Origin: Elusimicrobiota bacterium
Lineage (GTDB): Bacteria; Elusimicrobiota; Elusimicrobia; UBA1565
Length of the DNA stretch: 64,000 nt
Assembly (NCBI GenBank): GCA_041661185.1
Contig: JBAZUV010000004.1
Coordinates: 9,987-73,986, forward strand
Direction of reading: 5' to 3'
The notes beneath the pieces were generated by a model, which searched no databases, was not told the origin of the DNA, and was given only the letters and a program-made list of their open reading frames with translations. This document shows, one piece after another, positions 1 through 64,000 of this stretch; positions within the stretch are counted from its first letter, which is position 1, and each line of letters starts with the position of its first letter. The translations under genes were made by a program, and so were the position numbers.

Positions 1-256
1 GCAACGGAATAATATGACCAACTGGGAGGCCCGGCTTTGAGGCGAATTCGAGGCGCGAGGAAAGAGCATAGCTTGAGCTATGTGAGTGACGAGCAACGAA
101 GAAGGCGGCCAAAGAGGGGCCTCCCCAAAGGGCCAGGGCGCTATTGGGCTGTGACTTCGTCTCTCGTCGCTCACATACCTCCAGGTATGCTCGCTCCTCG
201 ATCCTTGTCTCGCTCCAACATCGCCCTGGCCAGTGGGTCATATTATTCCGTTGCGA
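1..256. repeat. Segment bounded by a 25-bp inverted repeat (19 perfect + 1 mismatch + 5) enclosing ~204 bp; the repeat touches the window edge
   Basis: Positions 1-19 (gcaacggaataatatgacc) are the exact reverse complement of 236-254, and pairing extends over 21-25/230-234. The AT-rich arms sit in GC-rich DNA, and internal complementary segments (tatgtgagtgacgag / ctcgtcgctcacata) are present. Confidence 0.4.
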
Positions 257-260
257 CCCC

Positions 261-641
261 TTAGCGTCCGCCCACGCGCAGGATCGCTTCCGCCTTGAGC
301 AGGAGCAATTCCAGGTCCACCGGCTTGGTCAGGTAGTCGTCGGCGCCGACCTCCAAGCCGAGGGCTTTATCCTCGGGCGACATGCGCGCGCCCGAGAGCA
401 TGATCACCGGCACCTGGCGGGCCAGTTCGTCGGACTTGATGGTCCGGCAGACGTTCCAACCCGTGGTATTCGGAAAGTTCACGTCCAGCAGGATCAGGTC
501 CGGATGCACCGAGCGAGCCTTCCCCACCGCTTCCTCGGGCTCCGCCGTGGAATCGAACTCCCAGCCCTTGAGCTCCACGTAGCGCCCGACGGCTCGCGAG
601 AGCTCTACGTCGTCGTCGATCATCAGTATCGTCTTACGCAT
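261..641 (-). CDS. Single-domain response regulator (CheY-like receiver)
   Basis: 126 aa with MRKTILMIDDD acidic pocket, LILLDVNFP phospho-Asp, MLSGA and DDYLTKP motifs. Confidence 0.85.
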   Translation of the reverse strand: MRKTILMIDDDVELSRAVGRYVELKGWEFDSTAEPEEAVGKARSVHPDLILLDVNFPNTTGWNVCRTIKSDELARQVPVIMLSGARMSPEDKALGLEVGADDYLTKPVDLELLLLKAEAILRVGGR

Positions 642-772
642 TTTCGTTTTCCCCCGGTCTTATATAACCGTCTATGCTTAGGATAAAGCCCGGGAGTTTC
701 AACCCGGTTTCAAACGGGTTTCAAACGCGTATATATAGGAAGCGACAAAGGTCACACGATGAACGACTGATC

Positions 773-950
773 CGTCATTCCGGCGGAAACCGTAATCCAG
801 GAACTATCGTCGGCTGGACCCCGGCCTCCGCCGGGGTGACAAAAAAACGTCATCCCAGCGGAAGCTGGGATCCAGGTTCCTGGGTCCCGGGTCAAGCCCG
901 GGATGACGACGGGGTTTCGTCTTTCCGGCGGAGGCCGGAACCCAGGGACT
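773..950. repeat. Cluster of ~28-bp GC-rich hairpin units in alternating orientation (REP/BIME-like), cluster 1
   Basis: Units match GTCATYCCGGCGRAAGCCGGGAYCCAGG and its reverse complement five times. Each unit folds into an ~8-bp stem with a GNRA or GAA loop. Confidence 0.6.
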
Positions 951-973
951 GCCGTCGACGGATAGGTAAGAGG

Positions 974-1660
974 TCAGGGACTGTGGAAGCGGAAGCCGAA
1001 GCCGGGAAGAGTCTCTATGCAGGAGCCCATCTTGCCCAGCTTGCGGCGAAGGCGGCAAAGGGTGAGGTCCACGACCTTCGGACGCACGGCCGAGCCCGCG
1101 CCCCACACGATCTCGAGGAGATAGTTTCTTTTAAGCACGCGCCCGGGCCTGCGCAGAAAGGTCTCCAGCAGCGCGAATTCCTTGGGCGTAAGCCTGAGCG
1201 GCTTTCCATCGACGGAGACAAGCCCTTGTTCGCTGTCCAAACTCATATGTTCGCAGCAGACTACCGCCTCCGGCTTGGGAGCGTAGTTCTCATAGCGCCT
1301 CAGGAGTCCGCGCACGCGCCAAAGCAGCTCCATGGCATGGAAAGGCTTGGCCAGGAAATCATCCGCCCCGCAGCGCAGGCAGGCAACCGCGTCCTCTCCG
1401 GTCGCGGCCGCCGAGACGAAGAGCACCGGGACCCTCTGCGTCCTGGGGTCGGCCTTGAATATCCGGCAGGCCTCCAGCCCGTTCATGCCCGGCAGGCGCA
1501 GTTCCAGCAGGACGCAGGCGGGCGGCCTGAGGAAAGAGCACTCCAGCGCCTTCTCGCCGGAAGACTCGAAATTGAGCACGAACTCATCGCCCGGCAAAGC
1601 CTCGCGGTAGAGCTTTCGGTGGGCTTCTTCGGGTTCAACTATCAGCAGGGGATTTTTCAT
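974..1660 (-). CDS. OmpR-family response regulator with atypical receiver (phospho-acceptor Asp replaced by Glu)
   Basis: 228 aa with a receiver fold (LFVSAA, AKPF) and a C-terminal winged-helix (LTPKEFALLETFLRRPGRVLKRNYLLEIVWG). The acidic pocket reads IVEPEE and the phospho-site reads LLELRLPGMNG. The start overlaps the upstream histidine kinase by 26 nt. Confidence 0.85.
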   Translation of the reverse strand: MKNPLLIVEPEEAHRKLYREALPGDEFVLNFESSGEKALECSFLRPPACVLLELRLPGMNGLEACRIFKADPRTQRVPVLFVSAAATGEDAVACLRCGADDFLAKPFHAMELLWRVRGLLRRYENYAPKPEAVVCCEHMSLDSEQGLVSVDGKPLRLTPKEFALLETFLRRPGRVLKRNYLLEIVWGAGSAVRPKVVDLTLCRLRRKLGKMGSCIETLPGFGFRFHSP

Positions 1661-3071
1661 GTTCTAACGGCAGCTCGATGAGAATAGTGGTCCCCCGGCT
1701 GACCTCGCTGCGCGCCTCGATGCTGCCTTCATGCGCGGCAACGATCTCCCGACAGATGGACAGACCCAGCCCTGTCCCGCTCCCAGCCACGCGCGAGCCG
1801 TCCGCATCGCGCACTTCCATGAACCGCGTAAAAAGATGCTTGAGATCCGCCGCGGGGATGCCCCGCCCGGTATCCGACACCGAGACTTCCACGCCGCGAC
1901 CCTTCGCCCGCGCCTTGAGCGTGATGGTCCCGCCCCTGGGAGTGAACTTGACGGCATTGGAAAGGAGATTGACGAAGACGCGCGTCATCATCGCGGGATC
2001 CCACTGCGCCTTCGGAAGCGAAGGGTCCACGGCATTCTCGATCTTGAGCCCCTTGTCCTGGGCCGCGGGCTTGAGCAGGCGCACGGCCTCATCGATGAGC
2101 GGATGGATGGAGATCTCCGCGCGCTGGATATGGATCTCGCCGCCTTCGCGCAGGCGCGCGCGGTCGAGGATGTCCTCGGCCATGAGCGCCATTCGCCGCG
2201 CGCTCACGAGGATGCGGTCGATGGAGTCCTGGCTCTCGGGCTTGAGCTTATCGCCCTCCTGCGCGCGCAGGAGCTGGGCATGCGCATGAATGGCGGCCAG
2301 GGGCGCCTTGAGATCATGCGTGAGGCCCGCGGTCATATGCTCGCGCGCCTCCTGCAGGAGCTGAAGACGCTCGACCATGAGGTTGAATACCCTCCCAAGC
2401 GAGCCCAGCTCATCCTTGCCGTCGGCCTTCGTCCGCACCGAAAGATCCCCCTCCCCGATGCGCAGCGCCGTCTGAGAAAGATCGTGGATGGATCGGTTGA
2501 GGCGCCAAGCCAGAAGGAACGCCCCCCCCAGCGCCAGGATGGAGACCGGCACCGCGGCCAAGGCTTGGCGCGCGATCGTGGCCTTCATGGCATCCAGAAG
2601 CTCCCGGTCGAGCGCCCCCTCGGAATAGCCGACGATGGCGAAGCCGAAGAGGACGCCGTCGACGTTCACGGGCCGCGCCCACTCCAGCATCCGCTCGCCG
2701 TTCTCCGCGCGGAGCAGCCCTTTGGAGTCCGCCAGGCGCTCCGATCCGATGAAGGAGCCGACCATGGAGCGGTCTCCGCGGAAAAGAGCGCTGTGCAGGC
2801 GCACGCGGCCGTCTTTCTCAACGAAGAGGCTGTAGCGGACCTTGGGATCCTCGGACAAGGCGCGCATGTAGTTGACGACGGGGATCTCATAGCGCCCGAC
2901 CACGGAATCCCGGCAAACCTCGGCGAAGCGCTCGACCGCGACGCCGGACTCCTGATTTCTCCGAACGAGGTTCTGCCGCCGCTGGACCACGAGCACGACG
3001 ACCATGGAGGTCAGCAGCGCGGCCTCGGTCAGGAGCAGGGCTCCAAAAGTGAACTTGGTGCGCAGAGTCAT
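1635..3071 (-). CDS. Sensor histidine kinase (TM-HAMP-HisKA-HATPase_c)
   Basis: H-box HDLKAPL and the N/G1/G2 boxes (DTGRGIP, GTGLGLSI) are present. The ORF runs to 3452, but the likely start is the ATG at 3071 (MTLRTKFTFGALLL..., which is TM1); upstream of that it would overlap the MBL gene. Confidence 0.8.
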   Translation of the reverse strand: MTLRTKFTFGALLLTEAALLTSMVVVLVVQRRQNLVRRNQESGVAVERFAEVCRDSVVGRYEIPVVNYMRALSEDPKVRYSLFVEKDGRVRLHSALFRGDRSMVGSFIGSERLADSKGLLRAENGERMLEWARPVNVDGVLFGFAIVGYSEGALDRELLDAMKATIARQALAAVPVSILALGGAFLLAWRLNRSIHDLSQTALRIGEGDLSVRTKADGKDELGSLGRVFNLMVERLQLLQEAREHMTAGLTHDLKAPLAAIHAHAQLLRAQEGDKLKPESQDSIDRILVSARRMALMAEDILDRARLREGGEIHIQRAEISIHPLIDEAVRLLKPAAQDKGLKIENAVDPSLPKAQWDPAMMTRVFVNLLSNAVKFTPRGGTITLKARAKGRGVEVSVSDTGRGIPAADLKHLFTRFMEVRDADGSRVAGSGTGLGLSICREIVAAHEGSIEARSEVSRGTTILIELPLEHEKSPADS

Positions 3072-3111
3072 GGGAGCGTGAAGGATTTTCTCCGGAGCGC
3101 GAGCCCGATCT

Positions 3112-3975
3112 TCACAGGCGGATCTCCTGTCCCTCGCGCGCGGCGAAGCACTCGAAATCTCCGCCGAGAGAGCGCACATGGTCCTGCGCGCGTCCGACGA
3201 CCGCGTCGATCTCCTCGTCGGACCGGTCCGGATCGAGGTGGAAGAGCGCCAGGCGCCGGACCTTTGCGGCCGCGGCAAGCTCCACGGTATCGCGCCAGCG
3301 GCTGTGGCCCCAGCCGCGCTTGCTCCGATAGTCGTCGTCGTCATACTGGGCATCGCAGATGAGCAGGTCCGCTCCGGAGCAGAACTCCGCGACCTTGCGG
3401 TCCTGCCCGGAGAAGAAATCCCTGCCGTCGCCCAGGGCGCGGTGGCACTCATGGTCGGTCAGATAGACCACGCAGACGCCGGGGAAATCGAACCGATAGG
3501 CCATGTCCACGCCGGGATGATTGGTGAAGAAGGTCTTCACGGGCACGCCGCCGGCCTCGAAGTCGCCGGCGATCTTGCGGAAATCGATCTTCGCGGCCAT
3601 GTCCACGAATTCCACCGGGAAATAGTTCTTCCCCATCTGCCGCTGGAAGACTTCTTCAAAGTCGGTCCCCGCGCTCTGCGCGCTATGGATGCGGATCTTG
3701 TTGGCGGGCAGATAGGCGGGCACGAAGAAGGGCCAGCCCTGCAGATGGTCCCAATGCGTGTGCGTGATGAAAAGGTCCATATCCAGGGGCTTCTTCCCAA
3801 ACTCCCGGGACAGGCTGCGGCCGAGCTCCCGGATGCCGGTGCCGCTGTCGCAGATGAAAAGGCCTCCGGGATGCCGGATCTCCACGCAGGGCGTGTTCCC
3901 GCCGTAGCGCACGGTATGGGGACCTGGGACCGGAACGGAGCCGCGCACTCCCCAGAAGCGGACCTGGATGCTCAT
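3112..3975 (-). CDS. MBL-fold metallo-hydrolase
   Basis: 287 aa with the HxHxDH motif (FITHTHWDHLQGW) and downstream His/Asp ligands. There is a 4-nt ATGA overlap with the upstream response regulator. Confidence 0.8.
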   Translation of the reverse strand: MSIQVRFWGVRGSVPVPGPHTVRYGGNTPCVEIRHPGGLFICDSGTGIRELGRSLSREFGKKPLDMDLFITHTHWDHLQGWPFFVPAYLPANKIRIHSAQSAGTDFEEVFQRQMGKNYFPVEFVDMAAKIDFRKIAGDFEAGGVPVKTFFTNHPGVDMAYRFDFPGVCVVYLTDHECHRALGDGRDFFSGQDRKVAEFCSGADLLICDAQYDDDDYRSKRGWGHSRWRDTVELAAAAKVRRLALFHLDPDRSDEEIDAVVGRAQDHVRSLGGDFECFAAREGQEIRL

Positions 3976-4349
3976 GGTTCCAACAATTTCTTGACGGCCA
4001 GGAACAGCTCGTCGGCCGTGTAGGGTTTGGTGAGATAACCGTCCGCTCCGGCCTGGAGCGCGGCCTTGCGGTCCACGGGATAGGACTTCGCCGAGGAGAT
4101 CAGGATCTTCACGCCCTTGAATTGCTCGTCGGCGCGCAGGACCTGGCAGACCTCGAAGCCGTGCATCCCCGGCATCATGAGGTCCAGAACGATGAGATCG
4201 GGCCGGTGCGCGCGCGCCTGCGCCACGCCTTTGATCCCGTCATAGGCCGTGAAAACCTCGTAGCCGCCCGCGCGCAGGCATTCCGAGAGGAAATCAACGA
4301 TTTCCATATCATCGTCAACGACGAGGATGGTTTTCATGAAAAAAGTCAA
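3972..4349 (-). CDS. Single-domain response regulator (CheY-like receiver)
   Basis: MKTILVVDDD, LIVLDLMMPGMHG, ISSAK, DGYLTKP motifs; the start may be the MKTIL codon at 4337. Confidence 0.85.
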   Translation of the reverse strand: MTFFMKTILVVDDDMEIVDFLSECLRAGGYEVFTAYDGIKGVAQARAHRPDLIVLDLMMPGMHGFEVCQVLRADEQFKGVKILISSAKSYPVDRKAALQAGADGYLTKPYTADELFLAVKKLLEP

Positions 4350-4403
4350 TTCCAGGACGAATGGCCCAGATATGACCGCTTTATTATGGCAAAAATAGCG
4401 CGC

Positions 4404-4450
4404 TAGGAGCGTGTCACCCGATCACGAAAAGGAATTACTCGGACACGATC
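4404..4450. repeat. 46-bp hairpin element (copy 1) abutting the stop codon of the 2405-aa gene; candidate terminator
   Basis: ggagcgtgtcacccgatcacgaaaaggaattactcggacacgatcc has ~10-bp arms (ggagcgtgtc/gacacgatcc). A T-run follows on the transcribed strand (rc ...ctatttttgcc). It is ~85% identical to the copy at 11849-11894. Confidence 0.45.
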
Positions 4451-7400
4451 CTAGTGCATGGAGTGCAGTCGCTCGATGCGCTGGATCGTGTCGGGATGCG
4501 TGACGAAAAGGCGGAAGAAGATATCGTCTCCCGGCCCTACGACCCAGCGGCTGAGCCGGTCGAACTCCAGCTTCCAGCCCGCTCCCCTGAGCTGTTCAAA
4601 GGGATCGACCGTCATCCATGGAGAGCGCGCCGCGATCAACGGCAGTTCCTCGGCTCGGAGTTCGAAATTCTGCGGCTGCCAAGCCGTCAGAAGCCCCAGG
4701 CCCAGCGCGAGCGCGTCAGGATCCCGGGTCAAAAGAGCGCCGTCCTCATCCGCGCCTCCCTCCCGGATGCGCGAGGAACCCATCTGAAGAAGCTGGGCCA
4801 TGATCGGCGCCCAGAGCGCCGCGAACACCTTGAGCACGCCGAAGGCCGCGGCCGCGGAGACCGGCTCCACGGATTCAGGCTTCACTCCCGCCGAAATCTT
4901 GGGATGCTTCACGGCGGAGCTCCGATGCGCCTTGTTTCCGGTCAGGCGCGCCCAGCCCGACTCAATGCTGCCCAAGATCCACAGCACCCAGGAGGCGCTT
5001 AAAGCGACGGCGGCCGTCAGGCTCTCGGAAACGGCGCCGATCACCATATCGCGGTTCATGACATGGCTGAGTTCATGGCCGAGTATCCCGCGCAGGACCC
5101 TCACGCCCAAAGCCTTCAGCTCGGAAGGGGCAGCCTCTGCCACGGCCGCGCGCAGCGCAGCGCTCCCGGTTTGCCGCGAGACTCCGCGGATAGAATCGCT
5201 GATGGCGGAGCGGAACGCGTCGAAGGGGATTCCGGAAGGGTCGGACTGGTCGATCAAGCGCAGGAGGCCGTTCCTCAATCCCTCCGGGTCCAGGAGCATG
5301 CGCTCGATCTCCGGGGTGACGCCCACGACCGCCTTGCTCGGGCTCAGCCCCGCGGCGAAAGCATTAGGCACGTCCATGGGCGCTTCGATGATCTCCGGCA
5401 TGGGAATCGGCTTGCGGCCCTTGGCCTCCAGGCCCTTGTTGATGATGCCTCGAAGCTCCCGCACGACCTGGAACACCTCGGGAGCGTCTTCCTCCGAGAG
5501 GGGACCGGCCTTCATCATCTTCATGATCAGCTTCGGACTGAAATAGACCTGCAGGCCGATGAGCGCGGAAGCCGCGCCCAGATGCGCCAGAAAAGCGGTC
5601 CAGCCGAACACGGTCGCGCTGAGAAGAGCCCCGAAAGCGCCGAGCCCTCCCAATGCCAGAACGGTCTTGAACCAGTAATGATGCTCCGTACGAACCGTCG
5701 GGGCATGCTGGACCGGCTGCTTTGCAGGCTCGGGCCGCGTGGAAGGCGCTGGATTGCCCGCAGGCAGGAGCCGGCCAAGGAGACGCTCCATCCAGACGGC
5801 GGAACGATGAGGAAGGAGCGTCAGCACCGCGAACGTGACCGGCGCGGCGAAACCGGTCGCCGCCGACCAGAGCGCCGCGACCGTGAAGAGCGCGTCGAAG
5901 ACCCGGGTGCGGCCGAAAAGAACCCAGGCGATCACCATGGGAATGATCCCTGCCGGGGAGTAGCCCGTGGCCAGGGCGAAGATCGCTCCAAAAAGCGCCC
6001 AGGAATACTCCGGAAAGCGCATCCCCGGCATCTGGAAAGGCTTCCCGCTCTCAGCGGAGCGGATGACGGCTCCCAGGAAGAACGCGAGCGTGGCCATGGC
6101 CGGGACAGCGGTCAAAGCCGCCAAGCCCGCCGGCGTCAACGACCCGGCCGCTGAAACGCCCATGAGCATCCGAGGAAGCTTGCCGGCCAGCCAGGCAGCG
6201 GCGCTGCCGAGAATGCCCGGCGCTCCTTGGCCGATAAAGGCCTGTCCTGCGGCAGTCGCGGGACCTCCGGCTGTTATCGCCAAAGAAGAAAGCGTCGTGC
6301 CCATAAGCGCGGGCGCGAGAGCCAGAAGCGCGCCGAGGTACGCGCCGATCAGGACATCGAGCGCGAGCTTGACTCCCCCCAAGCGCGGGCTGTCCCTCAG
6401 AAAAAGACGCCAGCGCGCGTAAAGCGCCATGGGCAGGACGAAGACTCCCGGGCTTAAGGCCCAGAACGCGGCCGCGGGAACGATGCCGAAAATAGAAGGA
6501 AGGAACATCACTGCCGCGCCGTGCAGGAGATAGGCCGCCGCGGCCGCGGCCAGGGCCCGCGCCAATGAGAGACGGGCTTCAGCTCCGGGGCTGAGCCTGG
6601 CCGTGGAAACAACAGGCTCCGCCTTGGCCGCGGGCCCGACATGTCCGCCGTGATAAGCCTGGAACTGGAAAGCCTCGGAACGGCCGGGAACCGCTTGGGA
6701 AACAGGCGCAAGCGCATCGCGCAGGTCCGCGTCATCCAAGAGCGCGGAACGATCCGGGAGCAGGCCTTGCAAGAAGCGAGTCGTGGACTCGGGGCCTGAA
6801 TCGGCCAGCAGATGGACATTGGACAACCGCGGGTCCGCGGACTCGCCTACGGCCAGAGCCGTTGCCCGCGGCAGAGCCCGGGCCATAGCGGCATCCTGGC
6901 CCCGGGGACCGAAATCATCGCCGAAGATCAGGATGTCTTTCCGGGAGATGAGCTTCTGCTTCTGCGCCAGCCAAAAGATTTCGCGCGCCCCTCCCCCTTT
7001 GTCGGCGCGCGCCACCCAGATCTCAGGCGCGCCGCGTCCCTGCGCAGGATAGCTGAGCACCACGCGATAATCCAGGGGATAGCCCGCCGCCAGGAACGCG
7101 GGAGAGAACGCCTCATAGAGCCGCAGGACCTTCTGGTCGTCGTACCAGTCTTCGTCGGTCATCTTCAAGGCGCGGGCATGCTCCTTGAGCAACGCCTCGA
7201 TGCGCAGAGCCTCCGGGCCCTTGTCCGCGGGCCTTGAAAGGACCGGCCCTCGCGGCCGCTCGCCGCCGGCCCCGTACTGATAGAGCTCCGCCCCTCCGTC
7301 CGTGGACAAGATCATGCCGGCCCGGACGTCCGGCGGCAAGCGGTCCATGAGCAGGCTCGAAAGCCCCCAGCCCCCGCCCGTGAGCGGACGATTGCTGGCG

Positions 7401-10400
7401 AATGCTATACGAACCCCCGCGGCCTTGAGCCGCCGCAGGAGTTCGACGCGCTCGTCGGATACCGGCGAGCCGATGCCGTCGGGATTATCCATGAAGGTCT
7501 TGTCGTAGTCGAGGATCACCAAGGCCGGCGGATGAGCGCGGAAGCTCTTGATGAGCGCTCCCTGGTCCGCCTGAGGAAGGCGGGGAGAAGAGACCGCCAA
7601 GCCCAGCCCCGCGAGCAGGGCGGCCAAGCCCTTCTTGGCGCGATAAGCCCAGGAGATGGACGTAGGCGCCTCTCCGGTGCGCTCGTGCATGGAGTTCCAA
7701 ATGAAGAATGCCGCGACGGAGAGCCACACGAGCACGCCCACGGCGACGGCAGCCGCCGTCGGCAGGAAAGCTGCCGAAAGCGTCAAGGGCAGGGCCGCGG
7801 CCCATGCCCCGAGCTTCACGGCCCCCGAAGCCTTGCGCGCCAGGAACTTCCCTTCCGCGAAGTCCACCTCCACGCTGTCGCCTTCCTGGATGCGGCCTTC
7901 AAGCTCCGCGTCCACGAACGCGTCGTAGACCTGGCGCTCGATCATCTGCTTAAGAGGCCTCGCGCCGTAGATGCGGTTCGCGTCGCTGGAAGCCTCGTCG
8001 ATGATGCGCTTGCGCGCGGCCTCGGTGAGGGAGGCCGTCATCCTCTTGAGCCCGAGGATCTTGGAGAAGTCGGCCAAACGCAGGTCGAGGATCTTCTCGT
8101 AGCCGGCCCGGTCCAGATCCGAGAAGACCAGGACGTTGTCCGCGCCGATGCGGTTGAAGAACTCGGGGGGCACGGCCTTCTTGAACGCATCCAGATAGCG
8201 CTGATGCCGCAGTTCGCCGACGGGCGGCGTGGACATGGGACCCGGCTGAGAGATGCTTCCTCCGAGGTTCGAGGTCATCAGGATGATGGTGTTGGAGAAA
8301 TCCACCACATGCCCCTGCCCGTCGGTCATGCGGCCGTCCTCGAGCACCTGGAGGAATATCTTGAGCACGTCGGGATGCGCCTTCTCCACCTCGTCGAGCA
8401 GGATGACCTGATAAGGGTTGCGGCGCACGGGCTCGGTGAGCTGGCCTCCGTCCTCGTAGCCCACGTAGCCGGGCGGAGCGCTGATGAGCCGGCTGACGTT
8501 CTGCTTCTCCATGTACTCGGACATGTCCAGCCGGGTCATGCTGGCCTCGGACTGGAAAAGGAAGCGCGCCAGGGAGCGCGCCAACTCGGTCTTGCCGACG
8601 CCCGTGGGGCCGAGGAAGGCGAAGACGCCGATGGGCTGCTTGGGATCCTTATAGCCCATGCGCGCGCGCCGCACGGCGCGCACCACGGATTCCACGGCCG
8701 CATCCTGGCCGATCACCGCTTTCTTGAGATCCTCGTCCAAGCGCCCCAGCATGGCCTTATCATCCTTCGAGAGCTCTTGGACCGGGATGCCGGTGCGCAG
8801 GAACACCTCGAAAGCCGCGTCCGCGGGCAGGACCTCCTTCTTGCGGCTCTCCTTGCCTGAACGGCCGGATTCCTCGACCTGGAGCTGGACCTCGCCGGCC
8901 GCGTCGTCCATGAGATCGAGCGCGGAGTCCGGAAGGCTCCGGTCCTTGAGATAGCGCGCAGCCAGACGCACGATCTCCCGGACGGTCTCCGCGGGGATGG
9001 AGACTCCGTGCTTGTCCTCATAGCGGAACTTGACGCCGGAGAGGATGTCGACGGCCTCCTGCTCGCTGGGAGCATCGAGCCGCACCTCTTGGAAGCGGCG
9101 GGCCAAGGCGCCGTCCGCCTCGATCTTGCGGTATTCCGAAAGCGTGGTGGCGCCGATAACCGAAACCTCGCCGACGAGCGCTTCCTTGAGCATGCTCGCC
9201 GCGTCGGTCGAGCCCTCGCTGTTCCCAAGCCCAAGAATGGTATGGAGTTCGTCGATGAAGAGGATGACGCGGCCGTGGGAGTTCTTGGCCTCCCGGAGCA
9301 CGTCCTTCATTCTCTGCTCGAACTGCCCGCGCAGAGTGGTCCCGGCCAGCATCGCGCCCAGATCGAGCTTGACGATGGACTTGCCGTAGAGCGAAGGGAT
9401 CTCCCCGGCCGCGATGCGCTGCGCCAAACCCTCCACGATCTTGGTCTTGCCCACGCCCTTCTCTCCCGTGACCACGGGATTGTTCTTCTCCACCCGGCCC
9501 AGGACCTTGACCATCTGCCGGATCTCCTGGTCGCGGCCGATGAGCGGGTTCAAGCGTCCCGCAGCGGCTAAAGCCGTGAGGTCCACTCCGAATTTGTTCA
9601 GGTTCGGGAACTCCGAGAGCCCGAGCTTGGGATAGCCCTTATCCGTTCCGGCCGGGACGATCGGCGGAGCCTTCTTCTCAGGAATCGGCGCGAAGCTGCC
9701 TTCCTCTCCCACGATGAGGTCGTCATCATCGACAAACGCAGACGGATCCTCGGGCTGCAGAAACGCTTCATCGGCATGGCCCAATTCCGAGATCGCGAAC
9801 TCCCGCAGATGCTCGAAACTCCTGCGCGCCTCCAGCGACCCGGCTCCCTGCCCGGGCTTCGCCGCATCCAAGAGCTGGACCATCGACGTCAAAACATCCT
9901 TTGAAGGCGGCTGAGGCGCCGCCCCGACGGAATAAGAAGCCCCGTTCAGGTATTCCCTCAGCCTCGACATCTGGTCCCGGGTCTGGACCACGCCCGTCTC
10001 TCCCAGAGGGCGCCCGGCCAATCCCTTTTCAAAGAAGCTCAGCAGGTCGGAGATCACCCACAGCGCCGCGTTCCCGCGCAATGCCGAGGCCTGCCCCTCA
10101 TTGGGATGCGCCCGCCCGAAGAGCCCCCGGTAGCGCTCCAGCATGCCCACGGCCTGTTCGGCGCGGTAGAAGGCCTGCAGATGAGCGTTCTTGCCGTTCT
10201 CGTTGAGAAGGATCGCGACATGGATCAGCAGGGAGTTGGCTGTTTCATCGTCAAAATGCAAGTTCACGGCGCCGGGCACGCGGAGATTGCCGAGCGATTG
10301 AATCTCCACGATCATCTTCGCGCCGTTATGCAGACGGACCCGCCTTCCCGTTTTATGGGATCCCGCCTCACCCGCCGCATGCTCCTGGAGCAGAACCATC

Positions 10401-11668
10401 AGCGCGCCGTAGGCTTCCAGGCGGTATCGCCCTTCGGAAGAAGCGGAATCCTCGTTCTTGGCCAAGGCCGTCAGCATCCCTTGGAAAGATTCAACAGCCC
10501 CGCGAGAGAAGCGGGCCGGCGCATGGCCGAGGTCTTCATACGCATCCTGGATCTGGGAGCGCAAGGACTGGAACAGCTCGCGCTCCTTGGAACCCGCGGG
10601 CAGTCCCTCAACGTGGGCCGCGCTCAGATCCATCAGCGCATTGAGCGCCGCGGCATTGAAGAGGATCTCCGCCTGCTCCTGGTCGGGATGCTGCTCTCCG
10701 AATATCTCCCGGTAGCGTTCATAGTCTTCTCTCGCGCCGGCGAAAAATAGCATGGCGGACAACGCTCCTTTCGCGCCGGCGGCCATGCCCGCGATCCCCT
10801 TGCGCACCTCGGCGCGCACGGATCGTCCGTCGAAGACCTCTTTTCCTGAACGCTCGACCTTCCCTTCGCTCAGGTCGAGCAAAAGGAAATCGCCGCTGCG
10901 CAGCGCCGCCAAGCGTCCCTCTCCAGCCAGTATCGCGAGCATCCGCCGGAGCTTGTCCCTGCCCCAGCCGGCGGACACTGCCGCAGACTGCGCCGCCAGC
11001 ATGACCGGCGAACCGGGTTTGACCCGATTGCTCAGGTCCATGTAAAGTATCCGCGCATCGCGCGCGTCATAGGAGGAAGCCTCCGGCGCATCGCCCGAGA
11101 CCGCGCCGGGAGTCAGGTCCCCCGGCAGCGGCTCGGGCTGAGCATCCTTGACCGCATCGAAGAGGGCTCCGGCCGCGGTCTTCGCAGTCGAGAGGTCCGC
11201 GCGAAGGATGGAAGGCAGAGAGTTCACGAACGCCTGCAGCCGACGGACGCTTGCGGCGCCGCGCGTCTTTGCGAAGATCAGCGCCTTCGCATCCGCGCTC
11301 GCCGCCGGCGCTTCGACCGCGGGAGCGAGCAGCGTCGGCGATCCCTCCCTGGGAACAAACCCCTGCGGCAGGACCCCAGGGGCCTTGACGTCGACTCTCT
11401 GGATCGGAAGGATGGAAGACCTCTCAAAAAATGAACTCTCCGGCATGATCTTGACGCCCTGCATAGGCGCGCCCGACATCGCCCCATTCCCAAACGTCCC
11501 GGGAACCGCCAAAGGAATGACCATTACGTCCGCAGCCGGAAGTTTGACGGTCTGGGCGGCGGCTTGCAGCGCGCCCAGGCCCGGACAGGTCCAGATCAGC
11601 GCGGCGCACATGATGATGGAAACAGCTCGAGGAATCTCCGCCCGGATCTTCAGAAAATATGGCTTCAT
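4451..11668 (-). CDS. 2405-aa multidomain protein: N-terminal hydrophobic segment, Clp_N-like repeats, ClpA/B-type double AAA+ (D1+D2), 2 TM, HAD-like phosphatase domain, ~8 TM, C-terminal HtpX/M48 zinc-peptidase domain
   Basis: A single stop-free frame of 7218 nt. D1 has Walker A GEKGVGKT (aa 735) and Walker [10 protein letters not shown]2 has Walker A GPTGVGKT (aa 1019), Walker [12 protein letters not shown] and sensor [10 protein letters not shown]. The HAD motifs are ILDYDKT, ASNRP and FGDDFG..DAAM. The M48 motifs are [28 protein letters not shown] and a C-terminal [11 protein letters not shown]. Confidence 0.7.
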
Positions 11669-11848
11669 GGCATCCCTTGGAACGGTTCGCGCAATAGACG
11701 TTCAGGCGCGCGCGTACGCTAACAAATGAAACCGTGAAACAATCAGGTCCAGGGTGCCTGATTTTGGCGGGCGAAAAGTCCTACATCCTATAGGTCTGAT
11801 GACCCAATTTGAGAGGCCTTTCCGTGTGGAGAAAATATCTCGAATTCA

Positions 11849-11894
11849 GGAGCGTGTCACCAGATCACGACAAAGGATTATTCAGACACGCTCC
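11849..11894. repeat. 46-bp hairpin element (copy 2), overlapping the last codons and stop of the amidase gene
   Basis: ggagcgtgtcaccagatcacgacaaaggattattcagacacgctcc has the same arms as the 4404-4450 copy; the amidase stop codon lies inside the loop. Confidence 0.45.
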
Positions 11895-13830
11895 TGGCGG
11901 CTTTGCGCTCGGCGGGATCCGTCAATTGGAGATTCCGGTAGGCGTCATAATATCCGCGGAGTCCCTCGACCAAGGTCTTGGCGAAGCGGTCCTGCCAGAC
12001 AGGGTCCAAGAGCATCTCCTCCTGCTCGGGCAGCATCACATACGCGGACTCCGTGAGCACCGCGGGCATCTGCGGAATGCGGCAGACCGCGAGATCTCCC
12101 CAGCGCAGAGCATCGTCGAAAAGCGGGATGTCCTTGCGGTGAGCGGCCTGCATGGACTCGGCCAGGAACCGGCTCTGCGGATGATAGTAGAGCATCATGA
12201 ATCCGCGGGGCGCCTCGAAGGGGTCGTCGCTCGCGCCCAAGGCATTGTGATGGATGCTCACCAGCACGTCGCCCTTGGCATCCCACGCCAAGGCCGGCCG
12301 CTCCGTGAGCGCGGGCCCCGCGGAACTCGCGCGCGTGAGGTAAACCTGCGCGCCCTCGGCCTCCAGCAGGGCTTTGACCCGGAAGGCCGTTTCGAGGTTC
12401 ACGTCTTGCTCCTCGGTGCCCAAAGGGCCGAGTCCGCCGTGATCCGGCCCGTGCCCGGGGTCCAAGACCACGCGCCGCCCCTTCAAGACCTTGTCGGAGG
12501 CCGTCAGGTCCGGAGCCCGACGGATATCGAAGAGGAATCGCCCCTTCTCGTAGCGGGCATCATAGCCCGCGCTCCAGCGGATGCGCGTGCGCACGGTCAT
12601 GAGCACGGTCTGGGAATCCTCCTGCCGCCAGACCACCTCGCGGATGATGGGATCGTCGGAAGCATAGCGCAGGCGGTCGATGCGCTGATAGGCGCCGAAG
12701 AAGCGGATCTCGAATTCCAAGGGATCGAGCCGATGCGTCACGGAGAACGGCACGGGCCGCTCCACGGACACGGCCAGGCGCACGGAATCGGAAGACACGG
12801 AGGTGTTCAGATATCGGCCGATGAGGCCGCTGGGCGGCGCGGCGCCCTCGGGCAGCATGCGCACCTGCCCCGGGTCCACCCAGGCGTCATAGCCCGGAGC
12901 CAAGGATACTCGCAAACGGTCTCCAGAACGCCCGGTGACCGCGAGCTGGACCCCGGGAGGGATGAGGATATCGTATCCTCCGGCCAAGGTCTTGAGGATG
13001 GTGCTTCTCGCGGTGCTGATCGCGGTCTCATAAGCCTGCGGGTCCAGGATGCTCACGCGTCCCTGCGCATGCTCCGACCAGGAGCCTGCCTTGCAATGCA
13101 AGGAGACCTTCACGCGATGAGACTTGCCGTGAGCAGAGTCGCCCACGCGCCAGCGCCCGTCGTAGATCCCCGGGCTCGTTTCAAAGAGCGGCATGCCTTC
13201 GACGAGGTCTTCGACGCTGAAGTTCGCTTCCCCGCCCGCAGGCCCCTTGGCCCGGACGGCGACCCAATCGCCTGAGCGGACCCACTGGCTCTCGCGCGGC
13301 TCCAGGACCGCGATGCCGGATGTCCGGGCCTCCTCCGGTCCGTCCACGAGGACATTGCGCGCGAGCGAAGCCGAAGCCCCCGCGCGTTCGGCCAGAAAAT
13401 GAAGGACGAACGCGCCGCTGGAAAAATCCACCATGGACAAGAATGCTCCGTTGCCGCGCACGGGCAGGGAGATCCCGTTGACGGTCAGCGTGGAGCCGGG
13501 AGTGACGCTGCCGAACGCGAAAGCTCGCTTCAAAAAAGGATAGCGCATCCCTTCCTCGGGCCAAACCACGCGCAGTTCAGGAGCCGCTGCGGCTGGAGCG
13601 ACGGCCGTACCAGCGCTCGACACAGCGACAACAACGGCGCTCGATGTCTCAACAGAAGCCGTGACCGTAGACACGGCCTGCACCGTTGTCGTTGAGGAAA
13701 CATTCTGCGGGACCCGCATACCAGCGGGGAGTGCCGCATCCGAAGTTTGTTGGGACGCGGCCTGCGCCCGCGCCGGAGCGCATGCGAGCGCGAGCGCTGC
13801 GAAAAGCCAGCCTGCCGTCTGGAAATTCAT
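11878..13830 (-). CDS. N-acetylmuramoyl-L-alanine amidase (Amidase_3, AmiC-like) with N-terminal signal peptide and beta-rich targeting domains
   Basis: Catalytic domain motifs are VVLDPGHGPDHGG, EEQDVNLETAFRVKALLE and VLVSIHHNAL. The signal peptide is MNFQTAGWLFAALALACAPARA, from the ATG at 13830; the ORF runs to 13878. Confidence 0.85.
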   Translation of the reverse strand: MNFQTAGWLFAALALACAPARAQAASQQTSDAALPAGMRVPQNVSSTTTVQAVSTVTASVETSSAVVVAVSSAGTAVAPAAAAPELRVVWPEEGMRYPFLKRAFAFGSVTPGSTLTVNGISLPVRGNGAFLSMVDFSSGAFVLHFLAERAGASASLARNVLVDGPEEARTSGIAVLEPRESQWVRSGDWVAVRAKGPAGGEANFSVEDLVEGMPLFETSPGIYDGRWRVGDSAHGKSHRVKVSLHCKAGSWSEHAQGRVSILDPQAYETAISTARSTILKTLAGGYDILIPPGVQLAVTGRSGDRLRVSLAPGYDAWVDPGQVRMLPEGAAPPSGLIGRYLNTSVSSDSVRLAVSVERPVPFSVTHRLDPLEFEIRFFGAYQRIDRLRYASDDPIIREVVWRQEDSQTVLMTVRTRIRWSAGYDARYEKGRFLFDIRRAPDLTASDKVLKGRRVVLDPGHGPDHGGLGPLGTEEQDVNLETAFRVKALLEAEGAQVYLTRASSAGPALTERPALAWDAKGDVLVSIHHNALGASDDPFEAPRGFMMLYYHPQSRFLAESMQAAHRKDIPLFDDALRWGDLAVCRIPQMPAVLTESAYVMLPEQEEMLLDPVWQDRFAKTLVEGLRGYYDAYRNLQLTDPAERKAARSVSE

Positions 13831-14393
13831 ATTTTCGCCGACCTCCATTCCCCCGGCCTGAGCCCTTCCAAAGTCCACGCGCCCACGCGCACGCGCACCA
13901 GACGCAGGGTCGGATGTCCGATCGCGGCCGTCATCCTGCGCACCTGCCGGTTGCGGCCCTCGGTCAGGGTCATCTCAAGCCAGACCGCGGGAACGTTCTT
14001 GCGAAATCGTATCGGAGGATCGCGCGGCTCCGACACCGGCTCGCCTTCGATCAGTCGCACGCGGCAAGGCTTCGTCGGACCGTCTCGCAGGGTCACTCCG
14101 CGCGCCAAACGCTCCAGCGCCTCGGCCGACGGCAGACGCTCGACCTGCGCGAGATAAGTCCGCTCATGCCCGAAACGCGGATCGCTGAGGCGATGGTTCA
14201 ATTCCCCATCCGCGGTCAGGACCAGCAGCCCTTCGCTGTCATGATCGAGACGCCCCACCGGATAGATTCCCTTGGGCAGCCCGAACTCCGAAAGAGAACG
14301 ATGCCCGTCGCGCGCAGTGAACTGCGAGAGCACCCCATACGGCTTATAAAACAATACGACTCCGCCCGCCCAAGATATGCTCATGAACCGCAA
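13827..14393 (-). CDS. RsuA/RluE-family rRNA pseudouridine synthase
   Basis: 188 aa with catalytic VGRLDHDSEGLLVLT motif and a RluE-like C-terminus; its stop overlaps the amidase start by 4 nt. Confidence 0.85.
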   Translation of the reverse strand: MRFMSISWAGGVVLFYKPYGVLSQFTARDGHRSLSEFGLPKGIYPVGRLDHDSEGLLVLTADGELNHRLSDPRFGHERTYLAQVERLPSAEALERLARGVTLRDGPTKPCRVRLIEGEPVSEPRDPPIRFRKNVPAVWLEMTLTEGRNRQVRRMTAAIGHPTLRLVRVRVGAWTLEGLRPGEWRSAKI

Positions 14394-14432
14394 CCTATCT
14401 TATAAACTATTGGTATTGGCGGCAGTAGTATT

Positions 14433-14512
14433 GGTGCCAGGCGTCAACTTGATTGAAATTCAACTTGCTCGGCCGAGCAAGTTGAATTTCAATCAAGTTG
14501 ACGCCTGGCACC
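14433..14512. repeat. 80-bp perfect palindromic element (copy 1) with GGTGCCAGG / CCTGGCACC termini
   Basis: ggtgccaggcgtcaacttgattgaaattcaacttgctcgg|ccgagcaagttgaatttcaatcaagttgacgcctggcacc is exactly self-complementary and identical to 59681-59760. It lies between the pseudouridine synthase and the kinase genes. Confidence 0.8.
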
Positions 14513-14533
14513 GGCATTCGGCATACTGGCGGC

Positions 14534-15844
14534 ATGTTCCGGCTTGCATTCCTCCTTCTGGCTGGACTCGCCCAAGCCTCGCCCCCGGCTGGGTCCAACA
14601 GTCTTTCTCTCATCCGCGATTCGTCGGAGCCCTCGGAAACAGCCTCCAGCCGGACCCCTGACGCCGGGAACGCGGTCAGCCCCGAAGATAAGGAAAGCTC
14701 GGAAGTCCCCCTGGAGAGAGCCAGGACGCTGCTCCCGAATGCGCCGCTGCTCAGCGGCGCACGCGTCGAATTGCCGCAGACGCCCCAGTCCTCCCACCCC
14801 CCTTCCCAGCCTCCGCCGCCTCGCAGCGGCTTCGCGGCCGCGCCCTCGGATGCCTGGCAGCTGCTCGATGCCGTGGCCGAGCCGCGTCCCGACGCGGCTC
14901 CATGGACCATTCTCGCGCTCCTGAGCCTGTCGACTCTCGCTTGCCTGGGACTTTCCCGGATCCGCCGCAGGCCGGTTGAAGAACCGGCGTCCGCGTCCCC
15001 GGCGGACAACGATCTCCTCGCCGGGAAATACGAACTTTTGCGCATCATCGGCAAAGGCGCGATGGCCGATGTCTGGGAAGCCGCGGACCGTTCGCTCGCC
15101 CGCCGAGTGGCCGTCAAGAAGATCACCTCGCAGCAAGCGCATCCTATCGATGAGGCCCGCGCCTTGGCCTCCCTTCATCATCCTCATATCCTGAGCATCT
15201 ATGAGGTGCTCGATGTCCCCCAAGGGCTCTACCTGGTCTTCGAATTCGTCTCGGGAAAGACCCTTCAGCAGCTACTCGTGGAAGAACACCGCTTGGATCT
15301 TGAGCGCGCCAAAGCCGTGCTCCTGCCGGTCTGCTCGGCCCTGGCGGCCGCTCACGACCGCTGCATCGTGCACCGGGACCTCAAACCCGCAAACATCATG
15401 CTTTCCGACGATGGGAATATCAAGGTGATGGATTTCGGCATCGCCTTGAGGATCGGGACATCGCAAGCTCCTGCCGTTGGAACGGATGGAGTTTCCCATC
15501 CCGGCAGCAGGGCTTCCTCCTTCGAAGGGACGCCGGCCTACATGGCCCCGGAAGCGCAAGACGGCTGCGTGAGCCCGTCCTGCGACGTCTATTCCCTGGG
15601 AGTCTGCCTCTACGAGCTCTTATCCGGCGAGCGTCCTTTCGGGCAGGTCTCCCTGCCCCAGAAGCTCGTGCGCGCCTATCCCCGACTCAGCACGCGCGTC
15701 CCGGGCCTGCCGAAGGACGCGGATGCGCTCATCGACGCGGTCTTGGACCCGGATCCCCGCACGCGGATGAAGGATGTCCGCGCTTTCCGCCGAGTATTGG
15801 AATCTATCGTGTTGGAAACAGAAACAGTCCGGCCGCGCCCATGA
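14534..15844 (+). CDS. Hanks-type Ser/Thr protein kinase, membrane-anchored
   Basis: Kinase motifs are GKGAMADVWEA, VAVKK, HRDLKPANIML, DFGIA and APE. It has an N-terminal signal/TM, a Pro-rich spacer and a TM (WTILALLSLSTLACLGL) ahead of the kinase domain. The ATG at 14534 (MFRLAFLLL) is preferred over the ORF start at 14498, which lies inside the palindrome. Confidence 0.85.
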   Translation: MFRLAFLLLAGLAQASPPAGSNSLSLIRDSSEPSETASSRTPDAGNAVSPEDKESSEVPLERARTLLPNAPLLSGARVELPQTPQSSHPPSQPPPPRSGFAAAPSDAWQLLDAVAEPRPDAAPWTILALLSLSTLACLGLSRIRRRPVEEPASASPADNDLLAGKYELLRIIGKGAMADVWEAADRSLARRVAVKKITSQQAHPIDEARALASLHHPHILSIYEVLDVPQGLYLVFEFVSGKTLQQLLVEEHRLDLERAKAVLLPVCSALAAAHDRCIVHRDLKPANIMLSDDGNIKVMDFGIALRIGTSQAPAVGTDGVSHPGSRASSFEGTPAYMAPEAQDGCVSPSCDVYSLGVCLYELLSGERPFGQVSLPQKLVRAYPRLSTRVPGLPKDADALIDAVLDPDPRTRMKDVRAFRRVLESIVLETETVRPRP

Positions 15845-18800
15845 CCCAGCGCTTGAAGACGTCCCTCACGGCCTGCCGCCAGCCCCGCGCCGGCGGAAGG
15901 TCCGCGGACCTTGCCGCGAAAAACCCGTAACGCTCCCGCGCCCGGCTCATCATATCCCGCGACTGCGCGATCACCCGCTCCGGTTCCTTGAGTTCCTCTT
16001 CCAGCGCCGCAAGCGCGCGCTTCTCGTCGATGAGCCCCGCCCCAGCCTCCAGAAGACCCTGTCCGGCCAAAGGAGCGGCGGTGCGGGCGATCAAGGACTC
16101 CAGGTAGAAGCTGTAGCCGTCGGGCAATCCATCGGCCTTCTCCCGAAGCACCGCCGCCATCTTCTCGATGAGCAGCGCGAATTTCCCGGTGGTATGTTCG
16201 GCCGCGACCGAAGTCCCGGAGAACGTGCGGTAAAGAGGCTTCCCCTGCCACAAGACCGTGGTGGGAGCGTCCTTGGCTTGCTGGGCGAGCTTGGAAGCGA
16301 AGGCCGAGGCGATCTCATAGGGATTGGGCATGCCGAACGCCACGGCTCCGCCGTAGTCCACCCAGGAAAGCGCCGCGGAATCCGCGGAACCCCTTGCCGA
16401 ATAGAAAGCCAGGGCCCCGGATTTATCCACGGCTCCCACGCGGATGGCGAGTTCGGCCTTGGCCGGGACATCCAGGCTTCCGGGCGAGGGCCCTTCATTG
16501 CCCGCCGCGGCGATCACCGTGATGTTCTTGAGCCTGAGCGCATCCACGAGCCTGGCGAACGGAGAATCCGCCCTCCCCTGACCGCCGAGGCTCAGGTTCA
16601 CGATCATCGGAGTCTTAAGCGGGTCTTGGACCAGGCTCGCGGCCCATTCCAGCCCGGCCATGACCATGGCATCGGTCCCGCCGTCCGCGCTCAGGACTTT
16701 CCCGACCGCGAAGTCCACGTCGGGCGCCATGCCCTCGTAGGGAGAGCCCTCCACGCTGCGTCCGCCCACGATGCCCATGCCGTACGTCCCGTGGCCGAGA
16801 GCCTCTCCATCGACCGCGTTCCCCGGAGCCGTAAAATTCCTCTTGCCCTTGATGCGGTCCCCGGCCAAGGCCGGATGCGAAAGATCCGCGCCCTCGTCGA
16901 GATAAGCCACGAGCACGCCCCGGCCCGTCAGGCCCGAAGCCGCCCGTATCTCCGGGATGCCGGAAAGAGGGCCGGTCTCATTGAGCAGAGGATAGACCGG
17001 CCGCGCCTTATGCACCCTCCAGCCCTTGGACTCCAGCTCCGCGGTGAAGGCCAGGACCTGCGTATCCGGGACATTCACCCATAGCGCCTGCGCATTCGGG
17101 AAAGCCGCCTGCAAATCCGCCTCGAAACGCTCCATGACGGCCGGCTCCAAGCCGTAACCCGCGGCCGCGCTGAGCGCCGCGCTCTTGGCTCCGCCGCGAA
17201 GATCCTGGAAGCGCTCCACGCGCGGCGCAAGAAGGCCTTCTTTCGTGTTCGCGCGCGGAAGCTCGAGTATCAGATGCAGAGGCCCAAGATTCGGGTCCAC
17301 GCCCGCCACGCCCGCGCCGCCGCGGTCCTGGACCGGAGTGGGAAGATCGAGCGGGATATCCAGGATCTTGGCCAGCGTCGAGACCAGCTCGCCCAAAGCC
17401 CCCGGCCGGCCCGCCGCGGCCTTATGCGCCTGGACGAAGCCCGCGGCGCTCTCGCGCAGAGGCGGCTTCTTCAACCGCGTCTTGAACGCCGCGGACCGGT
17501 TCGCGGTCCGGAAGAACTTCGAGATCGTGCGCGTCAGCGCGAGGTTCCCAGGACCCGCCGCAGCCAAGAGAGCGCAAACGGCTCCGTCCGTGATCAGGGC
17601 CTGGTTCAGGTTGGCGAGCTCCGTGAGCGACGCCGCGGCCAGATGGCGGATATTGCCGCGCTCCGAGGCGTCCGCGACGCGGCCGGCCAAAGCCTCCACG
17701 ACCTCCGGCGAAGCGCGCCCGCCCAGCTGTCCGGCCAGCCACACGGCCGTAAATCGCGTCTTCTTATCAGGATTCGTCATCTCCGCGCGGATCCTGGGCA
17801 GGCCGGAGACATCCCCATGCCGGGCCAGAGCATAGGCGGCATAAAGCCCGACGTCGGGCCGCTCATCGCCGCACGCCTTGCGCAGAAGTTCATCGGCGCC
17901 GTAATGCGGGATCTCGGCCAAAGCCAGGAAAGCCGTCTGCCGCACGCGGCCGTCCTCATCGCTCAACGCCGCCGCGGCCAAGTCCAGCACGGCCTCCGGC
18001 GCCTTGAGGTTCATGAGCGTGAAGGCCGCATAGAAGCGGACCACCCAGACCTCGTCTTTGAGCGCCTGCCTCAGTTCCGGGGCCGCCTGCGCCCGGAGCT
18101 GCGCGAAGCGGGCCTGGACCGACTGCTCATCCTGCGCGGAAACAGCCTCAGGGACCGCCTCATCATCATCCTCGGAAGGTTCTTCGGAGGCGCCTTCCGC
18201 GCGAGCGTCGCGCGAGCGAGCCGCGTTCTGCCGGCCGACCTCCGCGGCGCCATTAAAGACCCGGTCCTCCAGGCGCTGGACCTGCGCGGCGCGGTCGATC
18301 CAAGCCCAGGAAGGAACAGGGCTCGCCGCGGCCAATCCCGCGGCAGCGGCGAGCACCCTGAAAAGCTTAAAGCGCGAAACGCCCGGCGCCGGGCCGAAAG
18401 TCTCTGCCGCGAGCTTGACGGCCGCCAGCGCGTCCACGAAACCCGCCCCCTGGAAAAAAACAGGGACGCGCATATCCACCGCGGAACGCATAAGCAGCAT
18501 CTTCACGCAGAAAGACAGCTGATCGCGGAAATACTCGTACGCCGCGGAGCCGGCGCCGATGACCTTGCGGACGGCCTGCTTGACCAGCAATGCGATGGCC
18601 GCCACCTGGGGATTGGCCATGGAGGACCCGGCCATGCGGGTATGGAGCCCGTCCTCCGTATTGGAAGGGCCCGGCGGCATATCCTTGGAACGGACCGAGG
18701 TGATGCCCTGCGAATAGACGTCCTTGTTCCCCGGAAGAGTGGTCACGTCCCCGCCCAGCGCCGTGATGTCCGGCTTGAGGACCCAGCGCGTGAGTCCGTA

Positions 18801-21800
18801 GCGCTTGAAGCGGCCGTCCAATGCCGGCCCCACCGAAGAGTAGAACGCGGTCTCCGGTACGCCGTCGTCGAGGCTTTTGGCCGCGGCGCCCACGTCGATC
18901 ATGTTCCGGGCGTTGGCGGGCTGGCTCAAGGTCTTATTGAACGGACCCGCGTTCCCGCTCGATCCCGTGCCGATGAGCGGCTCCCCGGAAGCGCTCTTCT
19001 GCTCCAAGAGATGCGAGAAAAACTCAGCCAAGGGCGCATCGCTGTCCCCGGGACTGCCGAGGCTGACGCTGACGACGTCCGAACCCCACTTCATGGCATC
19101 CACGGCCGCGGCCATGATGTCGCCGTCGGAAGCGCCCTGCCCGGCCTGGGAGAAGACCTTGCCCATGCGTCCCTCGGCCGCGGGCGCCATGCCCTTGTAA
19201 AGAGGCCCGTTGGCATAGGAGATGCCGGCCTTATGCGTGCCGTGCCCGCTCCAATCCTCGGGTCCCTCGCCCACGAAATCGATGCACTGCAGGATGCGGT
19301 CCGCGAAATCAGGATGCGTCACATCGAGCCCGGTGTCGATATCGTAGATGCGTCCGCCTTCGCCCCGGATGCGGAGCTTCCAGACCGGCACGACGTCCTG
19401 GATGATCCCGCTCTCGAGGAGCTGGACGCGGTAGCCTCCGCGGGAAGCTCCGAAGCGCACGCCGCGCGCGCCGGAAAGCCGCTTGAGCACCTTCGAGTAG
19501 GCCTTGAGCACGCTGACATAGATGCGGTTGTCTCCCACGTCCCGGCCGAAGACATGTCGGACCCGCAAGCCCGCCTGGACGAAGCGCGCGCGCTCCTGGT
19601 CGTTGAAGCCGAAGGAGCGCAGAAGATCGTCCTGGGCCGGCGCGGAAGGGTCCGTATCGAGGTTGAGCTGCGAATGAGGAAGGCTCACCCCTTTGGCGGG
19701 AGTCAGCCACAGGTTCAGGCGCGGCTCCATCTTTCGCGCCACGATCACGTGCCCGCCCTCGGCAAGGTCCACGCGCTGGACCTGGAACTCGCCGTTGTCC
19801 GAGGAAGTCCAGAACCGGAAAACCCTTTCGACCAGCGCGACTCCGGGATCGGAGGAATGGAAAGGAAGGAGCACGATCCCATGGTCCTGCAGCCCCGCGT
19901 ACAAAGCCTGCAAATAGTCTGCCAGGCCCACGTCCTGGAGCTGGGTCCCGGAGAACTCGTTCATCATCTTGTTCAAGGCCGCGGAGACTCCCTCGACCGA
20001 TCCATTGCCCCCCACATGCACTCCGATGTTGTCGCCCAGAGTCTTCAATCGCAGAGCCAGCGGCCCGCCGGACTTGAACCCTTCGCGCGAGCTCGAGCGG
20101 TTGCGCTGTTCGAGCCGATAGGCCTCGTCGATGGAGCGCAGGGCCTGCTCAAGCCGTCGGTTCTCCGCGGAGTCCTCCAAAGGCAAGGAGAGATGGACGT
20201 TCGGGAGCACGATCACCCGGTAGCGGCCGGCATGCTCGGGCGCCTGGAGGAGCCTCTTGAGCTCCGAAGGCTCCACGCGGGCGTTCTCCCGGGATGCGAA
20301 CCCGGTCATGTCCGCAGGATCGGCGACCACGAGCCCTTTCTCCGGCAGACCGGTATAAAGACCCCGCACGCGCGCCCGTCCCTCGGAGAGCACGTCATAG
20401 GCCGAGGGGTTCAGGAGCTCCGAGCTGGAAGGCTCGACGATGAGCACGGGATAAGGAGCCCCCAGACGCAGGGAGACCTGCGCCTCCTTCAAGACGCGTT
20501 CGAGCACCGGGATGCGCAAGGACTTGAGCCACTGCCGGCTGTGCCATTCCCCGGCGCGGGCCAAGGCCTCGTCGCTCAGTCCGCGGAAGAATCCCCCGAG
20601 TCCCTTGCTGCGCCGAGCCAAGGGTTCGCGCCGGCCGTTCTGCAGATAATGCCCCATCTCGTGCTTGAGCACGGCCTGGAAGAGCCCGGGCGCGCGCGCA
20701 AGCTCGGGCCGCAGATAGATCGCATCGCCCTGCGACACGCCGAAAGCGAAACCGGAGAAGCGCCCCCTCTGCGGCCGGTAGATCCGCAGGATGCCGCGGC
20801 CGGGAGCGTATCCCAGCAATCCGGAGATCACGCTCGGATGCAGGCCCATCTCCAGGAGCTGGGCTTTGGCGAAATCCCAGAACTCGCGGTCCGAGATATC
20901 GGCCCGAAAGAAAACAGCCCAAGAGAACACGGCAAGGTCATAGAGCGCCCAGCCTGAGAAGACCGCGCCCATCACCCCCGCGGCCGCCATCGTGACCCGC
21001 AAAGGCTCCGCGAACGCGGCAAGAGCCTCCACCAGCCAGGGGGAGTGGATCAGCGCCGCATGCGCAAGGACCCAGCCGGACCCAAAGAACACGGCTGCGG
21101 CCGTTATGAAAACCGCGGCCGACAACGCCGCCAGCACCGCCGGGAACAGCACTCTGCGATACCGGATCTCCTGCTGCGCGGACTTCCGAGCCGCAAGCGC
21201 CGGGACCTGCCCGGAAGTCCGGCCCGCGCCTACAACTCCGTCATCCCGGTCCACGTCTACAACTCCGTCATCCCGGCTGACGACAGCGCCCTGCTCGTCA
21301 TTCCGGCGAAAGCCGGAATCCAGGATAAGGCTGGACCCCGGGTCAAGCCCGGGGTGACGACGGCCGACTGCACCCCGCCCTTCGCCGGGAGTCTGAATCT
21401 CCAGACCCCCTGCTTGGCCAAGTTCTCCTTGCCCGCCGAGACGGCGCGTGAAATCCTCGGCCGCGGCCTGCTGGGAAGCTTCGATCCCTCCATCCGCAGC
21501 CTGATCCAAGAATGAAGACGGCCCGCGCAGAGCCTTCCATAAACGCCCGGCTCCGCGGACGAACAAACGCACGACCCCTTTGCTCGCTTCATCCTTGCGG
21601 CCAACTTCGTCATCTCTGCTCGCGTCTACAACTCCGTCATCCCGGCGAAAGCCGGGACCCAGCAGTAGCCTGGACCCCGGGTCAAGCCCGGGGTGACGAG
21701 AGTAAAGGGTCTTGCCATTCACTGCGCCGGAAGCTTCCTGCTTATCGGGAAAGATCTCCATCTTTGGGACATCCACAGATACGCCCACGCCTGAACCCGC

Positions 21801-22085
21801 AAGCGGCTGGAGCTCGTTGGACACAGGAAGCGTCAGCAGAAAAGGCAGTGCGTTCCGGGGAAGAAAGATGGCCGGACCGGAAGGGATGCCGGCAGCCGCG
21901 ATCTGCTGGACGGGAAGCGCTTGACCTGCGGGAACGGCCTGCGCAGCGCCGGAAACCGCGCTCTGCGCCCAAAGCTCATAGGAGCGCGCTCCGGGAGACA
22001 GCAGTATGAGCGCCGCGCAGAGCGTGCCCGCGACTGTCTTTTTACAACGGACTGCGAAATTATTCCTATCCAATGCCCGGCCCAA
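15804..22085 (-). CDS. Giant membrane-anchored multi-protease: HExxH metallopeptidase-like motif, two subtilisin S8 domains, HEAT repeats; true start probably near ~21100
   Basis: S8 #1 has the triad DIDTG, SGHGTHKAG, GSSMANPQVAAIA. S8 #2 has LDEGAD, LGHGTYG, AAGNEG, SGTSVAAEHTTG. HEAT/PBS repeats lie between them (VRQTAFLALAEI..., TRFTAVWLAGQLG...). KHEMGHYLQNG follows a 2-3 TM block. N-terminal residues ~60-300 translate the hairpin-repeat DNA (RHPGLDPGS...GFRRDD twice). Confidence 0.7.
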   Translation of the reverse strand: MGRALDRNNFAVRCKKTVAGTLCAALILLSPGARSYELWAQSAVSGAAQAVPAGQALPVQQIAAAGIPSGPAIFLPRNALPFLLTLPVSNELQPLAGSGVGVSVDVPKMEIFPDKQEASGAVNGKTLYSRHPGLDPGSRLLLGPGFRRDDGVVDASRDDEVGRKDEASKGVVRLFVRGAGRLWKALRGPSSFLDQAADGGIEASQQAAAEDFTRRLGGQGELGQAGGLEIQTPGEGRGAVGRRHPGLDPGSSLILDSGFRRNDEQGAVVSRDDGVVDVDRDDGVVGAGRTSGQVPALAARKSAQQEIRYRRVLFPAVLAALSAAVFITAAAVFFGSGWVLAHAALIHSPWLVEALAAFAEPLRVTMAAAGVMGAVFSGWALYDLAVFSWAVFFRADISDREFWDFAKAQLLEMGLHPSVISGLLGYAPGRGILRIYRPQRGRFSGFAFGVSQGDAIYLRPELARAPGLFQAVLKHEMGHYLQNGRREPLARRSKGLGGFFRGLSDEALARAGEWHSRQWLKSLRIPVLERVLKEAQVSLRLGAPYPVLIVEPSSSELLNPSAYDVLSEGRARVRGLYTGLPEKGLVVADPADMTGFASRENARVEPSELKRLLQAPEHAGRYRVIVLPNVHLSLPLEDSAENRRLEQALRSIDEAYRLEQRNRSSSREGFKSGGPLALRLKTLGDNIGVHVGGNGSVEGVSAALNKMMNEFSGTQLQDVGLADYLQALYAGLQDHGIVLLPFHSSDPGVALVERVFRFWTSSDNGEFQVQRVDLAEGGHVIVARKMEPRLNLWLTPAKGVSLPHSQLNLDTDPSAPAQDDLLRSFGFNDQERARFVQAGLRVRHVFGRDVGDNRIYVSVLKAYSKVLKRLSGARGVRFGASRGGYRVQLLESGIIQDVVPVWKLRIRGEGGRIYDIDTGLDVTHPDFADRILQCIDFVGEGPEDWSGHGTHKAGISYANGPLYKGMAPAAEGRMGKVFSQAGQGASDGDIMAAAVDAMKWGSDVVSVSLGSPGDSDAPLAEFFSHLLEQKSASGEPLIGTGSSGNAGPFNKTLSQPANARNMIDVGAAAKSLDDGVPETAFYSSVGPALDGRFKRYGLTRWVLKPDITALGGDVTTLPGNKDVYSQGITSVRSKDMPPGPSNTEDGLHTRMAGSSMANPQVAAIALLVKQAVRKVIGAGSAAYEYFRDQLSFCVKMLLMRSAVDMRVPVFFQGAGFVDALAAVKLAAETFGPAPGVSRFKLFRVLAAAAGLAAASPVPSWAWIDRAAQVQRLEDRVFNGAAEVGRQNAARSRDARAEGASEEPSEDDDEAVPEAVSAQDEQSVQARFAQLRAQAAPELRQALKDEVWVVRFYAAFTLMNLKAPEAVLDLAAAALSDEDGRVRQTAFLALAEIPHYGADELLRKACGDERPDVGLYAAYALARHGDVSGLPRIRAEMTNPDKKTRFTAVWLAGQLGGRASPEVVEALAGRVADASERGNIRHLAAASLTELANLNQALITDGAVCALLAAAGPGNLALTRTISKFFRTANRSAAFKTRLKKPPLRESAAGFVQAHKAAAGRPGALGELVSTLAKILDIPLDLPTPVQDRGGAGVAGVDPNLGPLHLILELPRANTKEGLLAPRVERFQDLRGGAKSAALSAAAGYGLEPAVMERFEADLQAAFPNAQALWVNVPDTQVLAFTAELESKGWRVHKARPVYPLLNETGPLSGIPEIRAASGLTGRGVLVAYLDEGADLSHPALAGDRIKGKRNFTAPGNAVDGEALGHGTYGMGIVGGRSVEGSPYEGMAPDVDFAVGKVLSADGGTDAMVMAGLEWAASLVQDPLKTPMIVNLSLGGQGRADSPFARLVDALRLKNITVIAAAGNEGPSPGSLDVPAKAELAIRVGAVDKSGALAFYSARGSADSAALSWVDYGGAVAFGMPNPYEIASAFASKLAQQAKDAPTTVLWQGKPLYRTFSGTSVAAEHTTGKFALLIEKMAAVLREKADGLPDGYSFYLESLIARTAAPLAGQGLLEAGAGLIDEKRALAALEEELKEPERVIAQSRDMMSRARERYGFFAARSADLPPARGWRQAVRDVFKRWVMGAAGLFLFPTR
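21225..21362. repeat. GC-rich GNRA-hairpin cluster 2 (includes a 3x direct repeat of tctacaactccgtcatcccgg extending into cluster 3)
   Basis: It contains gtcatcccggc..., gtcattccggcgaaagccggaatccagg and ctggaccccgggtcaagcccggggtgac. Confidence 0.55.
21625..21690. repeat. GC-rich GNRA-hairpin cluster 3
   Basis: gtcatcccggcgaaagccgggacccag ... ctggaccccgggtcaagcccggggtgac (an inverted pair). Confidence 0.55.
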
Positions 22086-22090
22086 AAACG

Positions 22091-23314
22091 TCAGCGCATG
22101 AAATAAAAGCCCGACTCATCTGCGCGCGGCTCTTCGTCCAAGACCGTTTGCGGACGCGTCCGGGACTTCCCGGGCGCCGCCCTCTGCGTCCGCACGGGAG
22201 CGGGTCCGAAGCTCTCGCGCGTGCGCCGCCGACGGAAAGAATCCGAATCGCGATCCTCCGCATCAGACCGCAAGGCCGGCTCCTCCTCCGCATCCCCCTG
22301 CTCCCCATGCGCGTGCGAATGCCGCTTGGACAGAAGCGTGCTGTCGGCTCCGATGCGGAAAGGCGCGGCCACGCCCACCATCAGTATGAAGCTCTTGTAG
22401 GACTGCGTCCCATAGGCCTTGACCTCCCCGTTGAAGAAATAGCTGGGGAAGCTCCCTTCATGCTGCACGCCGAAGAGCAGCCGGCTCTGAAAAGGCTCGG
22501 GCTTGCCGCTGGCCTCGCCGTAGGAAGGCGTGATGGCTGTCTTCCAATCCGAACGCATCCAGCCGTAGACGGAGCCGGTCATGTGATTGAGCCCCACTCC
22601 GCCGAAGGGCGTCCAATGCCCGTAGGTCTGGCTGAGCATCGCGTTGACGCCGTAGCTGCGCACGTCCCACTGCAGATGCCCGGTATTGAGGCTGTCGGCC
22701 GTGAATCCCTGGGCCAGCTCCATATTGCTGAACTCGTTGTGGAAATCGAAGCGGCCGAACACGCGGTTGAAGGCGCCGCTCACGCTCAAAAGCGGCAGGC
22801 TGCCGCCGAAGAAGTGCTTGCGCACGGAGAGTCCGACGGTGTTGATCTGCCCGCCCCCCTGCGTGGATTCCGAGAGCTTGTAGCCCTTGGGAATGGTGAC
22901 GTTGACCAGGCGCAAACCCATGTCCATGCGCGAGGGCAGGCCCATGCGCATGTGCATGGTCAGATTCGGGAATATGACCTTGTCCGGGAGCATGGCCCCG
23001 GGATTCTTCTCCGCCAAGGCCCGGACCTTCATCTCCGGGAAGGACTTTTTGTCATAGGGAAGCATGCCGATACCGAAGCTCAGATCCGGCTGCACGCGCC
23101 AGGGCCGCATCTCATTGGGCGGATCGAAAGTGGAACCGGCATTGAAGGCCAAGCCTTCCGCGGTCTGCCGCGTGATCCAGGTCATGATCTGCGCGTAATC
23201 ATCCGACATGCTGGGGTTCGCCGCTCTACATACGGGCGCGCGCGCGTATAAAAAAGTCAAAAGCAGGAGAACCGCCAAAGCACGAACAGGCAGGCTGTTG
23301 CGGATATTCTTCAT
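22091..23314 (-). CDS. Hypothetical exported beta-rich protein (possible outer-membrane beta-barrel) with acidic/basic low-complexity C-terminus
   Basis: 407 aa with signal peptide MKNIRNSLPVRALAVLLLLTFLYARAPVCRA, alternating amphipathic strands, and no recognised catalytic motifs. Confidence 0.55.
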   Translation of the reverse strand: MKNIRNSLPVRALAVLLLLTFLYARAPVCRAANPSMSDDYAQIMTWITRQTAEGLAFNAGSTFDPPNEMRPWRVQPDLSFGIGMLPYDKKSFPEMKVRALAEKNPGAMLPDKVIFPNLTMHMRMGLPSRMDMGLRLVNVTIPKGYKLSESTQGGGQINTVGLSVRKHFFGGSLPLLSVSGAFNRVFGRFDFHNEFSNMELAQGFTADSLNTGHLQWDVRSYGVNAMLSQTYGHWTPFGGVGLNHMTGSVYGWMRSDWKTAITPSYGEASGKPEPFQSRLLFGVQHEGSFPSYFFNGEVKAYGTQSYKSFILMVGVAAPFRIGADSTLLSKRHSHAHGEQGDAEEEPALRSDAEDRDSDSFRRRRTRESFGPAPVRTQRAAPGKSRTRPQTVLDEEPRADESGFYFMR

Positions 23315-23346
23315 GCCTTAGCGTTCATCACAAGTTCTTTTTCTTT

Positions 23347-23470
23347 CGTCATCCCGGCGAAAACCGGGACCCAGCCATCCGTCTCCCCGGCGAAAGCCGG
23401 GGTCCAGCTGATCCTAGATCCCGGCTTCCGCCGGGATGACGGCCTTACCGGCTCTCGCCGGAATGACGGG
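23347..23470. repeat. GC-rich GNRA-hairpin cluster 4
   Basis: gtcatcccggcgaaaaccgggacccag, ccccggcgaaagccggggtccag, ccggcttccgccgggatgac, ctctcgccggaatgac. Confidence 0.6.
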
Positions 23471-23802
23471 ATGCATGCGGACATCAGCGGGGAAGGGATG
23501 CGGGCCGGCTCCGGTCCGTCTGCCAAAGGAAGGCGCGTCTATCCGAACGGCACTGCAGGGACACCCGAGGGCGCAGGAGCAGCTCCAGCGAAGCCCAACG
23601 CGGGAAAGCCGCGCTCTGCTGTCCTTTTTTTCCGTGTTTTCTCATATTTTCTCCGATGGCCGACACCTGCCTGCCATCACTGCTATTATAAAGGGACCGG
23701 CGCCATCATGCCTGTGCCGCCGGACCCACCCCCCTCGAAGCAAAGGACCCAGCCCCACCCACCCCAAAAGACCCATACGGACCCGCCTCCAGCATAAGAC
23801 AA

Positions 23803-23834
23803 GGGAGCCGGACCTTTTTCAAGGCCCGGCTCCC
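23803..23834 (-). terminator. Possible intrinsic terminator after the LuxR-type regulator gene
   Basis: gggagccggacc-tttttcaa-ggcccggctccc forms a ~12-bp stem 25-55 nt past the stop, followed on the transcribed strand by the U-containing stretch uugucuuaug. Confidence 0.35.
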
Positions 23835-23859
23835 TTGTATAGATGGAAGGCGGCGTATT

Positions 23860-24537
23860 TTACGCGAAAGTACCTTCCTCCGCGGATATGATGCCCATCT
23901 CGATGCCTTTGACCACGGCTTCGGTGCGGTTGCTGACATCGAGCTTCTGGAAGATGCTGTTGAGGTGGTTCTTGACCGTCTTGACGCTGCAGCCCAGGGT
24001 CGCGGCGATCTCCTTATTGGACTGCCCGCGTCCGAGCAGGGCCAACACCCGGATCTCGGTCTTCGTCAGGGCCACCAAGGTCGCCTCGGCCGTGGCGCTC
24101 GACATCTGCCGCAGGCCCTGGATGAGCTTGCCCATGACCGGCTGAGGGATCATGACGCCTTCGTTGGCGAAGGTCTTCAAAGCATTGACGAGCTCGGAAG
24201 CCGGGAGCATCTTTGAGAGATACCCGTTGGCCCCGGCCTGGATGGACTCCATGACGTGCGCCTCGTCCTCATAGGAGGAAAGGATGAGGACGTTCGTGTC
24301 CGGGCACTCCTTGCGGATCTGCCGCGTGGCGCTGACGCCGTCCATATGCGGGAGCTTGATGTCCATGAGGATGACGTTGGGCTTGAGCTTCTTGGCCATG
24401 CGGACCGCTTCCGCTCCGTCGGCGGCTTCGCCGATGACCTGGATGGATTTCTCGTTCTCGAGAAGATCCTTGATTCCCTCGCGGAACAAAGTCTGGTCAT
24501 CCGCAATAAGGACCGTCAGTCGCTTCTTGGCTGCCAT
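23860..24537 (-). CDS. NarL/FixJ-family response regulator (REC + LuxR-type HTH)
   Basis: VLIADDQ, ILMDIKLPHMDG, SSYED and an HTH (LTKTEIRVLALLGRGQSNKEIAATLGCSVKTVKNHLNSIFQKL). Confidence 0.9.
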   Translation of the reverse strand: MAAKKRLTVLIADDQTLFREGIKDLLENEKSIQVIGEAADGAEAVRMAKKLKPNVILMDIKLPHMDGVSATRQIRKECPDTNVLILSSYEDEAHVMESIQAGANGYLSKMLPASELVNALKTFANEGVMIPQPVMGKLIQGLRQMSSATAEATLVALTKTEIRVLALLGRGQSNKEIAATLGCSVKTVKNHLNSIFQKLDVSNRTEAVVKGIEMGIISAEEGTFA

Positions 24538-24582
24538 TCTTCCCCCCTATCCAACGCGTACGATACAAAAAAATCAACACGC

Positions 24583-24645
24583 CGTCATCCCGGCGGAAGC
24601 CGGGACCCAGCAGTTGCCTGGACCCCGGCTTTCGCCGGGGTGACG
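24583..24645. repeat. GC-rich GNRA-hairpin cluster 5 (inverted pair)
   Basis: gtcatcccggcggaagccgggacccag-cagttgc-ctggaccccggctttcgccggggtgac. Confidence 0.6.
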
Positions 24646-24658
24646 ATGACGCGCCGCA

Positions 24659-25789
24659 CTAGGCCTTGGCGCGCCCTTCCTTCTTGGCGGCCGGGACCGC
24701 GAAATAAAACGTCGCGCCCTTGCCCGCGCCGGCCGACTCCACCCAGAGCCGCCCGCCGTGACTTTGGAGGATCTCCTTGGAGATCGAGAGCCCGAGCCCC
24801 AGACGGCCCTGGTTGCCGCCGCTGGACTGATAGAAGCTCTCGAATATCCTGGGCAGGTCCTCCTTCGATATGCCGTCGCCGGTGTCTCGCACCGCGAAGC
24901 AAACCTCGCTGTCCTTGGCCGTGACCTCGACGGTGACGCAGCCGCCCTTGGGCGTATGCCGCAGGGCGTTCTCCAGAAGATTCAGGAGCACCTGCCCCAG
25001 CCTCCGCTTATCCGCATGGATGTCCGGCAGCCCGGACGCGATCTTCGCGGAGAGTTCCAGCCCTCTTTGCTGCGCCTTGGCCTGGGGGCCGGCCAGCAGG
25101 TCCTCGATGAGCTTGCCGGGCTGCAGCGCCGTGCGCTCCAGGCGGAACTTCCCCTGCTCGATGGCGGCCCAGTCGACCAAGTCTTCGATGAGCCGGGAGA
25201 GCTGGGACAAGCCTCCGGAGATGTAGGTGAGCCTCTTCTTCTGCTCCGCGTCGGGCTTCAAGTTCTGCTGGAGCATGTCGAAGGAGACCTGCAGAGTCAT
25301 CAGGGCGTTGGAGAGGTCGTGCGAGGACATCGAAAGGAACTTGGACTTCATGTTGGACAGATAGAGCAGCTGCTCGTTGGCCTTGCGCAGGTCCTCGAGA
25401 AGCCGCTTATTGTCCTGCTGAAGGCGCAGCTGGTCCACGCACTTGTTGATGACGCGCTTGAGATGGTCGAAGTCCACGGGCTTGACGTGGAAGTCGTAGA
25501 CCGACTCCTGGATGGCCTTGAGCGCCGTGTCCAGGGAGGCGTGCGCGGTCAGCATGAGGATCTGGCTGTCCTTGTTGATCTTGCGGATCTGCCGGATGAC
25601 CTCGATGCCCGTGGTGTCGGGCAGGTTGTAGTCCATGAGGATCACGTCGAAGAAGTCCGTGACCACGGCCTTCATGGCCTCCGCGCCCGAGCCCGCCTCG
25701 GACACGGTGCAGCCTTCGAGCTCCAGGTTGTCCCGGATGCTGTCGCGAAGATGCGCGTCGTCGTCTACGATAAGGATCTTGGCATTCAT
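24659..25789 (-). CDS. Hybrid signalling protein: N-terminal receiver + HisKA + HATPase_c
   Basis: ILIVDDDAHLRD, ILMDYNLPDTTG, H-box LSMSSHDLSNAL, DTGDGIS, LGLGLSISKEI. The start overlaps the upstream histidine-kinase stop by 4 nt. Confidence 0.85.
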   Translation of the reverse strand: MNAKILIVDDDAHLRDSIRDNLELEGCTVSEAGSGAEAMKAVVTDFFDVILMDYNLPDTTGIEVIRQIRKINKDSQILMLTAHASLDTALKAIQESVYDFHVKPVDFDHLKRVINKCVDQLRLQQDNKRLLEDLRKANEQLLYLSNMKSKFLSMSSHDLSNALMTLQVSFDMLQQNLKPDAEQKKRLTYISGGLSQLSRLIEDLVDWAAIEQGKFRLERTALQPGKLIEDLLAGPQAKAQQRGLELSAKIASGLPDIHADKRRLGQVLLNLLENALRHTPKGGCVTVEVTAKDSEVCFAVRDTGDGISKEDLPRIFESFYQSSGGNQGRLGLGLSISKEILQSHGGRLWVESAGAGKGATFYFAVPAAKKEGRAKA

Positions 25790-27813
25790 GTGGGTCGCGC
25801 CTGTGTATCGGGGATGATGCGCGCCGTTTCAGGAGGCGCGCCGCCGGAGATCGAGTCGGGAATGGTCGGAAGCGGGCCGGGAGCGGGCAAGCGCGAGAGC
25901 TGCGCCGCGGAGCGGACCGCTCCGGGAGCCCCCGCCGCGCCGGCCAGCGGCAGATAGATATTGAAGGTCGTGCCCTTGCCCACCTCGCTCTGCACGTCCA
26001 CCTTGCCCTGGTGGCGGTCGACGACCTTGCGCACCACGGCCAGTCCCAAGCCCGTGCCGCGCGCCTTGGTGGTGAAGAAGGGCGCGAAGATCTTTTCGAG
26101 GATGTCGGGCGGGATTCCGGGCCCGGTGTCCGAGATGTCGATGCGCACCCAGCGGTTGTCGAGGACCTTCGTGGCCAGGCGCACGGATCCGCGCGCGGGC
26201 ATGACCTCCACGCCGTTGCCCACGAGATTGCGCAGAGCCTGGCGCATCTCGTCGGGGTCGATATGGACCGTCGGGTCGATCGGATCGAAGCTGCGGACCA
26301 CCTCGATGTGCGGCGGGAAGGGGTAGACGGAGAGCAGCTCCTCAAGGAAATAATTAAGCTTCATGTCCTCGCACTTGAGATCTTTCGAGCGGGAATAGGT
26401 CAGGATCTCGCTGATGATGCTGTTGGCCTGCTTGATCTCGCTCTCGATGATGGCGATATGCTTCTCCACCTTCGGGTCCATGGGCGCTTCGGACTTGCTC
26501 AGCTTGGCCTTGATGAAGAACGTGGAATTGTTGATGACGGCCAGGGGATTGCGGATCTCATGCCCGACGACCGAGGCCATCTGCCCGATGGCGGCCAGCC
26601 GCTCCTTCTTGATGAGCTCGTCCTGCGCGGCCTTGAGTTCGCGGGTGCGGGCCTCCACGCGCTTCTCCAGGAAGCGGGCGAACTTCTCCAGCTCCTCCTT
26701 GGCATGAACGAGCTCGCCCGTCTTTTCCTTGAGCGCCTCGCTCATGCGCATGAAGGATTGGGCCAAGTCGCCGATCTCGTCGTTGGTCGTGATCATCTCG
26801 GGCATGTCCTCGAACTGCCCGGCCTTGAGGCGGTCGGCGGCCTGCTTGAGCATGCTGATGGGCTGGGTGATGTGGTTGGCCACGGCCAAGGAAAGAAGGA
26901 TGGTCACGCAGACGACCCAGAAGATCACGCGGAAGATCTGCCGGCGCATCTCCTCGGCGGCCATGTAGGCCGTCTCCACGGGCTGCTGGATGTAGACGGC
27001 CCAGCCCAGGTCCTTGACGATGGCATAGGAACCCAGCACCATGCTGCCGTCCTTCATCTGGATGCGTCCGCCGCCCTTCTCGGCCACCTGGGTGGTGATG
27101 ACGTCCAGAATCTCCTTGGGCAAGCGGGCGTTGGGCCGCCAAGCCTCGCTGGGATTGGAGTGCGCGACCAGGAACCCGTCGACGGCCACGACGCTGGCCA
27201 CCATACGCCCGTTCTCGGGGAACTGCTGGTGCAGCATCTGCGAGAGCCCGTTGAGGCTGATCTTTCCCAACAGCACGCCCTTGGCCACGTTGCTCTGGGC
27301 CGAACTCGCGTCCTTGACCGGGACCGCGATGGTCACGGTGGGGTAGAGCCCCTGGAAGCGCTCCAGGGAGCCCACGTATTCGCCGGACTTCATCGCGATC
27401 TGGAAGGCCGCCTGCCCCCCGAAGTCGCGCATCTCCGGCTCCGGGCCCAGGAAGCGGCCCATGCGCAGGGTCTCCTTCCCGTTCTGGTCGAAGACCGAAA
27501 GCTCCAGGAAGGCCGCGTGCTGCTGCATGACGCGGTTGAGATGCCGCTGCTGCTGGACCGGGTCCATGGTGGAGAACCCTTCCAGGCGGGAGGCCACGGC
27601 CAGCACGCCCTTGAAAGTGGAAACGTAGTTGTAGACCGTCTCCGAGAATCCCACGGCCTGGGATTCCTGGCTCCGGATGGATTCGTCCTTGAGCACGTTC
27701 TGGGAGATGTTGACGAGCTGCCACCCCACCACCGCGATGGGCGCGATGGAGATCATCAAGAACCAGAAGATGAACTTATAGGCGAGCCGTCCCCGCCGCG
27801 GGGCTTCCATCAT
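25786..27813 (-). CDS. Sensor histidine kinase with ~250-aa periplasmic sensor domain, HAMP, HisKA, HATPase_c
   Basis: TM1 at aa 12-35, TM2 at ~290-312, HAMP (ITQPISMLKQAADRLKAGQF...), H-box VVGHEIRNPL, DTGPGIP, GLGLAVVRKVV. Confidence 0.85.
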   Translation of the reverse strand: MMEAPRRGRLAYKFIFWFLMISIAPIAVVGWQLVNISQNVLKDESIRSQESQAVGFSETVYNYVSTFKGVLAVASRLEGFSTMDPVQQQRHLNRVMQQHAAFLELSVFDQNGKETLRMGRFLGPEPEMRDFGGQAAFQIAMKSGEYVGSLERFQGLYPTVTIAVPVKDASSAQSNVAKGVLLGKISLNGLSQMLHQQFPENGRMVASVVAVDGFLVAHSNPSEAWRPNARLPKEILDVITTQVAEKGGGRIQMKDGSMVLGSYAIVKDLGWAVYIQQPVETAYMAAEEMRRQIFRVIFWVVCVTILLSLAVANHITQPISMLKQAADRLKAGQFEDMPEMITTNDEIGDLAQSFMRMSEALKEKTGELVHAKEELEKFARFLEKRVEARTRELKAAQDELIKKERLAAIGQMASVVGHEIRNPLAVINNSTFFIKAKLSKSEAPMDPKVEKHIAIIESEIKQANSIISEILTYSRSKDLKCEDMKLNYFLEELLSVYPFPPHIEVVRSFDPIDPTVHIDPDEMRQALRNLVGNGVEVMPARGSVRLATKVLDNRWVRIDISDTGPGIPPDILEKIFAPFFTTKARGTGLGLAVVRKVVDRHQGKVDVQSEVGKGTTFNIYLPLAGAAGAPGAVRSAAQLSRLPAPGPLPTIPDSISGGAPPETARIIPDTQARPT

Positions 27814-27934
27814 GCGGAAACTCTTTCCATAAAATCGTTCATGCGCCCGATAGAAGCCTCGCGCAAAATTGTGCCTCGCTCATCCAACTGAAACCACTCA
27901 ACGTTCCTCTTTCCTATTCAATGGTCCCACAAAG

Positions 27935-27963
27935 GTTGTAGCATCCGCGCGCGACATTTTCAA
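27935..27963 (-). promoter_or_regulatory. Candidate sigma70-type promoter for the histidine-kinase/hybrid-kinase/LuxR operon
   Basis: On the minus strand TTGAAA-17 nt-TACAAC sits ~115 nt upstream of the ATG at 27813. The match is weak and unverified. Confidence 0.2.
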
Positions 27964-27976
27964 TGCCCGGCCGGTT

Positions 27977-28028
27977 ACAAAAAAACCGGAGGATTGGATG
28001 TTGCAATTCGCAACATCCAATCCTCCGG
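27977..28028 (-). terminator. Rho-independent terminator of the CheY-like gene
   Basis: A 19-bp perfect stem (ccggaggattggatgttgc / gcaacatccaatcctccgg, 5-nt loop) is immediately followed on the transcribed strand by UUUUUUU (plus-strand A-run 27979-27985), ~15 nt after the stop. Confidence 0.75.
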
Positions 28029-28042
28029 AGAGAAGAGAGGGT

Positions 28043-28423
28043 TCAGCCCCTTCCGCGCGCAAGCAGCTGCCTTATGCGCACGGTCAACTCCTGCAGGTCG
28101 AAAGGCTTGGTGATGTACTCGTCGGCCCCGAGCTGAAAGCCCTGCGTCTTCTCCTCGGCGGAGAGGAAGCGGCCTGTCATCATGATGAGGATGGTTTCGC
28201 GAGAGTCCTTGCGCAGGGTCTGGAGTATCTGGAAACCACTGGAATCCGGCAGCTGGATGTCCATGATGACGACCTTCGGATCATGCTTCTTGGCCGCGTC
28301 GATGCCGTCCTTGGCGTTGCCGGCCTGGACGCAGTCGAAGCCTTCCATCTCCAGGACCTCGGCCAGACTTTCGCTCAGGTGGGCGTCGTCGTCGATGATC
28401 AGCAGCTTGGTGGGGGCATTCAT
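28043..28423 (-). CDS. Single-domain response regulator (CheY-like receiver)
   Basis: LLIIDDDAHL, VVIMDIQLPDSSG, MMTGR, DEYITKP. Confidence 0.85.
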   Translation of the reverse strand: MNAPTKLLIIDDDAHLSESLAEVLEMEGFDCVQAGNAKDGIDAAKKHDPKVVIMDIQLPDSSGFQILQTLRKDSRETILIMMTGRFLSAEEKTQGFQLGADEYITKPFDLQELTVRIRQLLARGRG

Positions 28424-28424
28424 G

Positions 28425-29231
28425 TCACACCTCGGAGCCGGGCGGAATGAGTTTATAGCCGACGCAGGGCACGGTCGTGATGAGGTCCGCGGCCTTGCCC
28501 AGCTTCTCGCGCAGGCGCCGCACGTGGACGTCCACGGTGCGCGGCGAGCCGAAGTAATTGTAGCCCCAGACGCGCTCGATGAGATAGGGCCGGCTGAGCA
28601 CGCGGTTGGGCGAACTCAGGAAGACGTAGAGCAGGTCGAGCTCCTTGGAAGTCAGCGGCACGTTCTTGCCGTTGACCTTGAGCGTGTAGCTCGTCAGGTT
28701 CAACTCGATGGGCCCCATGCGGATGATCTCTTCCTGGGGCTTGGTCATGACGCGGCTCAAGACGGCCTTGACGCGGGCCAGGCACTCGGCCACGTCCTGA
28801 TCGAGCGAGAGGCACTCATCGGCCCCGGCTTGGAAGAAGGCCAGGCGCACCGAAGTCTTCGAGGCCCCGCCGGAGGCCGGCGTGAACGGCGTGCCGCGTC
28901 CGGCCGCGCCGGCGGAACCGTAGGCCGGCAGGCGCCGCACGAGCACCGGCTCCGAGCCCGAGTATTGAGAGGGCGCGGGGTCCACGAGCGCCACGATGGG
29001 GAGCTGGCGCGTGGGACCGCGAGAACGCAAGGTCTTGACTAAGGCGAGGCCGTCCTCGTCGGCAAGGGTCTGTCCCACCAGCAGCATGTCGCAGCCGCGC
29101 TGGGCCAACAGTCCATGGACCTCTTTGGCCCTCTGGACCACGGTGAGCACGTAGCCGTTGCGTCCGAGAGCCTCCAGAAGCACGCCGACGCGATTAGGAT
29201 CGCGCGCGACGCAGACGATGCTTACACGCAT
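28425..29231 (-). CDS. OmpR-family winged-helix regulator with degenerate (pseudo-)receiver
   Basis: The C-terminus has an OmpR-type wHTH (LTSKELDLLYVFLSSPNRVLSRPYLIERVWG...RTVDVHVRRLREKL). The N-terminal receiver-like fold lacks the acidic pair (VCVARDP) and has Gly at the phospho-site (MLLVGQTLADEDG), with a Gly/Ala-rich linker. Confidence 0.8.
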   Translation of the reverse strand: MRVSIVCVARDPNRVGVLLEALGRNGYVLTVVQRAKEVHGLLAQRGCDMLLVGQTLADEDGLALVKTLRSRGPTRQLPIVALVDPAPSQYSGSEPVLVRRLPAYGSAGAAGRGTPFTPASGGASKTSVRLAFFQAGADECLSLDQDVAECLARVKAVLSRVMTKPQEEIIRMGPIELNLTSYTLKVNGKNVPLTSKELDLLYVFLSSPNRVLSRPYLIERVWGYNYFGSPRTVDVHVRRLREKLGKAADLITTVPCVGYKLIPPGSEV

Positions 29232-29233
29232 CC

Positions 29234-29656
29234 TTAGGAGCCTGTCGGGCCGGTGGCGTCGATGTCCAACTCGATGCCTCCGCAGACGGAACTGAAGGCG
29301 TTATAGAGCGCCGCCACCACGAGGATAAGCGCGTCCATGAGCACCATATAAAGGACGGTGAATAGCAGCGTGGAGAGCAGCTTATAGCCGAAGGACATGC
29401 CGACCGTGTTCACGTTGGGCATGAGCACGAAGGTGACCAGCCCGCCGAAAAAACCCAGGCAGCCCAACACGCCCGTGAGCACCGGCTTGGCGGCCATGAT
29501 CACTCCGACGGACATGAGCACCGCGCCGCCCGCGGCCACCGGCAGGATCCCCCGAGCATAGCCGAACGCAGCGGCCAAGGCGCCGATGACTCCAAGTCCG
29601 ATGACCACGGGCCCCGGCTTCCAGAACGGATCGATCCTGCGGATGTGATAGCTCAT
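29234..29656 (-). CDS. Small integral membrane protein (4 predicted TM)
   Basis: 140 aa of hydrophobic helices (VVIGLGVIGALAAAF..., LTGVLGCLGFFGGLVTFVL..., LILVVAALYNAF). Confidence 0.55.
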   Translation of the reverse strand: MSYHIRRIDPFWKPGPVVIGLGVIGALAAAFGYARGILPVAAGGAVLMSVGVIMAAKPVLTGVLGCLGFFGGLVTFVLMPNVNTVGMSFGYKLLSTLLFTVLYMVLMDALILVVAALYNAFSSVCGGIELDIDATGPTGS

Positions 29657-29744
29657 CGTCCCTCCAAAAACTGAAAATAGCGCGTCCTACCCATGTTTTT
29701 TAGCAGTTAATCGCCTTTTTCGCAAGTAGAAAGGCTCTCGACAT

Positions 29745-29896
29745 CACCCACTTTTTCCGGCGGGTCCTGGAGCCGAGGGGAAACACCCTCCCTTCCCCCG
29801 CGCCCCTGGGAACTGGTTCCCCCCAAGCCGTGGGGCCCCCTTCACGGGAGCTGGAGGGTGTTTCCCCTCGGCTCCACCCGCCGTTTTCATTGGGTG
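29745..29896. repeat. MITE-like structured element, copy A (TIR cgacatcaccc / gggtgatgtcg; conserved core cttcccccgcgcccctgggaac..gttcccc...ggggccccc.tcacgggagc)
   Basis: It shares its architecture and core with 50156-50347 and 50456-50650. The inner stem ggagccgaggggaaacaccctcc / ggagggtgtttcccctcggctcc covaries with the other copies. Confidence 0.65.
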
Positions 29897-30005
29897 ATGT
29901 CGATTTGTGTGCGTGGGTAATACCCAAGGAAGGCCGCAGCTTTGGAGGTTCTTCTTCCCCGTTGAAAAGAGGCCTGGACTCCCGACATCGCCGAGCAACG
30001 AGACA

Positions 30006-31649
30006 TCACCGGATAGGCACGGCGGTCTCCAGGGCCCAGAAGGCGAAGGCTGGACTCTCTCTGCGGAGCGCGAGCCGCCGCACGCCGAAGCGGCGCAATC
30101 GCCCTGCGACCGAGGAGACCGCCTGAGGCTCCCTCAAGGTCACGACCACATCCGTCCTGCGGTCGATCTTCTTGAGCTGCTCAATGAGGACGACGCCGCC
30201 CGTTATCTCCGAACGGGGGATCCCGGTGCGCAGGGACTTATAATGAGGATCCGAATAAAGCCAGATGGGCGGACGTATCCACCACTGCATCGGGCCGCTG
30301 GCCCCGTCGGAAGCCACGATCAGGCGGCTGTTCTCGTCCTGGACGGCGGCGATGTCCTCGGGCGCGGCGAAGTTCCCCTCTTGGATGAGCGCCTCCAGCC
30401 GAAAACTCTCCCAGGCCGAAACCGCCATAAGGAAAAGAAGCCCAAGTACTATCCGCAGCCTCCATGCCCGAGAATCGATCCAACGCGACCGGAAAGCCTC
30501 CAGGGTCCCCGCGAGCAGCAGCACATAGCCGAGTCCGATGTACCATTGGTGATAATGGTGGCTGAAGCTGAGATTGCGGAACACCGTGATCCACGCCAGC
30601 CCGGAGAAAAGAGAGATCCCGCCGAGCGCCGCCAAAGGCGTCCGCAAAAAACGCCGCGCTCCCGCGCACCAGCCAAGGACAAGGACCGCCAAAAGCGCCA
30701 TGCCCGTCCGGGAGAAATTCATGCCCAAGAACCCCCACTGGCTCTTCATCCAGCCCAGCAAGGTCAGAGCGCTCATATCTTTGTTCATGCGGTAGAGCGC
30801 CTGGCTCTGCGCGACCTTCCCGCTGAACCCCAGGTGGTAGAGTATCCAAACGTTCAGCAGCATGCTGACGACGCCGACCGCCAGGAGGCCGTACAGGAAT
30901 CTCCGGTCCTCGCGCGGCCGGGTCGAGAACAGGTACGCCCAAAGTCCGACGCCCACGGCGTAAACCGCCCACTCGGCCTGAAAGAGCAAGAAGAACGCCG
31001 CCAAGAAAGCGATCCTCCGGAGCCGGCTCCCATCGAGTCTCATGGCCAGGCAATAGTTGAGCAAGACCACGAACGTCGCCACGATCTCGTGCTTCCAGGC
31101 ATCCTGATAATTGAAGTTCAGCGGCAAAACGACATAAAGGAAGGTCAGCGCCGCCGAAAGCTCCACGCTGCCCAGAACGCCGCGCAGCAGCAGGAAAAGA
31201 AGGACCGTGATCCCCATTGAGAAGAGCAGCGCGAAGCTCCGCGGGACCCAATGCTCGAAGCCCGCCGCGCCCGCATACGCCCTATAGAGCGTCGAGGCCA
31301 AGACCGGATGATGCGAGTAATGCTGCAGCCCAGTCTCCCGCCCGGACTCATCGTACGCATACCGAGTAAGCCCGAACACCTTCCAAGGATCCGACACCGC
31401 CGGATCCAAGGAATGCATCGCCATCAGCGTAAAATAAGCGTCATCCGCCGTCCAATGCGCCCGCCCCTCAAGGAATGGCTTATTGATCCGCGGCAACGAG
31501 ATGAGCAGCTGCAGGAACACTATTCCCGCGACAAACAGAACCCCTCGATGCCTTGAGATTTTTTCAATCACATCGGATGCCCATTCACTTGAGATGATAC
31601 AAGGCATAGCCGTCCTGCCCTGCCGCCCGAAGCTCCAGCCCATATCCAT
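30006..31649 (-). CDS. Polytopic membrane glycosyltransferase (PMT_2/ArnT-like, GT39/GT83-type); start uncertain
   Basis: 547 aa with ~11 TM helices, a periplasmic loop after TM1 carrying DDAYF, and a C-terminal soluble domain. The ORF start overlaps the upstream gene by 65 nt, so an internal start is likely. Confidence 0.55.
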   Translation of the reverse strand: MDMGWSFGRQGRTAMPCIISSEWASDVIEKISRHRGVLFVAGIVFLQLLISLPRINKPFLEGRAHWTADDAYFTLMAMHSLDPAVSDPWKVFGLTRYAYDESGRETGLQHYSHHPVLASTLYRAYAGAAGFEHWVPRSFALLFSMGITVLLFLLLRGVLGSVELSAALTFLYVVLPLNFNYQDAWKHEIVATFVVLLNYCLAMRLDGSRLRRIAFLAAFFLLFQAEWAVYAVGVGLWAYLFSTRPREDRRFLYGLLAVGVVSMLLNVWILYHLGFSGKVAQSQALYRMNKDMSALTLLGWMKSQWGFLGMNFSRTGMALLAVLVLGWCAGARRFLRTPLAALGGISLFSGLAWITVFRNLSFSHHYHQWYIGLGYVLLLAGTLEAFRSRWIDSRAWRLRIVLGLLFLMAVSAWESFRLEALIQEGNFAAPEDIAAVQDENSRLIVASDGASGPMQWWIRPPIWLYSDPHYKSLRTGIPRSEITGGVVLIEQLKKIDRRTDVVVTLREPQAVSSVAGRLRRFGVRRLALRRESPAFAFWALETAVPIR

Positions 31650-33081
31650 CGAAAAAGCGCCGCCATTCGGGCGAGGAAAGCACTTTGGATGTGACGAATA
31701 TCTCCCCTCCGGACATCCTCGCCTGCTCGATCCGATCTTTAAGTTCAGGAAGACGTGAATGGTAAAATCCGATCGTCAGCGGTTTCCTTTGAGCGAAATA
31801 CGGGATGTAAAGCTCATCTCCTCCCCCTTCTCCCGTGACCCAATCTGCTTCCGTCGTATTGGCTTTAATAAGCGCCATATGCGTCAGATTCGGATTATTG
31901 GAAAAAAATGACCTCGGATATATTTCCGCGGAAAAATTCGCGGCCCCGAGCAGGGCGGCAAGACAAACTCCGGCCAACGGAGACATCCAGCTTCGCGGCA
32001 GGGTTTGAGCCGCCAGGAAGAACAGCGTCACCAGCGGAACCAAGTCGGAGACGCGATACACCATGGTTCGAGGCTCCCAGGACGTGAATACCGCGGCATA
32101 GGCGCCCAGCCAGATCAGGCAGCCTATGGCCGTCGTCCGCTGGGATCCCTCCAGCTTCTTGAATCGCACCGCCGTCAAAATGAAGAAAGCCAGGCATGCC
32201 GATCGCCCGGCATAAGACAAGAACGCGGACGGCGCCCAAGCCGCCGGACTCTGAAACCCAGGCAAAAAAGAGACGAAAATATTGAGCGTCATCTTAGCCC
32301 ACGCCGCAAAGCCGCCCGGTCCCAGCGCGCCGTGCCAGACCAGGCTTTGCCCTCCGCCGCTGGCGCTGCCCAAGAGCCAATGCAGCGCGGCCGCCATGTT
32401 CGAGGGTCTCACGATGAGAGCGAGCGCCGCGGCATAGACCGCGCACAATAAAACGCCCAGGGACAGCGCATAGGCGAGAATCAGCCGCCGCCCATTGCGA
32501 GGATCGCAGGAGAAGAGGAACCATGCCCCGACCGCGACGAAAACGACATTCACGATATGCCCCGACACGGCCAGTCCATGAAGCAGGGCCAGGCCGTACG
32601 GCGACAATCTCTTGGTCATGCTCGAAAAAATCAAATAGGAGAACAGGAGGATCAGCAGGCATGTGGAAAAAATATAGTTCTCCGCGTCCGTGCTCCAATT
32701 CCAATAGCCCAGGCTGAGCGCCAAAACGGCGGACCACGCCGCCGCCGAGGCCCGTGTCGCTCCGATACAACGCAGCGTCAAGAAATAACAGCAAAGCCCC
32801 AAGCCTCCTATCAGCGCATCCATGACTTGCAGCGAGATAAGCGCGAGTCCCGCGCAGCCGAGGAGCTTCAGCACGCCGTGGAAACAAAAACCCGCGAACC
32901 CATACGCCAGATGATTCCCATTGAACAAGCCCCGAAAACTCCCCAATTCGATCGGCATCGCCCGAGCCAAACCTTCAAAAACATACGTCTTCGACAGGAA
33001 TCCCAGGTAGAGGGCGGCTGCGGCAAGCCCCAGCCCTATCCCGCAATAAAAATCGAGACTGCCGATCTTATGTTTATCCAT
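31585..33081 (-). CDS. Polytopic membrane protein, probable glycosyltransferase (PMT-like)
   Basis: 498 aa with ≥10 TM helices and a C-terminal ~100-aa soluble domain; it is paired with the neighbouring glycosyltransferase-like gene. Confidence 0.5.
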   Translation of the reverse strand: MDKHKIGSLDFYCGIGLGLAAAALYLGFLSKTYVFEGLARAMPIELGSFRGLFNGNHLAYGFAGFCFHGVLKLLGCAGLALISLQVMDALIGGLGLCCYFLTLRCIGATRASAAAWSAVLALSLGYWNWSTDAENYIFSTCLLILLFSYLIFSSMTKRLSPYGLALLHGLAVSGHIVNVVFVAVGAWFLFSCDPRNGRRLILAYALSLGVLLCAVYAAALALIVRPSNMAAALHWLLGSASGGGQSLVWHGALGPGGFAAWAKMTLNIFVSFLPGFQSPAAWAPSAFLSYAGRSACLAFFILTAVRFKKLEGSQRTTAIGCLIWLGAYAAVFTSWEPRTMVYRVSDLVPLVTLFFLAAQTLPRSWMSPLAGVCLAALLGAANFSAEIYPRSFFSNNPNLTHMALIKANTTEADWVTGEGGGDELYIPYFAQRKPLTIGFYHSRLPELKDRIEQARMSGGEIFVTSKVLSSPEWRRFFDGYGLELRAAGQDGYALYHLK

Positions 33082-33472
33082 CAGAGCTCCCTTCGCAGTG
33101 TAAAGTCTGCCATTTTTAATTCCCCTCGGTTATGTTCCAGATTTAGAAGGCGATAGAAAGCGACATCCGATGGGCAATAAAATACGCGCTGAGCTACGCA
33201 AAACATGCGCAACTCAGAAATACCGCGAAGCGTCGAGCTCTCCAATCCCTTCATCAGGGTGCCGAACACGGTGCCGTGGGACAAGGGATATGGGTCCGCG
33301 GGGCGTCTCGGAGCGCGCGCAGCCCTCTGCGCGCGCGAGAGCCGAGCGGACGCCGACGACAGAGGCGGACCGCGTACCCGCGAACCCATATCCCTTGGCG
33401 CACGGCGCACAAGCCACGACTTACCTTTCTGAGGGACCTGAGAATCTTTCTACGTGGGGTTTTACGACCGCG

Positions 33473-34684
33473 CTAGGATAGCGCGGAAGATTTCTTGGGC
33501 TCGAAGAGGATGAGGGTGCGCCTCAACTCCCCCTCCTCTTCGAGATGAACGGCGCGCACATGGCAGGCTTCCTGGCGGAACATCGTGTCCGTCTCCACGA
33601 CCTGGTTGGGCCTATCGAGCGCCACGCCGACCAATCGCAGCACGTCCTGCTGCTGACTGTCGATGACGTCCAGCAGGTGCAGGCGCGCATTCGGGTCGAC
33701 GGACGAGGTCACCGGGAAATTGGTGTAGAGCACGGTATTGTCCTCGTCGACTACGATGGCCCGGTGCGCCTTGGTCACGATGGTCGTCAGGATAGACTGC
33801 CACCAGCGCTGCTCGGCCACGCCCCGCTGCTTCTCGCGGACCATGGTATTGGCGCGGTCGGCCTTCACCTTCTGAAGGAACACGCCGAGCACGCCGGCCA
33901 AATCCCCGATCTCGTCCTTGCGCGGAGAGAACTTGATGTCCAGGTTCTTGAAAGAGATCGCCTCCACCGCGTCGCGCAGGTGCAGGAGCGGATTGACCAC
34001 GAAATGGTGCAGGAAAAAATAGAGCGGGATGCCCAGGAGGAAGAGCACGCCGATGGCGCCCAGCACATACTTGCGCATGGCCTGCGCGATCAAGTCCTTG
34101 ACCCCCTCGCGGGAGACCTGCATGTCCACGATGCCCATGACCTCGCCCCGCACGGCCAAGGGGATCGCGATCTCATAGAGCGGCTGGCCCGGCACGTTGC
34201 GGACCTTCGGGAGCTTGGAGAGATAGGCCTGCTCCACCGCGTCGGTGGGCAGCGGCAGGGCCTTGGTGAACTCATCGAAGGTCTTGCCGATGTAGCCCGG
34301 GTCCTTGAACCAGCGCACCTCGCCGTAGCGGTTGAAGTAGACCAAGGCCGCCACGCGCTCGTCTCGCGAGAGGCTTTCGCTGACGATCTGAAACTCCTCC
34401 ATCTTGATCGAGCTCTGGCGCTCGCTCAAGCCCCGGATGAGCTGATAGGCCTGCACCTTGACCAGGTCGATGGCCTCCTGCTTGAGCTTCTCGTCGAAAG
34501 TCCACTTGAAAAGGTTGTAGTAGAAGATCCCGCCCAGGAACATCACGTAGACGCCGATGGACAGATACCACAAGAACCACTTGGTGGAGAGCCTCACTGC
34601 GCTCCCCCGTAGGTCTGGTCGATCCTCTGCAGGCCCGCGGAACAGTCGGAGTTGGTGGGATCGAACTGAACGCAGAGCCTCCAC
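33473..34684 (-). CDS. Membrane sensor protein with extracytoplasmic domain, HAMP and C-terminal PAS-like domain (no output domain)
   Basis: TM1 is WFLWYLSIGVYVMFLGGIFYY and TM2 is YVLGAIGVLFLLGIPLYFFL; HAMP is LHLRDAVEAISFKNLDIKFSPRKDEIGDLAGVLGVFLQKV. The ORF start overlaps the TPR gene by 90 nt, so the true start is probably internal. Confidence 0.65.
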   Translation of the reverse strand: MEALRSVRSHQLRLFRGPAEDRPDLRGSAVRLSTKWFLWYLSIGVYVMFLGGIFYYNLFKWTFDEKLKQEAIDLVKVQAYQLIRGLSERQSSIKMEEFQIVSESLSRDERVAALVYFNRYGEVRWFKDPGYIGKTFDEFTKALPLPTDAVEQAYLSKLPKVRNVPGQPLYEIAIPLAVRGEVMGIVDMQVSREGVKDLIAQAMRKYVLGAIGVLFLLGIPLYFFLHHFVVNPLLHLRDAVEAISFKNLDIKFSPRKDEIGDLAGVLGVFLQKVKADRANTMVREKQRGVAEQRWWQSILTTIVTKAHRAIVVDEDNTVLYTNFPVTSSVDPNARLHLLDVIDSQQQDVLRLVGVALDRPNQVVETDTMFRQEACHVRAVHLEEEGELRRTLILFEPKKSSALS

Positions 34685-35946
34685 TCATCGCGCGCCTTGG
34701 CGTAGTCGTTGCGCTGATAGGCCACCAGGCCCTGCTGCCAGTGCCGGACCGCGTTCTTCTTGTTCTCGTCGGCCGCGGTCCCCGCGCCCTGGACCTGGAC
34801 ATCGCCGGGAGCGCTCGCCGCGGCGGCCTCGGCCTTGGCCTTATCCGCCTCCTCCTGCTTCTTGCGCTCCTCTTCATCCTTCTTGCGCTGCTCCTCCTCC
34901 TCGGCGTCCCGCTTGGCCTGCTCGGCCTTGCGGCGGCGGGCCTCCGACTCCCTCTGCATCTGCTCCTTGGCGCGAGCGATGAGCACGTTGGCGCGCCGAG
35001 GGTCATAGCCGTAGTCCACGGCCTTATTCCAAGAGTCCACGGCCTGCTTGTACTGCCGCTCCTTATATTGATTGCGGCCCTCGGCCACGTGCTGGCTGGC
35101 GATCTCCAGACGGATCTCGTTGATGAGCTTCTGGGCCTTGGCCTCGCCGGGCTCGATGCGCAGGACCTCATCGAGCAATTTAAGCGCGGAGGCGCTCTGC
35201 CCCTGCCCGTAGAGGGCGAGGGCCTGCTGAAGCTTGTCGTTGGCCTCCTGCCTGCGCAGCTCGGACTCGACGCGCGCGATAGTCCCCATCAGGCGCGGGT
35301 ATTTCGGATTGAGCACCAGCGCCGAATACCACTGATCGAGGGACTCGCGCAGACGGTGCAGCTGGTAGGCGCGCTGTCCGCGGCGGAAGTGCTCATCGGC
35401 CAGCTCGCCGCGCGCCTTCCTGAGCCAATAGCGGGCCTTGAGGTTCCCGGGAGAGAGCTTCGTGGCCTCCTCCCAGCGCTGGGTCGCCTCGACCAAGCGT
35501 CCCTGGCGATAGAGCGTCATTCCTTCCTCGAAGCGGTCCTCGACCAAGCGCCGCTCGGAGAGCCCGGGCTTGGGAGCCCCGTCGAGCTCCACGGAGGCGC
35601 GGTGCAGGATGGCCGCATCCTGAAAGCCGGGATCCATGGACAGGATCTTGGCGGTCAGCTCCCGGGAGCCGTCGAAGTCTCCCTCCTTGTAGAGGTCATA
35701 GGCGTTCTCATAGACCGTGCGCAGGAGCCTGTGCATCATGCGCGACTTCTCAAGCTGGATGGTGTAGAGGTATTTCTTCTTGGCCTCATGCGAGGAAAGC
35801 GTGCCCAGCTGAGTCTTGGAAAAATCCAGGAACAGGCCTTCGAGGGTCGGGGCCTTCTCCTCGTCCGGCTTGGCCGCGGCCGGCCGCGCGAAGACCGCCG
35901 GCCAAGCCAGCAGCATTGCGAGCCCCAACCGTTTCATCCAGGCCAT
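34594..35946 (-). CDS. Secreted TPR-repeat protein with Lys/Glu-rich coiled-coil tail (TadD-like candidate)
   Basis: Signal peptide MAWMKRLGLAMLLAWPAVFARPAAA, multiple TPR units (AIARYWLRKA..., ALALYGQGQSASALKLLDEVLRIEPGEA), and KKDEEERKKQEEADKAKAE. Confidence 0.75.
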   Translation of the reverse strand: MAWMKRLGLAMLLAWPAVFARPAAAKPDEEKAPTLEGLFLDFSKTQLGTLSSHEAKKKYLYTIQLEKSRMMHRLLRTVYENAYDLYKEGDFDGSRELTAKILSMDPGFQDAAILHRASVELDGAPKPGLSERRLVEDRFEEGMTLYRQGRLVEATQRWEEATKLSPGNLKARYWLRKARGELADEHFRRGQRAYQLHRLRESLDQWYSALVLNPKYPRLMGTIARVESELRRQEANDKLQQALALYGQGQSASALKLLDEVLRIEPGEAKAQKLINEIRLEIASQHVAEGRNQYKERQYKQAVDSWNKAVDYGYDPRRANVLIARAKEQMQRESEARRRKAEQAKRDAEEEEQRKKDEEERKKQEEADKAKAEAAAASAPGDVQVQGAGTAADENKKNAVRHWQQGLVAYQRNDYAKARDEWRLCVQFDPTNSDCSAGLQRIDQTYGGAQ

Positions 35947-36839
35947 TAGAAACCCATCCCTCCTTTCTTGAAGATGTTGAGGACCATCGGGCTGAGCATG
36001 AGGATGAAGACCGTGGGGAAGATGAAGAAGAATATGGGGATGAGCATCTTGGTGGAGGCCTGCGCGGCCGCCTTCTCCGCGTTATTGAGCCGCCGAAAGC
36101 GCATGTCCGAGGAGAAGTTCCGCAAGAGGTCCACCAGGCTCGTACCCAGTTCGTCGGACTGGATGATGAGCCCCACGAAGGAGCGCACGTCCTGCAGGCC
36201 CGTGCGCATGGCCAGCCTGCGCAGAGCGTCGCGGCGGGAATAGCCGAGTCCGACCTCGCTGATGGCGCGCTCGACCTCGCGCTCGAGCTCCGTCTTCTTG
36301 ATGGCGACCGAGATGATGCGGTCGAAAGCGGTCATGTAGTCCAGCCCGGACTCGATGGTGAGCGCGGCTAGGTCGACCAAAGAAGGGAAGTTGCGCAGGA
36401 TCTCTCTCTGGCGCTCCTGGATGCGGCCCTTGAAATAGAAATCCGGCATGTAGAAGGCCACGGGCGCGGCGAGGACGCCCAAGAACACGCTCTCGGACAT
36501 GAAGTAGACGAAGCCCGCCGCCACTACGCAGCAGAGCTCCTTGTAGTGGAGTATCTGCAAGGCATTGGGCTTCTCCGGCTTGCCCAAGAGCATGTGCAGG
36601 TTCTCCAGCCGCGCGCCCATCTTGGCCTGATGCACGAGGAAGAAGTCCAGGCGCTCCAGGAGCCCGCCCTGGGGATTGAGCTTCTCGAAAGGAGAGACGT
36701 CCCCCTCCCGCTTGCCCGCGATGCGCGCCAGCGAGTCCGCGTCCTCCTCGGGAGAGGAGAACATCCGCTGCACCAGGGTGAAGACGGCCATGGACCCCAG
36801 GAAGCCGATGATGAGCAGCAATATCTGCATCAGTGCCAT
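35946..36839 (-). CDS. tadC: Tad pilus inner-membrane platform protein TadC (T2SSF family)
   Basis: 297 aa with the T2SSF domain pattern (LDFFLVHQAKMGARLEN..., SLVDLAALTIESGLDYMTAFDRI) and N- and C-terminal TM helices. Confidence 0.8.
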   Translation of the reverse strand: MALMQILLLIIGFLGSMAVFTLVQRMFSSPEEDADSLARIAGKREGDVSPFEKLNPQGGLLERLDFFLVHQAKMGARLENLHMLLGKPEKPNALQILHYKELCCVVAAGFVYFMSESVFLGVLAAPVAFYMPDFYFKGRIQERQREILRNFPSLVDLAALTIESGLDYMTAFDRIISVAIKKTELEREVERAISEVGLGYSRRDALRRLAMRTGLQDVRSFVGLIIQSDELGTSLVDLLRNFSSDMRFRRLNNAEKAAAQASTKMLIPIFFFIFPTVFILMLSPMVLNIFKKGGMGF

Positions 36840-36840
36840 A

Positions 36841-38364
36841 TCAAACCTGGATGTCCGCGAGCTTGCGGACGACCCCCATGCCGATCGACATCCACACCGC
36901 GCAGAAGCCGATGGTGATGACGCCGATGACGCTGAAATAGTAGGCGTTCATGACCTCGGGCTGGAAGGCCCACATGAGCCCCATCATGGCCCAAGGCATG
37001 ATGCCCACGACCACGGCCTGGATGCGCTGCTGCGCGGTCAAGGACTGCGCCTTCTCCTCGAGCTTGCCCTCGTCGCGGATGTTCTCCACGATGCGGTCGA
37101 AGAGCTTGGTGAGGTTTCCTCCCACCGCGCGCTGGATGATGACGGCCTTGATGAGATAGGAGAGCAGGCGGCTGGCGATGCGCTCCTCCATGCCGAGCAG
37201 GGCCTTCTCGAAGGGCGTGCCGAGCTGGTAGTTCTTGAGCACGAGTCCGAACTCCTCGGAGATGGGAGGCACGAGATCGCGCTGGACGAGCTCGAAGCCC
37301 TGCACGATGTCCAAGCCCGACTTGAGCGCGTTGGACATGAGGATCATGGCGTCCATGAGCTGGGCCTCGACGCGCTTGCCTCGGCGCAGCCTCAGCGTAT
37401 TGAGTATCCATTCCGGCGCCTTGATCCCCAGATAGACGCCCGCGCAGGAGAAGATCATGAACCCGAAAATATTGAACGAAAGCACCCCGAGCATCAAGCC
37501 CACGATCATGGGCGTGAGGATGAGGTACTGGACCTTCATGGCCATGAACTGGCGGTTGAATTCATTGGCCCAATGCTTCGCCTTCTGCGCATGCTGCTCA
37601 AAGAGCCCGTAGACCGCGTCGGACTTGGCCTGTCCGTAGAGCCAGCCTGCCAGGAAAACGAACAGAGAGCCCAGCATCATGAGGAAGAGTATCCCGCCCT
37701 GGGAAGCCGGCGCGTCCTTGCCCGGAGGATTGAAGCCGCGCGGAGAACTGCGCAGGATCTGAAAGGCCTGGTTGGTGAGCGTGCCTACGGCCATCACGGA
37801 TTCCTGATAGCGCCGGGCGTCCTGGCTGGTCAGGGCGTCCAAGACGGATTCCATCTCGCGCAGGATGAGATCGTAGACGGCCAGGAGCGCGCGGCCGCGG
37901 CCGCCCAGGGAATCTCCCAGCTTCGCGCGGTAGAGACGGTCCAGCGACATCTGGAAGCGGATGCGGCTGTCCTCATAGTCCTTGACCAGCGCGCCCGGCG
38001 GGGTGAGCTGGCCGTTGAACTCCGGCGGGAAGGTCTTGCGCGTGTGCTCGAAGAACTCATAGAGCACCGAGACCGGCGCCTGCCAAAGCTGGGCCTCGTT
38101 GAGCACTCCCTCGTCGGGATCCTGCCAGACAGGCCGGCTGACCATGGCCTCCAGGATGCCGTCGATCCACGCCGGAACCTGGAGGTTCGGGTCCCGGTCC
38201 TTCTTGAAATAGTGGTAGATGTACTGGGCGCGCGCCTCGGCCCCGTTGTCGGAGTTGACCAGATAGTCGATCTGCTTCTTGCTGAACTGCGCGCACGCCG
38301 GCGCGGGCGCCAGCGCCGCCAAAAGCCCCGCCAGCACAAAGAAGCAGGCCGCCTGGGGATACAT
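36841..38364 (-). CDS. tadB: TadB-like T2SSF platform protein with ~330-aa N-terminal signal peptide + periplasmic extension
   Basis: The start is reassigned to the ATG at 38364 (MYPQAACFFVLAGLLAALAPAPACAQ), because the ORF upstream of it translates hairpin repeats. The C-terminal 180 aa carry T2SSF motifs (SNALKSGLDIVQGFELV..., QRAVGGNLTKLFDRIVENIRD). Confidence 0.75.
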   Translation of the reverse strand: MYPQAACFFVLAGLLAALAPAPACAQFSKKQIDYLVNSDNGAEARAQYIYHYFKKDRDPNLQVPAWIDGILEAMVSRPVWQDPDEGVLNEAQLWQAPVSVLYEFFEHTRKTFPPEFNGQLTPPGALVKDYEDSRIRFQMSLDRLYRAKLGDSLGGRGRALLAVYDLILREMESVLDALTSQDARRYQESVMAVGTLTNQAFQILRSSPRGFNPPGKDAPASQGGILFLMMLGSLFVFLAGWLYGQAKSDAVYGLFEQHAQKAKHWANEFNRQFMAMKVQYLILTPMIVGLMLGVLSFNIFGFMIFSCAGVYLGIKAPEWILNTLRLRRGKRVEAQLMDAMILMSNALKSGLDIVQGFELVQRDLVPPISEEFGLVLKNYQLGTPFEKALLGMEERIASRLLSYLIKAVIIQRAVGGNLTKLFDRIVENIRDEGKLEEKAQSLTAQQRIQAVVVGIMPWAMMGLMWAFQPEVMNAYYFSVIGVITIGFCAVWMSIGMGVVRKLADIQV

Positions 38365-38382
38365 CCTACGTTCCTTCTTTTT

Positions 38383-38490
38383 CGTCACCCCGGGCTTGAC
38401 CCGGGGGCCAGGAGCACGGCCAAACGACTTCCCCTGGATCCCGGCTTCCGCCGGGATGACGAATTTATGGGCTTTCGCCGGGATGACGAG
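38383..38490. repeat. GC-rich hairpin cluster 6
   Basis: gtcaccccgggcttgacccggggg, ctggatcccggcttccgccgggatgac, gggctttcgccgggatgac. Confidence 0.6.
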
Positions 38491-38515
38491 GAGCGCGAAG
38501 GAGACGGCCTCGCGC

Positions 38516-40897
38516 TCAAAGCGCATTGCGGGCCTCGTATTGCGCGTACTCCGGATGCTTCTTGAAGAGCTCGGGCGGGATGTTGAGCCCGGCCAGGCGG
38601 AACTCCTCGTAGAACTTCGGCGGCTTTCCGCAGCCGCTGAAGAAGCCCTGGGTCTTCCCGTCGGCATCGACGCCCGTGGCCACGTATCGGAACAAGTCGT
38701 TGGTGAGGATGGTGTTCTGGTCGCGGCCCGTGACCTCCGTGACCCAGGTGCAGCGGCGCTTGCCGTCCGGGAAGCGGGTGATCTGCACGACCAAGTGCAC
38801 GGCGGAAGCGATCATCTCGCGCAGGGCCCAGATAGGCAGGTCCGCGGAAGCCATCATGCACATGGCCTCCAAGCGCGTGAGCGCGTCGCGCGGGCTGTTG
38901 GCGTGGATGGTGGCCAAGGAGCCTTCATGGCCGGTGTTCATGGCCTGGAGCATGTCCAAGGCCTCGGAACCGCGGCACTCGCCGACGACGATGCGGTCCG
39001 GACGCATGCGCAGGCAGTTCTTGACCAGGTCGCGGATGGTGACCTCGCCCTTGCCCTCGATGTTGGGCGGGCGGCTCTCCAGCCGGATCCAGTGCTCCTG
39101 CAGAAGCTTGAGCTCCGCGGTGTCCTCGACGGTGATGATGCGCTCGTCCTCCGGGATGGAGGAGGAGAGCATGTTCAGGAAAGTGGTCTTTCCGGTGCCG
39201 GTTCCGCCGGAGATGATGATGCTCTTGCGCACGCGCACGCAGGCCTGCATGAAATCCAGGAGCTCCTCGTTGACGGAGCCGAAGCGGATAAGGTCCTTGC
39301 CGGAGAACGGGGTCTTGGAGAAGCGCCGGATGGTGAGCGTGGGACCGCTGACCGCCAGGGGCGGGATGATGGCGTTGACGCGAGAGCCGTCCTTCAAGCG
39401 AGCGTCGACCAGCGGCACCGACTCGTCGATGCGCCGTCCGATGGGCGCCACGATGCGCTTGATGACCTGGATGATCTGCTCGTCGTCGCGAAAGCGCAGC
39501 GAGGTCAAGACCAGCTTGCCGCCCCGTTCGATATAGACCTTGTCCGGGGCATTGACCATGATCTCGTTGACCGCGCTGTCGCGCATGAGCTCTTCGAGCG
39601 GGCCCAAACCCAGTATCTCGTCGAGGAGTTCGGCCACGAAGCGCTGGCGCAGGTCGCGAGAGAGCGGGAGGTTGGCCTCCTTCTGCAGAAGGCTCTCGAT
39701 GATGGCCGCGATCTTCTGGCGGACCTCCGCATTGCGCTCGTCGGAGTCGCTGATGCGGATGCGCTCGGTCTCCATGGCCGCCACCACGTGGCCGTGCATC
39801 TTCATCTTGAGCTCGTCCCAGAAGGCCGGCAGGTCCGTGGGCCGCGCGATAGGCTTGGCCTTGGCTTCGCCGCCCGGGCCGGCCATGGAAGAGGCCGTGG
39901 GTTTCCAGAGCAGGTTCGAGCCCTCGGAGAACTCATGCTCCTCCACCGCGGAGTGGCCCCAGGCCTTGGGACCCGAAGGGGTTTCCAGCATCTTGCCCAA
40001 GAGCGGGCGCAAGGCCTTGGCCCAGTCCGAATGCGGCTGCTCCACGACGAGGATGCGCCCCGTGTTCGCGAACTCGGGCAGAAGGTCTTCCCACGGCATG
40101 TAGGAAAGGACCCGCTTGTTCATGTTCGCGAAGAAGCGGTCGACTTCCTTGGGCGCCAGGGCGCCGGGCAGGTTCGCCTCGTTGAGCACGACCTCGAAGC
40201 GCTCCAAGGGGAAGTGCAGGGCCTTGAACTCCTGGAAGAGCGCGTAGGTGGACTCGAAGTGCCCGCGCTGAGGCAGGCAGGTCCAGAACACCAGGTCCGC
40301 CAGGTCGAAGGAGAAGACCTGCATCGGGAAATAGGGGTCCACGTCCAGGAAGAGGTCGTAGGACTGCGAAAGGCTCTCCAGGATGGGCACGATCACGTGC
40401 GGGGAGGTCTGCAGGACCTCCGAGCGCTTGCTTCCCAAGGGGAGCACGCCCACTCCCCACTGGGAGAGCGGGATGCGGCCCTTGAGCAGCTTGCTGAGCA
40501 CGGCCACGTCCTTGCCCACGAACTGCGTCAGGCTGGCCAAGGTCGGAGGCTGGAGCCCAAGCTGAAAGGAAAGGTCCGAGCGGCAAAGAGGGTCGAGCTG
40601 GACGATGAGCACGTTGCGGCTCTGCGTCCCGGCCCAAGCCAGGGCGAGATTGAGCGCGATGGAGGACTTCCCGACGCCTTCCTTGGGACCGGAGAACACC
40701 ACCACTCGGCCCGAGGACCGCGGCGTGGAGCCGGTCAGAGTCTTCGGCGCCGGAACCGTCGGAAACGGCGTGCCCGCAGAGGCCGGAGGAGCGGGGAAAG
40801 ACACGAGCTCCCCAGCCGGCGCCGGCGGCGTGGGCCTTTTCCCGGGGCCCGTGGGGAGCCCCGGAGTGCCGATGAACGGCGGAAGGTCGCTGGCCAT
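38516..40897 (-). CDS. Fused CpaE/TadZ-like (MinD/ParA-fold) domain + CpaF/TadA secretion ATPase
   Basis: The N-terminal ~330 aa carry a deviant Walker A (VVFSGPKEGVGKSSIALNLA) typical of CpaE. The C-terminal ~450 aa are CpaF (GGTGTGKTT, VTVEDTAELKL, VGECRGSEALDML, GHEGSLATIHAN). Confidence 0.85.
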   Translation of the reverse strand: MASDLPPFIGTPGLPTGPGKRPTPPAPAGELVSFPAPPASAGTPFPTVPAPKTLTGSTPRSSGRVVVFSGPKEGVGKSSIALNLALAWAGTQSRNVLIVQLDPLCRSDLSFQLGLQPPTLASLTQFVGKDVAVLSKLLKGRIPLSQWGVGVLPLGSKRSEVLQTSPHVIVPILESLSQSYDLFLDVDPYFPMQVFSFDLADLVFWTCLPQRGHFESTYALFQEFKALHFPLERFEVVLNEANLPGALAPKEVDRFFANMNKRVLSYMPWEDLLPEFANTGRILVVEQPHSDWAKALRPLLGKMLETPSGPKAWGHSAVEEHEFSEGSNLLWKPTASSMAGPGGEAKAKPIARPTDLPAFWDELKMKMHGHVVAAMETERIRISDSDERNAEVRQKIAAIIESLLQKEANLPLSRDLRQRFVAELLDEILGLGPLEELMRDSAVNEIMVNAPDKVYIERGGKLVLTSLRFRDDEQIIQVIKRIVAPIGRRIDESVPLVDARLKDGSRVNAIIPPLAVSGPTLTIRRFSKTPFSGKDLIRFGSVNEELLDFMQACVRVRKSIIISGGTGTGKTTFLNMLSSSIPEDERIITVEDTAELKLLQEHWIRLESRPPNIEGKGEVTIRDLVKNCLRMRPDRIVVGECRGSEALDMLQAMNTGHEGSLATIHANSPRDALTRLEAMCMMASADLPIWALREMIASAVHLVVQITRFPDGKRRCTWVTEVTGRDQNTILTNDLFRYVATGVDADGKTQGFFSGCGKPPKFYEEFRLAGLNIPPELFKKHPEYAQYEARNAL

Positions 40898-40912
40898 ATA
40901 TTATAGACGGCT

Positions 40913-41719
40913 TTATTTCACGATCTCGAACGTCACGAAAAGGAACAACGATTTCTGCTCTTCCAAGACGCTCGTGGTCGTGAAAAGCAGCCCGAGGATC
41001 GGGATGCGGCCCAAGAACGGGACGCGGGTCTTGGTCACGTTCTTGTTGCTGGACTTGAGTCCGCCGATGACGATGGTCTCACCGCTCTTGATCTCGACCT
41101 CGGTCTGGATCTGCCGCGTGACCATGGAAGGCACCGAAGTGTTCCCGACCGTCACGGGCTTCGAGTAGTCCGGGTTCGAGACCTCCAGCTGAAGCTGCGC
41201 GTCGATATAGTCCTTCTTGTTCGGATTGACCACGGGCAGGATGTTCAAGATCACGCCGAATTTCTTGTACTCCACGCCCACTCCCTGGTTATTGGCGACC
41301 GGATAAGGCTGCTCGCCGCCCACCACGAAGTTTGCCTGGGTGGCGGACTTGGTGATGACCTTGGGATTCGAGAGCAGCTGGGCCTTGCCCTCGGTCTCCA
41401 GAAGCTTGAGCGCGGTCTGCAGCTGGGTCAAGCGCTCGAAGTCGCCGATCCTGATGATGCCCGGGATAGGCGCCTTCTCCGCGAAGTTGATGCCGGTCTG
41501 GAAAGGCCCCCAGCTGAATCCCACGTCCTTGGAGATCGAGCCGCTGATCTCCACGACGTCGGCGCTGACCGCGATCATCACATTCTGCGCGTCGTCCTCG
41601 GCGGCCGCCTCCTCCTGCTGAGCCCTCAGGACTCCCGGAGCGAGAGCGAGCAATCCGGCAAGCAACACCCCTGTGAGGGCGCTTGGCCTTCCCGTTGAAC
41701 TTCGCTGTTGTCGTTCCAT
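40913..41719 (-). CDS. Minimal secretin (CpaC/RcpA-like; secretin C-domain only)
   Basis: 268 aa with a signal peptide and the secretin signature (LLSNPKVITKSATQANFVVGGEQPY, GVILNILPVV, GETIVIGGL, TRVPFLGRIPILGLLF); no N0-N3 domains. Confidence 0.8.
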   Translation of the reverse strand: MERQQRSSTGRPSALTGVLLAGLLALAPGVLRAQQEEAAAEDDAQNVMIAVSADVVEISGSISKDVGFSWGPFQTGINFAEKAPIPGIIRIGDFERLTQLQTALKLLETEGKAQLLSNPKVITKSATQANFVVGGEQPYPVANNQGVGVEYKKFGVILNILPVVNPNKKDYIDAQLQLEVSNPDYSKPVTVGNTSVPSMVTRQIQTEVEIKSGETIVIGGLKSSNKNVTKTRVPFLGRIPILGLLFTTTSVLEEQKSLFLFVTFEIVK

Positions 41720-41762
41720 GGTTGTCGTACCGTTTCTTACATCCCGCTAAACAACGCCCCGT

Positions 41763-42518
41763 CTATCTAAATAGTCTCCTGAAGCTCGCCATCTCCAAGG
41801 GGTGCATCTCAACATCCCCCAGGCCGCGCAGGATCACCGTGATGTCTCCCTGCTTCATGGCCAGAGAGAGATACTGCGCCTCCACCGCGTTGAGCGCCAC
41901 GCTCAGGATGCCCTTTTCCGCGAAAGCCGCCGACTGTTCGTCCTTCTTCTCTTTGTCCGCGAAATCCTTGGCCGCCATCCCCTGTCCGAGATTGCTGCCC
42001 ACGCCCAGCACGAGCGTGTTCTGCAGGATGGTGGCCGTGACCTTCTCCTTGCGGTTGTCGGCCATGAGCGCGTCGAAGGTCACCATCACGTCCACGCGGT
42101 CGCCGGGCTTGATGAGCTTGAGGAGCTCGTTCTCCACCGGGATGACGGCCCCGCGGTAGCCGGAGGGGATCTTCACGCTCAGTCCCGTGGTGGGCGAGAG
42201 CGGCGTGACGATCGAATGCGAGAGCTGGTTGCCCTTGGGAATGCGCACGCGCGTGACCAAGTTCGTGATCAGCTCGATGTCCGAGGGCGTCTTGACCTCG
42301 AAGGAATCCTGCGCCATGTATTTGCGCGGGATCTGCATGCCCTGCACGAGGTCCTTCTTAAGGAGAGTGCGCTCGGGCAAGTCCACGCGGGCCACGAGCA
42401 CCGTGGTGTTCTCGTGCGACTTGGCCAGCTGCTTCTCACGGCTGGTCAGGACCAGCAGGTAGAGAGCCGCGGCCGCCACGGCCAGGACCAGAGGGATCAG
42501 GACGCTCTTTTTTTCCAT
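41763..42518 (-). CDS. cpaB: Flp pilus assembly protein CpaB/RcpC (SAF-domain)
   Basis: 251 aa with an N-terminal TM anchor and CpaB-like beta-rich domains (VLVARVDLPERTLLKKDLV..., GDRVDVMVT). Confidence 0.8.
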   Translation of the reverse strand: MEKKSVLIPLVLAVAAAALYLLVLTSREKQLAKSHENTTVLVARVDLPERTLLKKDLVQGMQIPRKYMAQDSFEVKTPSDIELITNLVTRVRIPKGNQLSHSIVTPLSPTTGLSVKIPSGYRGAVIPVENELLKLIKPGDRVDVMVTFDALMADNRKEKVTATILQNTLVLGVGSNLGQGMAAKDFADKEKKDEQSAAFAEKGILSVALNAVEAQYLSLAMKQGDITVILRGLGDVEMHPLEMASFRRLFR

Positions 42519-42555
42519 GGTGCGTCTCCTTTGAACAACGACGTCAACACCGGTG

Positions 42556-43050
42556 CTATTTGAAAAGCGGCCGTTCTATCGGCATCCTTACGATGGCCCG
42601 CAAAAGCCTCGCCTTCTTTCCCGGCTGATCGGCCAAGACCACTCCCGTCATCGGGAAGACCATGGGCACCACGCGCCGGACCTCGACCTGCACGTCGTAG
42701 TTCATGCAGCCTTCCTGCGGATCCAGGAGCGTCGGGATCGGACCCTGGACCGATGCGAACGCCGGCGTCGGCGCCTTGAACATCTGAGCCACCACCTGCT
42801 GGGCCTTGGCCGGATCGAGCGAGGGCACCGCGCAGGAGGCCGAAGGCGTGCTTTTCGCCGTCAAAGAAGCGATGCGCGCGGCCTCGTAGGCCGCATGGTG
42901 GAGGAGGATGGTCTGGAAAGCCAGGAACCCGATCTCCATGATCATGAACATCAGGAACAGGAAGATCGGCAAGATGAGCAGGACCTCCACGAGCACCTGC
43001 CCCTCCTGCGCGCCCGAAAACTTCGGCGCGCGAACCGATCTCCAGACCAC
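42556..43050 (-). CDS. TadE/TadF-like pseudopilin
   Basis: TadE N-terminal motif GQVLVEVLLILPIFLFLMFMIMEIGF. The start is reassigned to the GTG at 43050, preceded by AGGAGGAGGGG; the ORF upstream of it overlaps flp in another frame. Confidence 0.6.
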   Translation of the reverse strand: MVWRSVRAPKFSGAQEGQVLVEVLLILPIFLFLMFMIMEIGFLAFQTILLHHAAYEAARIASLTAKSTPSASCAVPSLDPAKAQQVVAQMFKAPTPAFASVQGPIPTLLDPQEGCMNYDVQVEVRRVVPMVFPMTGVVLADQPGKKARLLRAIVRMPIERPLFK

Positions 43051-43100
43051 CCCCCTCCTCCTGCCGCCGGCGCTTCGTCCGGCGGACTGACGCCTTGCTG

Positions 43101-43292
43101 TTAGTTCGGCGATCCGACCGTGCTGGCGGCTCCGGAGATCATCTGCATGATCTGGTTGAAGATGCCGCTGATCTGCGGCTTGAACATCTTGCCGATCACG
43201 AGGATGACGCCCACGATGACGGCCAGCATCATCAGATACTCCACCGTGTTCTGGCCGCGCTTGCTGCGAAGGAACTCCTTCCATTTCTTCAT
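43101..43292 (-). CDS. flp: Flp-family type IVb pilin (flp-1)
   Basis: 63 aa; MKKWKEFLRSKRG|QNTVEYLMMLAVIVGVILVIG has a prepilin-peptidase G|Q site and a TVEY hydrophobic core. An SD-like AAAGGGGAG lies upstream. Confidence 0.8.
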   Translation of the reverse strand: MKKWKEFLRSKRGQNTVEYLMMLAVIVGVILVIGKMFKPQISGIFNQIMQMISGAASTVGSPN

Positions 43293-43368
43293 TCCATTCT
43301 CCCCTTTACGGATATTCTTCCACCCTTAAACAAACACCCCTTTCCGTTCTTAGACGACCCGGCATCCC

Positions 43369-43391
43369 GGGGAACCCTGCCAGGGTTCCCC
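43369..43391 (-). other. Stem-loop between the two flp genes (possible attenuator/processing hairpin)
   Basis: ggggaaccctg-cc-agggttcccc forms a 10-bp stem ~25 nt after the flp-2 stop; there is no U-tract. Confidence 0.3.
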
Positions 43392-43413
43392 CTACCTGAC
43401 GCGCAGGGGCCTC

Positions 43414-43569
43414 CTAAAAGTACGCAGTCAGAATCGCGATGCCGGCATTCGTGAACAGCCGCTTCGTCTGGCCCTGCAAGATCCGGTAGAGCGTGGTGAA
43501 GATGAACAAAAGCATCACGGTCATGAGCAGGTATTCCACCAGCGCCTGTCCGCGTCGTCGACGATGCAT
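43414..43569 (-). CDS. flp: Second Flp-family pilin (flp-2), 51 aa, below the ORF-track cutoff
   Basis: Hand translation gives MHRRRRG|QALVEYLLMTVMLLFIFTTLYRILQGQTKRLFTNAGIAILTAYF*, from the ATG at 43569 to the TAG at 43416-43414. It has the Flp G|Q-x-x-VEY motif. Confidence 0.7.
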   Translation of the reverse strand: MHRRRRGQALVEYLLMTVMLLFIFTTLYRILQGQTKRLFTNAGIAILTAYF

Positions 43570-43587
43570 CGTTCATCTCCAAGCCTA

Positions 43588-44568
43588 TCAGAATTTCACC
43601 TTGAGAGACAGCATGTCCGCCGTCCCCAAAGCGCCCATCGAAACCAGCGAATAATCGAAAGCGATGCCGTAGCCGAAGGCCTGCGCGGTATAGAGTCCGA
43701 TGCCGAAGCTCCAGCGCGGGGACCCGATCAAGGGATACATGAAGCTGCGGTCTTTCTCCATGACCTGCCCCATGTCGTCGGCGTTATAGAAGCCCGCGCG
43801 CAATTGGACCTGCCCGATCTGCAGAAGGTCTTCCGGCAAGGTGAATTCCGCGCCGGCTCCCAGCCGCGCGGAGTTGTCGCTGGCCTTGCTGATCTCTCCG
43901 GTCAGGGTCAAGAGCTCCAGTATCCGGCCCGAGGCGCCGACGCGGGTGACGGAGGCGACCTTCGCGGTCCCGGCGCCGATGTTCTGGACGGAGGCGCCCA
44001 AGGTCCAGCCCTGGGCCGGACGCAGGAGCAAGCCCGCGTCGCCCACCACGGAGCTGCGCGCGGAGCCCGCGTTGTCCTCGTGCACGCCCTTGGCGCTGAC
44101 GCCCAGGAAGAGCCGCTCATACCAGAAGGAGCGCGCGAGGCTCAAGGTCGCGAAGCCGTTCTGCACGCGGATATCCGAGGAATCCATGGGACGCCCCTGG
44201 TCGTCGCGCGCATCGAACCCGTCCACGGACATGTAGGCGACGTTGGCTCCCGCCACGGTGCGGCCGAAAGGATGGGCATAGCCCATGTAGAAGGGAGAAT
44301 CGATCTCCTGGACATACCGGTAATAGGAGTAGACGAACTCCTTCTGCTGGGCCAAGGCCAAGCCCGCGGGATTCCAAGTCAGGGCGTCGGCGCCCTCGGC
44401 CAAGGACACATAGGCCCGGCCCAAGGCCATGGCGCGCGCGCTGCCCAGGCCCAGCTTCATGAAATTGGCTCCGCCCGTGCCCGCGGAAGAGTCGATAGCG
44501 GCCGCAGGAGCAGCGGCCGCGAAAGCCAGAACGCATGCCATCGCCGCGCCGCTCATCTTCGTTCTCAT
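43588..44568 (-). CDS. Outer-membrane beta-barrel protein (PorV/PorP-SprF/TraF-like N-terminal motif)
   Basis: 326 aa with signal peptide MRTKMSGAAMACVLAFAAAAPAAA, the motif GLGSARAMALGRAYVSLAEGADALTWNPAGLA, alternating beta-strands and a C-terminal Phe. Its start overlaps the upstream gene's stop (ATGA). Confidence 0.65.
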   Translation of the reverse strand: MRTKMSGAAMACVLAFAAAAPAAAIDSSAGTGGANFMKLGLGSARAMALGRAYVSLAEGADALTWNPAGLALAQQKEFVYSYYRYVQEIDSPFYMGYAHPFGRTVAGANVAYMSVDGFDARDDQGRPMDSSDIRVQNGFATLSLARSFWYERLFLGVSAKGVHEDNAGSARSSVVGDAGLLLRPAQGWTLGASVQNIGAGTAKVASVTRVGASGRILELLTLTGEISKASDNSARLGAGAEFTLPEDLLQIGQVQLRAGFYNADDMGQVMEKDRSFMYPLIGSPRWSFGIGLYTAQAFGYGIAFDYSLVSMGALGTADMLSLKVKF

Positions 44569-47500
44569 GGGATGAGCACCTTGCGCACGACCTGCAGGGG
44601 CGTCTTTTCTCCGCGGTTGGGCTCCTCACGGATGAGCACGAAGTACACGCCGGGCGCCACGGTCCGGCCGGCGCTGTTGGTCTTCGTCCAGACATAATCC
44701 ACATAAGTGTCCGAGGCCTGCACGCCGAAGTCCCGGCTGAAGACGACCTCGCCGGAGAGCGTGTAGATCTTCATCGTGACCTTGGACTGGACCGGCACGT
44801 AGATGTGCGTGCTCATGCTCGTTCCGCGCACGGGGTTCGGATAAAGGATCGTATTGTTGGCGAAGTCCGCCTCGGGATCGACCGAACCGCTGCGCACCAC
44901 CGGGACCTCCGCGATGATGAGGTCCTCGGCCAGGGACGCTCCCAAGCCCACCCCGCCGGAGATGCTGTCGATGGCCCGGATATCGGTGGAGGCCACGATC
45001 TTGAAGAGATAGTTGCCGTCCGGCACGATGGTCAGCCGTTCGTCGGTCCCGTCCCAGATATCCGTGATCTCCGTGCGCGCGGGCCGCACGCCAATGATGC
45101 GCTTGACCAAGCTCTGCGACTCCGGAGGCGTGGCATTGCCGTTGCGGTCGAAATTCGTCCCGGGTTTATAGATTTTGATGCCCACCTTCATGGTCTCGGA
45201 GACCTGATAGGCGATGAGCGCGGTGCCCGCGTCCGGCCGCAAGGGGCTGACCGCCACATCATAGACCCGCAAGGGGTTGGCTGAGATGGTCATCTGCGCC
45301 GTGGAACCCGAGGAGAGCACGGAAGCCAAGTCCTCGGCGATGGCCTGCACGGTATAGAAGCCCGGGCTCACGAAGTTCCCGGAATCATCGCGCGCATCCC
45401 AGAACTCGCGGTTGACGATGCCGGCGTCGCGCACCTGCCCCAAGACCAGGGTCCTGACCACCTGCGGCGAGATGGACGTGCTCAGTATCTGGATGGTGAC
45501 CGAGGACTGCCGGGTCAGGGAGTATTCCACCTGATAAGGAGGCAGCGAAATGGTCTGGCTGGAATTGAAGAGCGTGGGGACCGTGGGAGTGACGTTGAAG
45601 ATCGGGAACACGATGGAGCCGCGCGCGACGGTCACATTGCCCACGATCTGGTCCGTGGCGAAGTAGCGGGGCGTGGTCGTGGACTGCGCCGCCAGCACGA
45701 ACACATAGGTCCCGTCCGGCACAAAGAGGCCGTTGTGGTCGCGTCCGTCCCAGAACTCCGTGATCTTCATGCGTCCGGGCCGCATGCCCTTGATGACGAC
45801 CAAGGGAGTGGTCGGAGAACCGTTGCTGGTGACCTGCGCGCAGGCGCCGGGCTCGATGCTGCGGCACGGCGGCCATGTCGCCGTCGAGCCCGTGATCACG
45901 GTCCCGGGAGGATAGAGGCTCCAAGCCGCCTGCATGGGCTGGGAGAGCTGGTAGCTGATGGTGACCACGTCCGTGGACCCGGTCAAAAGCGGGGTCACGA
46001 CCACGTCCGTGATGCGAAAGAGATTGACCGAGAAGAGCGCGGTCACCGTCGAGACCTTGGACGGCACGAAAGGATCCGCGGCGGTCAGCTGCGCCAGATA
46101 GGTGCCGGAAGTCACCCAGAGCCCGCGGTCGTCGATGGGGATGTTCCAGCGGTCGCGGTTGGCGAAGTTCGCGGGCCTCGATTCATTGGCCACGAGGGTC
46201 TTGACCAGATTGATCCCGGTCTCGTCGTAGATCTTGAGATTGACGACGGCGTCGCGCGAAAGCGTGTAGCCGAAAGTAAAGGGGTCCAGGCCGGCTACGG
46301 AGGGCGAGGAGCCGATGACCGTGGAGGAAGGCCCCACCTGGCTGATGGTGACCATGCCGCGGCTGACCGTGATGAAGCCGCTTCGCGCGTTCGTAGACCA
46401 GATGCGCTGATCAGCAGGGTTCCCATTGAAGGAATAGCCGTTCTGTGAAGGCAGGGAGGCATACAGGACGAAGACATAGTCCCCATCCGGCAGGATATTG
46501 CCTGCGGTATCGCGGCCGTCCCAGATGCTGAGCACGCTCTTGCGAGAATCCTTCTGCTCCTCAATATGCCGCAACAGCGTCGTGGAAGGACCGAAGTTCT
46601 TAGGCACAACCCCCGCAAGATCTCCGAGAGAATTGACGCTATTGAGCCCCTGAGTGAACTCCGTGCCTGGAGCATAGATATCAATATAAACCGTGGCCGG
46701 TTCCGTGATCTGGTAGCTCAGCACCGCCAGGGAGGTGGAAAGGTCCATGAGCGGCTGGACCCGGATATCCGTGATCTGCAAGGTATCTAAGGAAATCTGC
46801 CGGGTGGCTGCCGCTCCCAGATCGAAGCCGAACTGATCTCGCACCATGGGCTGCAAGGTCGCCAAATACACGCCCGGAGGAGCCAAGTCCCCGTTATCCC
46901 AACGCCCGTTCCAAGAGTCCCCATTCTGCAGGCTCCCGTTCGGAACGCCTTCGCCCACGCGAGGAATCCCCGGAACTACGGTACGGATGACGGGGAAACT
47001 CAAGGCCGGATTCGCGGTATTATGGATAGTGAGATACATGGTGGCGTCTTTGGAGAGCCGGTAGGTCAGGTTATAGGGCTCTGCGGCCACGCCCGTAAGC
47101 TCGCCCACGACCGTGGGCGTGGAACGAACCACATGGACATTCGCCACGTCCATGGTGATAGGCGCTTGGTCTACGAATATTCCATTTGCTCCGGTATCGT
47201 CGCAATTCCCCGCGCTATCCAAAGCTTTGGTCGCGCCTGAAGGATACGCCCGAGTCTGCGTGATATTGATGTTCCCGCTGGCCCCGGTTTGGTTCGTGGC
47301 AACGGTCCCGCGGAACCCGAACTGCCCGTTCGTTTTTCCAAACTCACCCAAAATGTTATAGGCCCCGTCCCAAAGCACGCAGGTCGTGGGTACTGCCGCG
47401 TCGGCGGCGGGGTTGTCCGAGTTCGTATCCCCTGGAATGATGCCGGGGTTATCAACAAAAAAAGTACGGATCGGCGGCGCGGATTGCGGATCAAGAGGAT

Positions 47501-47963
47501 TGGTGCCTTGAGCGAATTTGAATATCTCGAAATTGATGTAATCGAGGGCGATGTCCGTGTCAGCAGTGGTCGTGCTTTGGTTGTTGTTCCAGCCCACCTT
47601 GAGGCACAAGAATATCTCCTTGTTGCAGACGTTCCAGACATCGTCTGATTCAGGAAAATTGGGACTGCTGGAGCACGTCGCAGACACCGCCTGATCGAAC
47701 TCGATGCGCGGATCATTGGAGATGTCGCCGTGGTTGGGACAGCGCGCCGTAGGAGTGCAGGTGAATCTCCCGGTCGCGGTAGTAAATGTGCAGACATCTG
47801 GACGAGCAACGAATATCTTCTTGATGAAGATCTGCTGCGCCATTGCCGGACCGGCTGCCGCGAAGAAGAACGCCGCGGCCAGCGCGGCCAAGCGCGCGCC
47901 GACGGAGAAACAACTCCCTCGCCTAAAAGACAGGAGCGCTCCCGGCTCTGCAGGGCTCATCAT
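44565..47963 (-). CDS. ~1130-aa secreted multi-repeat protein: multiple FlgD-Ig-like repeats and a T9SS-type (Por_Secre_tail-like) C-terminal domain
   Basis: Signal peptide starts at the MM codons at 47963 (MMSPAEPGALLSFRRGSCFSVGARLAALAAAFFFAAAGPAMA). The repeat motifs are WDGRDTAGNILPDGDYVFVL, WDGRDHNGLFVPDGTYVFVL, WDARDDSGNFVSPGFYTV and WDGTDERLTIVPDGNYLFKI. The C-terminus reads LYPNPVRGTSMSTHIY...MKIYTLSGEVV...PGVYFVLIREE...KVLIP. Confidence 0.75.
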   Translation of the reverse strand: MMSPAEPGALLSFRRGSCFSVGARLAALAAAFFFAAAGPAMAQQIFIKKIFVARPDVCTFTTATGRFTCTPTARCPNHGDISNDPRIEFDQAVSATCSSSPNFPESDDVWNVCNKEIFLCLKVGWNNNQSTTTADTDIALDYINFEIFKFAQGTNPLDPQSAPPIRTFFVDNPGIIPGDTNSDNPAADAAVPTTCVLWDGAYNILGEFGKTNGQFGFRGTVATNQTGASGNINITQTRAYPSGATKALDSAGNCDDTGANGIFVDQAPITMDVANVHVVRSTPTVVGELTGVAAEPYNLTYRLSKDATMYLTIHNTANPALSFPVIRTVVPGIPRVGEGVPNGSLQNGDSWNGRWDNGDLAPPGVYLATLQPMVRDQFGFDLGAAATRQISLDTLQITDIRVQPLMDLSTSLAVLSYQITEPATVYIDIYAPGTEFTQGLNSVNSLGDLAGVVPKNFGPSTTLLRHIEEQKDSRKSVLSIWDGRDTAGNILPDGDYVFVLYASLPSQNGYSFNGNPADQRIWSTNARSGFITVSRGMVTISQVGPSSTVIGSSPSVAGLDPFTFGYTLSRDAVVNLKIYDETGINLVKTLVANESRPANFANRDRWNIPIDDRGLWVTSGTYLAQLTAADPFVPSKVSTVTALFSVNLFRITDVVVTPLLTGSTDVVTISYQLSQPMQAAWSLYPPGTVITGSTATWPPCRSIEPGACAQVTSNGSPTTPLVVIKGMRPGRMKITEFWDGRDHNGLFVPDGTYVFVLAAQSTTTPRYFATDQIVGNVTVARGSIVFPIFNVTPTVPTLFNSSQTISLPPYQVEYSLTRQSSVTIQILSTSISPQVVRTLVLGQVRDAGIVNREFWDARDDSGNFVSPGFYTVQAIAEDLASVLSSGSTAQMTISANPLRVYDVAVSPLRPDAGTALIAYQVSETMKVGIKIYKPGTNFDRNGNATPPESQSLVKRIIGVRPARTEITDIWDGTDERLTIVPDGNYLFKIVASTDIRAIDSISGGVGLGASLAEDLIIAEVPVVRSGSVDPEADFANNTILYPNPVRGTSMSTHIYVPVQSKVTMKIYTLSGEVVFSRDFGVQASDTYVDYVWTKTNSAGRTVAPGVYFVLIREEPNRGEKTPLQVVRKVLIP

Positions 47964-48176
47964 GACACAGGTTCTACGCACACAAGAGAGTTTAATATCA
48001 GCCCTTTTCTGATTTGTTGATTCGCTGTTAAAAAGATGTTGCGCCGGCCCGTTCCTGAGGCCTGTCTGAATAATGGTATCAGCGCTCATAGGCTCGGGCA
48101 TGGGCCCTTCTGCTCACCCCTCCCCCGCCATAGGACCCACCAGAACCTAGGACCAAAGACTATCTGGTGCCTATCT

Positions 48177-48246
48177 GGTGCCAGGGGTCATTTTGTTCGC
48201 GTAACTTTCCGCGGAAAGTTACGCGAACAAAATGACCCCTGGCACC
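48177..48246. repeat. 70-bp perfect palindromic element sharing GGTGCCAGG / CCTGGCACC termini with the 80-bp elements
   Basis: ggtgccaggggtcattttgttcgcgtaactttccgcgg|aaagttacgcgaacaaaatgacccctggcacc is preceded by the tandem duplication ctatctggtgc-ctatctggtgc. Confidence 0.75.
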
Positions 48247-48247
48247 A

Positions 48248-50092
48248 TCAGCGAAGGAGGAAGCGTTTTAGGCTGGAGGACTGCTCGCCGGGGGCGGGGG
48301 CGGCCAAGGCCCAGAGTTCGAGATTCGAGCGCCCGTTCTCAACGGGAGCGAACACGAAGGAAAGGCTCTGCAAAGCCGAGGTGAAGGGGGCGTTCTTGGA
48401 CTGGACGAAGATCTTGCCTTCCAGGCGGAGCACGAGCAATTCGCGCGTCTTGGCGTCGTAGACCCAGAGCTCGCCGTTGTGCCAAGCCATGGCCCCGGGC
48501 ACAAGCTCGCGGTCCGAGTGATAATCCTCGGTCGCGGAATCCGCGCCTTCGCCCAAGTGCCGATAGAAGACGCGCGTGACCGCGTCATAGGACCAGAGAT
48601 TCTTGCCGTCGTGCGCGAGCGCCGTGGGCGCGGGCCCGGGCGTGGGCCAGACGTAGCGGATATCCGAGGGTTTGCCGAGCGCATGGCGCACGATGCGGCT
48701 CTGCGCGGAGTCGAGAGAATACATGCCGTCTCCTGAGAGCGCGAGCGCGGACGGATGATAGCTCCCCTCGGGCCGGACCTTGAAGCGTTCGATCACGCGC
48801 GAAGGATCGGCCGGATCGAGCAGCAGGAACTCCCCGTTCCAGTCGCAGACCCACAAGAGCGAGCCGTCATAAGCCATGGCCGTGGGCGTCGTGGAGGACA
48901 AAATCATCGACGAGATCGGCTTGACCGAAAGCAGGCGGCGCCATCGCATGACCGGGAACCAGGCTCCTGCCAGGACTCCTGCGATCAAGACTCCGGCGAT
49001 GATCGCGCGCCAAGGCCTGGCCGGCGCGCGCACGACTTCCACGGCCGGCGCAAGCGCCGCAGACGCCGCCGCAGGAGCAGACGCGGGCATGAAACGGCTG
49101 GAGGCATCGCGCATCCAGCTCGCGATGCGCTCTCCGGCCTCGGAGGACTTGCGCAAAGCCTCGGCCATCTGCGTGGCGTAGCGCGTCTCCCGGGACTCGA
49201 CATCCTGGAGCTGCGTGTGCCAGGTCTCGCGCTCCTTGCGAAGGCGCTCCTCCCAAGAGGTGAACTCCTGGCGCTGGGCCTCCCACGTGGAGCGCTCGCG
49301 ATCCCAGAGCTCCTGCCACTGCTTGCGCTCCTCCTGCCAGACATTCTCCATGCGCTGGAGACGATCCTCGGCCTCGCCCAGCCGCTTGACGGCTTCGGCG
49401 CGGGCCGTCTCGGCGGCCTCTCGGTCATGGCGCTCCTGCAGGAGTTCGGACAAGGTCTTCTCGACTACGCCCTTGGCCTGCTTGAGGTCCGCAGCGTCCT
49501 TGCGCGACTGCTCCTGCTGTCCGCCGCAGGAACGCTCCGCGCGCTCGGTTGACGAACGCAGTTCCTGCAGATCCAAAAGGTATTGCTGTTCCCGCTCGTT
49601 GAACTGCCGCTCCAACTCGCGAAAGCGCCCGGCCTCGGCGGCCAAACGCGCATGCGCCTGCTCGGCCATGGCGCGCAGGGTGCTGCGCTCCTCGTCGAAG
49701 CGCGCCTCCTGGGCCTTGAAGGCCTTCTGCGCCTGTTCGAGCTGCACGGAAAGATCGAAGGTCTTCTGATAGACGACGGAGTCGTCGCGCTGGGCCCTGC
49801 GCCGCAAGGCCGTGAGCTCCTGCTCGGATGAAGCGAGCCTCTCGCGCAGCTCGCGCAAAGCCAGCTCCTTGGCGTCGACGAGCCGGCGGAAATCATCGAG
49901 GCGGCCGCGATGCCGATTCTTCATCCACTCGAAGGTCTCCATGGAGACCTCGCTGGTGATGGAGGGTTCCTCAAAGGACGCGGGCATGCCCAAGGACGGC
50001 GCGCTCATGCCAGGGGCCTCCGGCATCCCGGAGGTCACGCGCGACCAGAGCCCGTCGAGCTCTTTCTGGAGGTCGTCCGAATTCATAGGCAT
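48248..50092 (-). CDS. Bitopic membrane protein: cytoplasmic coiled-coil (~330 aa), one TM, periplasmic beta-propeller-like repeats
   Basis: Long heptad-rich segments (LRELRERLASSEQELTALRRRAQ...), TM AIIAGVLIAGVLAGAWFPV, and C-terminal repeats with W/Y-x-YD (LLWVCDWNGEFLLLD, LWSYDAVTRVFYRH, LWVYDAKTRELLVL). Confidence 0.6.
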   Translation of the reverse strand: MPMNSDDLQKELDGLWSRVTSGMPEAPGMSAPSLGMPASFEEPSITSEVSMETFEWMKNRHRGRLDDFRRLVDAKELALRELRERLASSEQELTALRRRAQRDDSVVYQKTFDLSVQLEQAQKAFKAQEARFDEERSTLRAMAEQAHARLAAEAGRFRELERQFNEREQQYLLDLQELRSSTERAERSCGGQQEQSRKDAADLKQAKGVVEKTLSELLQERHDREAAETARAEAVKRLGEAEDRLQRMENVWQEERKQWQELWDRERSTWEAQRQEFTSWEERLRKERETWHTQLQDVESRETRYATQMAEALRKSSEAGERIASWMRDASSRFMPASAPAAASAALAPAVEVVRAPARPWRAIIAGVLIAGVLAGAWFPVMRWRRLLSVKPISSMILSSTTPTAMAYDGSLLWVCDWNGEFLLLDPADPSRVIERFKVRPEGSYHPSALALSGDGMYSLDSAQSRIVRHALGKPSDIRYVWPTPGPAPTALAHDGKNLWSYDAVTRVFYRHLGEGADSATEDYHSDRELVPGAMAWHNGELWVYDAKTRELLVLRLEGKIFVQSKNAPFTSALQSLSFVFAPVENGRSNLELWALAAPAPGEQSSSLKRFLLR

Positions 50093-50155
50093 AGAAGCAT
50101 CCCGAAAAAAGAGTAACAGGCTTCCTCAGGATTTCTATGAAGGAATTGTTGCGGC

Positions 50156-50347
50156 TCGACCTCGCCCATTTTTCCTGACGGGTGGAGCAGAGGGAGAAGT
50201 CCCTCCCTTCCCCCGCGCCCCTGGGAACTCCGTTCCCCCCGATCCCGTCGTTGGAGCGATCCGGGACCCATTGGGGCCCCCCTCCACGGGAGCGGGAGGG
50301 ACTCCTCCCTCTGCTCCACCCTCCGTTTCTTAGGGCGAGGTCGAATT
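50156..50347. repeat. MITE-like structured element, copy B (forward)
   Basis: TIR ctcgacctcgcccat / agggcgaggtcgaa, the same conserved core as copy A, and an inner stem ggagcagagggagaagtccctcc / ggagggactcctccctctgctcc. Confidence 0.65.
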
Positions 50348-50455
50348 TTGATGCGTGAAGTGGACTCAAGGAAAGCCGGTGCTGAAACTTCCGTATCCCC
50401 GGGTGCTGGAAACGGCTTGACTGAGGCTTTCCTCAACGAACAGCCCCTATCTCCA

Positions 50456-50650
50456 GACTCGACCTCACCCATCAGAACAGCGGGAGGCGCGCAGGGGATG
50501 CACTCTCCCGCTCCCGTAGAGGGGGGCCCCGCCATCGCCCGAATTGCTCACACCGCGGGTTTGGGGGGAACTGGTTCCCAGGGGTGCGGGGGAAGGGAGA
50601 GTGCATCCACTGAGCGTCGGGTCCCGCCAGAAAAATGGGTGAGGTCGAGG
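50456..50650. repeat. MITE-like structured element, copy C (reverse orientation)
   Basis: Its reverse complement aligns to copies A/B: ctcgacctcacccatttttctggcggg...cttcccccgcacccctgggaaccagttcccccc...ggggcccccctctacgggagcggg...gggtgaggtcgag. The inner stem gatgcactctcc/ggagagtgcatc is compensatory. Confidence 0.65.
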
Positions 50651-52060
50651 TTAACGCCGCTGCAGGCGCTGGTACTCGAGATTGGCCTCGCCGAGGTCCA
50701 CTTCCGTTCCCTTGTAGTCGGCCAGGATGCGCTTGAGGCGCTCGGCCAGCACCAGTTCGGACGCGCCCTGAAGCTTGAGGTCCTGATAGGCGCGCCAATC
50801 ATCGGAGAACCTGAGCTTCACATCCGCCCGGCGCAGGCGTTCCTGCTCCTCCTGCATCTTCTCAAGCTTGCGCTGGGCCTCGACCCGGCGCCGCTCCATG
50901 GCCTTGAGTTGGATCTCCCGCTCCAAAAGCCTGGCCCTGAGTTCAGCCTCTCCCCGACCCGCGGCATCCTCCGCGGACTGCTTGCGCAGGGCTTCCATCT
51001 CCTCGCGCAGGAGCTTGAGCTCCTCGGCCAGGCGCCACTGCTTGAGCTCCGCGGATTCCAAGGCCTTGCCCAGCTCCCGGCGGGAAGACATCTCGGATTT
51101 AAGCAGGGTCTCGTACTCCGTCTCCGGGTTCCAGGAGCCGAAGCGCCAGCTCATGCTCACGACATGGCTCCAGCGCGTGCCGCTCGAAAGCGGGATGCGC
51201 AGGGCATAATCCACTCGCGCGCCCAGACGCTTGAATCCCGCGCCCAAGCTCCAGGAGCGCGCCAAGCCTCCGAGCGTGAGTCCGCTCCTGGCCAGGAAGG
51301 TGCCGAAGCCCGCGGTGCTCCAGGAGCACTCGCTGGCCAAGGTCGCGGCATAGGCCGTACGCCGGCCCGAGGAAGGCTCTCTGCCCGCCCAGTCCATGAG
51401 GACCTTGTAGCGCCGGACCTGCTGGGCGAAACCGAAACGCATGGTGAGCGGCGCTCGGTCCGGGATCCCGGGAAGATCCAGGCGCGGAGCATTCAGATTG
51501 AGGAAGGAGAGTCCCAAGGAACGATCATCGGAAAGCTTAAGAGAAAAACCCAGGTCCCCGGCCGCGCGGGTCAAGCCTCCTCCCGTTCTTCGCCCCGAGC
51601 GGGAAAGCCCTCGGACGCCCACGCCCAGGTTCAGTATCGCGGGCCCGATCTCGCGCCAGTTGCGCGTGCCGTAGGCAAAGCCGAACTGCCGGTCCAAGGC
51701 CGTGTTCCCCAGGATATCGTGGGTCCAGTAGGCGGCTAAGCCGCCTTCGAGCGGCCCATGGAGCTGGGTCCCGGCCGCAGCAGTCATGCCCTCCATGTCC
51801 GTCTCCGCGGCCGCGGCATGGAAAAGCCTTCGCGCCGAGAGCTCCACGTCCGTGCGTTCCAGGGAGCCGGCCGCGGCCGGATTGATGGACACGACCTCGG
51901 CATCGTCGGATAGAGCCGTCACCGCGTCGCCCAATCCGGCCGCGCGCGCGCCCAAACCCACGTCCTCGAAAGCCGCCCGCGCGGGCGCAGCAGCAGAGAG
52001 GAACGCAGCCATGAGTCCAAGTCTGATGTCCATTCCCCGCCGGCTCTTGATAAGACTCAT
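50651..52060 (-). CDS. Outer-membrane beta-barrel-like protein (same N-terminal motif family as 43588-44568) with C-terminal coiled-coil extension
   Basis: Signal peptide, then GLGARAAGLGDAVTALSDDAEVVSINPAAAG, and a ~130-aa Glu/Arg-rich heptad tail (LRKQSAEDAAGRGEAELRARLLEREIQLKAMERRRVEAQRKLEKMQEEQERLRR). Confidence 0.6.
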   Translation of the reverse strand: MSLIKSRRGMDIRLGLMAAFLSAAAPARAAFEDVGLGARAAGLGDAVTALSDDAEVVSINPAAAGSLERTDVELSARRLFHAAAAETDMEGMTAAAGTQLHGPLEGGLAAYWTHDILGNTALDRQFGFAYGTRNWREIGPAILNLGVGVRGLSRSGRRTGGGLTRAAGDLGFSLKLSDDRSLGLSFLNLNAPRLDLPGIPDRAPLTMRFGFAQQVRRYKVLMDWAGREPSSGRRTAYAATLASECSWSTAGFGTFLARSGLTLGGLARSWSLGAGFKRLGARVDYALRIPLSSGTRWSHVVSMSWRFGSWNPETEYETLLKSEMSSRRELGKALESAELKQWRLAEELKLLREEMEALRKQSAEDAAGRGEAELRARLLEREIQLKAMERRRVEAQRKLEKMQEEQERLRRADVKLRFSDDWRAYQDLKLQGASELVLAERLKRILADYKGTEVDLGEANLEYQRLQRR

Positions 52061-52076
52061 CGAAAACCTCTTTCCA

Positions 52077-53126
52077 CTATCGATGCCAACTGCGCACGGG
52101 CATGGAAGGGTCCACGGCCAAGCGTCCGCCGGACTTCCCCCGCCTGAGCCTCTGCTCTCCTACGAAAGCGATCATGGCCGCGTTGTCCGTGCACAAGGAC
52201 ATGGGCGGAAAGAACACGCGCAGCCCTTTCGCGCGTTCCATGAACGCGGACCGCAAACGGCCGTTGGCCGCCACGCCTCCGCCCACGACCACGCGCCGGA
52301 CCTTCAAGCGCTCGGCCGCGGCCAAGGTCTTGGCGGTCAAGGTGTCCACGACCGCTTCCTGAAAAGAGGCGCACACGTCCGCGCAAAAGCGCTCCGAATA
52401 CGGCGGAGCCCCGCCTGAGTCCCGCACATGGTAGAGCACCGCGGTCTTAAGCCCCGAAAAAGAGAAATCCCAAGTCCCGGGCAAGAGCGGACGAGGGAAG
52501 CGCACGGCCGCGGGATCTCCCTTGCGCGCCAAGCGATCCACGATGGGCCCGCCCGGATAGCCGAGGCGCAGGAGCTTGGCCGTCTTGTCGAAGACCTCTC
52601 CAGCCGCATCGTCGCGCGTGCGGCCCAGCACGCGGTAGCTCCCCACGGCGCGCACGTGCACAAGCTCCGTATGTCCGCCGGAGACGATGAGCGCGAGATA
52701 GGGATACGCGGGACGGGCCAAGGCCTTAGATCCCGAAGAGGAGAGCTCCACGCCTGCGGCGAGTGCGTGCGCTTCCAAGTGATTGACTCCGACCAGAGGC
52801 TTGCGCGCGGACCATGCCAGGGTCTGCGCCGCGACCTTGCCCACCAGGAGCGCCCCGGCCAAGCCCGGACCCTGCGTGAAAGCCACGCCGTCGAGCTTGG
52901 AGAGCGCTTCACGCCAAGGCAAGGGACCGAAGGCGTCCTTCAAGGCCCGGCCCACGACCGCGCGCACGCGCTCCATATGCGCGCGGCTGGCCAGTTCCGG
53001 CACCACGCCGAAGAAAACCTCGTGCAGGTCCGCCTGCGAGGAGACGATGTTCGAGAGGACCCGGCCGCGGTCGATGACCGCGGCCGAGGTCTCATCGCAG
53101 GACGTCTCGATTGCCAGGACTTTCAA
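52077..53126 (-). CDS. tsaD: tRNA N6-adenosine threonylcarbamoyltransferase TsaD
   Basis: MKVLAIETSCDETSAAV, GGVAANGRLRSAF and the Kae1/TsaD His/Asp ligand pattern, spanning the full-length ASKHA fold. Confidence 0.9.
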   Translation of the reverse strand: MKVLAIETSCDETSAAVIDRGRVLSNIVSSQADLHEVFFGVVPELASRAHMERVRAVVGRALKDAFGPLPWREALSKLDGVAFTQGPGLAGALLVGKVAAQTLAWSARKPLVGVNHLEAHALAAGVELSSSGSKALARPAYPYLALIVSGGHTELVHVRAVGSYRVLGRTRDDAAGEVFDKTAKLLRLGYPGGPIVDRLARKGDPAAVRFPRPLLPGTWDFSFSGLKTAVLYHVRDSGGAPPYSERFCADVCASFQEAVVDTLTAKTLAAAERLKVRRVVVGGGVAANGRLRSAFMERAKGLRVFFPPMSLCTDNAAMIAFVGEQRLRRGKSGGRLAVDPSMPVRSWHR

Positions 53127-53139
53127 TCCGCTATCCGAA

Positions 53140-54513
53140 TCAGCCGTCCGTGGGCTTGAGGCTGCCCAAGACCTCGCGCGCTTTCAAAAGCTCCACGGCG
53201 CGCTCGAGCACCACGTCCTTGACCGGCTCCTTCTCCTTGGCGCCGGGCTTATCCTTGGAGCCTTCCTTGGCCGCGGGCTTGGCATCCTTAGCATCCTTGG
53301 CGTCCTTGACAGGAGGCGTGAATACCTCGTCGTTCTGGGAGATCTGGAGCTTGATCTCGGTCTCGCGGTCCACGGGCACCACGATATCCGGCGTGATGCC
53401 GCCCGTGTTCTTCTTCTCGTCGCGCTGGATCGAGCGCCCGTTGGGCGTGTAGTACTTGGCCACGGTCAGGCGCAGGCCCGAGCCGTCGCCCAGCGGAATG
53501 ACGGACTGCACGCTCGCCTTTCCGAAGGTCCGGTCTCCCACGATCACGGCGCGGCGATGGTCCTGCAATGCGCCGGAGACGATCTCGCTGGCCGAGGCGG
53601 AACCCTCGTTGACCAGCACTACCATGGGCAGATTCCCGAAAGGAGCCTTGCTCCCTCCGCGGAAATCCTGCCGGCTCTCCGGCCGCCGGCCCTGCGTATA
53701 GACGATGAGCTTGTTGTCCCCAAGGAAGTCCGAAGACACGTCCACGGCCGCGGTGAGCAGGCCGCCCGGATTGTTGCGCAAGTCCAACACCAGGGAGCTG
53801 GCTCCATCCTTGACGAGCTTCGAGAGCCCCTTGTAGACGTCCTCCGAGGTGTGCGCGCTGAACTCGATGATGCGCAGATAGCCGACCTTGTCCGAGAGCA
53901 GGCGCGACTGCACGCTCTCGATCTTGATGACCTCGCGCACCAGCGTGAAGTCCTGGGTGGTCCACTCCTTCTTCGAGTCCTTGCCGTCCTCCTCGGGAGC
54001 GCGCGCCACGGTGAAGGCGACCTTGGTCCCCGGCGCTCCGCGGAGCTTCTTGACCGCCTCGACGAGGGAAAGTCCCTTGGTGCTCTCCGCCTCGATCTTG
54101 ATGATGCGGTCCTCCGGCAGGACGCCGGCCTTGAAGGCGGGCGTGCCCGGCATGGGCGTGATGACCGTCAGCCAGTCCTCGCGCATGCCGATGCGGATGC
54201 CCAGCCCGCCGAATTGTCCCTCAGTCTCGGTCTTGAGGTCCTTGTGGAGTTCGGGGTCCATGAACTGGGAGAAGGGGTCGAGAACCTTGACCATGCCCGC
54301 GGCGGCGCCGTAGATGAGCTTCTTGGTCTCGATTTCCTCGACGTAGTTCTCCTGGATGTAGTCCAGGATGTCCACAAGGATCTTGAGCTGCTCATAAGTC
54401 CTGTCCACGGCCGCGGCCGTGCGCGGCAGGGCCCATACACCGGCGAACCCTAGAACGAAGGCCAGCCCTGCGCACTTCAATCTCCGGACAAGCTTTCCAT
54501 CGTTCATCGTCAT
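53140..54513 (-). CDS. Carboxyl-terminal processing protease (S41, CtpA/Prc-like) with PDZ domain
   Basis: Signal peptide, PDZ (GGLGIRIGMREDW...KAGVLPEDRIIKIEA), and an S41 catalytic region (GYLRIIEFS, LVLDLRNNPGGLL, LVNEGSASASEIVSGALQD, TFGKASVQ). Confidence 0.9.
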   Translation of the reverse strand: MTMNDGKLVRRLKCAGLAFVLGFAGVWALPRTAAAVDRTYEQLKILVDILDYIQENYVEEIETKKLIYGAAAGMVKVLDPFSQFMDPELHKDLKTETEGQFGGLGIRIGMREDWLTVITPMPGTPAFKAGVLPEDRIIKIEAESTKGLSLVEAVKKLRGAPGTKVAFTVARAPEEDGKDSKKEWTTQDFTLVREVIKIESVQSRLLSDKVGYLRIIEFSAHTSEDVYKGLSKLVKDGASSLVLDLRNNPGGLLTAAVDVSSDFLGDNKLIVYTQGRRPESRQDFRGGSKAPFGNLPMVVLVNEGSASASEIVSGALQDHRRAVIVGDRTFGKASVQSVIPLGDGSGLRLTVAKYYTPNGRSIQRDEKKNTGGITPDIVVPVDRETEIKLQISQNDEVFTPPVKDAKDAKDAKPAAKEGSKDKPGAKEKEPVKDVVLERAVELLKAREVLGSLKPTDG

Positions 54514-54517
54514 CCCC

Positions 54518-56425
54518 CTATTGGACAGTGAGCACCGTCAGCGGATCCAGGGGCATCTGCCCCTGCCGCACTTCGAAATAGACCCCGCCCTCCTCTCCCG
54601 AGGAGGAGGCGATATCCGCGCCCGCGGCCACGCGCTCGCCCACGCGCGCGCTCGACTGCTCCAAATGGCCGTATATCCCGTAAAAACCCGCGTCATGGTC
54701 CACGATCAAAACGTTCCCATAAGAGCGGAAGGTTCCCGCGAAGATCACCTTGCCGGCCGCGACCGCGCGCACGCGCGTCCCGGGAGCGGTCTCGATGCTG
54801 ATTCCGTTGTGGAACGTCCAGGTCCCGAGCCCCGGCACCTGGGTCTTGCCGAAGCGCTGGGTCACCCGTCCTTCCACGGGCCACGGCAGGGAATGCAAAG
54901 GCACGGGCGCGCGCCGGACAGGCTCTTTCGCGCCGGCCGCGGCGCGCCGCTTGCGCTCGATAGCGTCGATGACGCTGGCCATCGCCCGCGCGGACTCTTC
55001 AAGCTCGGCCACCTCTTTCTGAAGGGCCGCGGCGCGCGCGCCGGTCTCGCGCAGGACCTGCCGGCGTCCCTGATAAGCTTCTTCCTTCTCATTGATCCGA
55101 CCCTTGGCCTGATCGGCCTTCGAGCGCATGATGAGTTCGTCGACGCGGGCGTTCTCATGCTGATGGCTGGCGCGGCCCTCGGCTTCCCGCAGGCCGCCGA
55201 GCAGCCCCGCGCGGCGCAGATAGACCCGCCGCCGCAAGGCTTGCCGCCAGAGGTCCGCGCGGCCGTAGCGAGGCTCCGAGGAAGCCAGAGCCAAGGCATA
55301 GGCCCGCAAGTCCTGGCCCAGCAAACGGCGGTCGCGCTCGCGCGCATTGCGCAGCAGGCCCGCTTCCCGGCGCATCCTTTCAGCGCGTTCGGAAGCGGCC
55401 CTGCGCTGTTCCGAAAAGCGCAGGTAGCTGCGCTGAGCCTTCTGCTTCTCGTCGAGGATCTCAGAGATCTCCTTCTTCGTGCGCTGCTGGCGTTCCTGGA
55501 GTTCGCGGGCCTCCTGCTTCTTGTGCTCGATCTGCTCCTGCAGGCGCTCCAGATCCTTGCGCCGGCTATTGGCGCCCGCCGCGCTCGCCGGGACCGCGGA
55601 AGAGAGCAGTATCGCGCACATCACCGAGAGAGCCGCCGCCTTTCCCGCTTCCCGGTGATGATGTTCCTCCCGCGAGGACCCGGGCAGGAGCAGCCCGGTC
55701 AAGCCGGAAAGCAGTATCCAGAGGATCTGCGGCCACACGCCCACCTCCAAAGAAGCCGTCCCGCTGCGATGCGCGGGCCAGAGCGCCAAGGCCATGAGCA
55801 AGAGCCCCAGAACGCAGCCCGCGGACGCTGCCGCGGGATTGCGCCAAGACCCGCGCAAGCGCAGATCCCCAAAGACAAAAGGAGAAAGCCGCAGCGCCAG
55901 GAACAGGAACCATATCCCCGCGCAGAAAGAGAGCGCCAGCGTCGTCAGGCGTTCGCACAGACGAAGACGCATAAGAGCTTCGAGCTGCAGCGGCTTATAA
56001 AGGATGTCCCCGGTCTCCGGGATCGCGGAGACCGCATGCAGGATGTCCGCGAAGGAATTCATGCCGGACTCGGAGAGCTCCAGCTCCGCGGCATCCGGCA
56101 AAGGGTTCTCCCCCAGGAATGCGGCCGCACGAAGAAGGTCAGGGTCCTCCTGGGCATAGGCCTTGAGTCCCTCGGAGGGAGGGATGGAGCGCAAGGACAG
56201 GACGCCCGGCAGGATGCGCAGCTTCTCCGAGACAACGCTTCGCCGGGCGGAGTCGACTCCGTCGCGCAGATAGACCAGCACGCGGAAATCCTCGCGCAGC
56301 TGCGCGGCGGCGTCCGCGGCTTGGCCGCGCGTCCAAAGCAAGGTCCGGCCGAGCACGCCCAAGGTCAGTCCCAGAAGGAAAAACGAGACCGCCGGCCGCA
56401 AAGCCGCATATTCCCTTAACCGCAT
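54518..56425 (-). CDS. Single-polypeptide FtsX-like module (TM1-periplasmic domain-3 TM) joined to EnvC-like coiled-coil + M23/LytM peptidase domain
   Basis: The N-terminus is FtsX-like (AVSFFLLGLTLGVLG, ECD FRVLVYLRDGVDSARRSVVSEKLRILPGV...LGENPLP, then 3 TM). It continues in frame into a signal-like AALSVMCAILLSSAVPASAAG, ~230 aa of coiled-coil, and M23 motifs (HNGISIETAPGTRVRAVAAGKVIFAG, YGNVLIVDHDAGFYGIYGHL). Confidence 0.7.
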   Translation of the reverse strand: MRLREYAALRPAVSFFLLGLTLGVLGRTLLWTRGQAADAAAQLREDFRVLVYLRDGVDSARRSVVSEKLRILPGVLSLRSIPPSEGLKAYAQEDPDLLRAAAFLGENPLPDAAELELSESGMNSFADILHAVSAIPETGDILYKPLQLEALMRLRLCERLTTLALSFCAGIWFLFLALRLSPFVFGDLRLRGSWRNPAAASAGCVLGLLLMALALWPAHRSGTASLEVGVWPQILWILLSGLTGLLLPGSSREEHHHREAGKAAALSVMCAILLSSAVPASAAGANSRRKDLERLQEQIEHKKQEARELQERQQRTKKEISEILDEKQKAQRSYLRFSEQRRAASERAERMRREAGLLRNARERDRRLLGQDLRAYALALASSEPRYGRADLWRQALRRRVYLRRAGLLGGLREAEGRASHQHENARVDELIMRSKADQAKGRINEKEEAYQGRRQVLRETGARAAALQKEVAELEESARAMASVIDAIERKRRAAAGAKEPVRRAPVPLHSLPWPVEGRVTQRFGKTQVPGLGTWTFHNGISIETAPGTRVRAVAAGKVIFAGTFRSYGNVLIVDHDAGFYGIYGHLEQSSARVGERVAAGADIASSSGEEGGVYFEVRQGQMPLDPLTVLTVQ

Positions 56426-56475
56426 ACCGGCATTATAAGATATCGCGAGGAGCGCGCGATATCAGAAGATGGAGC

Positions 56476-57492
56476 TCAGTCTTTTTTGGAGCGCAGGAGC
56501 GCGGAGACAGCCACGATCAGCGTGAGCAGAAAGGTCCCAAGAAGAAGCGTCGGCCTCTGGGAAACAGCATACTTCAGGAAGCGCTTGGACATCGGCCCGG
56601 AGGATTCTTCTTCAGGGACAGGCACGCTGTCCGGAGAGGGCACGATCTTGACCACCGCGGGATCGCGCAAGACCCGTTCAAGATAAGGCACGGGCACTCG
56701 CGCGGAAAGGATAAGCGCCATCTGGCTGGTCCCGGGGATCATCTGATAGCCCACGATGCGCCGCAGTCGGAAGGCGGCGCGCTCGGACAGCCGCGAAAGG
56801 ACCTGGGCCAGGACCGCGCTGGGAGACTCTCCCGCGGGCACGCGCACTCCCACGAGGATGTCCGTAGTGGACATGTCGGGCAGGCTGCGCATGACCGGGG
56901 AGCGCTCCACGTTGACCCGTTGGACCTCGGCGCCGAAGATGTCGCCTAAGCGCGAAGGGAATATCCAGCCCCGCACGGTCACGCGGCGGCGCGTATCATC
57001 GGCGAACGCCGGCGCATAGCGTTGGTCGAGCCTGAGCCCCGAGCGGGCGCTGACCTCGGCCACTGCGTCGCGGTACTCTCCCGGATGCGCGGAGATGTCG
57101 ATATCCACGGACACGAAAAGCCCGTCCTCGGAGACGGGCTCCCGATCCAAAGAGGCGATCGCCGCCGGGATCCCCCGATCCGCGCGCCGCAAAGCATCGG
57201 CGGAGGGGACTCGTCCGCCCTGCAGGAGCGTGGGCGCGGCCGGCCCGCTCCAGAGAGCGTAGCGCATGGCTCCGCTCGGGGCATCGCGCAGATCGTCTTC
57301 CGCGGAAACCGGGCCCGTGGAGCGGACCACGTCCGTCTTGCGCATCTGAGCCTCGGAGATCGTCAGGCCCGGAACGTCCTTGGAGAAGAATGTCTTCACA
57401 TCCGCGGCATCGACACGAGAGGAAGGCCGCATGAACGCCCACGCCGCGATATAGACGAGCAAAACAACCAGCGCGCGCCGCCAAGCCCTCAT
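56476..57492 (-). CDS. Hypothetical exported protein with C-terminal TM anchor
   Basis: Start is reassigned to the ATG at 57492 (MRAWRRALVVLLVYIAAWAFMRPSS); the ORF extension to 57549 covers the palindrome-fragment region. C-terminal TM is TLLLGTFLLTLIVAVSALL. Confidence 0.5.
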   Translation of the reverse strand: MRAWRRALVVLLVYIAAWAFMRPSSRVDAADVKTFFSKDVPGLTISEAQMRKTDVVRSTGPVSAEDDLRDAPSGAMRYALWSGPAAPTLLQGGRVPSADALRRADRGIPAAIASLDREPVSEDGLFVSVDIDISAHPGEYRDAVAEVSARSGLRLDQRYAPAFADDTRRRVTVRGWIFPSRLGDIFGAEVQRVNVERSPVMRSLPDMSTTDILVGVRVPAGESPSAVLAQVLSRLSERAAFRLRRIVGYQMIPGTSQMALILSARVPVPYLERVLRDPAVVKIVPSPDSVPVPEEESSGPMSKRFLKYAVSQRPTLLLGTFLLTLIVAVSALLRSKKD

Positions 57493-57556
57493 GAAGCCAT
57501 TGTATTCGAGCCCAGCTATGAAGTCAACGACATTGACGCCAGGCGTCAACTGCGAG

Positions 57557-57665
57557 TCGTCATCCCGGCGAAAGCCGGGACCCAGGGACTGCCGTTCTGC
57601 CGTGATCCTGGATTCCGGCTTCCGCCGGAATGACGGCTGTAGGCTTCAGCCGGAATGACGTAACG
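57557..57665. repeat. GC-rich GNRA-hairpin cluster 7, flanked by fragments of the GGTGCCAGG palindromic family (57533-57551, 57680-57697)
   Basis: gtcatcccggcgaaagccgggacccagg, ctggattccggcttccgccggaatgac, cttcagccggaatgac. Nearby lie ttgacgccaggcgtcaa and gtgacgcctggcacc. Confidence 0.6.
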
Positions 57666-57709
57666 GCGGCTAACGCGCTGTGACGCCTGGCACCGCCGTT
57701 CGTTGGCTG

Positions 57710-58297
57710 CTAACGCTTTGGAGAATCCTTCAGCGCCGGCGGACACCACACGGCGATCTCTTCCTTGATGAGGCCGGCGTCCGCGGAACCCTGGTTCTCG
57801 TGCAGGATGCGCACCTTGGTCACATCCAAGCCCGAAGGCAGGTTCGGGTCAGGGACGATATCGATGGAGAACTCCCGCATCGACGACTCTCCCGGCCGGA
57901 GATCCTCCACGATCCACTCCTTCATCGGCCCGATCTCCATGCCCAAAGCGCCGTTGGTCTCGAGCACGCGGTTGAGCGCCTGCACGCGCACGCGGAAAGG
58001 CTTCTCTCCCTTGACCGCGGTATTGGACAAGCGCACCTGAAAGCGCATGGCCTGCCCCACGAAATAAAGCGGGAAAGATCCCCAGTACGGCTGCGGGTAT
58101 ATCTTGGGTTCCGTATAGGACCACCCTCCTGACTGATAGGTGATGCCTTGAGCGTCCGTCCTCGTCGTGCCGGCAGGACTCAAGAAGCTCACTTCCGCGG
58201 AGATCTTCGCGGCCTCCCCCGCATGCTTCCCTTGCGTCTGCACCACCACCGGGACTCCGACGAGCAGAAGGCTGAAGACCAGCAAGGAATTCCGCAT
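57710..58297 (-). CDS. Hypothetical secreted protein
   Basis: Signal peptide starts at the ATG at 58297 (MRNSLLVFSLLLVGVPVVVQTQG) and is followed by a beta-rich ~170-aa domain with no known motifs. Confidence 0.5.
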   Translation of the reverse strand: MRNSLLVFSLLLVGVPVVVQTQGKHAGEAAKISAEVSFLSPAGTTRTDAQGITYQSGGWSYTEPKIYPQPYWGSFPLYFVGQAMRFQVRLSNTAVKGEKPFRVRVQALNRVLETNGALGMEIGPMKEWIVEDLRPGESSMREFSIDIVPDPNLPSGLDVTKVRILHENQGSADAGLIKEEIAVWCPPALKDSPKR

Positions 58298-58383
58298 ACC
58301 CACCTCCGAATAGATTGATGCGACGCCGGACACCGAATGGTATAAGCGGGAATCGCCCGCCCGTCAATACCTTGGTGCCAGGA

Positions 58384-59664
<1,281 letters not shown>

Positions 59665-59680
59665 AAGAAACCCCCTATTC

Positions 59681-59760
59681 GGTGCCAGGCGTCAACTTGA
59701 TTGAAATTCAACTTGCTCGGCCGAGCAAGTTGAATTTCAATCAAGTTGACGCCTGGCACC
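59681..59760. repeat. 80-bp perfect palindromic element (copy 2), identical to 14433-14512
   Basis: It exactly fills the gap between the purA start and the neighbouring gene's stop. Confidence 0.8.
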
Positions 59761-59764
59761 GGGA

Positions 59765-60721
59765 TCACGGCAAAAGCCTCCGCCACCAAGGACTGCGGCC
59801 TCCTTTGGGCCGGATCTTGAAGCGCTCATCCTGGGCGCACACCGCATCCCCGCAAAGGCCCGCGGAGAACCGCACCCGCAGATGCACGCCGTCGGAACCG
59901 TTCTCCACGGATTCCACGGGGACGGGAAGCGGCGTCGATCCCTCGCCCGCATGCGTGCCGAAAAGCTTGGCCAGATACTGGGCTATGTCGCGGCTGTCCG
60001 TGATCGAAGTGAACACCACGTCCCCGGCGCGGATCTTCCCGGCCGGCGTACCGCCCCCATCAGGCTCCAAGGCCACGCGCAGGATCAAGGGGCCTGAACT
60101 GGCCCGCTCCGGTCCCGGTGCGCCGGCAGGCCCTTCGCCGGAACGGTGGCCGTTGGGACGGACCTCCTGGAACTGCCCCATATCCAGGAGCTCGGGCCGG
60201 AACTGAAGCTCGGCCTCGGCCAAACGAGCCGGGAATCCGGAGCGCAGGCGCTCCACGGCCGCGGACCCGGTCTTCGGCTTCTCCGAATAGAACTCCACGG
60301 CCTCGCTCGATGAGAAGAACTCGCTGAGCCGATGTTCGACTTCCTGGCTGAAGTCCGGAAGCGCGCCTGCCCACAGGCGGCAGGCATAGAGACGCCCCTC
60401 GAAATCGAACCAGTGCGCGTTCAAGTCCGCGGTGAACACGGCCGGGTTGCAGGAGACCACTGCCCGGGCGCGCAGAAGAGAGCGGTCCTTGAGATTGAGG
60501 ATGACCAGCCAGAGCCCGTAGAGCGTCTGCGCGTCCGCGCGGATGCGCCCCTTGAGCACAAGGATGTTCTGGAACAGCCTCGGCACGGCCTGCACCGCGG
60601 ACTGGAGGTCGTAGGCGCAAAGTTCGAGCGCGAGCTCCGCCTCGGCCCGGTCGCAGCCCGTCTCCTCCATAAGAAGGGCGATCTTATCCTGCACCGCGTC
60701 CTCGCGGGTGAGCCTTCTCAT
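59765..60721 (-). CDS. Hypothetical protein with UBA-like N-terminal helix bundle
   Basis: 318 aa; the N-terminal KIALLMEETGCDRAEAELALELCAYDLQSAV resembles UBA/EF-Ts-N-like domains, and the rest is unrecognised. The start overlaps the xer stop by 38 nt. Confidence 0.5.
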   Translation of the reverse strand: MRRLTREDAVQDKIALLMEETGCDRAEAELALELCAYDLQSAVQAVPRLFQNILVLKGRIRADAQTLYGLWLVILNLKDRSLLRARAVVSCNPAVFTADLNAHWFDFEGRLYACRLWAGALPDFSQEVEHRLSEFFSSSEAVEFYSEKPKTGSAAVERLRSGFPARLAEAELQFRPELLDMGQFQEVRPNGHRSGEGPAGAPGPERASSGPLILRVALEPDGGGTPAGKIRAGDVVFTSITDSRDIAQYLAKLFGTHAGEGSTPLPVPVESVENGSDGVHLRVRFSAGLCGDAVCAQDERFKIRPKGGRSPWWRRLLP

Positions 60722-61586
60722 AGACGCGGCGGATCATCTCCAAGGAGGCGTGCGTATAGATCTGCGTCGTGGACAGCGATCGGTGGCCCAAAAGCTCCTG
60801 CAGCGTGCGGACGTCGCAGCCTCGGCCCAGCATCTGCGTGGCGAAGCTGTGGCGCAGGGCGTGCGGCGTCAGGGACTTGAGCAGGCCGGCCTTGCGCGCG
60901 CAGCGCCGGACGATGAGGGCCACTCCGCCGACGCCGAGGCGTGCGCCGCGGGCATTGATCCAAAGAGGCTTCGATCCGCCGGTCGTTCCCGCGGGCCGCG
61001 CGTCAAGATAATCCTTGATCGCCTTGAGCGCGGCCTTCCCCACCGGGACCATGCGCTCGCGAGAGCCCTTGCCGAAGACGCGCACGGTGCCGCCCACGAG
61101 GTCCACGTCGCCCACGCTCAGGCGCGCGAGCTCTCCGCGGCGCAGGCCGCTGGAGAAGAGAAGTTCGATGACGGCCCGATCGCGAAGCTCGGTGAGCCGG
61201 TCTCCGAGGGCGCCCTTCTCCATGAGAGCGTCGGTTTCGGTCTCGCTCAAAAAACGCGGCAGACGGCTCTCCTTGCGCGGCATGGGAAGGTTCTGGAAAG
61301 GGTCCCGCCCGAGGACATCCTCATCCATCAGGAAGCGGATGAGCGAGCGCAGGGCCGCGATCTTGTGCAGGACGCTGCTTCGCCGCAGAGGCCGCGCCGC
61401 GACCTCCGCCAGCCACGAACGGGCAAAAGCCCGGTCGAACTTGGAGACGTCCTCATCGGATCCTCCCTTCGCGTCCCAAAAGCGCTCGAATTCCGCCAAG
61501 TCCGCGCGATAAGCGCGCAGGGTGTGCTCGGAGAGATTGCGCTGCGCGCGCAAGTACGCCAGGAAACGCTGGATCCAAAGCCTCAT
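60684..61586 (-). CDS. Tyrosine recombinase XerC/XerD family
   Basis: The N-terminal SAM-like core-binding domain (LRAQRNLSEHTLRAYRADL) and catalytic R..HxxR..Y (HALRHSFATQML, LGHRSLSTTQIYTH) are present. Confidence 0.85.
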   Translation of the reverse strand: MRLWIQRFLAYLRAQRNLSEHTLRAYRADLAEFERFWDAKGGSDEDVSKFDRAFARSWLAEVAARPLRRSSVLHKIAALRSLIRFLMDEDVLGRDPFQNLPMPRKESRLPRFLSETETDALMEKGALGDRLTELRDRAVIELLFSSGLRRGELARLSVGDVDLVGGTVRVFGKGSRERMVPVGKAALKAIKDYLDARPAGTTGGSKPLWINARGARLGVGGVALIVRRCARKAGLLKSLTPHALRHSFATQMLGRGCDVRTLQELLGHRSLSTTQIYTHASLEMIRRVYEKAHPRGRGAG

Positions 61587-61595
61587 CAGAGGTCG

Positions 61596-64000
61596 TTACG
61601 ACCCCTTCGGATCGATCGGAGCCGGCGCGGCCGGAGTCTCCGTCTGCATCTTCTCAGCGTCCTCCTTGGAGAGCGGCTTGATGTTTCGGCACTTGGGAAA
61701 GGCCGAACAAGCCAGGAAATGCCCCCGCTTGCCCAAGCGCATCCACATGGGGCTGGAGCACTTGTTGCACTTGCGCGAGGTCAGCACCGGCCTGGAGCCC
61801 TCGATCTTGCGTCCTTCCTCGTCGAGCGAATAGGTGTTGCGGCAGGCCGGATAGCCCGAGCAGGCCAGAAAGCGCCCCTTTCGGCCGGTCCGGATGACCA
61901 TGCCCTTGCCGCAAAGCTCGCACTTCTCGCCGGTCTCTTGAGGCACCACGCGCTTGCCTTCCGCGTCGAGCTGGCCCTTGCCCTTGCACTTCGGGAAGTG
62001 AGAGCAGGAGAGATACTTGCCGAAGCGGCTCTCGCGGATGAGCATCTTCTCTCCGCAGAGCGGACACTTCTCGTCGGTCTCCTGCGGCTGCGTGCGGGAG
62101 TCCTCCATGTGGTCCTGCGCCTGGGCCAAGGCCTTCATGAGCGGCGCGTGGAAATTCCCCACGATGACCTGCCAAGGCTGCTTGCCCTCGGCCACGTCGT
62201 CGAGCTGTTCCTCGACCTGGGCGGTGTAGCTCAGGCTCACCTGGTCCGGGAAATGGCTGTTGAGCTTCTCCACCACGATCTTTCCAAGGTCCGTGGGCGT
62301 GAGCCGCCGGTCCTTGATGCCGCGCTTGGCGTAGTCGCGCTTGAGGATGGTCATGATGGTCGGCGCGTAGGTGGAAGGACGGCCGATGCCGTGCTTCTCC
62401 AAGGCGCGGATCAAGCTCGCCTCGTTGTAATAAGGAGGCGGGTTGGTCTTGTGCTCCTCGCTGAGCAGCGCCTCCGCGCCGTCGAGCTTGAGCACGTCGC
62501 CGGCTTCCAGCTCGGGCAGGCGGCTGGTCTCCTCCTGCTCGGATGCGTCCTCTTCCTCAAGGGACTCTTCCTCGCCGCGGGCGGCGTCGCTGCGCCAAGC
62601 GCGCAGGAAGCCCTCGAAGCGCAAGACCCTTCCGTTGGCGCGGAAAAGCGCCTCGCCGCTGCGGATATCCGCGGAAACGGTGTCATAGACCGCGTCGGCC
62701 ATCTGGCTGGCGATGAAGCGCCGGAAGATGAGGTCGTAGAGCTTGAACTGCTCGGGACTCAGATGCTGGCGCAGGCTCTCGGGCGGACGCATGCCGGTGG
62801 GACGGATGGCCTCGTGCGCTTCCTGCGCGCCGCGGACCTTGCTCACGTACACTGGAGAGGTCTCAGGCATGAACTCGGCGCCGAAGCGGGAGGCGAGGAA
62901 CTTGCGGGCCTCTTCCTGAGCCACGGTCGCCACGGTCACGGAGTCCGTACGCATGTAGGTGATCAAGCCCACGGGCTCGTTCTCGCCGATATCGACGCCT
63001 TCGTAGAGCGTCTGCGCCACCATCATGGTGCGCTCGGCCGCGAAGCCCAGGCGCTGGGAACCGGCCTGCTGGAGCGTGCTGGTGATGAAGGGCGGCTGGG
63101 GCCGGCGCCGCATCTCCTTGCGCTTGACCTCCGTGACCTCGAAAGGACCCGCGGCCGCGGCCTGCACCACCGCGGACATCTCTTCCTGGGTGCGGAAAAG
63201 GCTCGCCTTGACCCGGTACTCCTCGGAGAAGAGCGGGTAGACTCGCACGGACTCGGTCTTCTCGCCCTTCCAGTGGGTCAGCCGCGCCTCGAAGACCGGA
63301 GGATGTCCGGGCTTGTCCAAGCGGACCTTGAGTGTCCAGTACGTCTCGGACTGGAAGGCCTGCATCTCCTTGTCGCGCTCCACGAGCAGGCGCACGGCCA
63401 CGGACTGCACGCGTCCGGCCGAGAGGCCGCGCCGGATCTTGCGCCAGAGAAGCGGGGAGATCTTATAGCCCACGAGGCGGTCGATGACGCGGCGCGCCTG
63501 CTGGGCCTGCACCAGGTTCATGTCCACGTCGCGCGGGTTCTTGAGCGCTTCCTGGATGGCCTGCGGCGTGATCTCATGGAAAGTGATGCGTCGGGCGCGG
63601 GTCTCGTCGAGCCCGAGGAGTTGGGCCAGATGCCAGGCGATGGACTCTCCTTCGCGATCATGGTCAGTGGCGAGGTAGACGTAGTCGGCGTCCTTGGCCT
63701 GCTTCTTGAGTTCCGGAAGCATCTTCTTGGCGCGCGCCAGCGGGACATAGGTGGGCTCGAAGCCGTTCTTCTCATCGACGCCCAGGCTCTTCTCCGGCAG
63801 GTCGCGCACGTGGCCGTAAGAGCTGGCCACGATATAGCCCTTCTTAAGGAAGCGGGAGATGGTCTTCTGCTTGGCCGGCGACTCGACGATGACGAGGCTC
63901 TGTCCGGAGCCGCCCTTGGCAGAAGCCGGGACAGGAGCGGACTTGGTCTTGGGAGTGCGGGACGCAGGCGTCTTCGGCGAAACAGCTTTCTTGGCAGCCA
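61596..64000 (-). CDS. topA: DNA topoisomerase I (N-terminus runs off the window edge)
   Basis: Toprim LVIVESPAKQKTI, GHVRDLP, DREGE, the catalytic-Tyr region YMRTDSV and four C-terminal C4 zinc ribbons. The frame stays open upstream of 63830 to position 64000 as a Lys/Pro-rich N-terminal extension. Confidence 0.9.
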   Translation of the reverse strand, partial: AAKKAVSPKTPASRTPKTKSAPVPASAKGGSGQSLVIVESPAKQKTISRFLKKGYIVASSYGHVRDLPEKSLGVDEKNGFEPTYVPLARAKKMLPELKKQAKDADYVYLATDHDREGESIAWHLAQLLGLDETRARRITFHEITPQAIQEALKNPRDVDMNLVQAQQARRVIDRLVGYKISPLLWRKIRRGLSAGRVQSVAVRLLVERDKEMQAFQSETYWTLKVRLDKPGHPPVFEARLTHWKGEKTESVRVYPLFSEEYRVKASLFRTQEEMSAVVQAAAAGPFEVTEVKRKEMRRRPQPPFITSTLQQAGSQRLGFAAERTMMVAQTLYEGVDIGENEPVGLITYMRTDSVTVATVAQEEARKFLASRFGAEFMPETSPVYVSKVRGAQEAHEAIRPTGMRPPESLRQHLSPEQFKLYDLIFRRFIASQMADAVYDTVSADIRSGEALFRANGRVLRFEGFLRAWRSDAARGEEESLEEEDASEQEETSRLPELEAGDVLKLDGAEALLSEEHKTNPPPYYNEASLIRALEKHGIGRPSTYAPTIMTILKRDYAKRGIKDRRLTPTDLGKIVVEKLNSHFPDQVSLSYTAQVEEQLDDVAEGKQPWQVIVGNFHAPLMKALAQAQDHMEDSRTQPQETDEKCPLCGEKMLIRESRFGKYLSCSHFPKCKGKGQLDAEGKRVVPQETGEKCELCGKGMVIRTGRKGRFLACSGYPACRNTYSLDEEGRKIEGSRPVLTSRKCNKCSSPMWMRLGKRGHFLACSAFPKCRNIKPLSKEDAEKMQTETPAAPAPIDPKGS

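Follow-up and report, generated by a model that had tools for sequence, protein, structure and literature searches.

CGTC-tagged REPs are a superfamily of short palindromic repeats described by Di Nocera, De Gregorio & Rocco (2013, BMC Genomics 14:522; PMC3733652). According to that paper, each repeat carries an unpaired CGTC (also TGTC or CCTC) tag at one end of the palindrome, a stem of 8-9 bp whose first two positions are usually A and T, a loop of 4 nt in CGTC-1 and of 5 nt in CGTC-2 to CGTC-4, and a short unpaired 3' tail, CCA. The repeats occur predominantly as HH dimers (tags outside), often as heterodimers, and are found between unidirectional genes, downstream of coding regions, with occasional intragenic copies. 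The paper describes CGTC units as more uniform than GTAG units, places them in five phyla, calls clusters of 3-5 of them rare and associates no transposase gene with them. Neisseria dRS3 is counted there as CGTC-1; dRS3 units serve as integration sites of filamentous prophages via a phage-encoded transposase or recombinase (PMC1797815; PMC3733652). A further point of reference is the Rfam family FtrB (RF02748; Francisella sRNA B), a Northern-verified RNA of 115 nt whose sequence was Francisella-specific according to its original paper.

Here we describe hairpin repeats in a 64-kb stretch of an uncultured Elusimicrobiota chromosome, the whole of which is referred to as the window. In the ENA the window is part of a metagenome contig of 100,168 bp (record ERZ27249449, contig k141_187138), where the record coordinate equals the window coordinate plus 8200.

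Results

Repeat units and their arrangement

Using an nhmmer profile built from the units, we found 18 full and 3 truncated hairpin units of 28-29 nt in the 64-kb window, along with 2-3 head fragments. Profile matches were confined to seven loci, with none elsewhere in the 64 kb above noise, and the consensus at three or fewer mismatches gave 12 matches against 0.00 expected from 100 shuffles. A preliminary description of this DNA had reported hairpin repeats at seven loci, and these are real, with all profile units lying inside the intervals it proposed. A further 16 kb of the contig contained no unit, giving 21 units at 7 loci in the approximately 80 kb of this genome that was covered.

The units are of two types. 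Type A consists of the tag CGTC, the stem arms ATYCCGGC and GCCGGRAT around the loop GRAA, and the tail CCAG, forming an 8-bp stem with a 4-nt loop; its loop variants are GAAA, GGAA and GGAG. Type B has the same tag and tail, the stem arms ACCCCGGG and CCCGGGGT and the loop CTTGA, giving an 8-bp stem with a 5-nt loop. The tag is CGTC in 17 of the 18 full units and TGTC in the remaining one. Some units start the stem with AC or an A.C mismatch, and the CCAG that follows the stem as a 3' tail is unpaired. The hairpin first reported is type A, but type B had been omitted; RHPGLDPGS, correctly listed at that stage as a pseudo-peptide, in fact derives from this undescribed type.

A pair of units in + then - orientation, with the tags outside, was present in every cluster, and the inverted dimer is the basic module. 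Clusters hold 2-5 units and are made up of inverted pairs plus extra or truncated units, separated by irregular spacers of 1-21 nt. The units had been said to alternate in orientation. Alternation is not strict: while cluster 1 reads + - + - +, cluster 4 reads + + - -, and clusters 6 and 7 read + - - with a truncated last unit.

All five truncated copies (21239-21280, 23448-23468, 38470-38488 and 57642-57660) retain the CGTC tag and the 5' stem and are without the 3' stem and tail. Every one of them stands in tandem with a full unit, just beyond its edge. The polarity of truncation may not hold generally, the count in favour of the tag end being 5 against 0 here and 30 against 21 in other genomes, where it is confounded by large-loop variants and chance matches.

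The seven clusters and their surroundings

Approximately 91.5% of the window is coding and all seven clusters fall within the 8.5% that is not, an outcome with a probability of about 3e-8 under random placement. The repeats are thus intergenic, as had been claimed. Each cluster is flanked by two co-directional minus-strand genes and most lie 14-50 nt past a stop codon. Window genes are nearly all on the minus strand and include two-component regulators, a Tad-type pilus operon and very large protease genes, together with purA, tsaD, an xerC/D-like gene and topA. All named best matches of PurA were Elusimicrobia/Elusimicrobiota MAG proteins, at 62-72% identity, which places the uncultured organism in this phylum. 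Look-ups by exact protein sequence, with TopA and with the identical PurA cluster representative, returned no record.

Cluster 1 (773..946) contains five units: a type A unit with a degenerate stem at 773-801 (+), a type A unit with the tag TGTC at 813-841 (-), a type A unit with the stem variant CCCAGC/GCTGGG at 848-876 (+), a type B unit at 879-908 (-) and a type A unit at 918-946 (+). It lies 28 nt past the stop of an OmpR-type regulator gene, 974-1660(-), and 132 nt ahead of the start of a receiver gene, 261-641(-). Cluster 2 (21239..21360) begins with two head-only fragments, CGTCATCCCGG, at 21239 and 21266 (+) and continues with an A/B heterodimer, type A at 21296-21324 (+) and type B at 21331-21359 (-); it is non-coding DNA directly upstream of the real start of an S8 peptidase gene. 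In cluster 3 (21602..21699) a degenerate head fragment is followed by type A at 21635-21663 (+) and type B at 21670-21698 (-), a dimer 89% identical to that of cluster 2 over 65 nt.

Cluster 4 (23347..23468) is a nested pair of dimers with units at 23347-23375 (+), 23380-23408 (+), 23413-23441 (-) and 23448-23468 (-, truncated). It is situated 33 nt upstream of gene 22091-23314(-), measured from the longest-ORF start at 23314 (the ENA call has 23209 instead). On its other side, a NarL-type regulator gene that has its own terminator ends about 390 nt away. This terminator, GGGAGCCGGGCC...GGTCCGGCTCCC then TTGTCTT (window 23165-23210; on the minus-strand transcript downstream of 23860), is separate from the REP cluster, which follows at a distance of 330 nt. 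In the closest relative, too, an analogous terminator that is not a REP occupies this place.

Cluster 5 (24583..24645) is a homodimer of units at 24583-24611 (+) and 24617-24645 (-), located 14 nt past the stop of a hybrid kinase gene, 24659-25789(-), and followed on the transcribed strand by GGCGTGTTGATTTTTTTG. A T-run follows on the transcribed strand, with a terminator-like score, at only two of the seven clusters, namely cluster 5 and, in cluster 1, unit 848-876. Cluster 6 (38383..38488) comprises type B at 38383-38412 (+), type A at 38433-38461 (-) and a truncated unit at 38470-38488 (-), between a Tad/T2SS ATPase gene (stop 38516) and a T2SSF-domain gene with a real start at about 38361. 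Cluster 7 (57558..57660), with units at 57558-57586 (+), 57607-57635 (-) and 57642-57660 (-, truncated), lies between gene 57710-58297(-) and gene 56476-57549(-).

The gene content around the repeats is itself unusual (4451-11668, 15804-21190 and 35946-43284 in the window, and 1-3080 of locus L203). Near the repeats are a 2405-aa protein in which a ClpB-like double AAA+ module is fused to an M48 peptidase, and a double S8 peptidase of ~1800 aa with HEAT repeats, and the ATPase of the Tad pilus operon bears an N-terminal CpaE/ParA-like domain. Genes with SbcC-type and JetD_C domains, possibly a Wadjet-like system, are found just past the high-coordinate end of the window.

Folding and sequence constraint

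A well-formed single unit folds at -14.5 kcal/mol (z -3.3 against shuffles) and dimers fold at -41 to -55 kcal/mol (z -6 to -9.6), the homodimer of cluster 5 reaching -54.8 kcal/mol (z -9.6). Among the larger arrangements, positions 813-946 of cluster 1 fold at -88.9 kcal/mol (z -7.3) and cluster 4 at -74.6 kcal/mol (z -7.6). Cluster 6 as a whole gave a marginal fold (z -1.9), and the degenerate unit at 773-801 folded no better than shuffles (z +0.34).

Covariation was assessed on an alignment of 48 units, comprising 14 window units and non-ascertained partner units from other genomes. In this alignment 95.6% of stem cells were paired and compensatory two-sided changes were found at four of the eight stem pairs (43 cells); the observed covariation score was reached in none of 500 shuffles. 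Positions G2, T3, C4, C25, A27 and G28 were invariant in all 48 units. The stem pairing and covariation, together with the nearly invariant tag and tail, indicate that both the hairpin and its strand-specific flanks are under constraint.

Comparison with described repeat systems

By the text definitions of PMC3733652, type A fits CGTC-1 and type B fits CGTC-2, and judged by sequence the units fit as members of the published CGTC-tagged superfamily. Shared with the repeats of that paper are the CGTC/TGTC tag, the 8-bp stem usually opening with A-T, the 4- and 5-nt loops and the CCA(G) tail; the HH dimers, including heterodimers of both loop types; the position between unidirectional genes and 3' of coding regions, with occasional overlap of ORF calls; and the lack of an associated transposase gene. 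Different from that account (PMC3733652) are the host phylum, Elusimicrobiota being outside the five phyla listed there, the high local density, with clusters of 3-5 units, and the retention of the tag end by five out of five truncated copies. The repeats had initially been termed REP/BIME-like with a unit differing from that of enterobacterial (GTAG-tagged) REPs. This stands, but the unit matches known CGTC REPs and is not a new sequence.

Similarities to GTAG REPs, BIMEs and REPINs extend to the intergenic location of short palindromes, inverted pairs that can fold as one long hairpin, a dimer that is apparently the replicating unit and lineage-specific abundance. Nevertheless, the tag here is CGTC rather than GTAG, the CGTC sequence is almost constant across phyla whereas GTAG REPs are species-specific in sequence, no RAYT of the kind that goes with GTAG REPs was found near the repeats, CGTC REPs are not known to have one, and the head/tail linker motifs of BIMEs are not in evidence. 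Neisseria dRS3 (ATTCCC-N8-GGGAAT) has the same outer stem, ATTCC...GGAAT, and the same flanks. In Neisseria NIMEs, however, dRS3 is combined with 50-150-bp RS elements in long arrays, whereas the spacers here are 1-21 nt and contain no RS elements.

At gathering thresholds no Rfam family matched anywhere in the window, and the sub-threshold matches to FtrB, sX14 and mir-3155 reflected only the hairpins. The FtrB consensus does consist of a 4-nt-loop unit followed by an inverted 5-nt-loop unit, as in clusters 2 and 3, but window 21280-21373 scored 31.5 bits where the gathering threshold is 66, and its flanks bear no relation to those of FtrB; the repeats are therefore not members of that family. 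Conversely, from its consensus the Rfam 'sRNA gene' FtrB appears to be REP-derived.

Effect on gene calls

The pseudo-peptides VIPAKAGIQ, RHPGLDPGS and GFRRNDE were found in translations of the repeats, and the earlier proposal that the repeats inflate the N-termini of frames 15804-22085 and 36841-38667 was confirmed for both. In frame 15804-22085, GC3 is about 0.83, but upstream of roughly 21185 it declines to the genome average of about 0.63. One phase reaches a GC3 of 0.82-0.88 only over about 21125-21425, which corresponds to the gene start plus cluster 2, and a search of 21.2-22.1 kb for a hidden gene in the 270-bp and 390-bp stretches round clusters 2 and 3 found no frame with sustained coding GC3. 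The real start of ORF 36841-38667 is near 38361, with a signal peptide beginning MYPQAACFF. The public ENA call of the S8 peptidase starts at window 21761 and hence contains clusters 2 and 3; roughly 190 N-terminal residues of this deposited call are spurious.

Modules shared between loci and probable lineage-specific gain

Whole modules recur at separate loci. A 65-nt A/B or A/A dimer with an AGTAGC-like spacer is present at 21296, 21635 and 24583, while a 56-nt module, consisting of a full and a truncated unit, is present at 23413 and 38433 with a degenerate match (61%) at 813. The same full-plus-truncated layout is seen at 57607-57660 in cluster 7. The units at 917 and 57557 have the 10-nt post-tail sequence GGACTGCCGT in common.

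The kinase-kinase-regulator gene order is conserved in related metagenome loci, and in about 17 of them (regulator 78-95% identical) the junction between kinase and regulator, where cluster 5 is located, was REP-free. We counted 21 units in 64 kb here against 2 in 169 kb of relatives and 0 in 365 kb of more distant loci, the latter including an Elusimicrobiota relative syntenic around purA. This points to a lineage-specific expansion, with loss in the relatives as a formal alternative, since the intergenic DNA of even the closest of them is too diverged to align (kinase about 60-75% identical). The only other assembly of the same strain (Logan SRR6484324) was identical in sequence over the overlap. 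We saw neither a target-site duplication nor a transposition intermediate, nor an empty site in any near-identical strain.

Distribution in other genomes

A scan of one genome per species returned at least 119 exact 28-mer stretches across many phyla. Among the matches listed, the exact 28-mer occurred in at least 12 named higher taxa: Alpha-, Beta- and Gammaproteobacteria, Thermodesulfobacteriota (delta-proteobacteria), Chloroflexota, including several closed Dehalococcoidia chromosomes, Binatia, Methylomirabilis, Elusimicrobia, Verrucomicrobiia, Bipolaricaulota, Bacteroidota, by a MAG of the Cryomorphaceae, and a Melainabacteria-like MAG. A few of these assignments could be due to mis-binning of MAGs. 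The scan widens the known host range but leaves the picture given in PMC3733652 unchanged. Most copies in 110 loci of other genomes form + then - dimers.

We also checked viral and plasmid sequences. The motif was found in 20 stretches among 2.9 million viral contigs (IMG/VR). Plasmids gave two matches, both on large replicons, and neither extended over more than about one unit (33-36% of the 81-nt query). Given these numbers, spread by plasmid or phage carriage is unsupported. Exact copies of the 28-mer, at ~70% G+C, were seen in stretches of 43% G+C (L022 and L081) and in the 20 viral contigs (L206-L225), a mismatch in composition that suggests horizontal arrival or strong sequence constraint.

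Some units in other genomes retain the ends CGTCAYYCCGG... and ...CCGGRRTCCAG around a much larger 'loop' that contains a second hairpin or else unrelated sequence of 20-35 nt. The ends of these units behave like terminal inverted repeats round a small cargo. Examples are found in L010 (about 4400-4460), L046 (about 5600-5670), L032 (205-260), L074 (1653-1715) and L018 (-, at the 3' end of the locus).

Search for a mobilising enzyme

Pfam scans of about 40 window proteins and gene calls on 16 kb of contig flanks revealed no transposase. A search for a RAYT gene had been suggested at the outset, but it was unlikely to succeed given the lack of an associated transposase gene in PMC3733652, and none was found in the window, the contig flanks or 1.6 Mb of fetched DNA, in which the best tblastn match to E. 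coli RayT had an E-value of 0.15. Two weak N-terminal RayT alignments corresponded to a phage structural region and an amidohydrolase. No gene family was recurrent beside 199 units in 110 loci of other genomes, where the neighbouring genes were only ABC ATPases, SDRs and repeat-encoded pseudo-peptides. RAYT was thus found neither in about 80 kb of contig nor next to the 199 units elsewhere. In the literature, we found no later paper that alters the statement of PMC3733652 that CGTC REPs have no dedicated transposase.

Other palindromic repeats in the window

An 85-nt near-perfect palindrome with an AT-rich core (GGTGCCAGGCGTCAAC...GTTGACGCCTGGCACC) is present at 14433-14517 and 59681-59765; both copies are intergenic and they are 99% identical. 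Inverted termini of this separate palindrome family, at 57538-57551 and 57677-57692, bracket cluster 7, as if its REP trimer had replaced, or been inserted into, the core of a third copy. A relative is without the 85-nt insert at the purA junction, and a short-read contig of the same strain appears, from gene-call coordinates only, to end at or near the copy at 59.7 kb. This palindrome looks MITE-like.

A second kind of repeat, of 200-225 nt, is found at 29737-29936 and 50155-50378 (-), where it precedes the starts of two minus-strand genes by 80-290 nt. Both copies fold into a single hairpin of about 165 nt (-129 kcal/mol, z -9.6, and -140 kcal/mol, z -8.5), and the differences between them are compensatory, affecting both arms. 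The repeat matched no Rfam family and may be a MITE or a structured leader RNA.

Discussion

We put at roughly 85% the probability that the clusters are CGTC-tagged REPs in an uncultured Elusimicrobiota chromosome that are non-autonomous, spread as inverted dimers via a trans-acting enzyme and are transcribed as hairpins. The elements would then be essentially selfish DNA, spreading within the lineage as REPIN-like inverted dimers that insert themselves in short intergenic spacers and at times within or next to palindromes already there. The enzyme supplied in trans would probably read the single-stranded hairpin and its strand-specific CGTC...CCAG flanks, as HUH/Y1 transposases read GTAG REPs. 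We infer trans-acting spread from the invariance of the flanks, the copying of modules between loci and the presence or absence of the repeats among relatives.

Between co-directional genes, the repeats would be transcribed in 3'-UTR or intercistronic RNA and form very stable hairpins. As the clusters lie 14-50 nt past stops in probable operons, they are predicted to be transcribed as hairpins of -40 to -90 kcal/mol. Such hairpins could slow 3'-exonucleases, or help termination where a T-run follows. Going by the sequence downstream, cluster 5 and unit 848-876 may terminate transcription, whilst the clusters without a T-run more plausibly act as 3'-exonuclease barriers by analogy with enterobacterial REPs, for which that role is established. 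FtrB is Northern-verified and its consensus is the same two-unit dimer, indicating that such dimers can accumulate as stable RNA.

These properties might also be expected of host-evolved regulatory hairpins, terminators or stabilisers of mRNA 3' ends that arose in place and are neither mobile nor selfish. The position of the clusters between co-directional genes, mostly 14-50 nt past a stop codon, is in line with such an origin, as are the terminator-like T-runs after cluster 5 and unit 848-876 and the stable RNA formed by an FtrB-like dimer in Francisella. It is nonetheless improbable. Independent local evolution would not yield a 28-mer common to many phyla; the units occur in both orientations, just two of the seven clusters have a T-run, and cluster 4 sits just ahead of a gene start, about 330 nt past the upstream gene's own terminator. 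Furthermore, the orthologous junction is without units in about 17 relatives and dimer-plus-spacer modules have been copied between loci. We see only a slim chance that the main role of the repeats is instead that of recombination or integration targets for a site-specific recombinase or an IS110/Piv-type enzyme, serving the integration of phages or IS elements or favouring exchange of the genes alongside. The precedent of dRS3 in Neisseria (PMC1797815; PMC3733652) favours it, synteny with relatives is lost immediately beyond the regulator gene, at the site of clusters 4, 3 and 2, and cluster 7 is inside another palindromic element. Yet no IS, prophage or site-specific recombinase adjoins any cluster, and the motif is rare in viral contigs and plasmids. 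The sole tyrosine recombinase (60684-61586) is XerC/D-like, beside topA and in the same position in a relative. A role as targets would in any case explain the use of the repeats and not their origin, and is compatible with their being non-autonomous REPs spread in trans.

Coding repeats and CRISPR are both excluded. Long ORFs do pass through the repeats and the public S8 peptidase call takes in two clusters, but it is hardly credible that the units are genuinely coding, as repeated peptide segments of the large proteins with which they overlap: GC3 in these frames declines to the average of the genome at precisely the point where the repeats start, the same DNA can be read as differing 'peptides' in several frames of either strand, the gene at cluster 6 has a proper signal-peptide start downstream of the repeats, and the units are defined by nucleotide pairing rather than codons. 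The probability of a degenerate CRISPR array, or of another direct-repeat/spacer system, is practically nil. The repeats are short, GC-rich, palindromic and clustered, as that would require, but the units are inverted, their spacers are irregular (1-21 nt) and they number 2-5 per cluster over seven loci; no cas genes were found in the window. This agrees with the preliminary description, which had named CRISPR as the alternative to its own reading.

In practice these CGTC REPs matter mainly for gene prediction, which they inflate by keeping reading frames open. They also break short-read assemblies, a contig from another sample ending inside cluster 1. Recognising them would lead to better annotation of Elusimicrobiota MAGs. 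The repeat family itself was already described, and the Elusimicrobiota are a phylum added to its host range. As a case of lineage-specific expansion, the window bears on the question from 2013 of what copies CGTC repeats without a linked transposase. It is possible, though we think it unlikely, that a widely distributed non-RAYT enzyme actively copies these hairpins, with an almost invariant 28-nt REP that has undergone a burst in this lineage and not in its relatives. If this is true, a recently expanded lineage like this one would be a good place to find the copying enzyme.

Follow-up and report, generated by a model that had tools for sequence, protein, structure and literature searches.

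A single Elusimicrobiota open reading frame joins a ClpA-type double AAA+ unfoldase, a HAD module and an HtpX-type M48 peptidase: a candidate membrane-integrated ATP-dependent protease

Within a 64,000-nucleotide stretch of DNA from an uncultured Elusimicrobiota bacterium (the window), one long open reading frame joins a double AAA+ unfoldase, a HAD-type phosphatase domain, a polytopic membrane region and an M48 zinc peptidase. The chances seem to us evenly balanced that this ORF encodes a membrane-integrated ATP-dependent 'extract-and-cut' protease, formed by in-frame fusion of two adjacent operon genes. A way of working like that of FtsH, outside any described family, is the best reading of the protein.

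The ORF occupies positions 4451-11668 of the minus strand, as do all features below within their own coordinates. ORF listing and translation gave the single 2405-residue frame that had been predicted, with an ATG start, a terminal stop and no stop in between; by our own estimate (a random frame at ~65% GC, with ~0.025 stops per codon), the chance of 2405 stop-free codons is ~e^-60. Inspection for internal stops was thus clean, but the coding signal was not uniform: the order GC3 > GC1 > GC2 held in most 100-codon blocks (GC3 0.69-0.92) and was weaker in block 1601-1700 (GC1 0.77, GC3 0.69), which covers the fusion junction described below. A database protein (P0001, 'MAG: AAA family ATPase [Elusimicrobiota bacterium]') is identical to the ORF product, and an ENA contig is 100% identical to the window across 21.7 kb. 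The two contigs that bear the fusion are identical to each other and may derive from the same reads. Upstream of the ORF, a 210-nt spacer contains a sigma-70-like promoter match (11832-11860), and an AAGGGA RBS-like site lies a few nucleotides before the ATG at 11668; both are consensus matches.

Two Clp-type AAA+ modules had been predicted, and Pfam, NCBIfam and the motifs bear this out. Pfam matched AAA (residues 733-861), AAA_lid_9 (868-940), AAA_2 (1011-1174, E 2e-58) and ClpB_D2-small (1185-1268). The first module with its lid (D1; residues 690-940, positions 8849-9601), delimited also by PDB alignment, carries Walker A GEKGVGKT (735-742), Walker B ILFIDELH (802-809) and the Arg finger ALARRFQ (854-860). 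The second with its D2-small domain (D2; residues 965-1277, positions 7838-8776) carries Walker A GPTGVGKT (1020-1027), a further Walker motif (1089-1098), sensor-2 GARPLKQ (1235-1241) and the pore loop APPGYVGY (1064-1071), in which GYVG and its Tyr are preserved. The ATPase motifs are intact in both rings, and two AAA+ modules with Walker A/B motifs, Arg fingers, sensor-2 and D2-small place the protein in Clp/Hsp100 class I. The D1 pore loop (776-786) has Leu where relatives have Tyr (TLRG versus KYRG); D1 loops without Tyr are known from ClpV-like proteins.

The original prediction had likened the double ring to ClpB. ClpB, ClpC and ClpA from the PDB match the ORF product at E values from 1e-124 to 1e-168; however, ClpB and ClpC align in two stretches with the M-domain skipped, whereas the ClpA alignment is unbroken and the NCBIfam ClpA model aligns with residues 689-1269 in one continuous stretch. 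Neither a Clp_N domain nor a coiled-coil M-domain within the D1 small domain is present, which sets the protein outside the ClpB and ClpC subfamilies. Judged by these alignments, the double AAA+ unfoldase (residues 690-1277) has the architecture of ClpA in the absence of M-domain and Clp_N.

Pfam returned no Clp_N match in the ORF product even at E <= 5, and the Clp_N-like motifs predicted for the N-terminal region therefore fall away. In place of a Clp N-domain stands an alpha-helical region (residues 313-690, positions 9599-10732) with the internal duplication that had been noted: residues 317-436 and 511-630 share 31% identity over 127 aa (pairwise E 6e-12 without composition correction). 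Its 'ERYRxxFGxxHP' starts resemble TPR_10, to which the match is weak (E 0.12). The protein begins with a signal-peptide or signal-anchor like leader (residues 1-41, positions 11546-11668), recognised by hydropathy and sequence from a basic n-region, a hydrophobic stretch at 15-37 and an AAAQTV motif; the same leader is found in many giant proteins of the lineage (P0002, P0004, P0005-P0029 and the giant of locus L088). Residues 42-290 (positions 10799-11545) matched no family in profile and homologue searches, and would possibly be extracytoplasmic if residues 291-312 (positions 10733-10798) form a transmembrane (TM) helix. The latter segment is borderline, its mean Kyte-Doolittle value of ~1.3 (hand calculation) falling below the threshold of 1.5 for a TM call. 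A homologue search with residues 1-690 gave no match, self included, and one with the full length gave four only, low-complexity word matches having swamped both searches.

Two TM helices had been predicted to follow the unfoldase and were recovered as a hairpin (residues 1284-1328, positions 7685-7819) by hydropathy and in the AF2 model, conserved with L002 and P0035. The hairpin begins ~6-8 residues past the end of D2-small. It is followed by a hydrophobic helix and a HAD module (together residues 1347-1640, positions 6749-7630), of which the phosphatase domain itself spans ~1365-1640. The complete HAD motif set that had been claimed is present in the stated order, with LDYDKTF (motif I, 1386-1392), AFASNRP (motif II, 1422-1428), the Lys of ARADKGG (motif III, 1553-1559) and a further motif at 1582-1595, and these motifs are kept throughout the module family. 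Pfam gave Hydrolase_3 alone on this region, below threshold (E 0.1). A profile of the family matched the trehalose-6-phosphate phosphatase 5dxl (E 1.4e-6), and the AF2 model (pLDDT 87) matched 5dxl, 4bnd, 1rkq and 6rme in Foldseek with probability 1.0, the best 50 matches all being C2-cap HAD enzymes. Motifs I (DxDxT), II (S/T), III (K) and IV (GDxxxD/DD), a Rossmannoid core and a C2B cap assign the module to HAD subclass IIB. Motifs I-IV and the fold are shared with the phosphatases of this subclass (trehalose-6-phosphate phosphatase, Cof/YidA-type sugar phosphatases, phosphomannomutase and ISN1); identity to any solved member is nevertheless below 20%, and unlike them the module invariably forms part of a large membrane protein, in which a TM hairpin or an LspA-like domain precedes it. 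It would be an active phosphatase of the small-molecule type. We also considered whether the hydrophobic segment before the HAD domain might be a third TM helix that would place the domain in the periplasm. This was rejected, as the tandem HAD units of L002 each carry the segment and the positive-inside rule places the N-terminus of the next TM module in the cytoplasm.

The C-terminal part consists of a polytopic, family-specific TM module of ~8 helices (residues 1700-1967, positions 5768-6571) and an HtpX-type M48 zinc peptidase (residues 1998-2405, positions 4454-5677). Both had been predicted and were confirmed by hydropathy, the AF2 model, Pfam and motifs, homologues further supporting the former and NCBIfam the latter. 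The TM module has an invariant RDSPRL loop and an SAE(S/T)GxPF motif. The peptidase has the HtpX/Ste24 fold and four HtpX-type TM helices, arranged as two helices, PNAFAAG (2101-2107), HELSH (within 2197-2204) and two more helices (2216-2296); the Glu ligand lies at 2301-2311 and a last motif at 2390-2401. HExxH, the downstream Glu ligand and a Pfam Peptidase_M48 match above the gathering cut-off (residues 2099-2403; 45 bits versus 20.3) place it in M48, HtpX type. NCBIfam HtpX models match residues 1999-2332; however, the best of them, the equivalog NF002839, scores 125 bits, far below its cut-off of 412, and we therefore regard the domain as a divergent M48 subfamily rather than an HtpX orthologue. 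A phmmer search of residues 1270-2405 against PDB sequences gave chance myoglobin matches only. Inspection of the M48 structure and motifs made no enclosed chamber evident, and the proposal of a ring feeding an M48 chamber finds no support. By the positive-inside rule both ends of the TM module are cytoplasmic, and the active site of HtpX-type enzymes is on the cytoplasmic side (PMC9263693); on this topology the catalytic parts of the AAA+, HAD and M48 modules would all be cytoplasmic.

Comparison with relatives located a junction between the HAD and TM modules (linker residues 1641-1699, positions 6572-6748). In the metagenomic loci of relatives, the same region comprises two adjacent co-directional genes, a clp-giant and then a TM+M48 gene; the junction position is there occupied by a stop codon, a 4-121 nt spacer, and the leader of the M48 gene with ~200 aa of Ala/Pro-rich sequence. 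This M48 leader is absent from the fused ORF. In L002, the Clp gene ends in D2, hairpin and two HAD units, and a stop and 121 nt separate it from a TM+M48 gene (P0005; 48% identity over 840 aa). In L084, L088, L093 and L098, the TM+M48 gene comes immediately after the Clp gene, the two being spaced or overlapping by a few to ~80 nt. On the basis of these loci the window ORF is therefore a lineage-specific Rosetta-stone fusion, its two component genes standing apart in all relatives found, and the adjacency of the Clp and M48 genes in relatives thus provides independent evidence of coupling. About two-thirds of the informative TM+M48 loci have no upstream Clp gene, and the closest Clp paralogues (53-60% identity) occur in another gene context, one without M48. 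No second protein spanning the HAD and TM+M48 modules was present among 1.84 billion representative proteins. The claim that no described family has this architecture is upheld, and the search for orthologues yielded split two-gene relatives but no other fused protein, and so no widespread family. No account of Clp-M48, Clp-CPBP or Clp-M50 fusions turned up in literature searches.

We consider it improbable that the ORF owes its unity to an assembly artefact or to a recent, functionally irrelevant and possibly decaying deletion, in which case the ordinary two-gene operon would be the real unit and the covalent link would mean nothing for the mechanism. The fused protein is a singleton at 90% clustering, known from one MAG only, and every relative is split; the junction replaces a stop, a spacer and a low-complexity leader region prone to collapse; and the coding GC pattern is weakest at that point. 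Degeneration of the D1 pore Tyr and of the ClpP-docking loop (below) would also fit. Conversely, the fusion is in frame and stop-free, catalytic motifs are intact in all four enzymatic modules, and the same sequence occurs in contigs of 100,168 and 246,853 bp that have different boundaries and come from different assembly records. Moreover, other covalent fusions of Clp with membrane peptidases exist in the lineage: with CPBP/Rce1-like domains bearing EExxxR, FxxxH and HxxxN motifs (L088, L098), with an M50/S2P domain bearing HExxH and LDG (P0004), and with an LspA-like domain followed by HAD (P0048). The gene for P0004 is preceded by a MerR-type regulator. PADLOC matches in the analysis were to generic AAA proteins, and a defence assignment was discarded.

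The original prediction saw no IGF/L loop for docking on ClpP, and we agree. At the corresponding position the fused protein reads PPVGELRH (1148-1155), a degenerate VGE in place of the [LIVMF]-G-[FL] tripeptide that marks the D2 surface loop of ClpP-dependent unfoldases. The split relatives carry the tripeptide, as RPMGF (L002), RKMGF (L098), SFGF (L084), RPIGF (P0048) and RRIGF (L088). Such loops function in ClpP binding (PMC8745299). Since relatives keep IGF-type loops, the ancestral partner may have been ClpP, and the sequences suggest that in those relatives ClpP rather than M48 is the peptidase partner. Loss of the D1 Tyr and of the docking loop could equally mean relaxed selection.

It is also unlikely, if somewhat less so, that the two halves are stress proteins encoded side by side that pass no substrate from one to the other, that is, a ClpP-independent disaggregase or extractase (ClpB/ClpG-like) and an independent HtpX-like quality-control peptidase, joined or co-transcribed only through co-regulation. 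A contig scan with three back-translated patterns, two of them generic M48 motifs and for that reason yielding only ordinary HtpX genes (24-29% identity), showed that in Acidobacteria (L037, L038) and an Elusimicrobia MAG (L050) an htpX of canonical type, 288-290 aa long, immediately follows a canonical clpB with Clp_N and the M-domain lid. ClpK/ClpG and the HtpX-like orf15 likewise travel together, with FtsH, in the tLST stress island (PMC8290217), and the missing ClpP loop of the window protein agrees with this reading. Against it, the M-domain and Clp_N that ClpB/ClpG use for aggregate or DnaK targeting are absent, the fusions repeatedly involve four membrane peptidase families and not other stress proteins, and the very short tether keeps the D2 exit at the membrane.

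The downstream genes raise the question of signalling. A single-domain response regulator (positions 3972-4337) and an MBL-fold hydrolase (Lactamase_B_2; positions 3112-3975) follow the ORF, as they do P0005 in L002, and nine loci, the window among them, keep this pair after the TM+M48 gene; HAMP-HisKA kinase and OmpR-type regulator genes adjoin. By analogy with RseP then ClpXP acting on RseA, the M48/TM part might clip a membrane regulator on an envelope signal, the Clp ring extract and destroy the fragment, and the response regulator and hydrolase provide the output, and the sister architecture P0004, with its S2P-type M50 and regulator in front, is in keeping with this. We nevertheless think such regulated intramembrane proteolysis a rather poor prospect: the locus yielded no candidate anti-sigma factor or regulator substrate, the link to the response regulator and hydrolase holds for the M48 gene with or without a Clp gene, and HtpX-type enzymes are known for quality control, not signalling.

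Under the preferred reading, an extract-and-cut protease, the protein would form a hexameric ring as in Clp ATPases. Since so few residues separate D2-small from the TM hairpin, the exit face of D2 would sit against the membrane's inner face. The helical N-terminal region, in place of Clp_N, would choose the substrates, either misfolded or regulated membrane and membrane-associated proteins; the ring would pull and unfold them, and the tethered M48 domains, lying at the membrane surface, would cut the segments that become exposed. Two polypeptides might share this task in relatives, where the IGF-type loop of Clp would dock on ClpP or, as a more speculative option, the membrane peptidase; the docking loop would then have decayed after covalent fusion. 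HtpX-type enzymes are non-processive endopeptidases, which counts against the proposed protease. Membrane proteolysis by FtsH is, in turn, complemented by HtpX in E. coli (Sakoh 2005, cited in PMC8290217).

Of the proposed FtsH-like membrane protease, the domain order, the motifs and the functional logic stand, but the ClpB likeness and the Clp_N-like motifs do not, and the chamber finds no support. As in FtsH, a single membrane-anchored polypeptide covalently joins an AAA+ unfoldase to a zinc metallopeptidase with a cytoplasmic-side active site and a presumed role in membrane-protein turnover. FtsH, however, has one AAA module, an M41 peptidase ring distal to the membrane and 2 TM helices, whereas the ORF product has two Clp-class AAA+ modules, an M48 domain embedded by 4 TMs with ~8 more, a HAD domain, and a ring whose exit, not entry, is tethered to the membrane. 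AAA+ and HExxH are all that relates the two in sequence, and with no M41 or FtsH model among the matches, the resemblance is functional only. HtpX (M48B) is a stand-alone, ATP-independent protein of ~290 aa; relative to HtpX/Ste24, the M48 part here is preceded by the 268-residue TM module and has large inserts (2130-2190 and 2236-2266). No closed barrel such as that of Ste24/ZMPSTE24 (M48A) is evident. With ClpA and ClpC-ClpP the protein shares the class I double ring and, in relatives, the [I/M/F]GF loop, but it differs in the VGE loop, the D1 Leu, the lack of Clp_N, a C-terminus that runs into the membrane and a covalent peptidase of another class. The RseP (M50) to ClpXP relay likewise pairs a membrane metallopeptidase with a Clp unfoldase, a pairing fused in P0004, and Clp and M48 genes are transferred together in the tLST island. 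Both systems nonetheless consist of separate proteins, and the Clp partner in them is either a disaggregase or relies on ClpP for degradation. We know of no described fusion of their components.

A broader reading is possible but doubtful: that the Elusimicrobiota Clp clade is a modular and hitherto unrecognised class of membrane-integrated ATP-dependent proteases, in which the double ring is plugged, by fusion or through the IGF-type loop, onto M48, M50/S2P, CPBP/Rce1-like or LspA-like partners and not onto ClpP. The window protein would then be the fully covalent form, its redundant loop decayed, and the HAD module would act on the substrate or a phospho-tag during threading. To our knowledge, few couplings of ATP-driven unfolding to proteolysis exist (ClpP, HslV, the Lon domain, the FtsH M41 domain and the proteasome), and membrane peptidases that use no energy (HtpX, S2P, CPBP, LspA) are regarded as dependent on how accessible their substrates are. 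If true, a Clp ring wired to membrane peptidases would be a new solution for extracting and cutting membrane proteins and would offer a testable model for the supply of unfolded substrate to HtpX-type enzymes. It would also mean that evolution can exchange both the ClpP-docking loop and the peptidase partner, and the split and fused forms would be natural constructs for biochemistry and cryo-EM.

A single open reading frame of 2405 codons, starting with ATG, occupies positions 4451-11668 of the window on the minus strand. At ~65% GC, 2405 stop-free codons would be expected by chance with a probability that we estimate at ~e^-60. Codon-position GC was coding-like along the ORF (weakest over codons 1601-1700), and the 210-nt spacer upstream contained a sigma-70-like match together with AAGGGA just before the ATG. 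The identical protein is recorded under the title 'MAG: AAA family ATPase [Elusimicrobiota bacterium]' for two contigs, of which the longer measures 246,853 bp, and a MEGAHIT-style contig of 100,168 bp in ENA was 100% identical to the window across 21.7 kb. Support for the covalent Clp-M48 form comes from a single genome. We regard an artefact, or a fusion that is real and neutral, as improbable.

Judged by sequence, the protein belongs to the class I Clp ATPases, peptidase family M48 and the HAD-IIB phosphatases. Residues 690 to 1277 matched class I Clp ATPases in both Pfam and NCBIfam. The original prediction described a ClpB-like double ring preceded by Clp_N-like motifs, and neither description held: ClpA models and structures gave one continuous alignment, whereas ClpB and ClpC aligned in two stretches that skipped the M-domain, and no Clp_N domain was detectable by profile search. 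The protein is therefore neither a ClpB nor a ClpC. Walker A and B, the arginine fingers, sensor-2 and the pore loop of the second ring, D2 (GYVG), were intact; the pore loop of the first ring, D1, reads TLRG as against KYRG in relatives.

In ClpA, ClpC and ClpX, the ClpP-binding tripeptide sits in a surface loop of D2 (PMC8745299). Relatives carry MGF (twice), FGF and IGF (twice) at this position and the fused protein carries VGE, bearing out the claim that an IGF/L loop is missing from this ORF and setting the protein apart from the ClpP-docking unfoldases. It is possible that ClpP serves the split relatives, in which the Clp giant and the membrane peptidase are encoded by two adjacent genes, and that the fused protein has lost this partner. 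More speculatively, the loop might dock on the membrane peptidase itself and become dispensable upon fusion. Alternatively, VGE may reflect relaxed selection, although a protein in general decay would hardly be expected to keep its catalytic motifs intact elsewhere.

Two hydrophobic helices forming a hairpin (residues 1284-1328) begin 6 to 8 residues past D2-small. The module that follows gave a weak Pfam match (Hydrolase_3, E 0.1). However weak that match, the family alignment kept DxDxT, T/S-N, K and GDDxxxxxxD throughout, the family profile found the trehalose-6-phosphate phosphatase 5dxl (E 1.4e-6), and the AF2 model (pLDDT 87, pTM 0.80) retrieved exclusively C2-cap HAD enzymes in Foldseek with a probability of 1.0. 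Because motifs, profile and fold agree, we assign the module to the HAD-IIB phosphatases, as the HAD-like domain originally proposed. The capped fold of the model favours small phospho-metabolites over proteins as substrates. Elsewhere, the module is found C-terminally in other membrane proteins, in most cases behind an LspA-like (Peptidase_A8) transmembrane domain; in P0036, P0041, P0045, P0048 and P0058 the first catalytic-Asp motif of that domain is altered from GNxxDR to GNxxE and the FNxAD-type second Asp is retained. The nearest relative of the window HAD module was the second (terminal) HAD copy of the metagenomic locus L002.

A linker of 60 residues joins the HAD module to a conserved membrane region of ~8 helices (1700-1967), itself followed by an HtpX-type M48 domain. 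The predicted C-terminal zinc peptidase was recovered with its HExxH motif, Glu ligand and four TMs. An AF2 model of the membrane region plus peptidase had a pLDDT of 74.6, and the protein, at 125 bits against the 412 needed in NCBIfam, is not an HtpX equivalog. The positive-inside rule, taken with the known topology of HtpX (PMC9263693), places all three catalytic parts (AAA+, HAD and M48) on the cytoplasmic side.

No homologues of residues 1 to 690 were found, the protein search being dominated by low-complexity word matches. A helical region spanning residues 317-436 is repeated as 511-630, in agreement with the internal duplications noted originally, and a borderline TM lies at 291-312. 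Residues 1-41 (window 11546-11668, minus strand) form a signal-like leader common to other giant proteins of the lineage, with a basic n-region, a hydrophobic stretch, 'APGxGxYxA' and an A-x-A-Q-(T/A)-V-like end. The same leader begins many unrelated giants (P0002, P0004, P0005-P0029, P0035, P0058 and L088 3640-3950) and is present even where the next domains must be cytoplasmic. It may be cleaved off as a signal, serve as an anchor or act as a sorting tag.

An exhaustive phmmer search with residues 1270-2405 against 1.84 billion representatives recovered two separate families, one of the TM+M48 module and one of the HAD module. Among these representatives no other protein spanned both, and the view that this architecture is without a known counterpart was upheld. 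Elsewhere, the TM+M48 module (40-52% identity) resides in proteins of 980 to 1657 aa, each with a leader of its own and some with an MFS domain at the C terminus. A Clp gene lies directly upstream of the TM+M48 gene in L084 (gap of 4 nt; the contig ends with the M48 gene), L088 (overlapping ORFs), L093 (gap of ~80 nt) and L098 (gap of 8 nt). In L002, the upstream gene ends as Clp D2-hairpin-HAD-HAD, with a stop codon and a gap of 121 nt. Around 10 other informative loci have a TM+M48 gene with no Clp gene upstream, including L087, which shares the Amidase_3 neighbour of the window; in L089/L092 and L101 a HAD-module gene lies ahead of the M48 gene. The window ORF thus reads as two operon genes fused. 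At the window junction, no frame retained remnants of the leader with which the M48 gene begins in relatives, and the simplest history would be an in-frame deletion that took out the stop codon, the spacer and ~180 leader codons.

Genes for a single-domain response regulator and an MBL-fold hydrolase (Lactamase_B_2; window 3112-4337, minus strand) lie 3' of the TM+M48 gene in nine loci (the window, L002, L083, L085, L086, L087, L088, L090 and L093), independently of the presence of a Clp gene. The L083 hydrolase gave a faint Apyc1-like match. A regulated-proteolysis signalling device tied to these conserved genes is conceivable, and we think it quite unlikely. Four kb from the fused ORF lies a second giant ORF (15804-22085, minus strand; 2093 aa) with a subtilase domain (Peptidase_S8, 916-1215) and HEAT repeats, a Ser/Thr kinase gene (14498-15844, plus strand) standing in between. 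Further genes at 36841-40897 and 44565-48101 (both minus strand) encode T2SS F- and E-type proteins (pilus or secretion ATPase, its N-terminal part resembling CbiA/ParA) and a 1178-aa protein whose FlgD_ig/CHU_C is a T9SS-type sorting domain.

Other Clp giants also carry membrane peptidases. Those of L088 (3640-9234) and L098 (3199-9258), of ~1860 aa and with an IGF loop, bear a CPBP/Rce1-like intramembrane protease with all three motifs (WEEAAFR, FFTVLH, HHGVFN) behind the same kind of hairpin, and the TM+M48 gene comes next in both loci. This arrangement brings together M48 and CPBP/Rce1, both CAAX protease families in eukaryotes. The D1 lid of L098 contains an in-frame TAG (~5356-5358; RLAAR-stop-IKDRSLP) at a position occupied by Tyr in the window, which may point to a sequencing error, a pseudogene or a recoded stop. 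In P0004 (3042 aa, Elusimicrobiota), an S2P-type M50 domain (HETAH, LDG) at the N terminus precedes the Clp rings; the locus of this protein (L107 7582-17129) has a small MerR-family regulator in front and shares PseudoU_synth_2 and two-component genes with the window. P0048 joins Clp to an LspA-like domain, the HAD module and a PD-(D/E)XK domain. With the window fusion, these cases amount to repeated pairing of this Clp clade with four membrane peptidase families. In the literature searched, we found no description of Clp-M48, Clp-CPBP or Clp-M50 fusions. In P0003 (2158 aa, JGI metagenome), a Ser/Thr protein kinase (residues 16-266) is fused to Clp_N and a double AAA+ Clp, a combination hinting that related systems may link substrate selection to phosphorylation. 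At 53-60% identity, the closest Clp paralogues (~1090 aa) occur in a different context without M48; the M48 association is therefore a property of particular paralogues. One Elusimicrobiota contig (L103 9001-16498) has tandem Clp paralogues of 1089 and 1369 aa in a conserved Lip_A_acyltrans ... Abhydrolase setting, again without M48.

The two catalytic parts might instead be co-regulated yet independent stress proteins, as canonical clpB-htpX pairs in L037, L038 and L050 and the tLST island (PMC8290217) would suggest; we consider this rather unlikely. Starting from the observed domain identities, intact motifs, gene fusion and neighbourhood, we favour as the best-supported reading, at about even odds, a membrane-integrated, ATP-dependent protease that extracts and cuts its substrates. 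Here we infer the class of substrate and the formation of hexamers, in which the ring exit would be held at the membrane face, the site of the M48 active centres, and substrate would be passed from ring to peptidase. Clp double ring and M48 peptidase would then work in one chain as an FtsH-like machine, the protein being no FtsH but a candidate functional analogue built from different parts.

Follow-up and report, generated by a model that had tools for sequence, protein, structure and literature searches.

What are the perfect palindromes that recur between unrelated genes on this piece of an Elusimicrobiota chromosome, and did they arrive there by transposition or are they regulatory sites of the host? 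The window, by which we mean the whole 64,000-nucleotide stretch analysed here, is part of ENA sample ERZ27249449 (metagenome contig k141_187138 of 100,168 bp, bases 8201-72200). The following features of the window are at issue.

Palindromes in the window and their surroundings

14433..14512, unstranded: copy 1, a perfect 80-bp palindrome of two head-to-head 40-nt arms, arm GGTGCCAGGCGTCAACTTGATTGAAATTCAACTTGCTCGG
59681..59760, unstranded: copy 2, the same 80-mer as copy 1, in the order stop codon, 4 nt, element, 16 nt with the RBS, GTG of purA
48177..48246, unstranded: copy 3, a perfect 70-bp palindrome of a second subfamily, arm GGTGCCAGGGGTCATTTTGTTCGCGTAACTTTCCG
57535..57694, unstranded: broken copy, left head with two substitutions (GACGCCAGGCGTCAACT), right head with all 14 nt perfect (57681-57694)
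48162..48183, plus strand: 11-nt tandem duplication, TATCTGGTGCC twice, across the left boundary of copy 3
14498..14527, plus strand: promoter-like site, an outward -35-like TTGACG in the right head of copy 1 plus CATACT in the flank

Direct sequence comparison confirmed that copies 1 and 2 are the same perfectly self-complementary sequence, with 40-nt arms that are 100% complementary and a spacer of zero, and that copy 3 is a different perfect palindrome, a 70-mer. The ends are conserved between the palindromes, as the original prediction held, but over 14 nt and not over the 9 nt it gave: all three intact copies share the head GGTGCCAGGSGTCA, that is, GGTGCCAGG[C/G]GTCA. The window arms start with GGTGCCAGG, and their self-complementarity goes no further than the 11-nt TTGAAATTCAA. 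The 9-mer GGTGCCAGG occurs eight times in the window against 0.81 expected, and none of 100 shuffles reached eight; the isolated match at 58374 could be due to chance. In single-stranded folding, the 80-mer reached -48.4 kcal/mol (z = -17.8) and the 70-mer -42.4 kcal/mol (z = -13.3), with dinucleotide shuffles as reference.

The supposed fragments of ends at 57.5 kb are indeed heads, but the two belong together: they close off a single broken copy, 57535-57694, whose interior is an inverted pair of CGTC-tagged REPs, a different repeat. An arm profile gave no significant second arm to the left of the 57535 head. The junction at 57535 (TTGACGCC followed by AGGCGTCAA) and the duplication at 48162 were first taken to hint at a nick at GGTGCC^AGG. 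This reading was dropped, as the 57535 head is more simply explained by two substitutions that turn GGTGCC into GACGCC. The 11-nt duplication at the left edge of copy 3 could be due to slippage or could be a trace of an earlier event.

All copies in the window are intergenic, wedged between genes as had been described, and their neighbours are ordinary chromosomal genes (amidase, pseudouridine synthase, Ser/Thr kinase, purA, xerC, topA). Copy 1 is flanked by divergent genes for a pseudouridine synthase (13827-14393, minus strand) and a Ser/Thr kinase (plus strand). The overlap claimed between copy 1 and the kinase start exists only for the longest ORF, which opens at TTG 14498, but the in-frame ATG at 14534 sits 22 nt outside the element. 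This ATG is the probable start, and it opens the signal-peptide-like MFRLAFLLLAG; the overlap is probably an artefact of ORF extension. The promoter-like site 14498-14527 ends 6 nt upstream of the ATG and was read from its match to the consensus alone. A sigma-54 promoter reading of the head TGGCAC was rejected, since the -12 TTGC would lie in the non-conserved flanks. Giant ORFs stand on either side of copy 1 (4451-11668, minus strand, 2405 aa; 15804-22085, minus strand, 2093 aa).

On one side of copy 2 is the stop codon of a 318-aa gene, on the other the RBS of purA (PurA is encoded at 58384-59664). Copy 3 begins 1 nt past the stop of a 614-aa ORF and stands 75 nt upstream of a 1178-aa FlgD_ig/CHU_C gene.

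Relatives of the element and a transposase gene between the same ends

We scanned one genome per species from 185,579 species for GGTGCCAGGNGTCA-N30-60-TGACNCCTGGCACC and obtained 17 loci. Three were clear relatives, all in Elusimicrobiota (L011, and L014 and L017 of GWA2_69_24), and their arms begin GGTGCCAGG[C/G]GTCAACTT. The same GWA2_69_24 elements accounted for two of the seven stretches found in the JGI metagenome scan. Five further elements (L019, L021-L024) all came from metagenome Ga0172379. The exact-head pattern is thus rare beyond the window, with 3 loci in 185,579 species genomes and 7 metagenome stretches. A scan of viral contigs for the element pattern and a literature search for the element sequences themselves both gave nothing, and Rfam 15 had no match at gathering score over the whole window.

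Four of the Ga0172379 contigs showed a tetranucleotide correlation of 0.96-0.98 with the window, whose own 8-kb chunks gave 0.956-0.986. They probably come from the window genome or a close relative. Two of the four also carry the CGTC-tagged REP of the window.

Related elements (n=11) fold into hairpins of 65-88 nt with stems of 30-42 bp, loops of 0-8 nt and 0-3 mismatches, on the same 14-nt foot. Two arm types co-occur: type a reads ...GTCAACTT[A/G]...GGAAT...TCAACT and type b ...GTCATTT[T/A]...GC[G/C/A]TAACT. Within type b (copy 3, L019, L021 and L022), we observed compensatory double changes in 5 of 30 stem pairs, with one broken cell; the arms thus stay complementary to each other as the interior diverges. 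Solo arms were found as well (L019 at 2923, L024 at 1680). Short direct repeats recur within arms: TCAACTTG twice in the arm of copy 1, AGTGGAAT twice in L023 and AACTTTCT three times in L030.

Other repeats accompany these elements. The small hairpin CGTCATCCCGGCGAAAGCCGGGA, which matches the 'CGTC-tagged REP' class, has 13 occurrences within 3 mismatches, often as inverted pairs, at the following sites.

Window, CGTC repeat: 848, 21296, 21635, 23347-23468, 24583-24645, 38439-38488 and 57558-57635
Outside the window, CGTC repeat: L022 at 8512; L023 at 7186/7248

Di Nocera et al. (PMC3733652) found no dedicated transposase for CGTC-tagged REPs. At 29738-29903 the window has a nested inverted repeat, with 24-nt perfect arms (TGGAGCCGAGGGGAAACACCCTCC) 61 nt apart inside a second, 28-nt pair. 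It is present as a single copy in the window, has no Rfam match and may represent a further small mobile element or else a structured RNA. Two hairpins with CCGGA.../...TCCGG ends may represent another family. One is perfect, its 19-bp stem closed by a loop of 5 nt (window 27986-28028), and the other is a perfect 38-bp zero-loop palindrome that adjoins CGTC REPs (L023 7116-7153, CCGGAAAAATTCGTGCGCC followed by GGCGCACGAATTTTTCCGG). Further inverted repeats were seen at 50180-50530, 33273-33406 and 1-254. Their arms measure 28 nt (96% complementary, 86 nt apart), 79 nt (71%), 30 nt (90%, separated by 74 nt) and, where the window opens, 25 nt (96%, 204 nt apart). On the same contig, ~8.5-9.7 kb past the right end of the window, lies a DUF3322 + JetD_C gene, a Wadjet-type defence component (L025 1-1158).

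A search for a cognate IS200/IS605-family TnpA had been suggested together with the original prediction, and it was decisive. At six independent related loci (L014, L029, L030, L031, L033 and L037), one of them in the same sample as the window, inverted arms of 24-36 nt with the same ends surround a HUH/Y1 gene of ~290 aa. In L014 (Elusimicrobia GWA2_69_24), the head occurs at 240 (plus) and 1196 (minus) and bounds a unit of 957 bp with the inverted arms GGTGCCAGGGGTCAACTTAGTGGA. Its sole long ORF (265-1149, minus strand) encodes 294 aa. The arm of copy 1 is homologous over ~35 nt to the terminal repeat at this gene. The L014 protein scored 37.4 bits against Pfam Y1_Tnp (cutoff 23) and 79.3 bits against NCBIfam NF047646, 'REP-associated tyrosine transposase', which is 0.7 below the cutoff of 80. 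Homologues that are 51-58% identical to it mostly have inverted GGTGCC-headed arms; remnant flanks only were present in L027/L028 and L026. The arm heads at four of the loci read as follows.

L029: GGTGCCAGGCATCCACTTTCTACACTTT
L030: GGTG[A/C]CAGGGTTCAACTTTCTTAACTTTCTCAACTT
L033: GGTGCC[T/A]GGCGTCAACTTATCGGA
L037: GGTGCCGGTGGTC[G/A]ACTTTCTC

The locus from the same sample as the window, L031 (ERZ27249449 k141_102878), has a 294-aa gene, P0011, at 3800-4684. A complete palindrome without a loop stands on each side of it, both with the head GGTGGCAGGGGTCA, which differs from the window head in 1 nt: a perfect 58-mer at 3703-3760 and a second one at 4661-4718 with one mismatch. The identical sequence is present in Ga0172379 (L032). 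This contig may derive from another Elusimicrobiota organism, because its tetranucleotide correlation with the window (0.924) is lower than that among the window's own 8-kb chunks (0.956-0.986). By tblastn and profile HMM, we found no such gene in the 64-kb window, in the 5.6 kb beyond it or in the probable home-genome contigs.

In an alignment of eight proteins, the HUH motif (NH[FIL]HL) and the tyrosine motif (RYIH[LF]N) are invariant. The sole significant match to a solved structure was 4ER8, the E. coli TnpA_REP (E = 4e-8), with both motifs aligned. A C-terminal helix-turn-helix-like block, G[YHC]..[TR][EQ][IV]A.[YF]L, is also conserved. In this region the Pfam scores are under gathering (HTH_23 at most 21.9 bits, cutoff 24.6; Bac_DnaA_C 14-15 bits), and many more distant homologues have precomputed PF08299 or PF13384 matches.

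Upstream of the genes, we noted by eye the motif GGAAC-N16/17-CGTA[T/C], 8-13 nt before the start of all eight (e.g. GGGAACTTTTTTAGGACTCGATCGTATATC), at the following sites.

L014, minus strand: ~1140-1175
L031: ~3765-3795
L026, L027, L029, L030, L033 and L037: one site each

The layout GGAAC-spacer-CGTA is that of ECF-sigma promoters. This suggests that expression of the transposase may be stress-controlled and nearly leaderless.

Position among TIRYT, REPIN/RAYT and IS200/IS605 systems

Di Nocera 2013 (PMC3733652) described the TIRYT as a RAYT-like gene flanked by long TIRs and not by GTAG REPs, with the TIRtron as the unit. The repeats of TIRYTs share GGGGWSAS and can build up families of moderate abundance, made of singles, dimers and clusters (PMC3733652). 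Most TIRYTs were placed in subclass 2.1 by Quentin 2018 (PMC6006769), with C-termini that are Bac_DnaA_C or HTH; in subclass 2.1.2 the C-terminal HTH is Bac_DnaA_C, HTH_23 or HTH_28, and no REP-like sequences were found beside subclass 2.1 genes.

We compared the L014 protein by BLASTP with the sequences printed in Additional file 5 of Di Nocera 2013. The TIRYTs sml1152, gbm2474, dau2153, tkm1558 and aba2776 matched with 31-37% identity (E 1e-21 to 1e-30), and the canonical RAYTs eco b228 and pfs3939 with E ~1e-11. On this comparison of protein sequences, made with the relatives' proteins as the window has no such gene, the transposase of the relatives is nearer to TIRYTs from the literature than it is to canonical RAYTs.

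In the repeats, GGGGTCA[A/T], which agrees with GGGGWSAS at 7 of 8 positions, is present in the arms of L014 and L031 and in copy 3 of the window. Looser variants (GGCATCC, GGGTTCA, GGCGTCA, GGTGGTC) occur in the arms of L029, L030, L033 and L037 and in copies 1 and 2. The terminal repeats of the D. ferrireducens and S. termitida plasmid homologues (Desulforamulus ferrireducens and Sporomusa termitida; 32-34% identical) start with GGGGTCAGG and contain GGGGWSAS exactly (GGGGTCAG), and the repeat of a homologue on a Legionella adelaidensis plasmid (38% identical) differs from this by one nucleotide (GAGGGTCAGG). The D. ferrireducens repeat has TGCATAA twice. These motifs make the inner heptamer GGGGTCA the counterpart of the TIRYT end motif as published, whereas the outer heptamer GGTGCCA is an Elusimicrobiota addition.

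Like the TIRYT/TIRtron systems, the loci described here have a ~290-aa Y1/HUH gene with a putative C-terminal helix-turn-helix region, long inverted repeats at the gene in place of GTAG REPs, and repeats scattered as singles and dimers, as in S. maltophilia and K. versatilis (PMC3733652). In our material, this dispersal comprises three intact dimers and one broken dimer in the window and the solo arms in L019 and L024. The differences lie in the phylum, Elusimicrobiota, which is not met in the searched text of PMC3733652 and PMC6006769, and in the repeats, where the outer heptamer GGTGCCA precedes GGGGTCA. Moreover, the dimers of this sample are perfect zero-loop palindromes, at least two arm subfamilies stand under one 14-nt head, and the L031 gene sits between complete dimers in a REPtron-like layout.

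REPIN/RAYT systems (Bertels and Rainey 2011, PMC3116915; PMC3479197) resemble the elements in that a long hairpin is built from two inverted arms, copies without coding content are dispersed outside genes and lack target duplications, and a Y1 gene is flanked by the same repeats, with TnpA_REP 4ER8 as the best structure match. However, REPs are by definition imperfect palindromes of 20-40 nt that carry a GT[AG]G tag at the 5' end, and the window arms do not fit this definition. Since they have no GT[AG]G tag and are not small palindromes themselves, we filed the elements under TIRYT and not under RAYT/REP. The protein here also has almost double the length of E. coli RayT and a putative HTH at its C-terminus, and the copy number looks modest, not in the hundreds. 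The IS200/IS605 family (IS608, ISDra2) shares the Pfam Y1_Tnp superfamily, the lack of target duplication and, presumably, a chemistry guided by single-stranded hairpins. Its members differ in having subterminal imperfect hairpins and no TIRs, and a TnpA of ~130-150 aa, often with tnpB; none of this was seen here.

Very probably, therefore, the palindromes are non-autonomous mobile elements: head-to-head dimers of a TIRYT-class TIR, and functional analogues of REPINs. We read them as TIRYT-repeat dimers because the same head and arm flank a transposase gene in six loci, because the protein is TIRYT-like and because GGGGTCA matches the published motif. The elements are an Elusimicrobiota instance of TIRYT/TIRtron repeats, analogous to REPINs, and what is new is the phylum, the double-heptamer head and the perfect dimers.

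Mobility, mechanism and the wider family

Copies 1 and 2 are identical and their flanks are unrelated. The gene order dprA-topA-xerC-hyp-purA is kept in three relatives (L034-L036), whose purA site is empty. The hyp-purA spacer is 10 bp in L035 and L036, 70 bp of unrelated sequence in L034, and 4 + 80 + 16 bp in the window. Because the purA spacer of the relatives is without the element, we consider it an insertion in the window lineage and not an ancestral operator. These relatives are distant and not strains, with PurA 71% identical (the nearest PurA proteins, all from Elusimicrobiota MAGs, are 71-73% identical). The idea of an operator conserved at orthologous positions thus finds no counterpart at purA. 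An operator or a site for a dimeric protein also fits poorly with one 80-mer in two unrelated contexts, and among the earlier readings it is the MITE-like one that is backed, by the transposase gene between the same ends.

Selected host hairpins that are not mobile, such as intercistronic stabilisers, attenuators or RNase III sites, are a very improbable alternative. Copies 2 and 3 do lie just past stop codons between co-directional genes, the purA copy would be part of an operon transcript (the spacer of relatives is 10 nt), and the predicted stems are very stable. However, copy 1 stands between divergent genes, the same 80-mer occurs at unrelated genes, and the orthologous purA site is without the element. 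No T-tract follows the stems (flanks GGCATTCGG, GGGATCACG and ATCAGCG), we observed no terminator-like site at copies 1 and 2, and there is no Rfam family. Such hairpins would not account for the same ends at a transposase gene six times.

The way of insertion bears on the kind of transposase. A search for target-site duplications had been proposed as a check; direct repeats flank none of the 13 complete elements. This is as expected of Y1 transposition and speaks against a MITE of the DDE type. At the few insertion sites, the element tends weakly to be preceded by a pyrimidine and followed by a purine, with an AT-rich 'TAT/CTA' on one flank. Classical MITEs, which would be deletion derivatives of a DDE insertion sequence with ~40-bp TIRs moved as double-stranded DNA, would explain TIRs with a conserved tip and small, intergenic elements in several subfamilies. 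We nevertheless hold this to be highly improbable: with no flanking direct repeats at any of the 13, the only gene found between these ends was the Y1/HUH transposase, no DDE gene lay between such ends in ~330 kb of sequence, and recognition as a hairpin agrees better with the covariation between arms and the near-zero loops.

Least likely is a duplex or cruciform site for an enzyme or DNA-binding protein (a telomere-resolvase palindrome, a Xer/dif-like or attC-like site, an operator), for which the perfect dyad symmetry, the presence of a xerC-like gene at ~1 kb from copy 2 and the attC-like combination of conserved ends and variable interior could be cited, but xerC and its synteny are kept in relatives without the element, no integron integrase, cassette array or GTTRRRY cores were found, nothing telomere-resolvase-like was present among the scanned window genes, and the copies are scattered among housekeeping genes.

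For the TIRYT-repeat dimers, we propose a mechanism in which every step is drawn by analogy with IS608 TnpA and E. coli TnpA_REP (PMC3479197, PMC6006769). The searchable literature, in which PMC3733652 and PMC6006769 name the TIRYTs, gave no biochemistry of any of them. The single-stranded element, for example on the lagging-strand template, would form the hairpin. A TIRYT acting in trans would bind the conserved 14-nt foot, which consists of the two heptamers GGTGCCA and GGGGTCA. Its catalytic tyrosine would nick the strand, and the strand would be rejoined elsewhere without target duplication. The direct repeats in the arms (TCAACTTG, AGTGGAAT, AACTTTCT) are candidate sites for the putative C-terminal helix-turn-helix and, speculatively, may match each subfamily to its transposase. 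Where neighbouring genes are affected, for instance by a 38-bp hairpin within the hyp-purA transcript or by the outward -35-like hexamer, this would be a side effect. Cutting by RNase III, as envisaged in the original prediction, would likewise follow from the hairpins and would not account for where they came from.

Four distinct sequences in sample ERZ27249449 are perfect palindromes through the centre, and selection on the stem alone would not demand palindromy through the centre with zero-nt loops. More speculatively, such palindromes might arise when one arm is copied on a hairpin template, in a rolling-hairpin-like process with an HUH nick, and not through selection on a stem.

For annotation, the finding accounts for perfect palindromes of 70-80 bp in very short intercistronic spacers, as in the purA operon, and it warns that ORF starts reaching into such palindromes are artefacts.

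The remaining 14 loci of the genome scan (L001-L010, L012, L013, L015 and L016) belong to MAGs outside the phylum, of Acidobacteriota, Gemmatimonadota, Binataceae and Chloroflexota. We had taken these matches for chance, and this was dropped after folding revealed heptamer-array hairpins, whose stems consist of 2-7 tandem GGTGYCA facing TGRCACC around a variable centre. Examples are as follows.

L003, 6203-6318: heptamer-array hairpin
L009, 4485-4578: heptamer-array hairpin
L001, 7389-7488: heptamer-array hairpin

No TIRYT gene was found within the 8-kb heptamer-array loci. Two heptamers of this kind, GGTGCCA and GGGGTCA, make up the 14-nt head of the window elements. It is a tentative and rather doubtful idea that GGNGYCA is a general TIRYT recognition unit, with the array hairpins maybe part of the same system. 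If TIRYT-type enzymes do spread the array hairpins, these would form an undescribed cross-phylum family of REPIN analogues.

The TIRYT-type family counts 5,491 cluster representatives (50% identity) at E <= 1e-30 and 28,931 at 1e-10. Because the enzyme family is this large, the well-defined Elusimicrobiota substrates are of some practical value. They provide a clean definition of a substrate, with an invariant double-heptamer foot, a variable complementary stem, direct repeats in the arms and single-arm or dimer flanks. Such substrates open the nick position and the specificity of the putative C-terminal helix-turn-helix to experiment.

Follow-up and report, generated by a model that had tools for sequence, protein, structure and literature searches.

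On the minus strand of the window, the 64,000-nucleotide stretch of Elusimicrobiota DNA analysed here, lies what is read, with about even confidence, as one intact gene (starting at TTG 22085 or TTG 22073) for an Elusimicrobiota-specific, membrane-anchored multi-protease with the putative mechanism set out below. The chain begins with a signal peptide, a linker of ~270 aa, a two-helix anchor and a zincin-like domain with an HExxH...E motif, and continues with a methyltransferase fold without SAM loop, a first subtilase, HEAT repeats, a second subtilase and a hydrophobic tail (Table 1). Seven orthologues, 49-59% identical, and a family set of 23 members share this architecture, which is new among S8 peptidases; we know of no described subtilase that combines zincin-like, methyltransferase-fold and HEAT domains and a second S8 domain in a single chain.

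Table 1. Features of the protease gene and of the two adjoining genes (nucleotide positions in the window)
Feature	Residues	Nucleotides	Strand	Remarks
Membrane Ser/Thr kinase gene (Pkinase)		14498..15844	+	convergent; overlap with protease 3′ end 15804-15844
Protease gene		15804..22085	-	2093 codons; stop codon 15804-15806
C-terminal hydrophobic tail	2075-2093	15807..15863	-	RWVMGAAGLFLFPTR; conserved in 7 orthologues, F2088 invariant
Subtilase domain 2	~1715-2020	16026..16943	-	D1730, H1765, N1863, S1959
HEAT repeats	~1326-1490	17616..18110	-	HEAT_2 E 4e-16, HEAT 5e-8, NblB-like 4.6e-5
Subtilase domain 1	~905-1230	18396..19373	-	D917, H948, N1045, S1155
Possible subtilisin prodomain-like beta-alpha-beta unit	~838-900	19386..19574	-	AF2 secondary structure, low pLDDT at end
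Class-I methyltransferase-fold domain with helical insert	~545-795	19701..20453	-	no GxGxG SAM loop
Possible zincin-like mini-domain	396-545	20451..20900	-	HEMGH aa 475-479 = nt 20649-20663
Membrane anchor	310-394	20904..21158	-	invariant R310, F314, P315, then two long hydrophobic helices
Low-complexity linker	41-309	21159..21965	-	orthologue alignment; A/P/V/S/G-rich in orthologues
REP-like copy 2 with short tandem derivatives	242-294, in frame	21206..21360	-	gap in orthologue alignment
Conserved linker motif LxxLxxPS...E..R.AAEDF..R.GG	183-217	21435..21539	-	between both REP copies
REP-like copy 1	129-162, in frame	21602..21699	-	SRHPGLDPGSRLLLGPGFRRDDGVVDASRDDEVG; gap in orthologue alignment
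Sec-type signal peptide	1-40	21966..22085	-	aligned with orthologue N-termini
DUF6588-type outer-membrane beta-barrel gene	407 aa	22091..23314	-	signal peptide, N-terminal helix, barrel, disordered basic tail

The reading frame and its start

The open reading frame is, as the original prediction had it, unbroken over 2093 codons: it contains no internal stop, no frameshift splits it, and its sequence is present identically in three contigs. The public gene calls on this identical sequence differ from caller to caller (2093, 2089, 1985 and 1762 aa), and the orthologues with identical architecture are 1852-2140 aa long. No ATG start is available to the frame; the candidates are TTG 22085 (2093 aa) and TTG 22073 (2089 aa), and a Shine-Dalgarno sequence is not obvious for the TTG start.

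The original prediction regarded the N-terminal ~300 residues as translated hairpin repeats and preferred a start near 21100. Stated in full, this would mean that the first ~300 codons are untranslated, held open by GC-rich repeats, and that the real start lies at 21100-21152, giving a product of 1762-1782 aa that has neither signal peptide nor linker. Such a start would fit with the presence of two REP-like elements in this region, the other copies in the window being intergenic, with the missing ATG, with the JGI call of a 1762-aa product from GTG 21092, and with a comparable 5′ extension of a reading frame that holds a REP element at 38383-38488; GC3 also falls to 0.59-0.68 in the first 294 codons, as compared with 0.80-0.84 in the body, a drop that exceeds the one in the orthologues. 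However, when the orthologue N-termini were searched against the DNA by tblastn, only this frame matched, from nt 22043 downward and across both REP copies; the five orthologues with a complete N-terminus gave E values of 4e-13 to 7.5e-9, and P0007, whose N-terminus is short, gave 1e-4. A start near 21100 would delete the signal peptide, the linker motif, RYRxxxFP and the invariant R310, all of which are conserved; the three conserved blocks (signal peptide, linker motif and R310) lie in one frame upstream of the proposed start, within 311 stop-free codons for which our own calculation gives p ~1e-4 by chance at this GC content. The low GC2 of codon-position periodicity continues through the N-terminal region, and the stop codon of the barrel gene lies 5 nt before TTG 22085, the two genes adjoining each other in the orthologues as well (in locus L001 the barrel gene, 8868-10004, and the protease gene, from 10001, overlap by 4 nt). 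An untranslated N-terminus is considered unlikely, and the in-frame start at 22085 with its signal-like segment, which had been offered as the alternative, is favoured by the orthologue alignment and by tblastn.

The signal peptide, the linker and its palindromic insertions

Translation from the upstream TTG yields a segment with the layout of a signal peptide, namely a basic n-region, a hydrophobic core and SPG..Y.LWAQ, with cleavage presumably between A and Q; a related motif, LSPGLxxYxALAQ, recurs in the 23-member family set. In the linker motif, L186, P189, S190, A208, F212 and G217 are invariant in the seven orthologues.

Hairpin repeats do occur in the 5′ part of the frame, where two copies of a dispersed repeat are found, but the repeat-derived residues amount to only ~87 of the first 300 (aa 129-162 and 242-294), and the remainder aligns with the orthologue N-termini. 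The element consists of ~65-nt paired hairpins (CGTCATYCCGGCGAAAGCCGGRA), and the window contains 15 of its hairpin units and 4 of its second-arm units, with 0 expected by chance. The units have a paired inverted arrangement, and dispersed copies with hairpin potential in such excess over chance mark the element as one of the REP/MITE type. Judged from the alignment, both copies are in-frame insertions into the low-complexity linker, and they may be tolerated because they are located in a disordered spacer. Rickettsia palindromic elements, MITEs and REPs are likewise short dispersed palindromes that can become part of a protein conserved elsewhere along its length, at a site where insertions are tolerated, and in-frame fusions of such palindromic elements with genes have been described in a review (PMC10969869). 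Compared with the Rickettsia elements, the present one belongs to a different element family, only two of its copies are coding, the others seen being intergenic, and its translation is predicted.

The membrane anchor and the orientation of the chain

The original prediction of a membrane-anchored protein is borne out by a hydrophobic block at aa 313-393, in which Kyte-Doolittle hydropathy peaks at 2.42 (aa 316-334) and reaches 1.4-1.5 further on (aa 364-393). AF2 modelled two helices (model residues 4-47 and 50-92) at low pLDDT, and two hydrophobic peaks are seen in most relatives and three in some. Given a signal peptide and an even number of membrane helices, linker and catalytic body would lie together on the periplasmic side, where they would be tethered to the inner membrane and could cooperate with an outer-membrane barrel (see below).

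Alternatively, the catalytic body might be cytoplasmic and the linker alone periplasmic, reaching the barrel much as a TonB or anti-sigma-factor spacer does; the protein would in that case serve in signalling or quality control across the envelope, as a protease resembling the membrane-proximal zincins FtsH, HtpX and BlaR1. Basic residues (Arg/Lys) border the hydrophobic hairpin on either side and hardly any charge lies in the loop joining its helices, a distribution that by the positive-inside rule favours cytoplasmic flanks; the 81-aa hydrophobic block could also fit three helices, in keeping with the three peaks of some relatives. Furthermore, HEAT repeats and methyltransferase folds are commoner in cytoplasmic proteins, the second subtilase is nearest to the intracellular subtilisins, two-component regulators are syntenic with the module in the window clade, and distant relatives adjoin genes for GH77 and debranching enzymes, which are usually cytoplasmic. 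Against this stand the two helices, not three, that AF2 and hydropathy give for most members, and the methyltransferase-like domain itself, which has no SAM loop and so needs no cytoplasmic SAM. In addition, the units before both S8 domains appear prodomain-like in the AF2 model, and prodomains are typical of exported subtilases. A cytoplasmic body is a possibility of some substance, though clearly on the minority side, and the periplasmic orientation is the one adopted in what follows.

The zincin-like and methyltransferase-fold domains

The segment that follows the anchor is possibly a zincin-like domain, an assignment that rests on one sequence motif and on the secondary structure predicted by AF2. 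Its KHEMGHYLQNG had been compared with the HExxHxxQ of DUF4157-type metallopeptidases, and the HExxH is indeed situated after the hydrophobic block and invariant in the orthologues; the Gln, in contrast, is not conserved, as Q482 is found in the window protein alone and is replaced by G, S or K in the orthologues. The resemblance to DUF4157 itself proved faint and below threshold: PF13699 (eCIS_core), which we take to be the former DUF4157, was touched by 3 of 18 family members with a best E of 0.027, and in the segment from the window protein Pfam gave no match to it, even with E values as high as 10 allowed. What the domain does contain is a gluzincin-type motif, that is, HExxH and, 27 residues on, an invariant Glu, the candidate third zinc ligand being E506 (or E513); none of H475, E476, H479 and E506 varies among the 7 orthologues or within an 18-member sub-alignment, and 19 of the 23 relatives retain them. 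The order of elements in the AF2 model (beta strands, with IYLRPEL before HExxH, then the HExxH helix and the Glu helix) is compatible with a zincin fold. Searches of Pfam and the PDB, including profile against PDB, gave no significant match for this domain; individual members showed faint matches to eCIS_core, M78, M48 and M76, none of them significant, and the fold searches with the whole model were dominated by the methyltransferase-like domain. An HExxH helix just after membrane helices is also seen in M48 HtpX/Ste24, M56 BlaR1, M78 ImmA/IrrE and eCIS_core, whereas, as a difference from the known minigluzincins, a profile search of 1.84 billion proteins found no relatives outside this protein family. 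The domain might serve for membrane-proximal cleavage, for example in self-processing or in the trimming of peptides.

The adjacent domain has a Rossmann-like, seven-stranded fold, without a Pfam methyltransferase match at aa ~545-795. Its strand 1 is followed by VLIVEPSSSE (VLIVHPSxxE in the orthologues) and not by the glycine-rich motif I, GxGxG. Class I SAM-dependent methyltransferases of the RsmH/METTL15 type also have a helical insert, but the acidic residue that closes strand 2 is missing here, as are any sequence similarity to them and the glycine-rich SAM loop; the domain is probably a non-catalytic scaffold.

The two subtilase domains and the HEAT repeats

That the protein contains two complete S8 domains stood up to closer analysis. 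Pfam placed Peptidase_S8 (E 4.7e-55) at two stretches, the better one at aa 916-1215 and the second at ~1720-1975, and domain 1 reached 187 bits with PF00082 (gathering score 21.8), covering profile positions 9-288 of 288. In alignments with solved subtilases, the Asp-His-Ser triad and the oxyanion Asn of domain 1 coincide with those of Tk-SP (3afg), where H948, the first His of HGTH, is the equivalent of subtilisin H64, and those of domain 2 with subtilisin Carlsberg and ISP, where GTSVAAEH faces GTSMATPH and the Pro-to-Glu exchange at aa 1963 is specific to the window protein. Neither set varies among the 7 orthologues, and no catalytic residue had been misread. The two domains share 27% identity, and the best solved match of domain 2 is an intracellular subtilisin. 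In the wider family, the triad of domain 1 is nearly always intact (20 of 23 relatives), and domain 2 is, by its residues, catalytically dead in ~14 of the 23, which have lost His and Ser. Given this family-wide conservation, subtilase 1 would be the main protease; subtilase 2 could be active here though dead in most relatives, and would probably be chiefly a binding or regulatory module that is also able to cleave in this clade. A search for Pfam Inhibitor_I9 in the putative prodomain region gave no match.

The HEAT repeats predicted between the S8 domains were recovered by Pfam above the gathering scores (HEAT_2 twice around aa 1336-1468, 59.5 bits vs 27.7; HEAT 32.8 vs 23.5), and they may provide a docking surface for the substrate or for the basic tail of the barrel.

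Tandem subtilases had been called unusual, and they are uncommon but not unknown, since in Clostridioides a protease and a pseudoprotease are fused in CspBA (CspBA and CspC are germination subtilases); moreover, the second S8 domain of most relatives is itself a pseudoprotease. The present family resembles CspBA in carrying tandem S8 domains in one polypeptide, as a protease-pseudoprotease pair in ~14 of 23 relatives, and differs in organism, location and accessory domains, and in that both triads are intact in the window protein. The CspBA model NF040809 gave 27 bits, below its cut-off of 1250 bits, and CspC was also a weak NCBIfam match. The closest NCBIfam model of domain 2 is the mycosin TIGR03921, at 106.4 bits also below its cut-off (278.75), and no ESX/type VII secretion genes were found near the protease. 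Like the mycosins of type VII secretion and site-1 protease, which are membrane-tethered subtilases, the chain is tethered, its second S8 domain being followed by the hydrophobic C-terminal tail.

Distribution and relatives of the family

A search with the N-terminal module among 1.84 billion proteins yielded 50 representative relatives, and all classified ones belong to the Elusimicrobiota; as far as sequence comparison goes, the protease family is specific to this phylum. Distant relatives, in which alpha-amylase and MEX1-like domains are fused to the chain, are located in alpha-glucan loci and have genes for maltodextrin-type ABC transporters, GH77 and debranching enzymes as neighbours. Giant proteins of Omnitrophota with predicted-extracellular HEAT_2 and S8 domains that may self-process have been reported (bioRxiv 10.1101/2023.11.21.568195). 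The protein described here is similarly a very large envelope protein of uncultivated bacteria with HEAT_2 and S8 domains, but it differs in phylum, size range and domain set, and the likeness is one of shared generic domains.

The outer-membrane barrel partner

A DUF6588-type barrel gene lies directly upstream of the protease gene in 14 of 15 loci, and the two form a two-gene module. The barrel partner in the window scores 16 bits with PF20230 (DUF6588; E 0.007), short of the gathering score of 27 bits, and PF20230 is carried by many of its 87 homologues and by the partners in loci L003 and L004. The protein has a signal peptide and a closed antiparallel barrel that resembles solved outer-membrane proteins, the best matches being equally 10-stranded porin or OmpT-like proteins.

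One barrel homologue is an autotransporter barrel by its NCBI name, S8 passengers occur in autotransporters, and the protease has a weak match to EprS (NCBIfam). The two genes might then encode a split autotransporter-like pair, in which the barrel would export the protease or its processed fragments and display them on the surface for extracellular protein digestion and, in the relatives with amylase domains, also that of alpha-glucan; the fused alpha-amylase domains and the neighbouring maltodextrin-type transporters would be in line with this. Yet passenger and barrel are separate polypeptides, porin and OmpT-like proteins are matched equally well by the barrel, and the internal hydrophobic helices of the protease should stop its transfer at the inner membrane. 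We know of no precedent for a secretion pair of this kind, and it is held to be very unlikely. Type Va autotransporters, which have a passenger and a C-terminal 12-stranded barrel in one polypeptide, were also considered and rejected, as a gene of its own, lying upstream, encodes the barrel and the protease does not end in one.

Together with the DUF6588 barrel dedicated to it, the protease might constitute an undescribed envelope-spanning proteolytic machine, unique to the Elusimicrobiota, that processes imported or surface polymers, a speculative proposal to which a rather low probability is given. If true, the anchored chain with its three protease active sites would reach the barrel or dock to it via the long linker or the HEAT repeats, and the relatives with fused amylase or MEX1-like domains would couple the breakdown of both protein and alpha-glucan to uptake on the same chassis.

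The convergent kinase gene

The tail-to-tail overlap with the kinase gene is real and measures 41 nt (15804-15844), as compared with the 40 nt given originally, and the coding sequence of the C-terminal tail overlaps the 3′ end of the kinase gene. An overlap of this length leaves no room for a terminator, and it could be taken to suggest a functional or regulatory coupling, either as antisense control or as a kinase-protease pair. However, the kinase is absent downstream of the protease in L002, the sole orthologous locus with downstream DNA examined, where FolD replaces it; more distant relatives have other neighbours, and the C-terminus of the protease is conserved whatever the neighbour. 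Coupling is regarded as extremely improbable, and on gene order the kinase is a neighbour and not a conserved partner. The L001 contig ends just beyond the protease gene. In the window, the neighbours comprise the outer-membrane barrel, two-component regulators, the kinase, an amidase and a ClpB-M48 fusion.

Domain architecture of the protease

The protease is encoded by an open reading frame that is free of stops and frameshifts, in a window of 58-68% G+C. Pfam matched Peptidase_S8 twice (E 4.7e-55), with the best stretch at aa 916-1215 (S8-1) and the other at about aa 1720-1975 (S8-2), and HEAT_2 twice between the two, so that the HEAT repeats lie where they had been predicted. Alignment with solved subtilases and with seven close homologues (the orthologues) placed the catalytic residues at D917, H948, N1045 and S1155 in S8-1 and at D1730, H1765, N1863 and S1959 in S8-2, which bears out the original prediction that both domains keep them. 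The catalytic histidine is the first one of HGTH, corresponding to H64 of subtilisin (BPN' numbering), and the HGTY of S8-2 therefore retains it. Compared along their full length, the two domains share 27% identity; a search for a solved relative of aa 1490-1715 found none. A frameshift or chimera was ruled out because the seven orthologues and a family set of 23 wider relatives have the same architecture. At aa 1963 (window ~16197-16199), S8-2 carries Glu in place of the subtilase-motif Pro in this genome only, reading GTSVAAEH, whereas all 6 orthologues have GTSMAAPH.

Among S8 peptidases the protease represents a new architectural variant. Membership of the mycosin, DUF4157 and CspBA families was rejected because the scores were below the cut-offs; for S8-2 the nearest NCBIfam model was a type VII mycosin, at 106 bits against a cut-off of 278.75. 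Public records label the family only as "S8 family serine peptidase" or "hypothetical protein", and a literature search found no paper describing it. The PADLOC matches of the protease were limited to generic subtilase and HEAT domains, which is no evidence of a defence system. The closest parallel in the literature is the giant envelope proteins of Omnitrophota, which likewise bear HEAT and S8 domains (bioRxiv 10.1101/2023.11.21.568195).

Positions of the genes and repeats discussed, in window coordinates except for the distant members
Feature	Position	Strand	Description
Protease	15804-22085	-	2093 codons
Barrel	22091-23314	-	407 aa, directly upstream of the protease
Composite REP-like copies in the protease ORF	21296-21360, 21635-21699		Short tandem derivatives alongside
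Intergenic hairpin clusters	773-940, 23347-23468, 24583-24645, 38383-38488, 57558-57635 and others		REP/MITE-like
Convergent kinase	14498-15844	+	Signal-like N-terminus, Pro/Ser-rich ~130 aa, hydrophobic helix aa ~137-155, C-terminal Pkinase
Second giant gene	4451-11668	-	2405 aa, ClpB-like double AAA+ core fused to C-terminal Peptidase_M48
666-aa protein	11878-13878	-	C-terminal Amidase_3 (N-acetylmuramoyl-L-alanine amidase), between the ClpB-M48 giant and the kinase
Distant members	L003 10001-17848, L004 10001-17095, P0034, P0026		C-terminal alpha-amylase catalytic domain

Start site and in-frame palindromic repeats

The hairpin unit CGTCATYCCGGCGAAAGCCGGRA occurs in 15 copies in the 64-kb window and the second hairpin arm GACCCCGGGTCAAGCCCGGGGTGACG in 4, with 0 expected in each case; the CGTCATYCCGGCGAAAGCCGGRA units are often arranged as inverted pairs about 60-65 nt long. 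Hairpin repeats had been thought to make up the N-terminal ~300 residues of the ORF and the true start to lie, probably, near 21100. The repeats are indeed present, but they contribute only aa 129-162 and 242-294. The remainder is conserved: an N-terminal signal-peptide-like segment and, flanked by the two repeat copies, a motif at aa 183-217 are common to the seven orthologues, which come without exception from Elusimicrobia MAGs (49-59% identity), and R310, F314 and P315, directly before the hydrophobic block, are invariant in them. The signal-peptide motif LSPGLxxYxALAQ recurs through the 23-member family set. When the orthologue N-termini were compared with 21100-22400 by tblastn, matches were found in the frame of the ORF only, from nt 22043 downward across both repeats (E = 4e-13 to 7.5e-9 in the five orthologues whose N-terminus is complete, and 1e-4 in P0007, where it is short). 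If translation began near 21100-21152, the invariant Arg310 would be lost, and the conserved upstream segments speak against that placement. The in-frame start at 22085, raised at first as the alternative, is favored by the orthologue N-termini, the conserved motifs and the adjoining upstream gene, the barrel gene ending 5 nt before the TTG at 22085 and overlapping the protease gene by 4 nt in one orthologous locus. Counting against this long form, the first 294 codons have a GC3 of 0.59-0.68 versus 0.80-0.84 in the body, a bigger fall than in the orthologues, and its start codon is TTG. Judged from the sequence comparisons, the long form, starting at 22085 or alternatively at 22073, is correct, and both REP-like elements were inserted in frame into a predicted disordered linker. 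A promoter and terminator scan of 15600-24700 gave results at chance level.

The gene cleanly illustrates how palindromic repeats are taken in frame into a protein, as is also seen with Rickettsia palindromic elements (review PMC10969869). It further illustrates how such repeats lead start-site calling astray: public gene calls for the identical sequence on three contigs give 2093, 2089, 1985 and 1762 aa.

Between the membrane block and S8-1

No match to aa 396-900 was found in Pfam, NCBIfam or PDB sequences, and when aa 1-311, 312-560 and 561-900 were scanned separately, neither Pfam nor NCBIfam gave a match. Against PDB sequences, a profile of aa 300-905 and one of the HExxH mini-domain gave only chance-level matches (gamma-tubulin complex component, CENP-X). 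Against 1.84 billion representative proteins, the aa 300-905 profile had 50 matches, all to the same multidomain family or its fragments, and all classified members are Elusimicrobia or Elusimicrobiota. A scan of GTDB species genomes yielded 12 loci, of which 11 are titled as Elusimicrobia or Elusimicrobiota MAGs and one (L015) as an unclassified "bacterium" MAG.

In an AlphaFold2 model of aa 300-905 (pLDDT 69, pTM 0.61), two long helices, forming the membrane block, are predicted to be followed by a small beta-plus-helix unit and then an alpha/beta domain. In the small unit, HEMGH would lie on one helix and the invariant E506 on the next. H475, E476, H479 and E506 are kept in 19 of the 23 relatives, a pattern that is, on sequence grounds, a gluzincin signature. 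The original prediction had likened this unit to DUF4157 through an HExxHxxQ motif, whose Gln is not conserved. Matches to eCIS_core (PF13699), presumably the former DUF4157, are faint and sub-threshold in 3 of 18 members (best E 0.027), and DUF4157 is therefore a weak lead and not a membership. M78, M48 and M76 each matched the HExxH unit of one member, faintly and below threshold, and hhalign of the HExxH profile with the M48 domain of the neighbouring gene aligned only 16 residues around HExxH (probability 5.7%). Fold searches with the whole model were dominated by the methyltransferase-like domain. Two domains of the protease are orphans at the sequence level, a putative zincin-like mini-domain and a methyltransferase-fold domain that is a putative pseudo-enzyme.

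An outer-membrane partner

The barrel protein, an outer-membrane beta-barrel of probable DUF6588 type, begins with a signal peptide, and its own match to DUF6588 is weak. Its homologues form 87 clusters, all Elusimicrobia where named and many with PF20230; no papers on DUF6588 were found in a literature search. A barrel homologue stands immediately upstream of the protease gene, on the same strand, in 14 of the 15 loci with enough DNA. The exception is the orthologous locus L012 (1-7349), where the protease gene comes straight after a LuxR-type regulator ORF (3540-4229). In loci of the window clade, genes for a LuxR-type response regulator, a hybrid kinase and a dCache kinase precede the pair.

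The barrel C-terminus (22091-22340) ends in ...GFYFMR (family consensus LIFIQ) and that of the protease (15807-15863) in ...GLFLFPTR (consensus TLFLxPxR), each a short hydrophobic aromatic-rich motif behind a charged or disordered stretch. The two motifs could be a shared sorting or docking signal.

As originally noted, the 3' end of the protease gene overlaps the convergent Ser/Thr kinase gene; the overlap measures 41 nt. A functional coupling of the two was rejected because the kinase neighbour is not conserved: in L002, the one orthologous locus whose downstream DNA was covered, FolD stands there and no kinase. The kinase, whose annotated start is TTG, is itself predicted to be a membrane protein.

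Topology and proposed mode of action

Building on the architecture and the pairing with the barrel, a working model can be drawn in which the linker and the catalytic body would both be periplasmic, tethered to the inner membrane, and act with the barrel. S8-1 would be the constant protease and S8-2 an auxiliary module, probably still active in the window clade, with the HEAT repeats as a docking surface and the zincin-like unit as a membrane-proximal cleaver. The periplasmic placement is suggested because a Sec-type signal peptide is conserved and most family members show two hydrophobic peaks. A cytoplasmic catalytic body whose periplasmic linker reaches the barrel stays a serious rival, since basic residues stand at both ends of the hydrophobic hairpin with the inter-helix loop uncharged, the cytoplasm is the usual place for HEAT repeats and methyltransferase folds, and the best solved match of S8-2 is an intracellular subtilisin.

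Hardly any Elusimicrobiota have been cultivated, and little is known about the biology of their envelope. The barrel and the ~2,000-aa protein, with up to three predicted protease active sites, form a conserved, phylum-restricted two-gene module with orphan domains and a dedicated outer-membrane partner, which involves no break with known principles and probably serves lineage-specific envelope proteolysis or nutrient acquisition.

Divergence of the second subtilase in the wider family

Across the 23 sequences, S8-1 keeps Asp in 20 and His, Asn and Ser in all 23. The full triad of S8-2 is found in 7 of 23, the window clade and a few others only. In 14 members its His loop is deleted and Ser is replaced by Gly or Ala, and S8-2 is therefore a pseudoprotease in these; in two members it is absent or truncated. 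Consistent with the residue counts, Pfam detects one S8 only, or a weak second, in proteins with a degenerate S8-2. In its second subtilase the family thus spans a natural range, active at one end and dead at the other, which is useful for following how pseudoproteases arise.

Longer relatives carry an extra C-terminal alpha-amylase domain, some together with a multi-helix MEX1-like membrane domain, and a maltodextrin-type ABC transporter, GH77, a debranching enzyme and additional amylases are encoded in the same loci. Among the distant members in the table, some have a MEX1_N-like multi-helix membrane domain and the neighbours include GDE_C. This suggests that the protease chassis is linked to alpha-glucan use in distant relatives.

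Other genes in the window

In the second giant, AAA, AAA_lid_9, AAA_2 and ClpB_D2-small were matched at aa ~708-1268 and Peptidase_M48 at aa ~2099-2403, leaving ~700 N-terminal and 800 central residues without a Pfam match; PADLOC matched it to the PDC-M37B and DolB ATPase models. The first 470 aa of the amidase-bearing 666-aa protein had no Pfam match. A 608-aa ORF at 36841-38667 (-) crosses the hairpin cluster at 38383-38488 and overlaps the end of the preceding gene (38516); its 5' extension is probably an artefact, of the kind first suspected for the protease at 22085.
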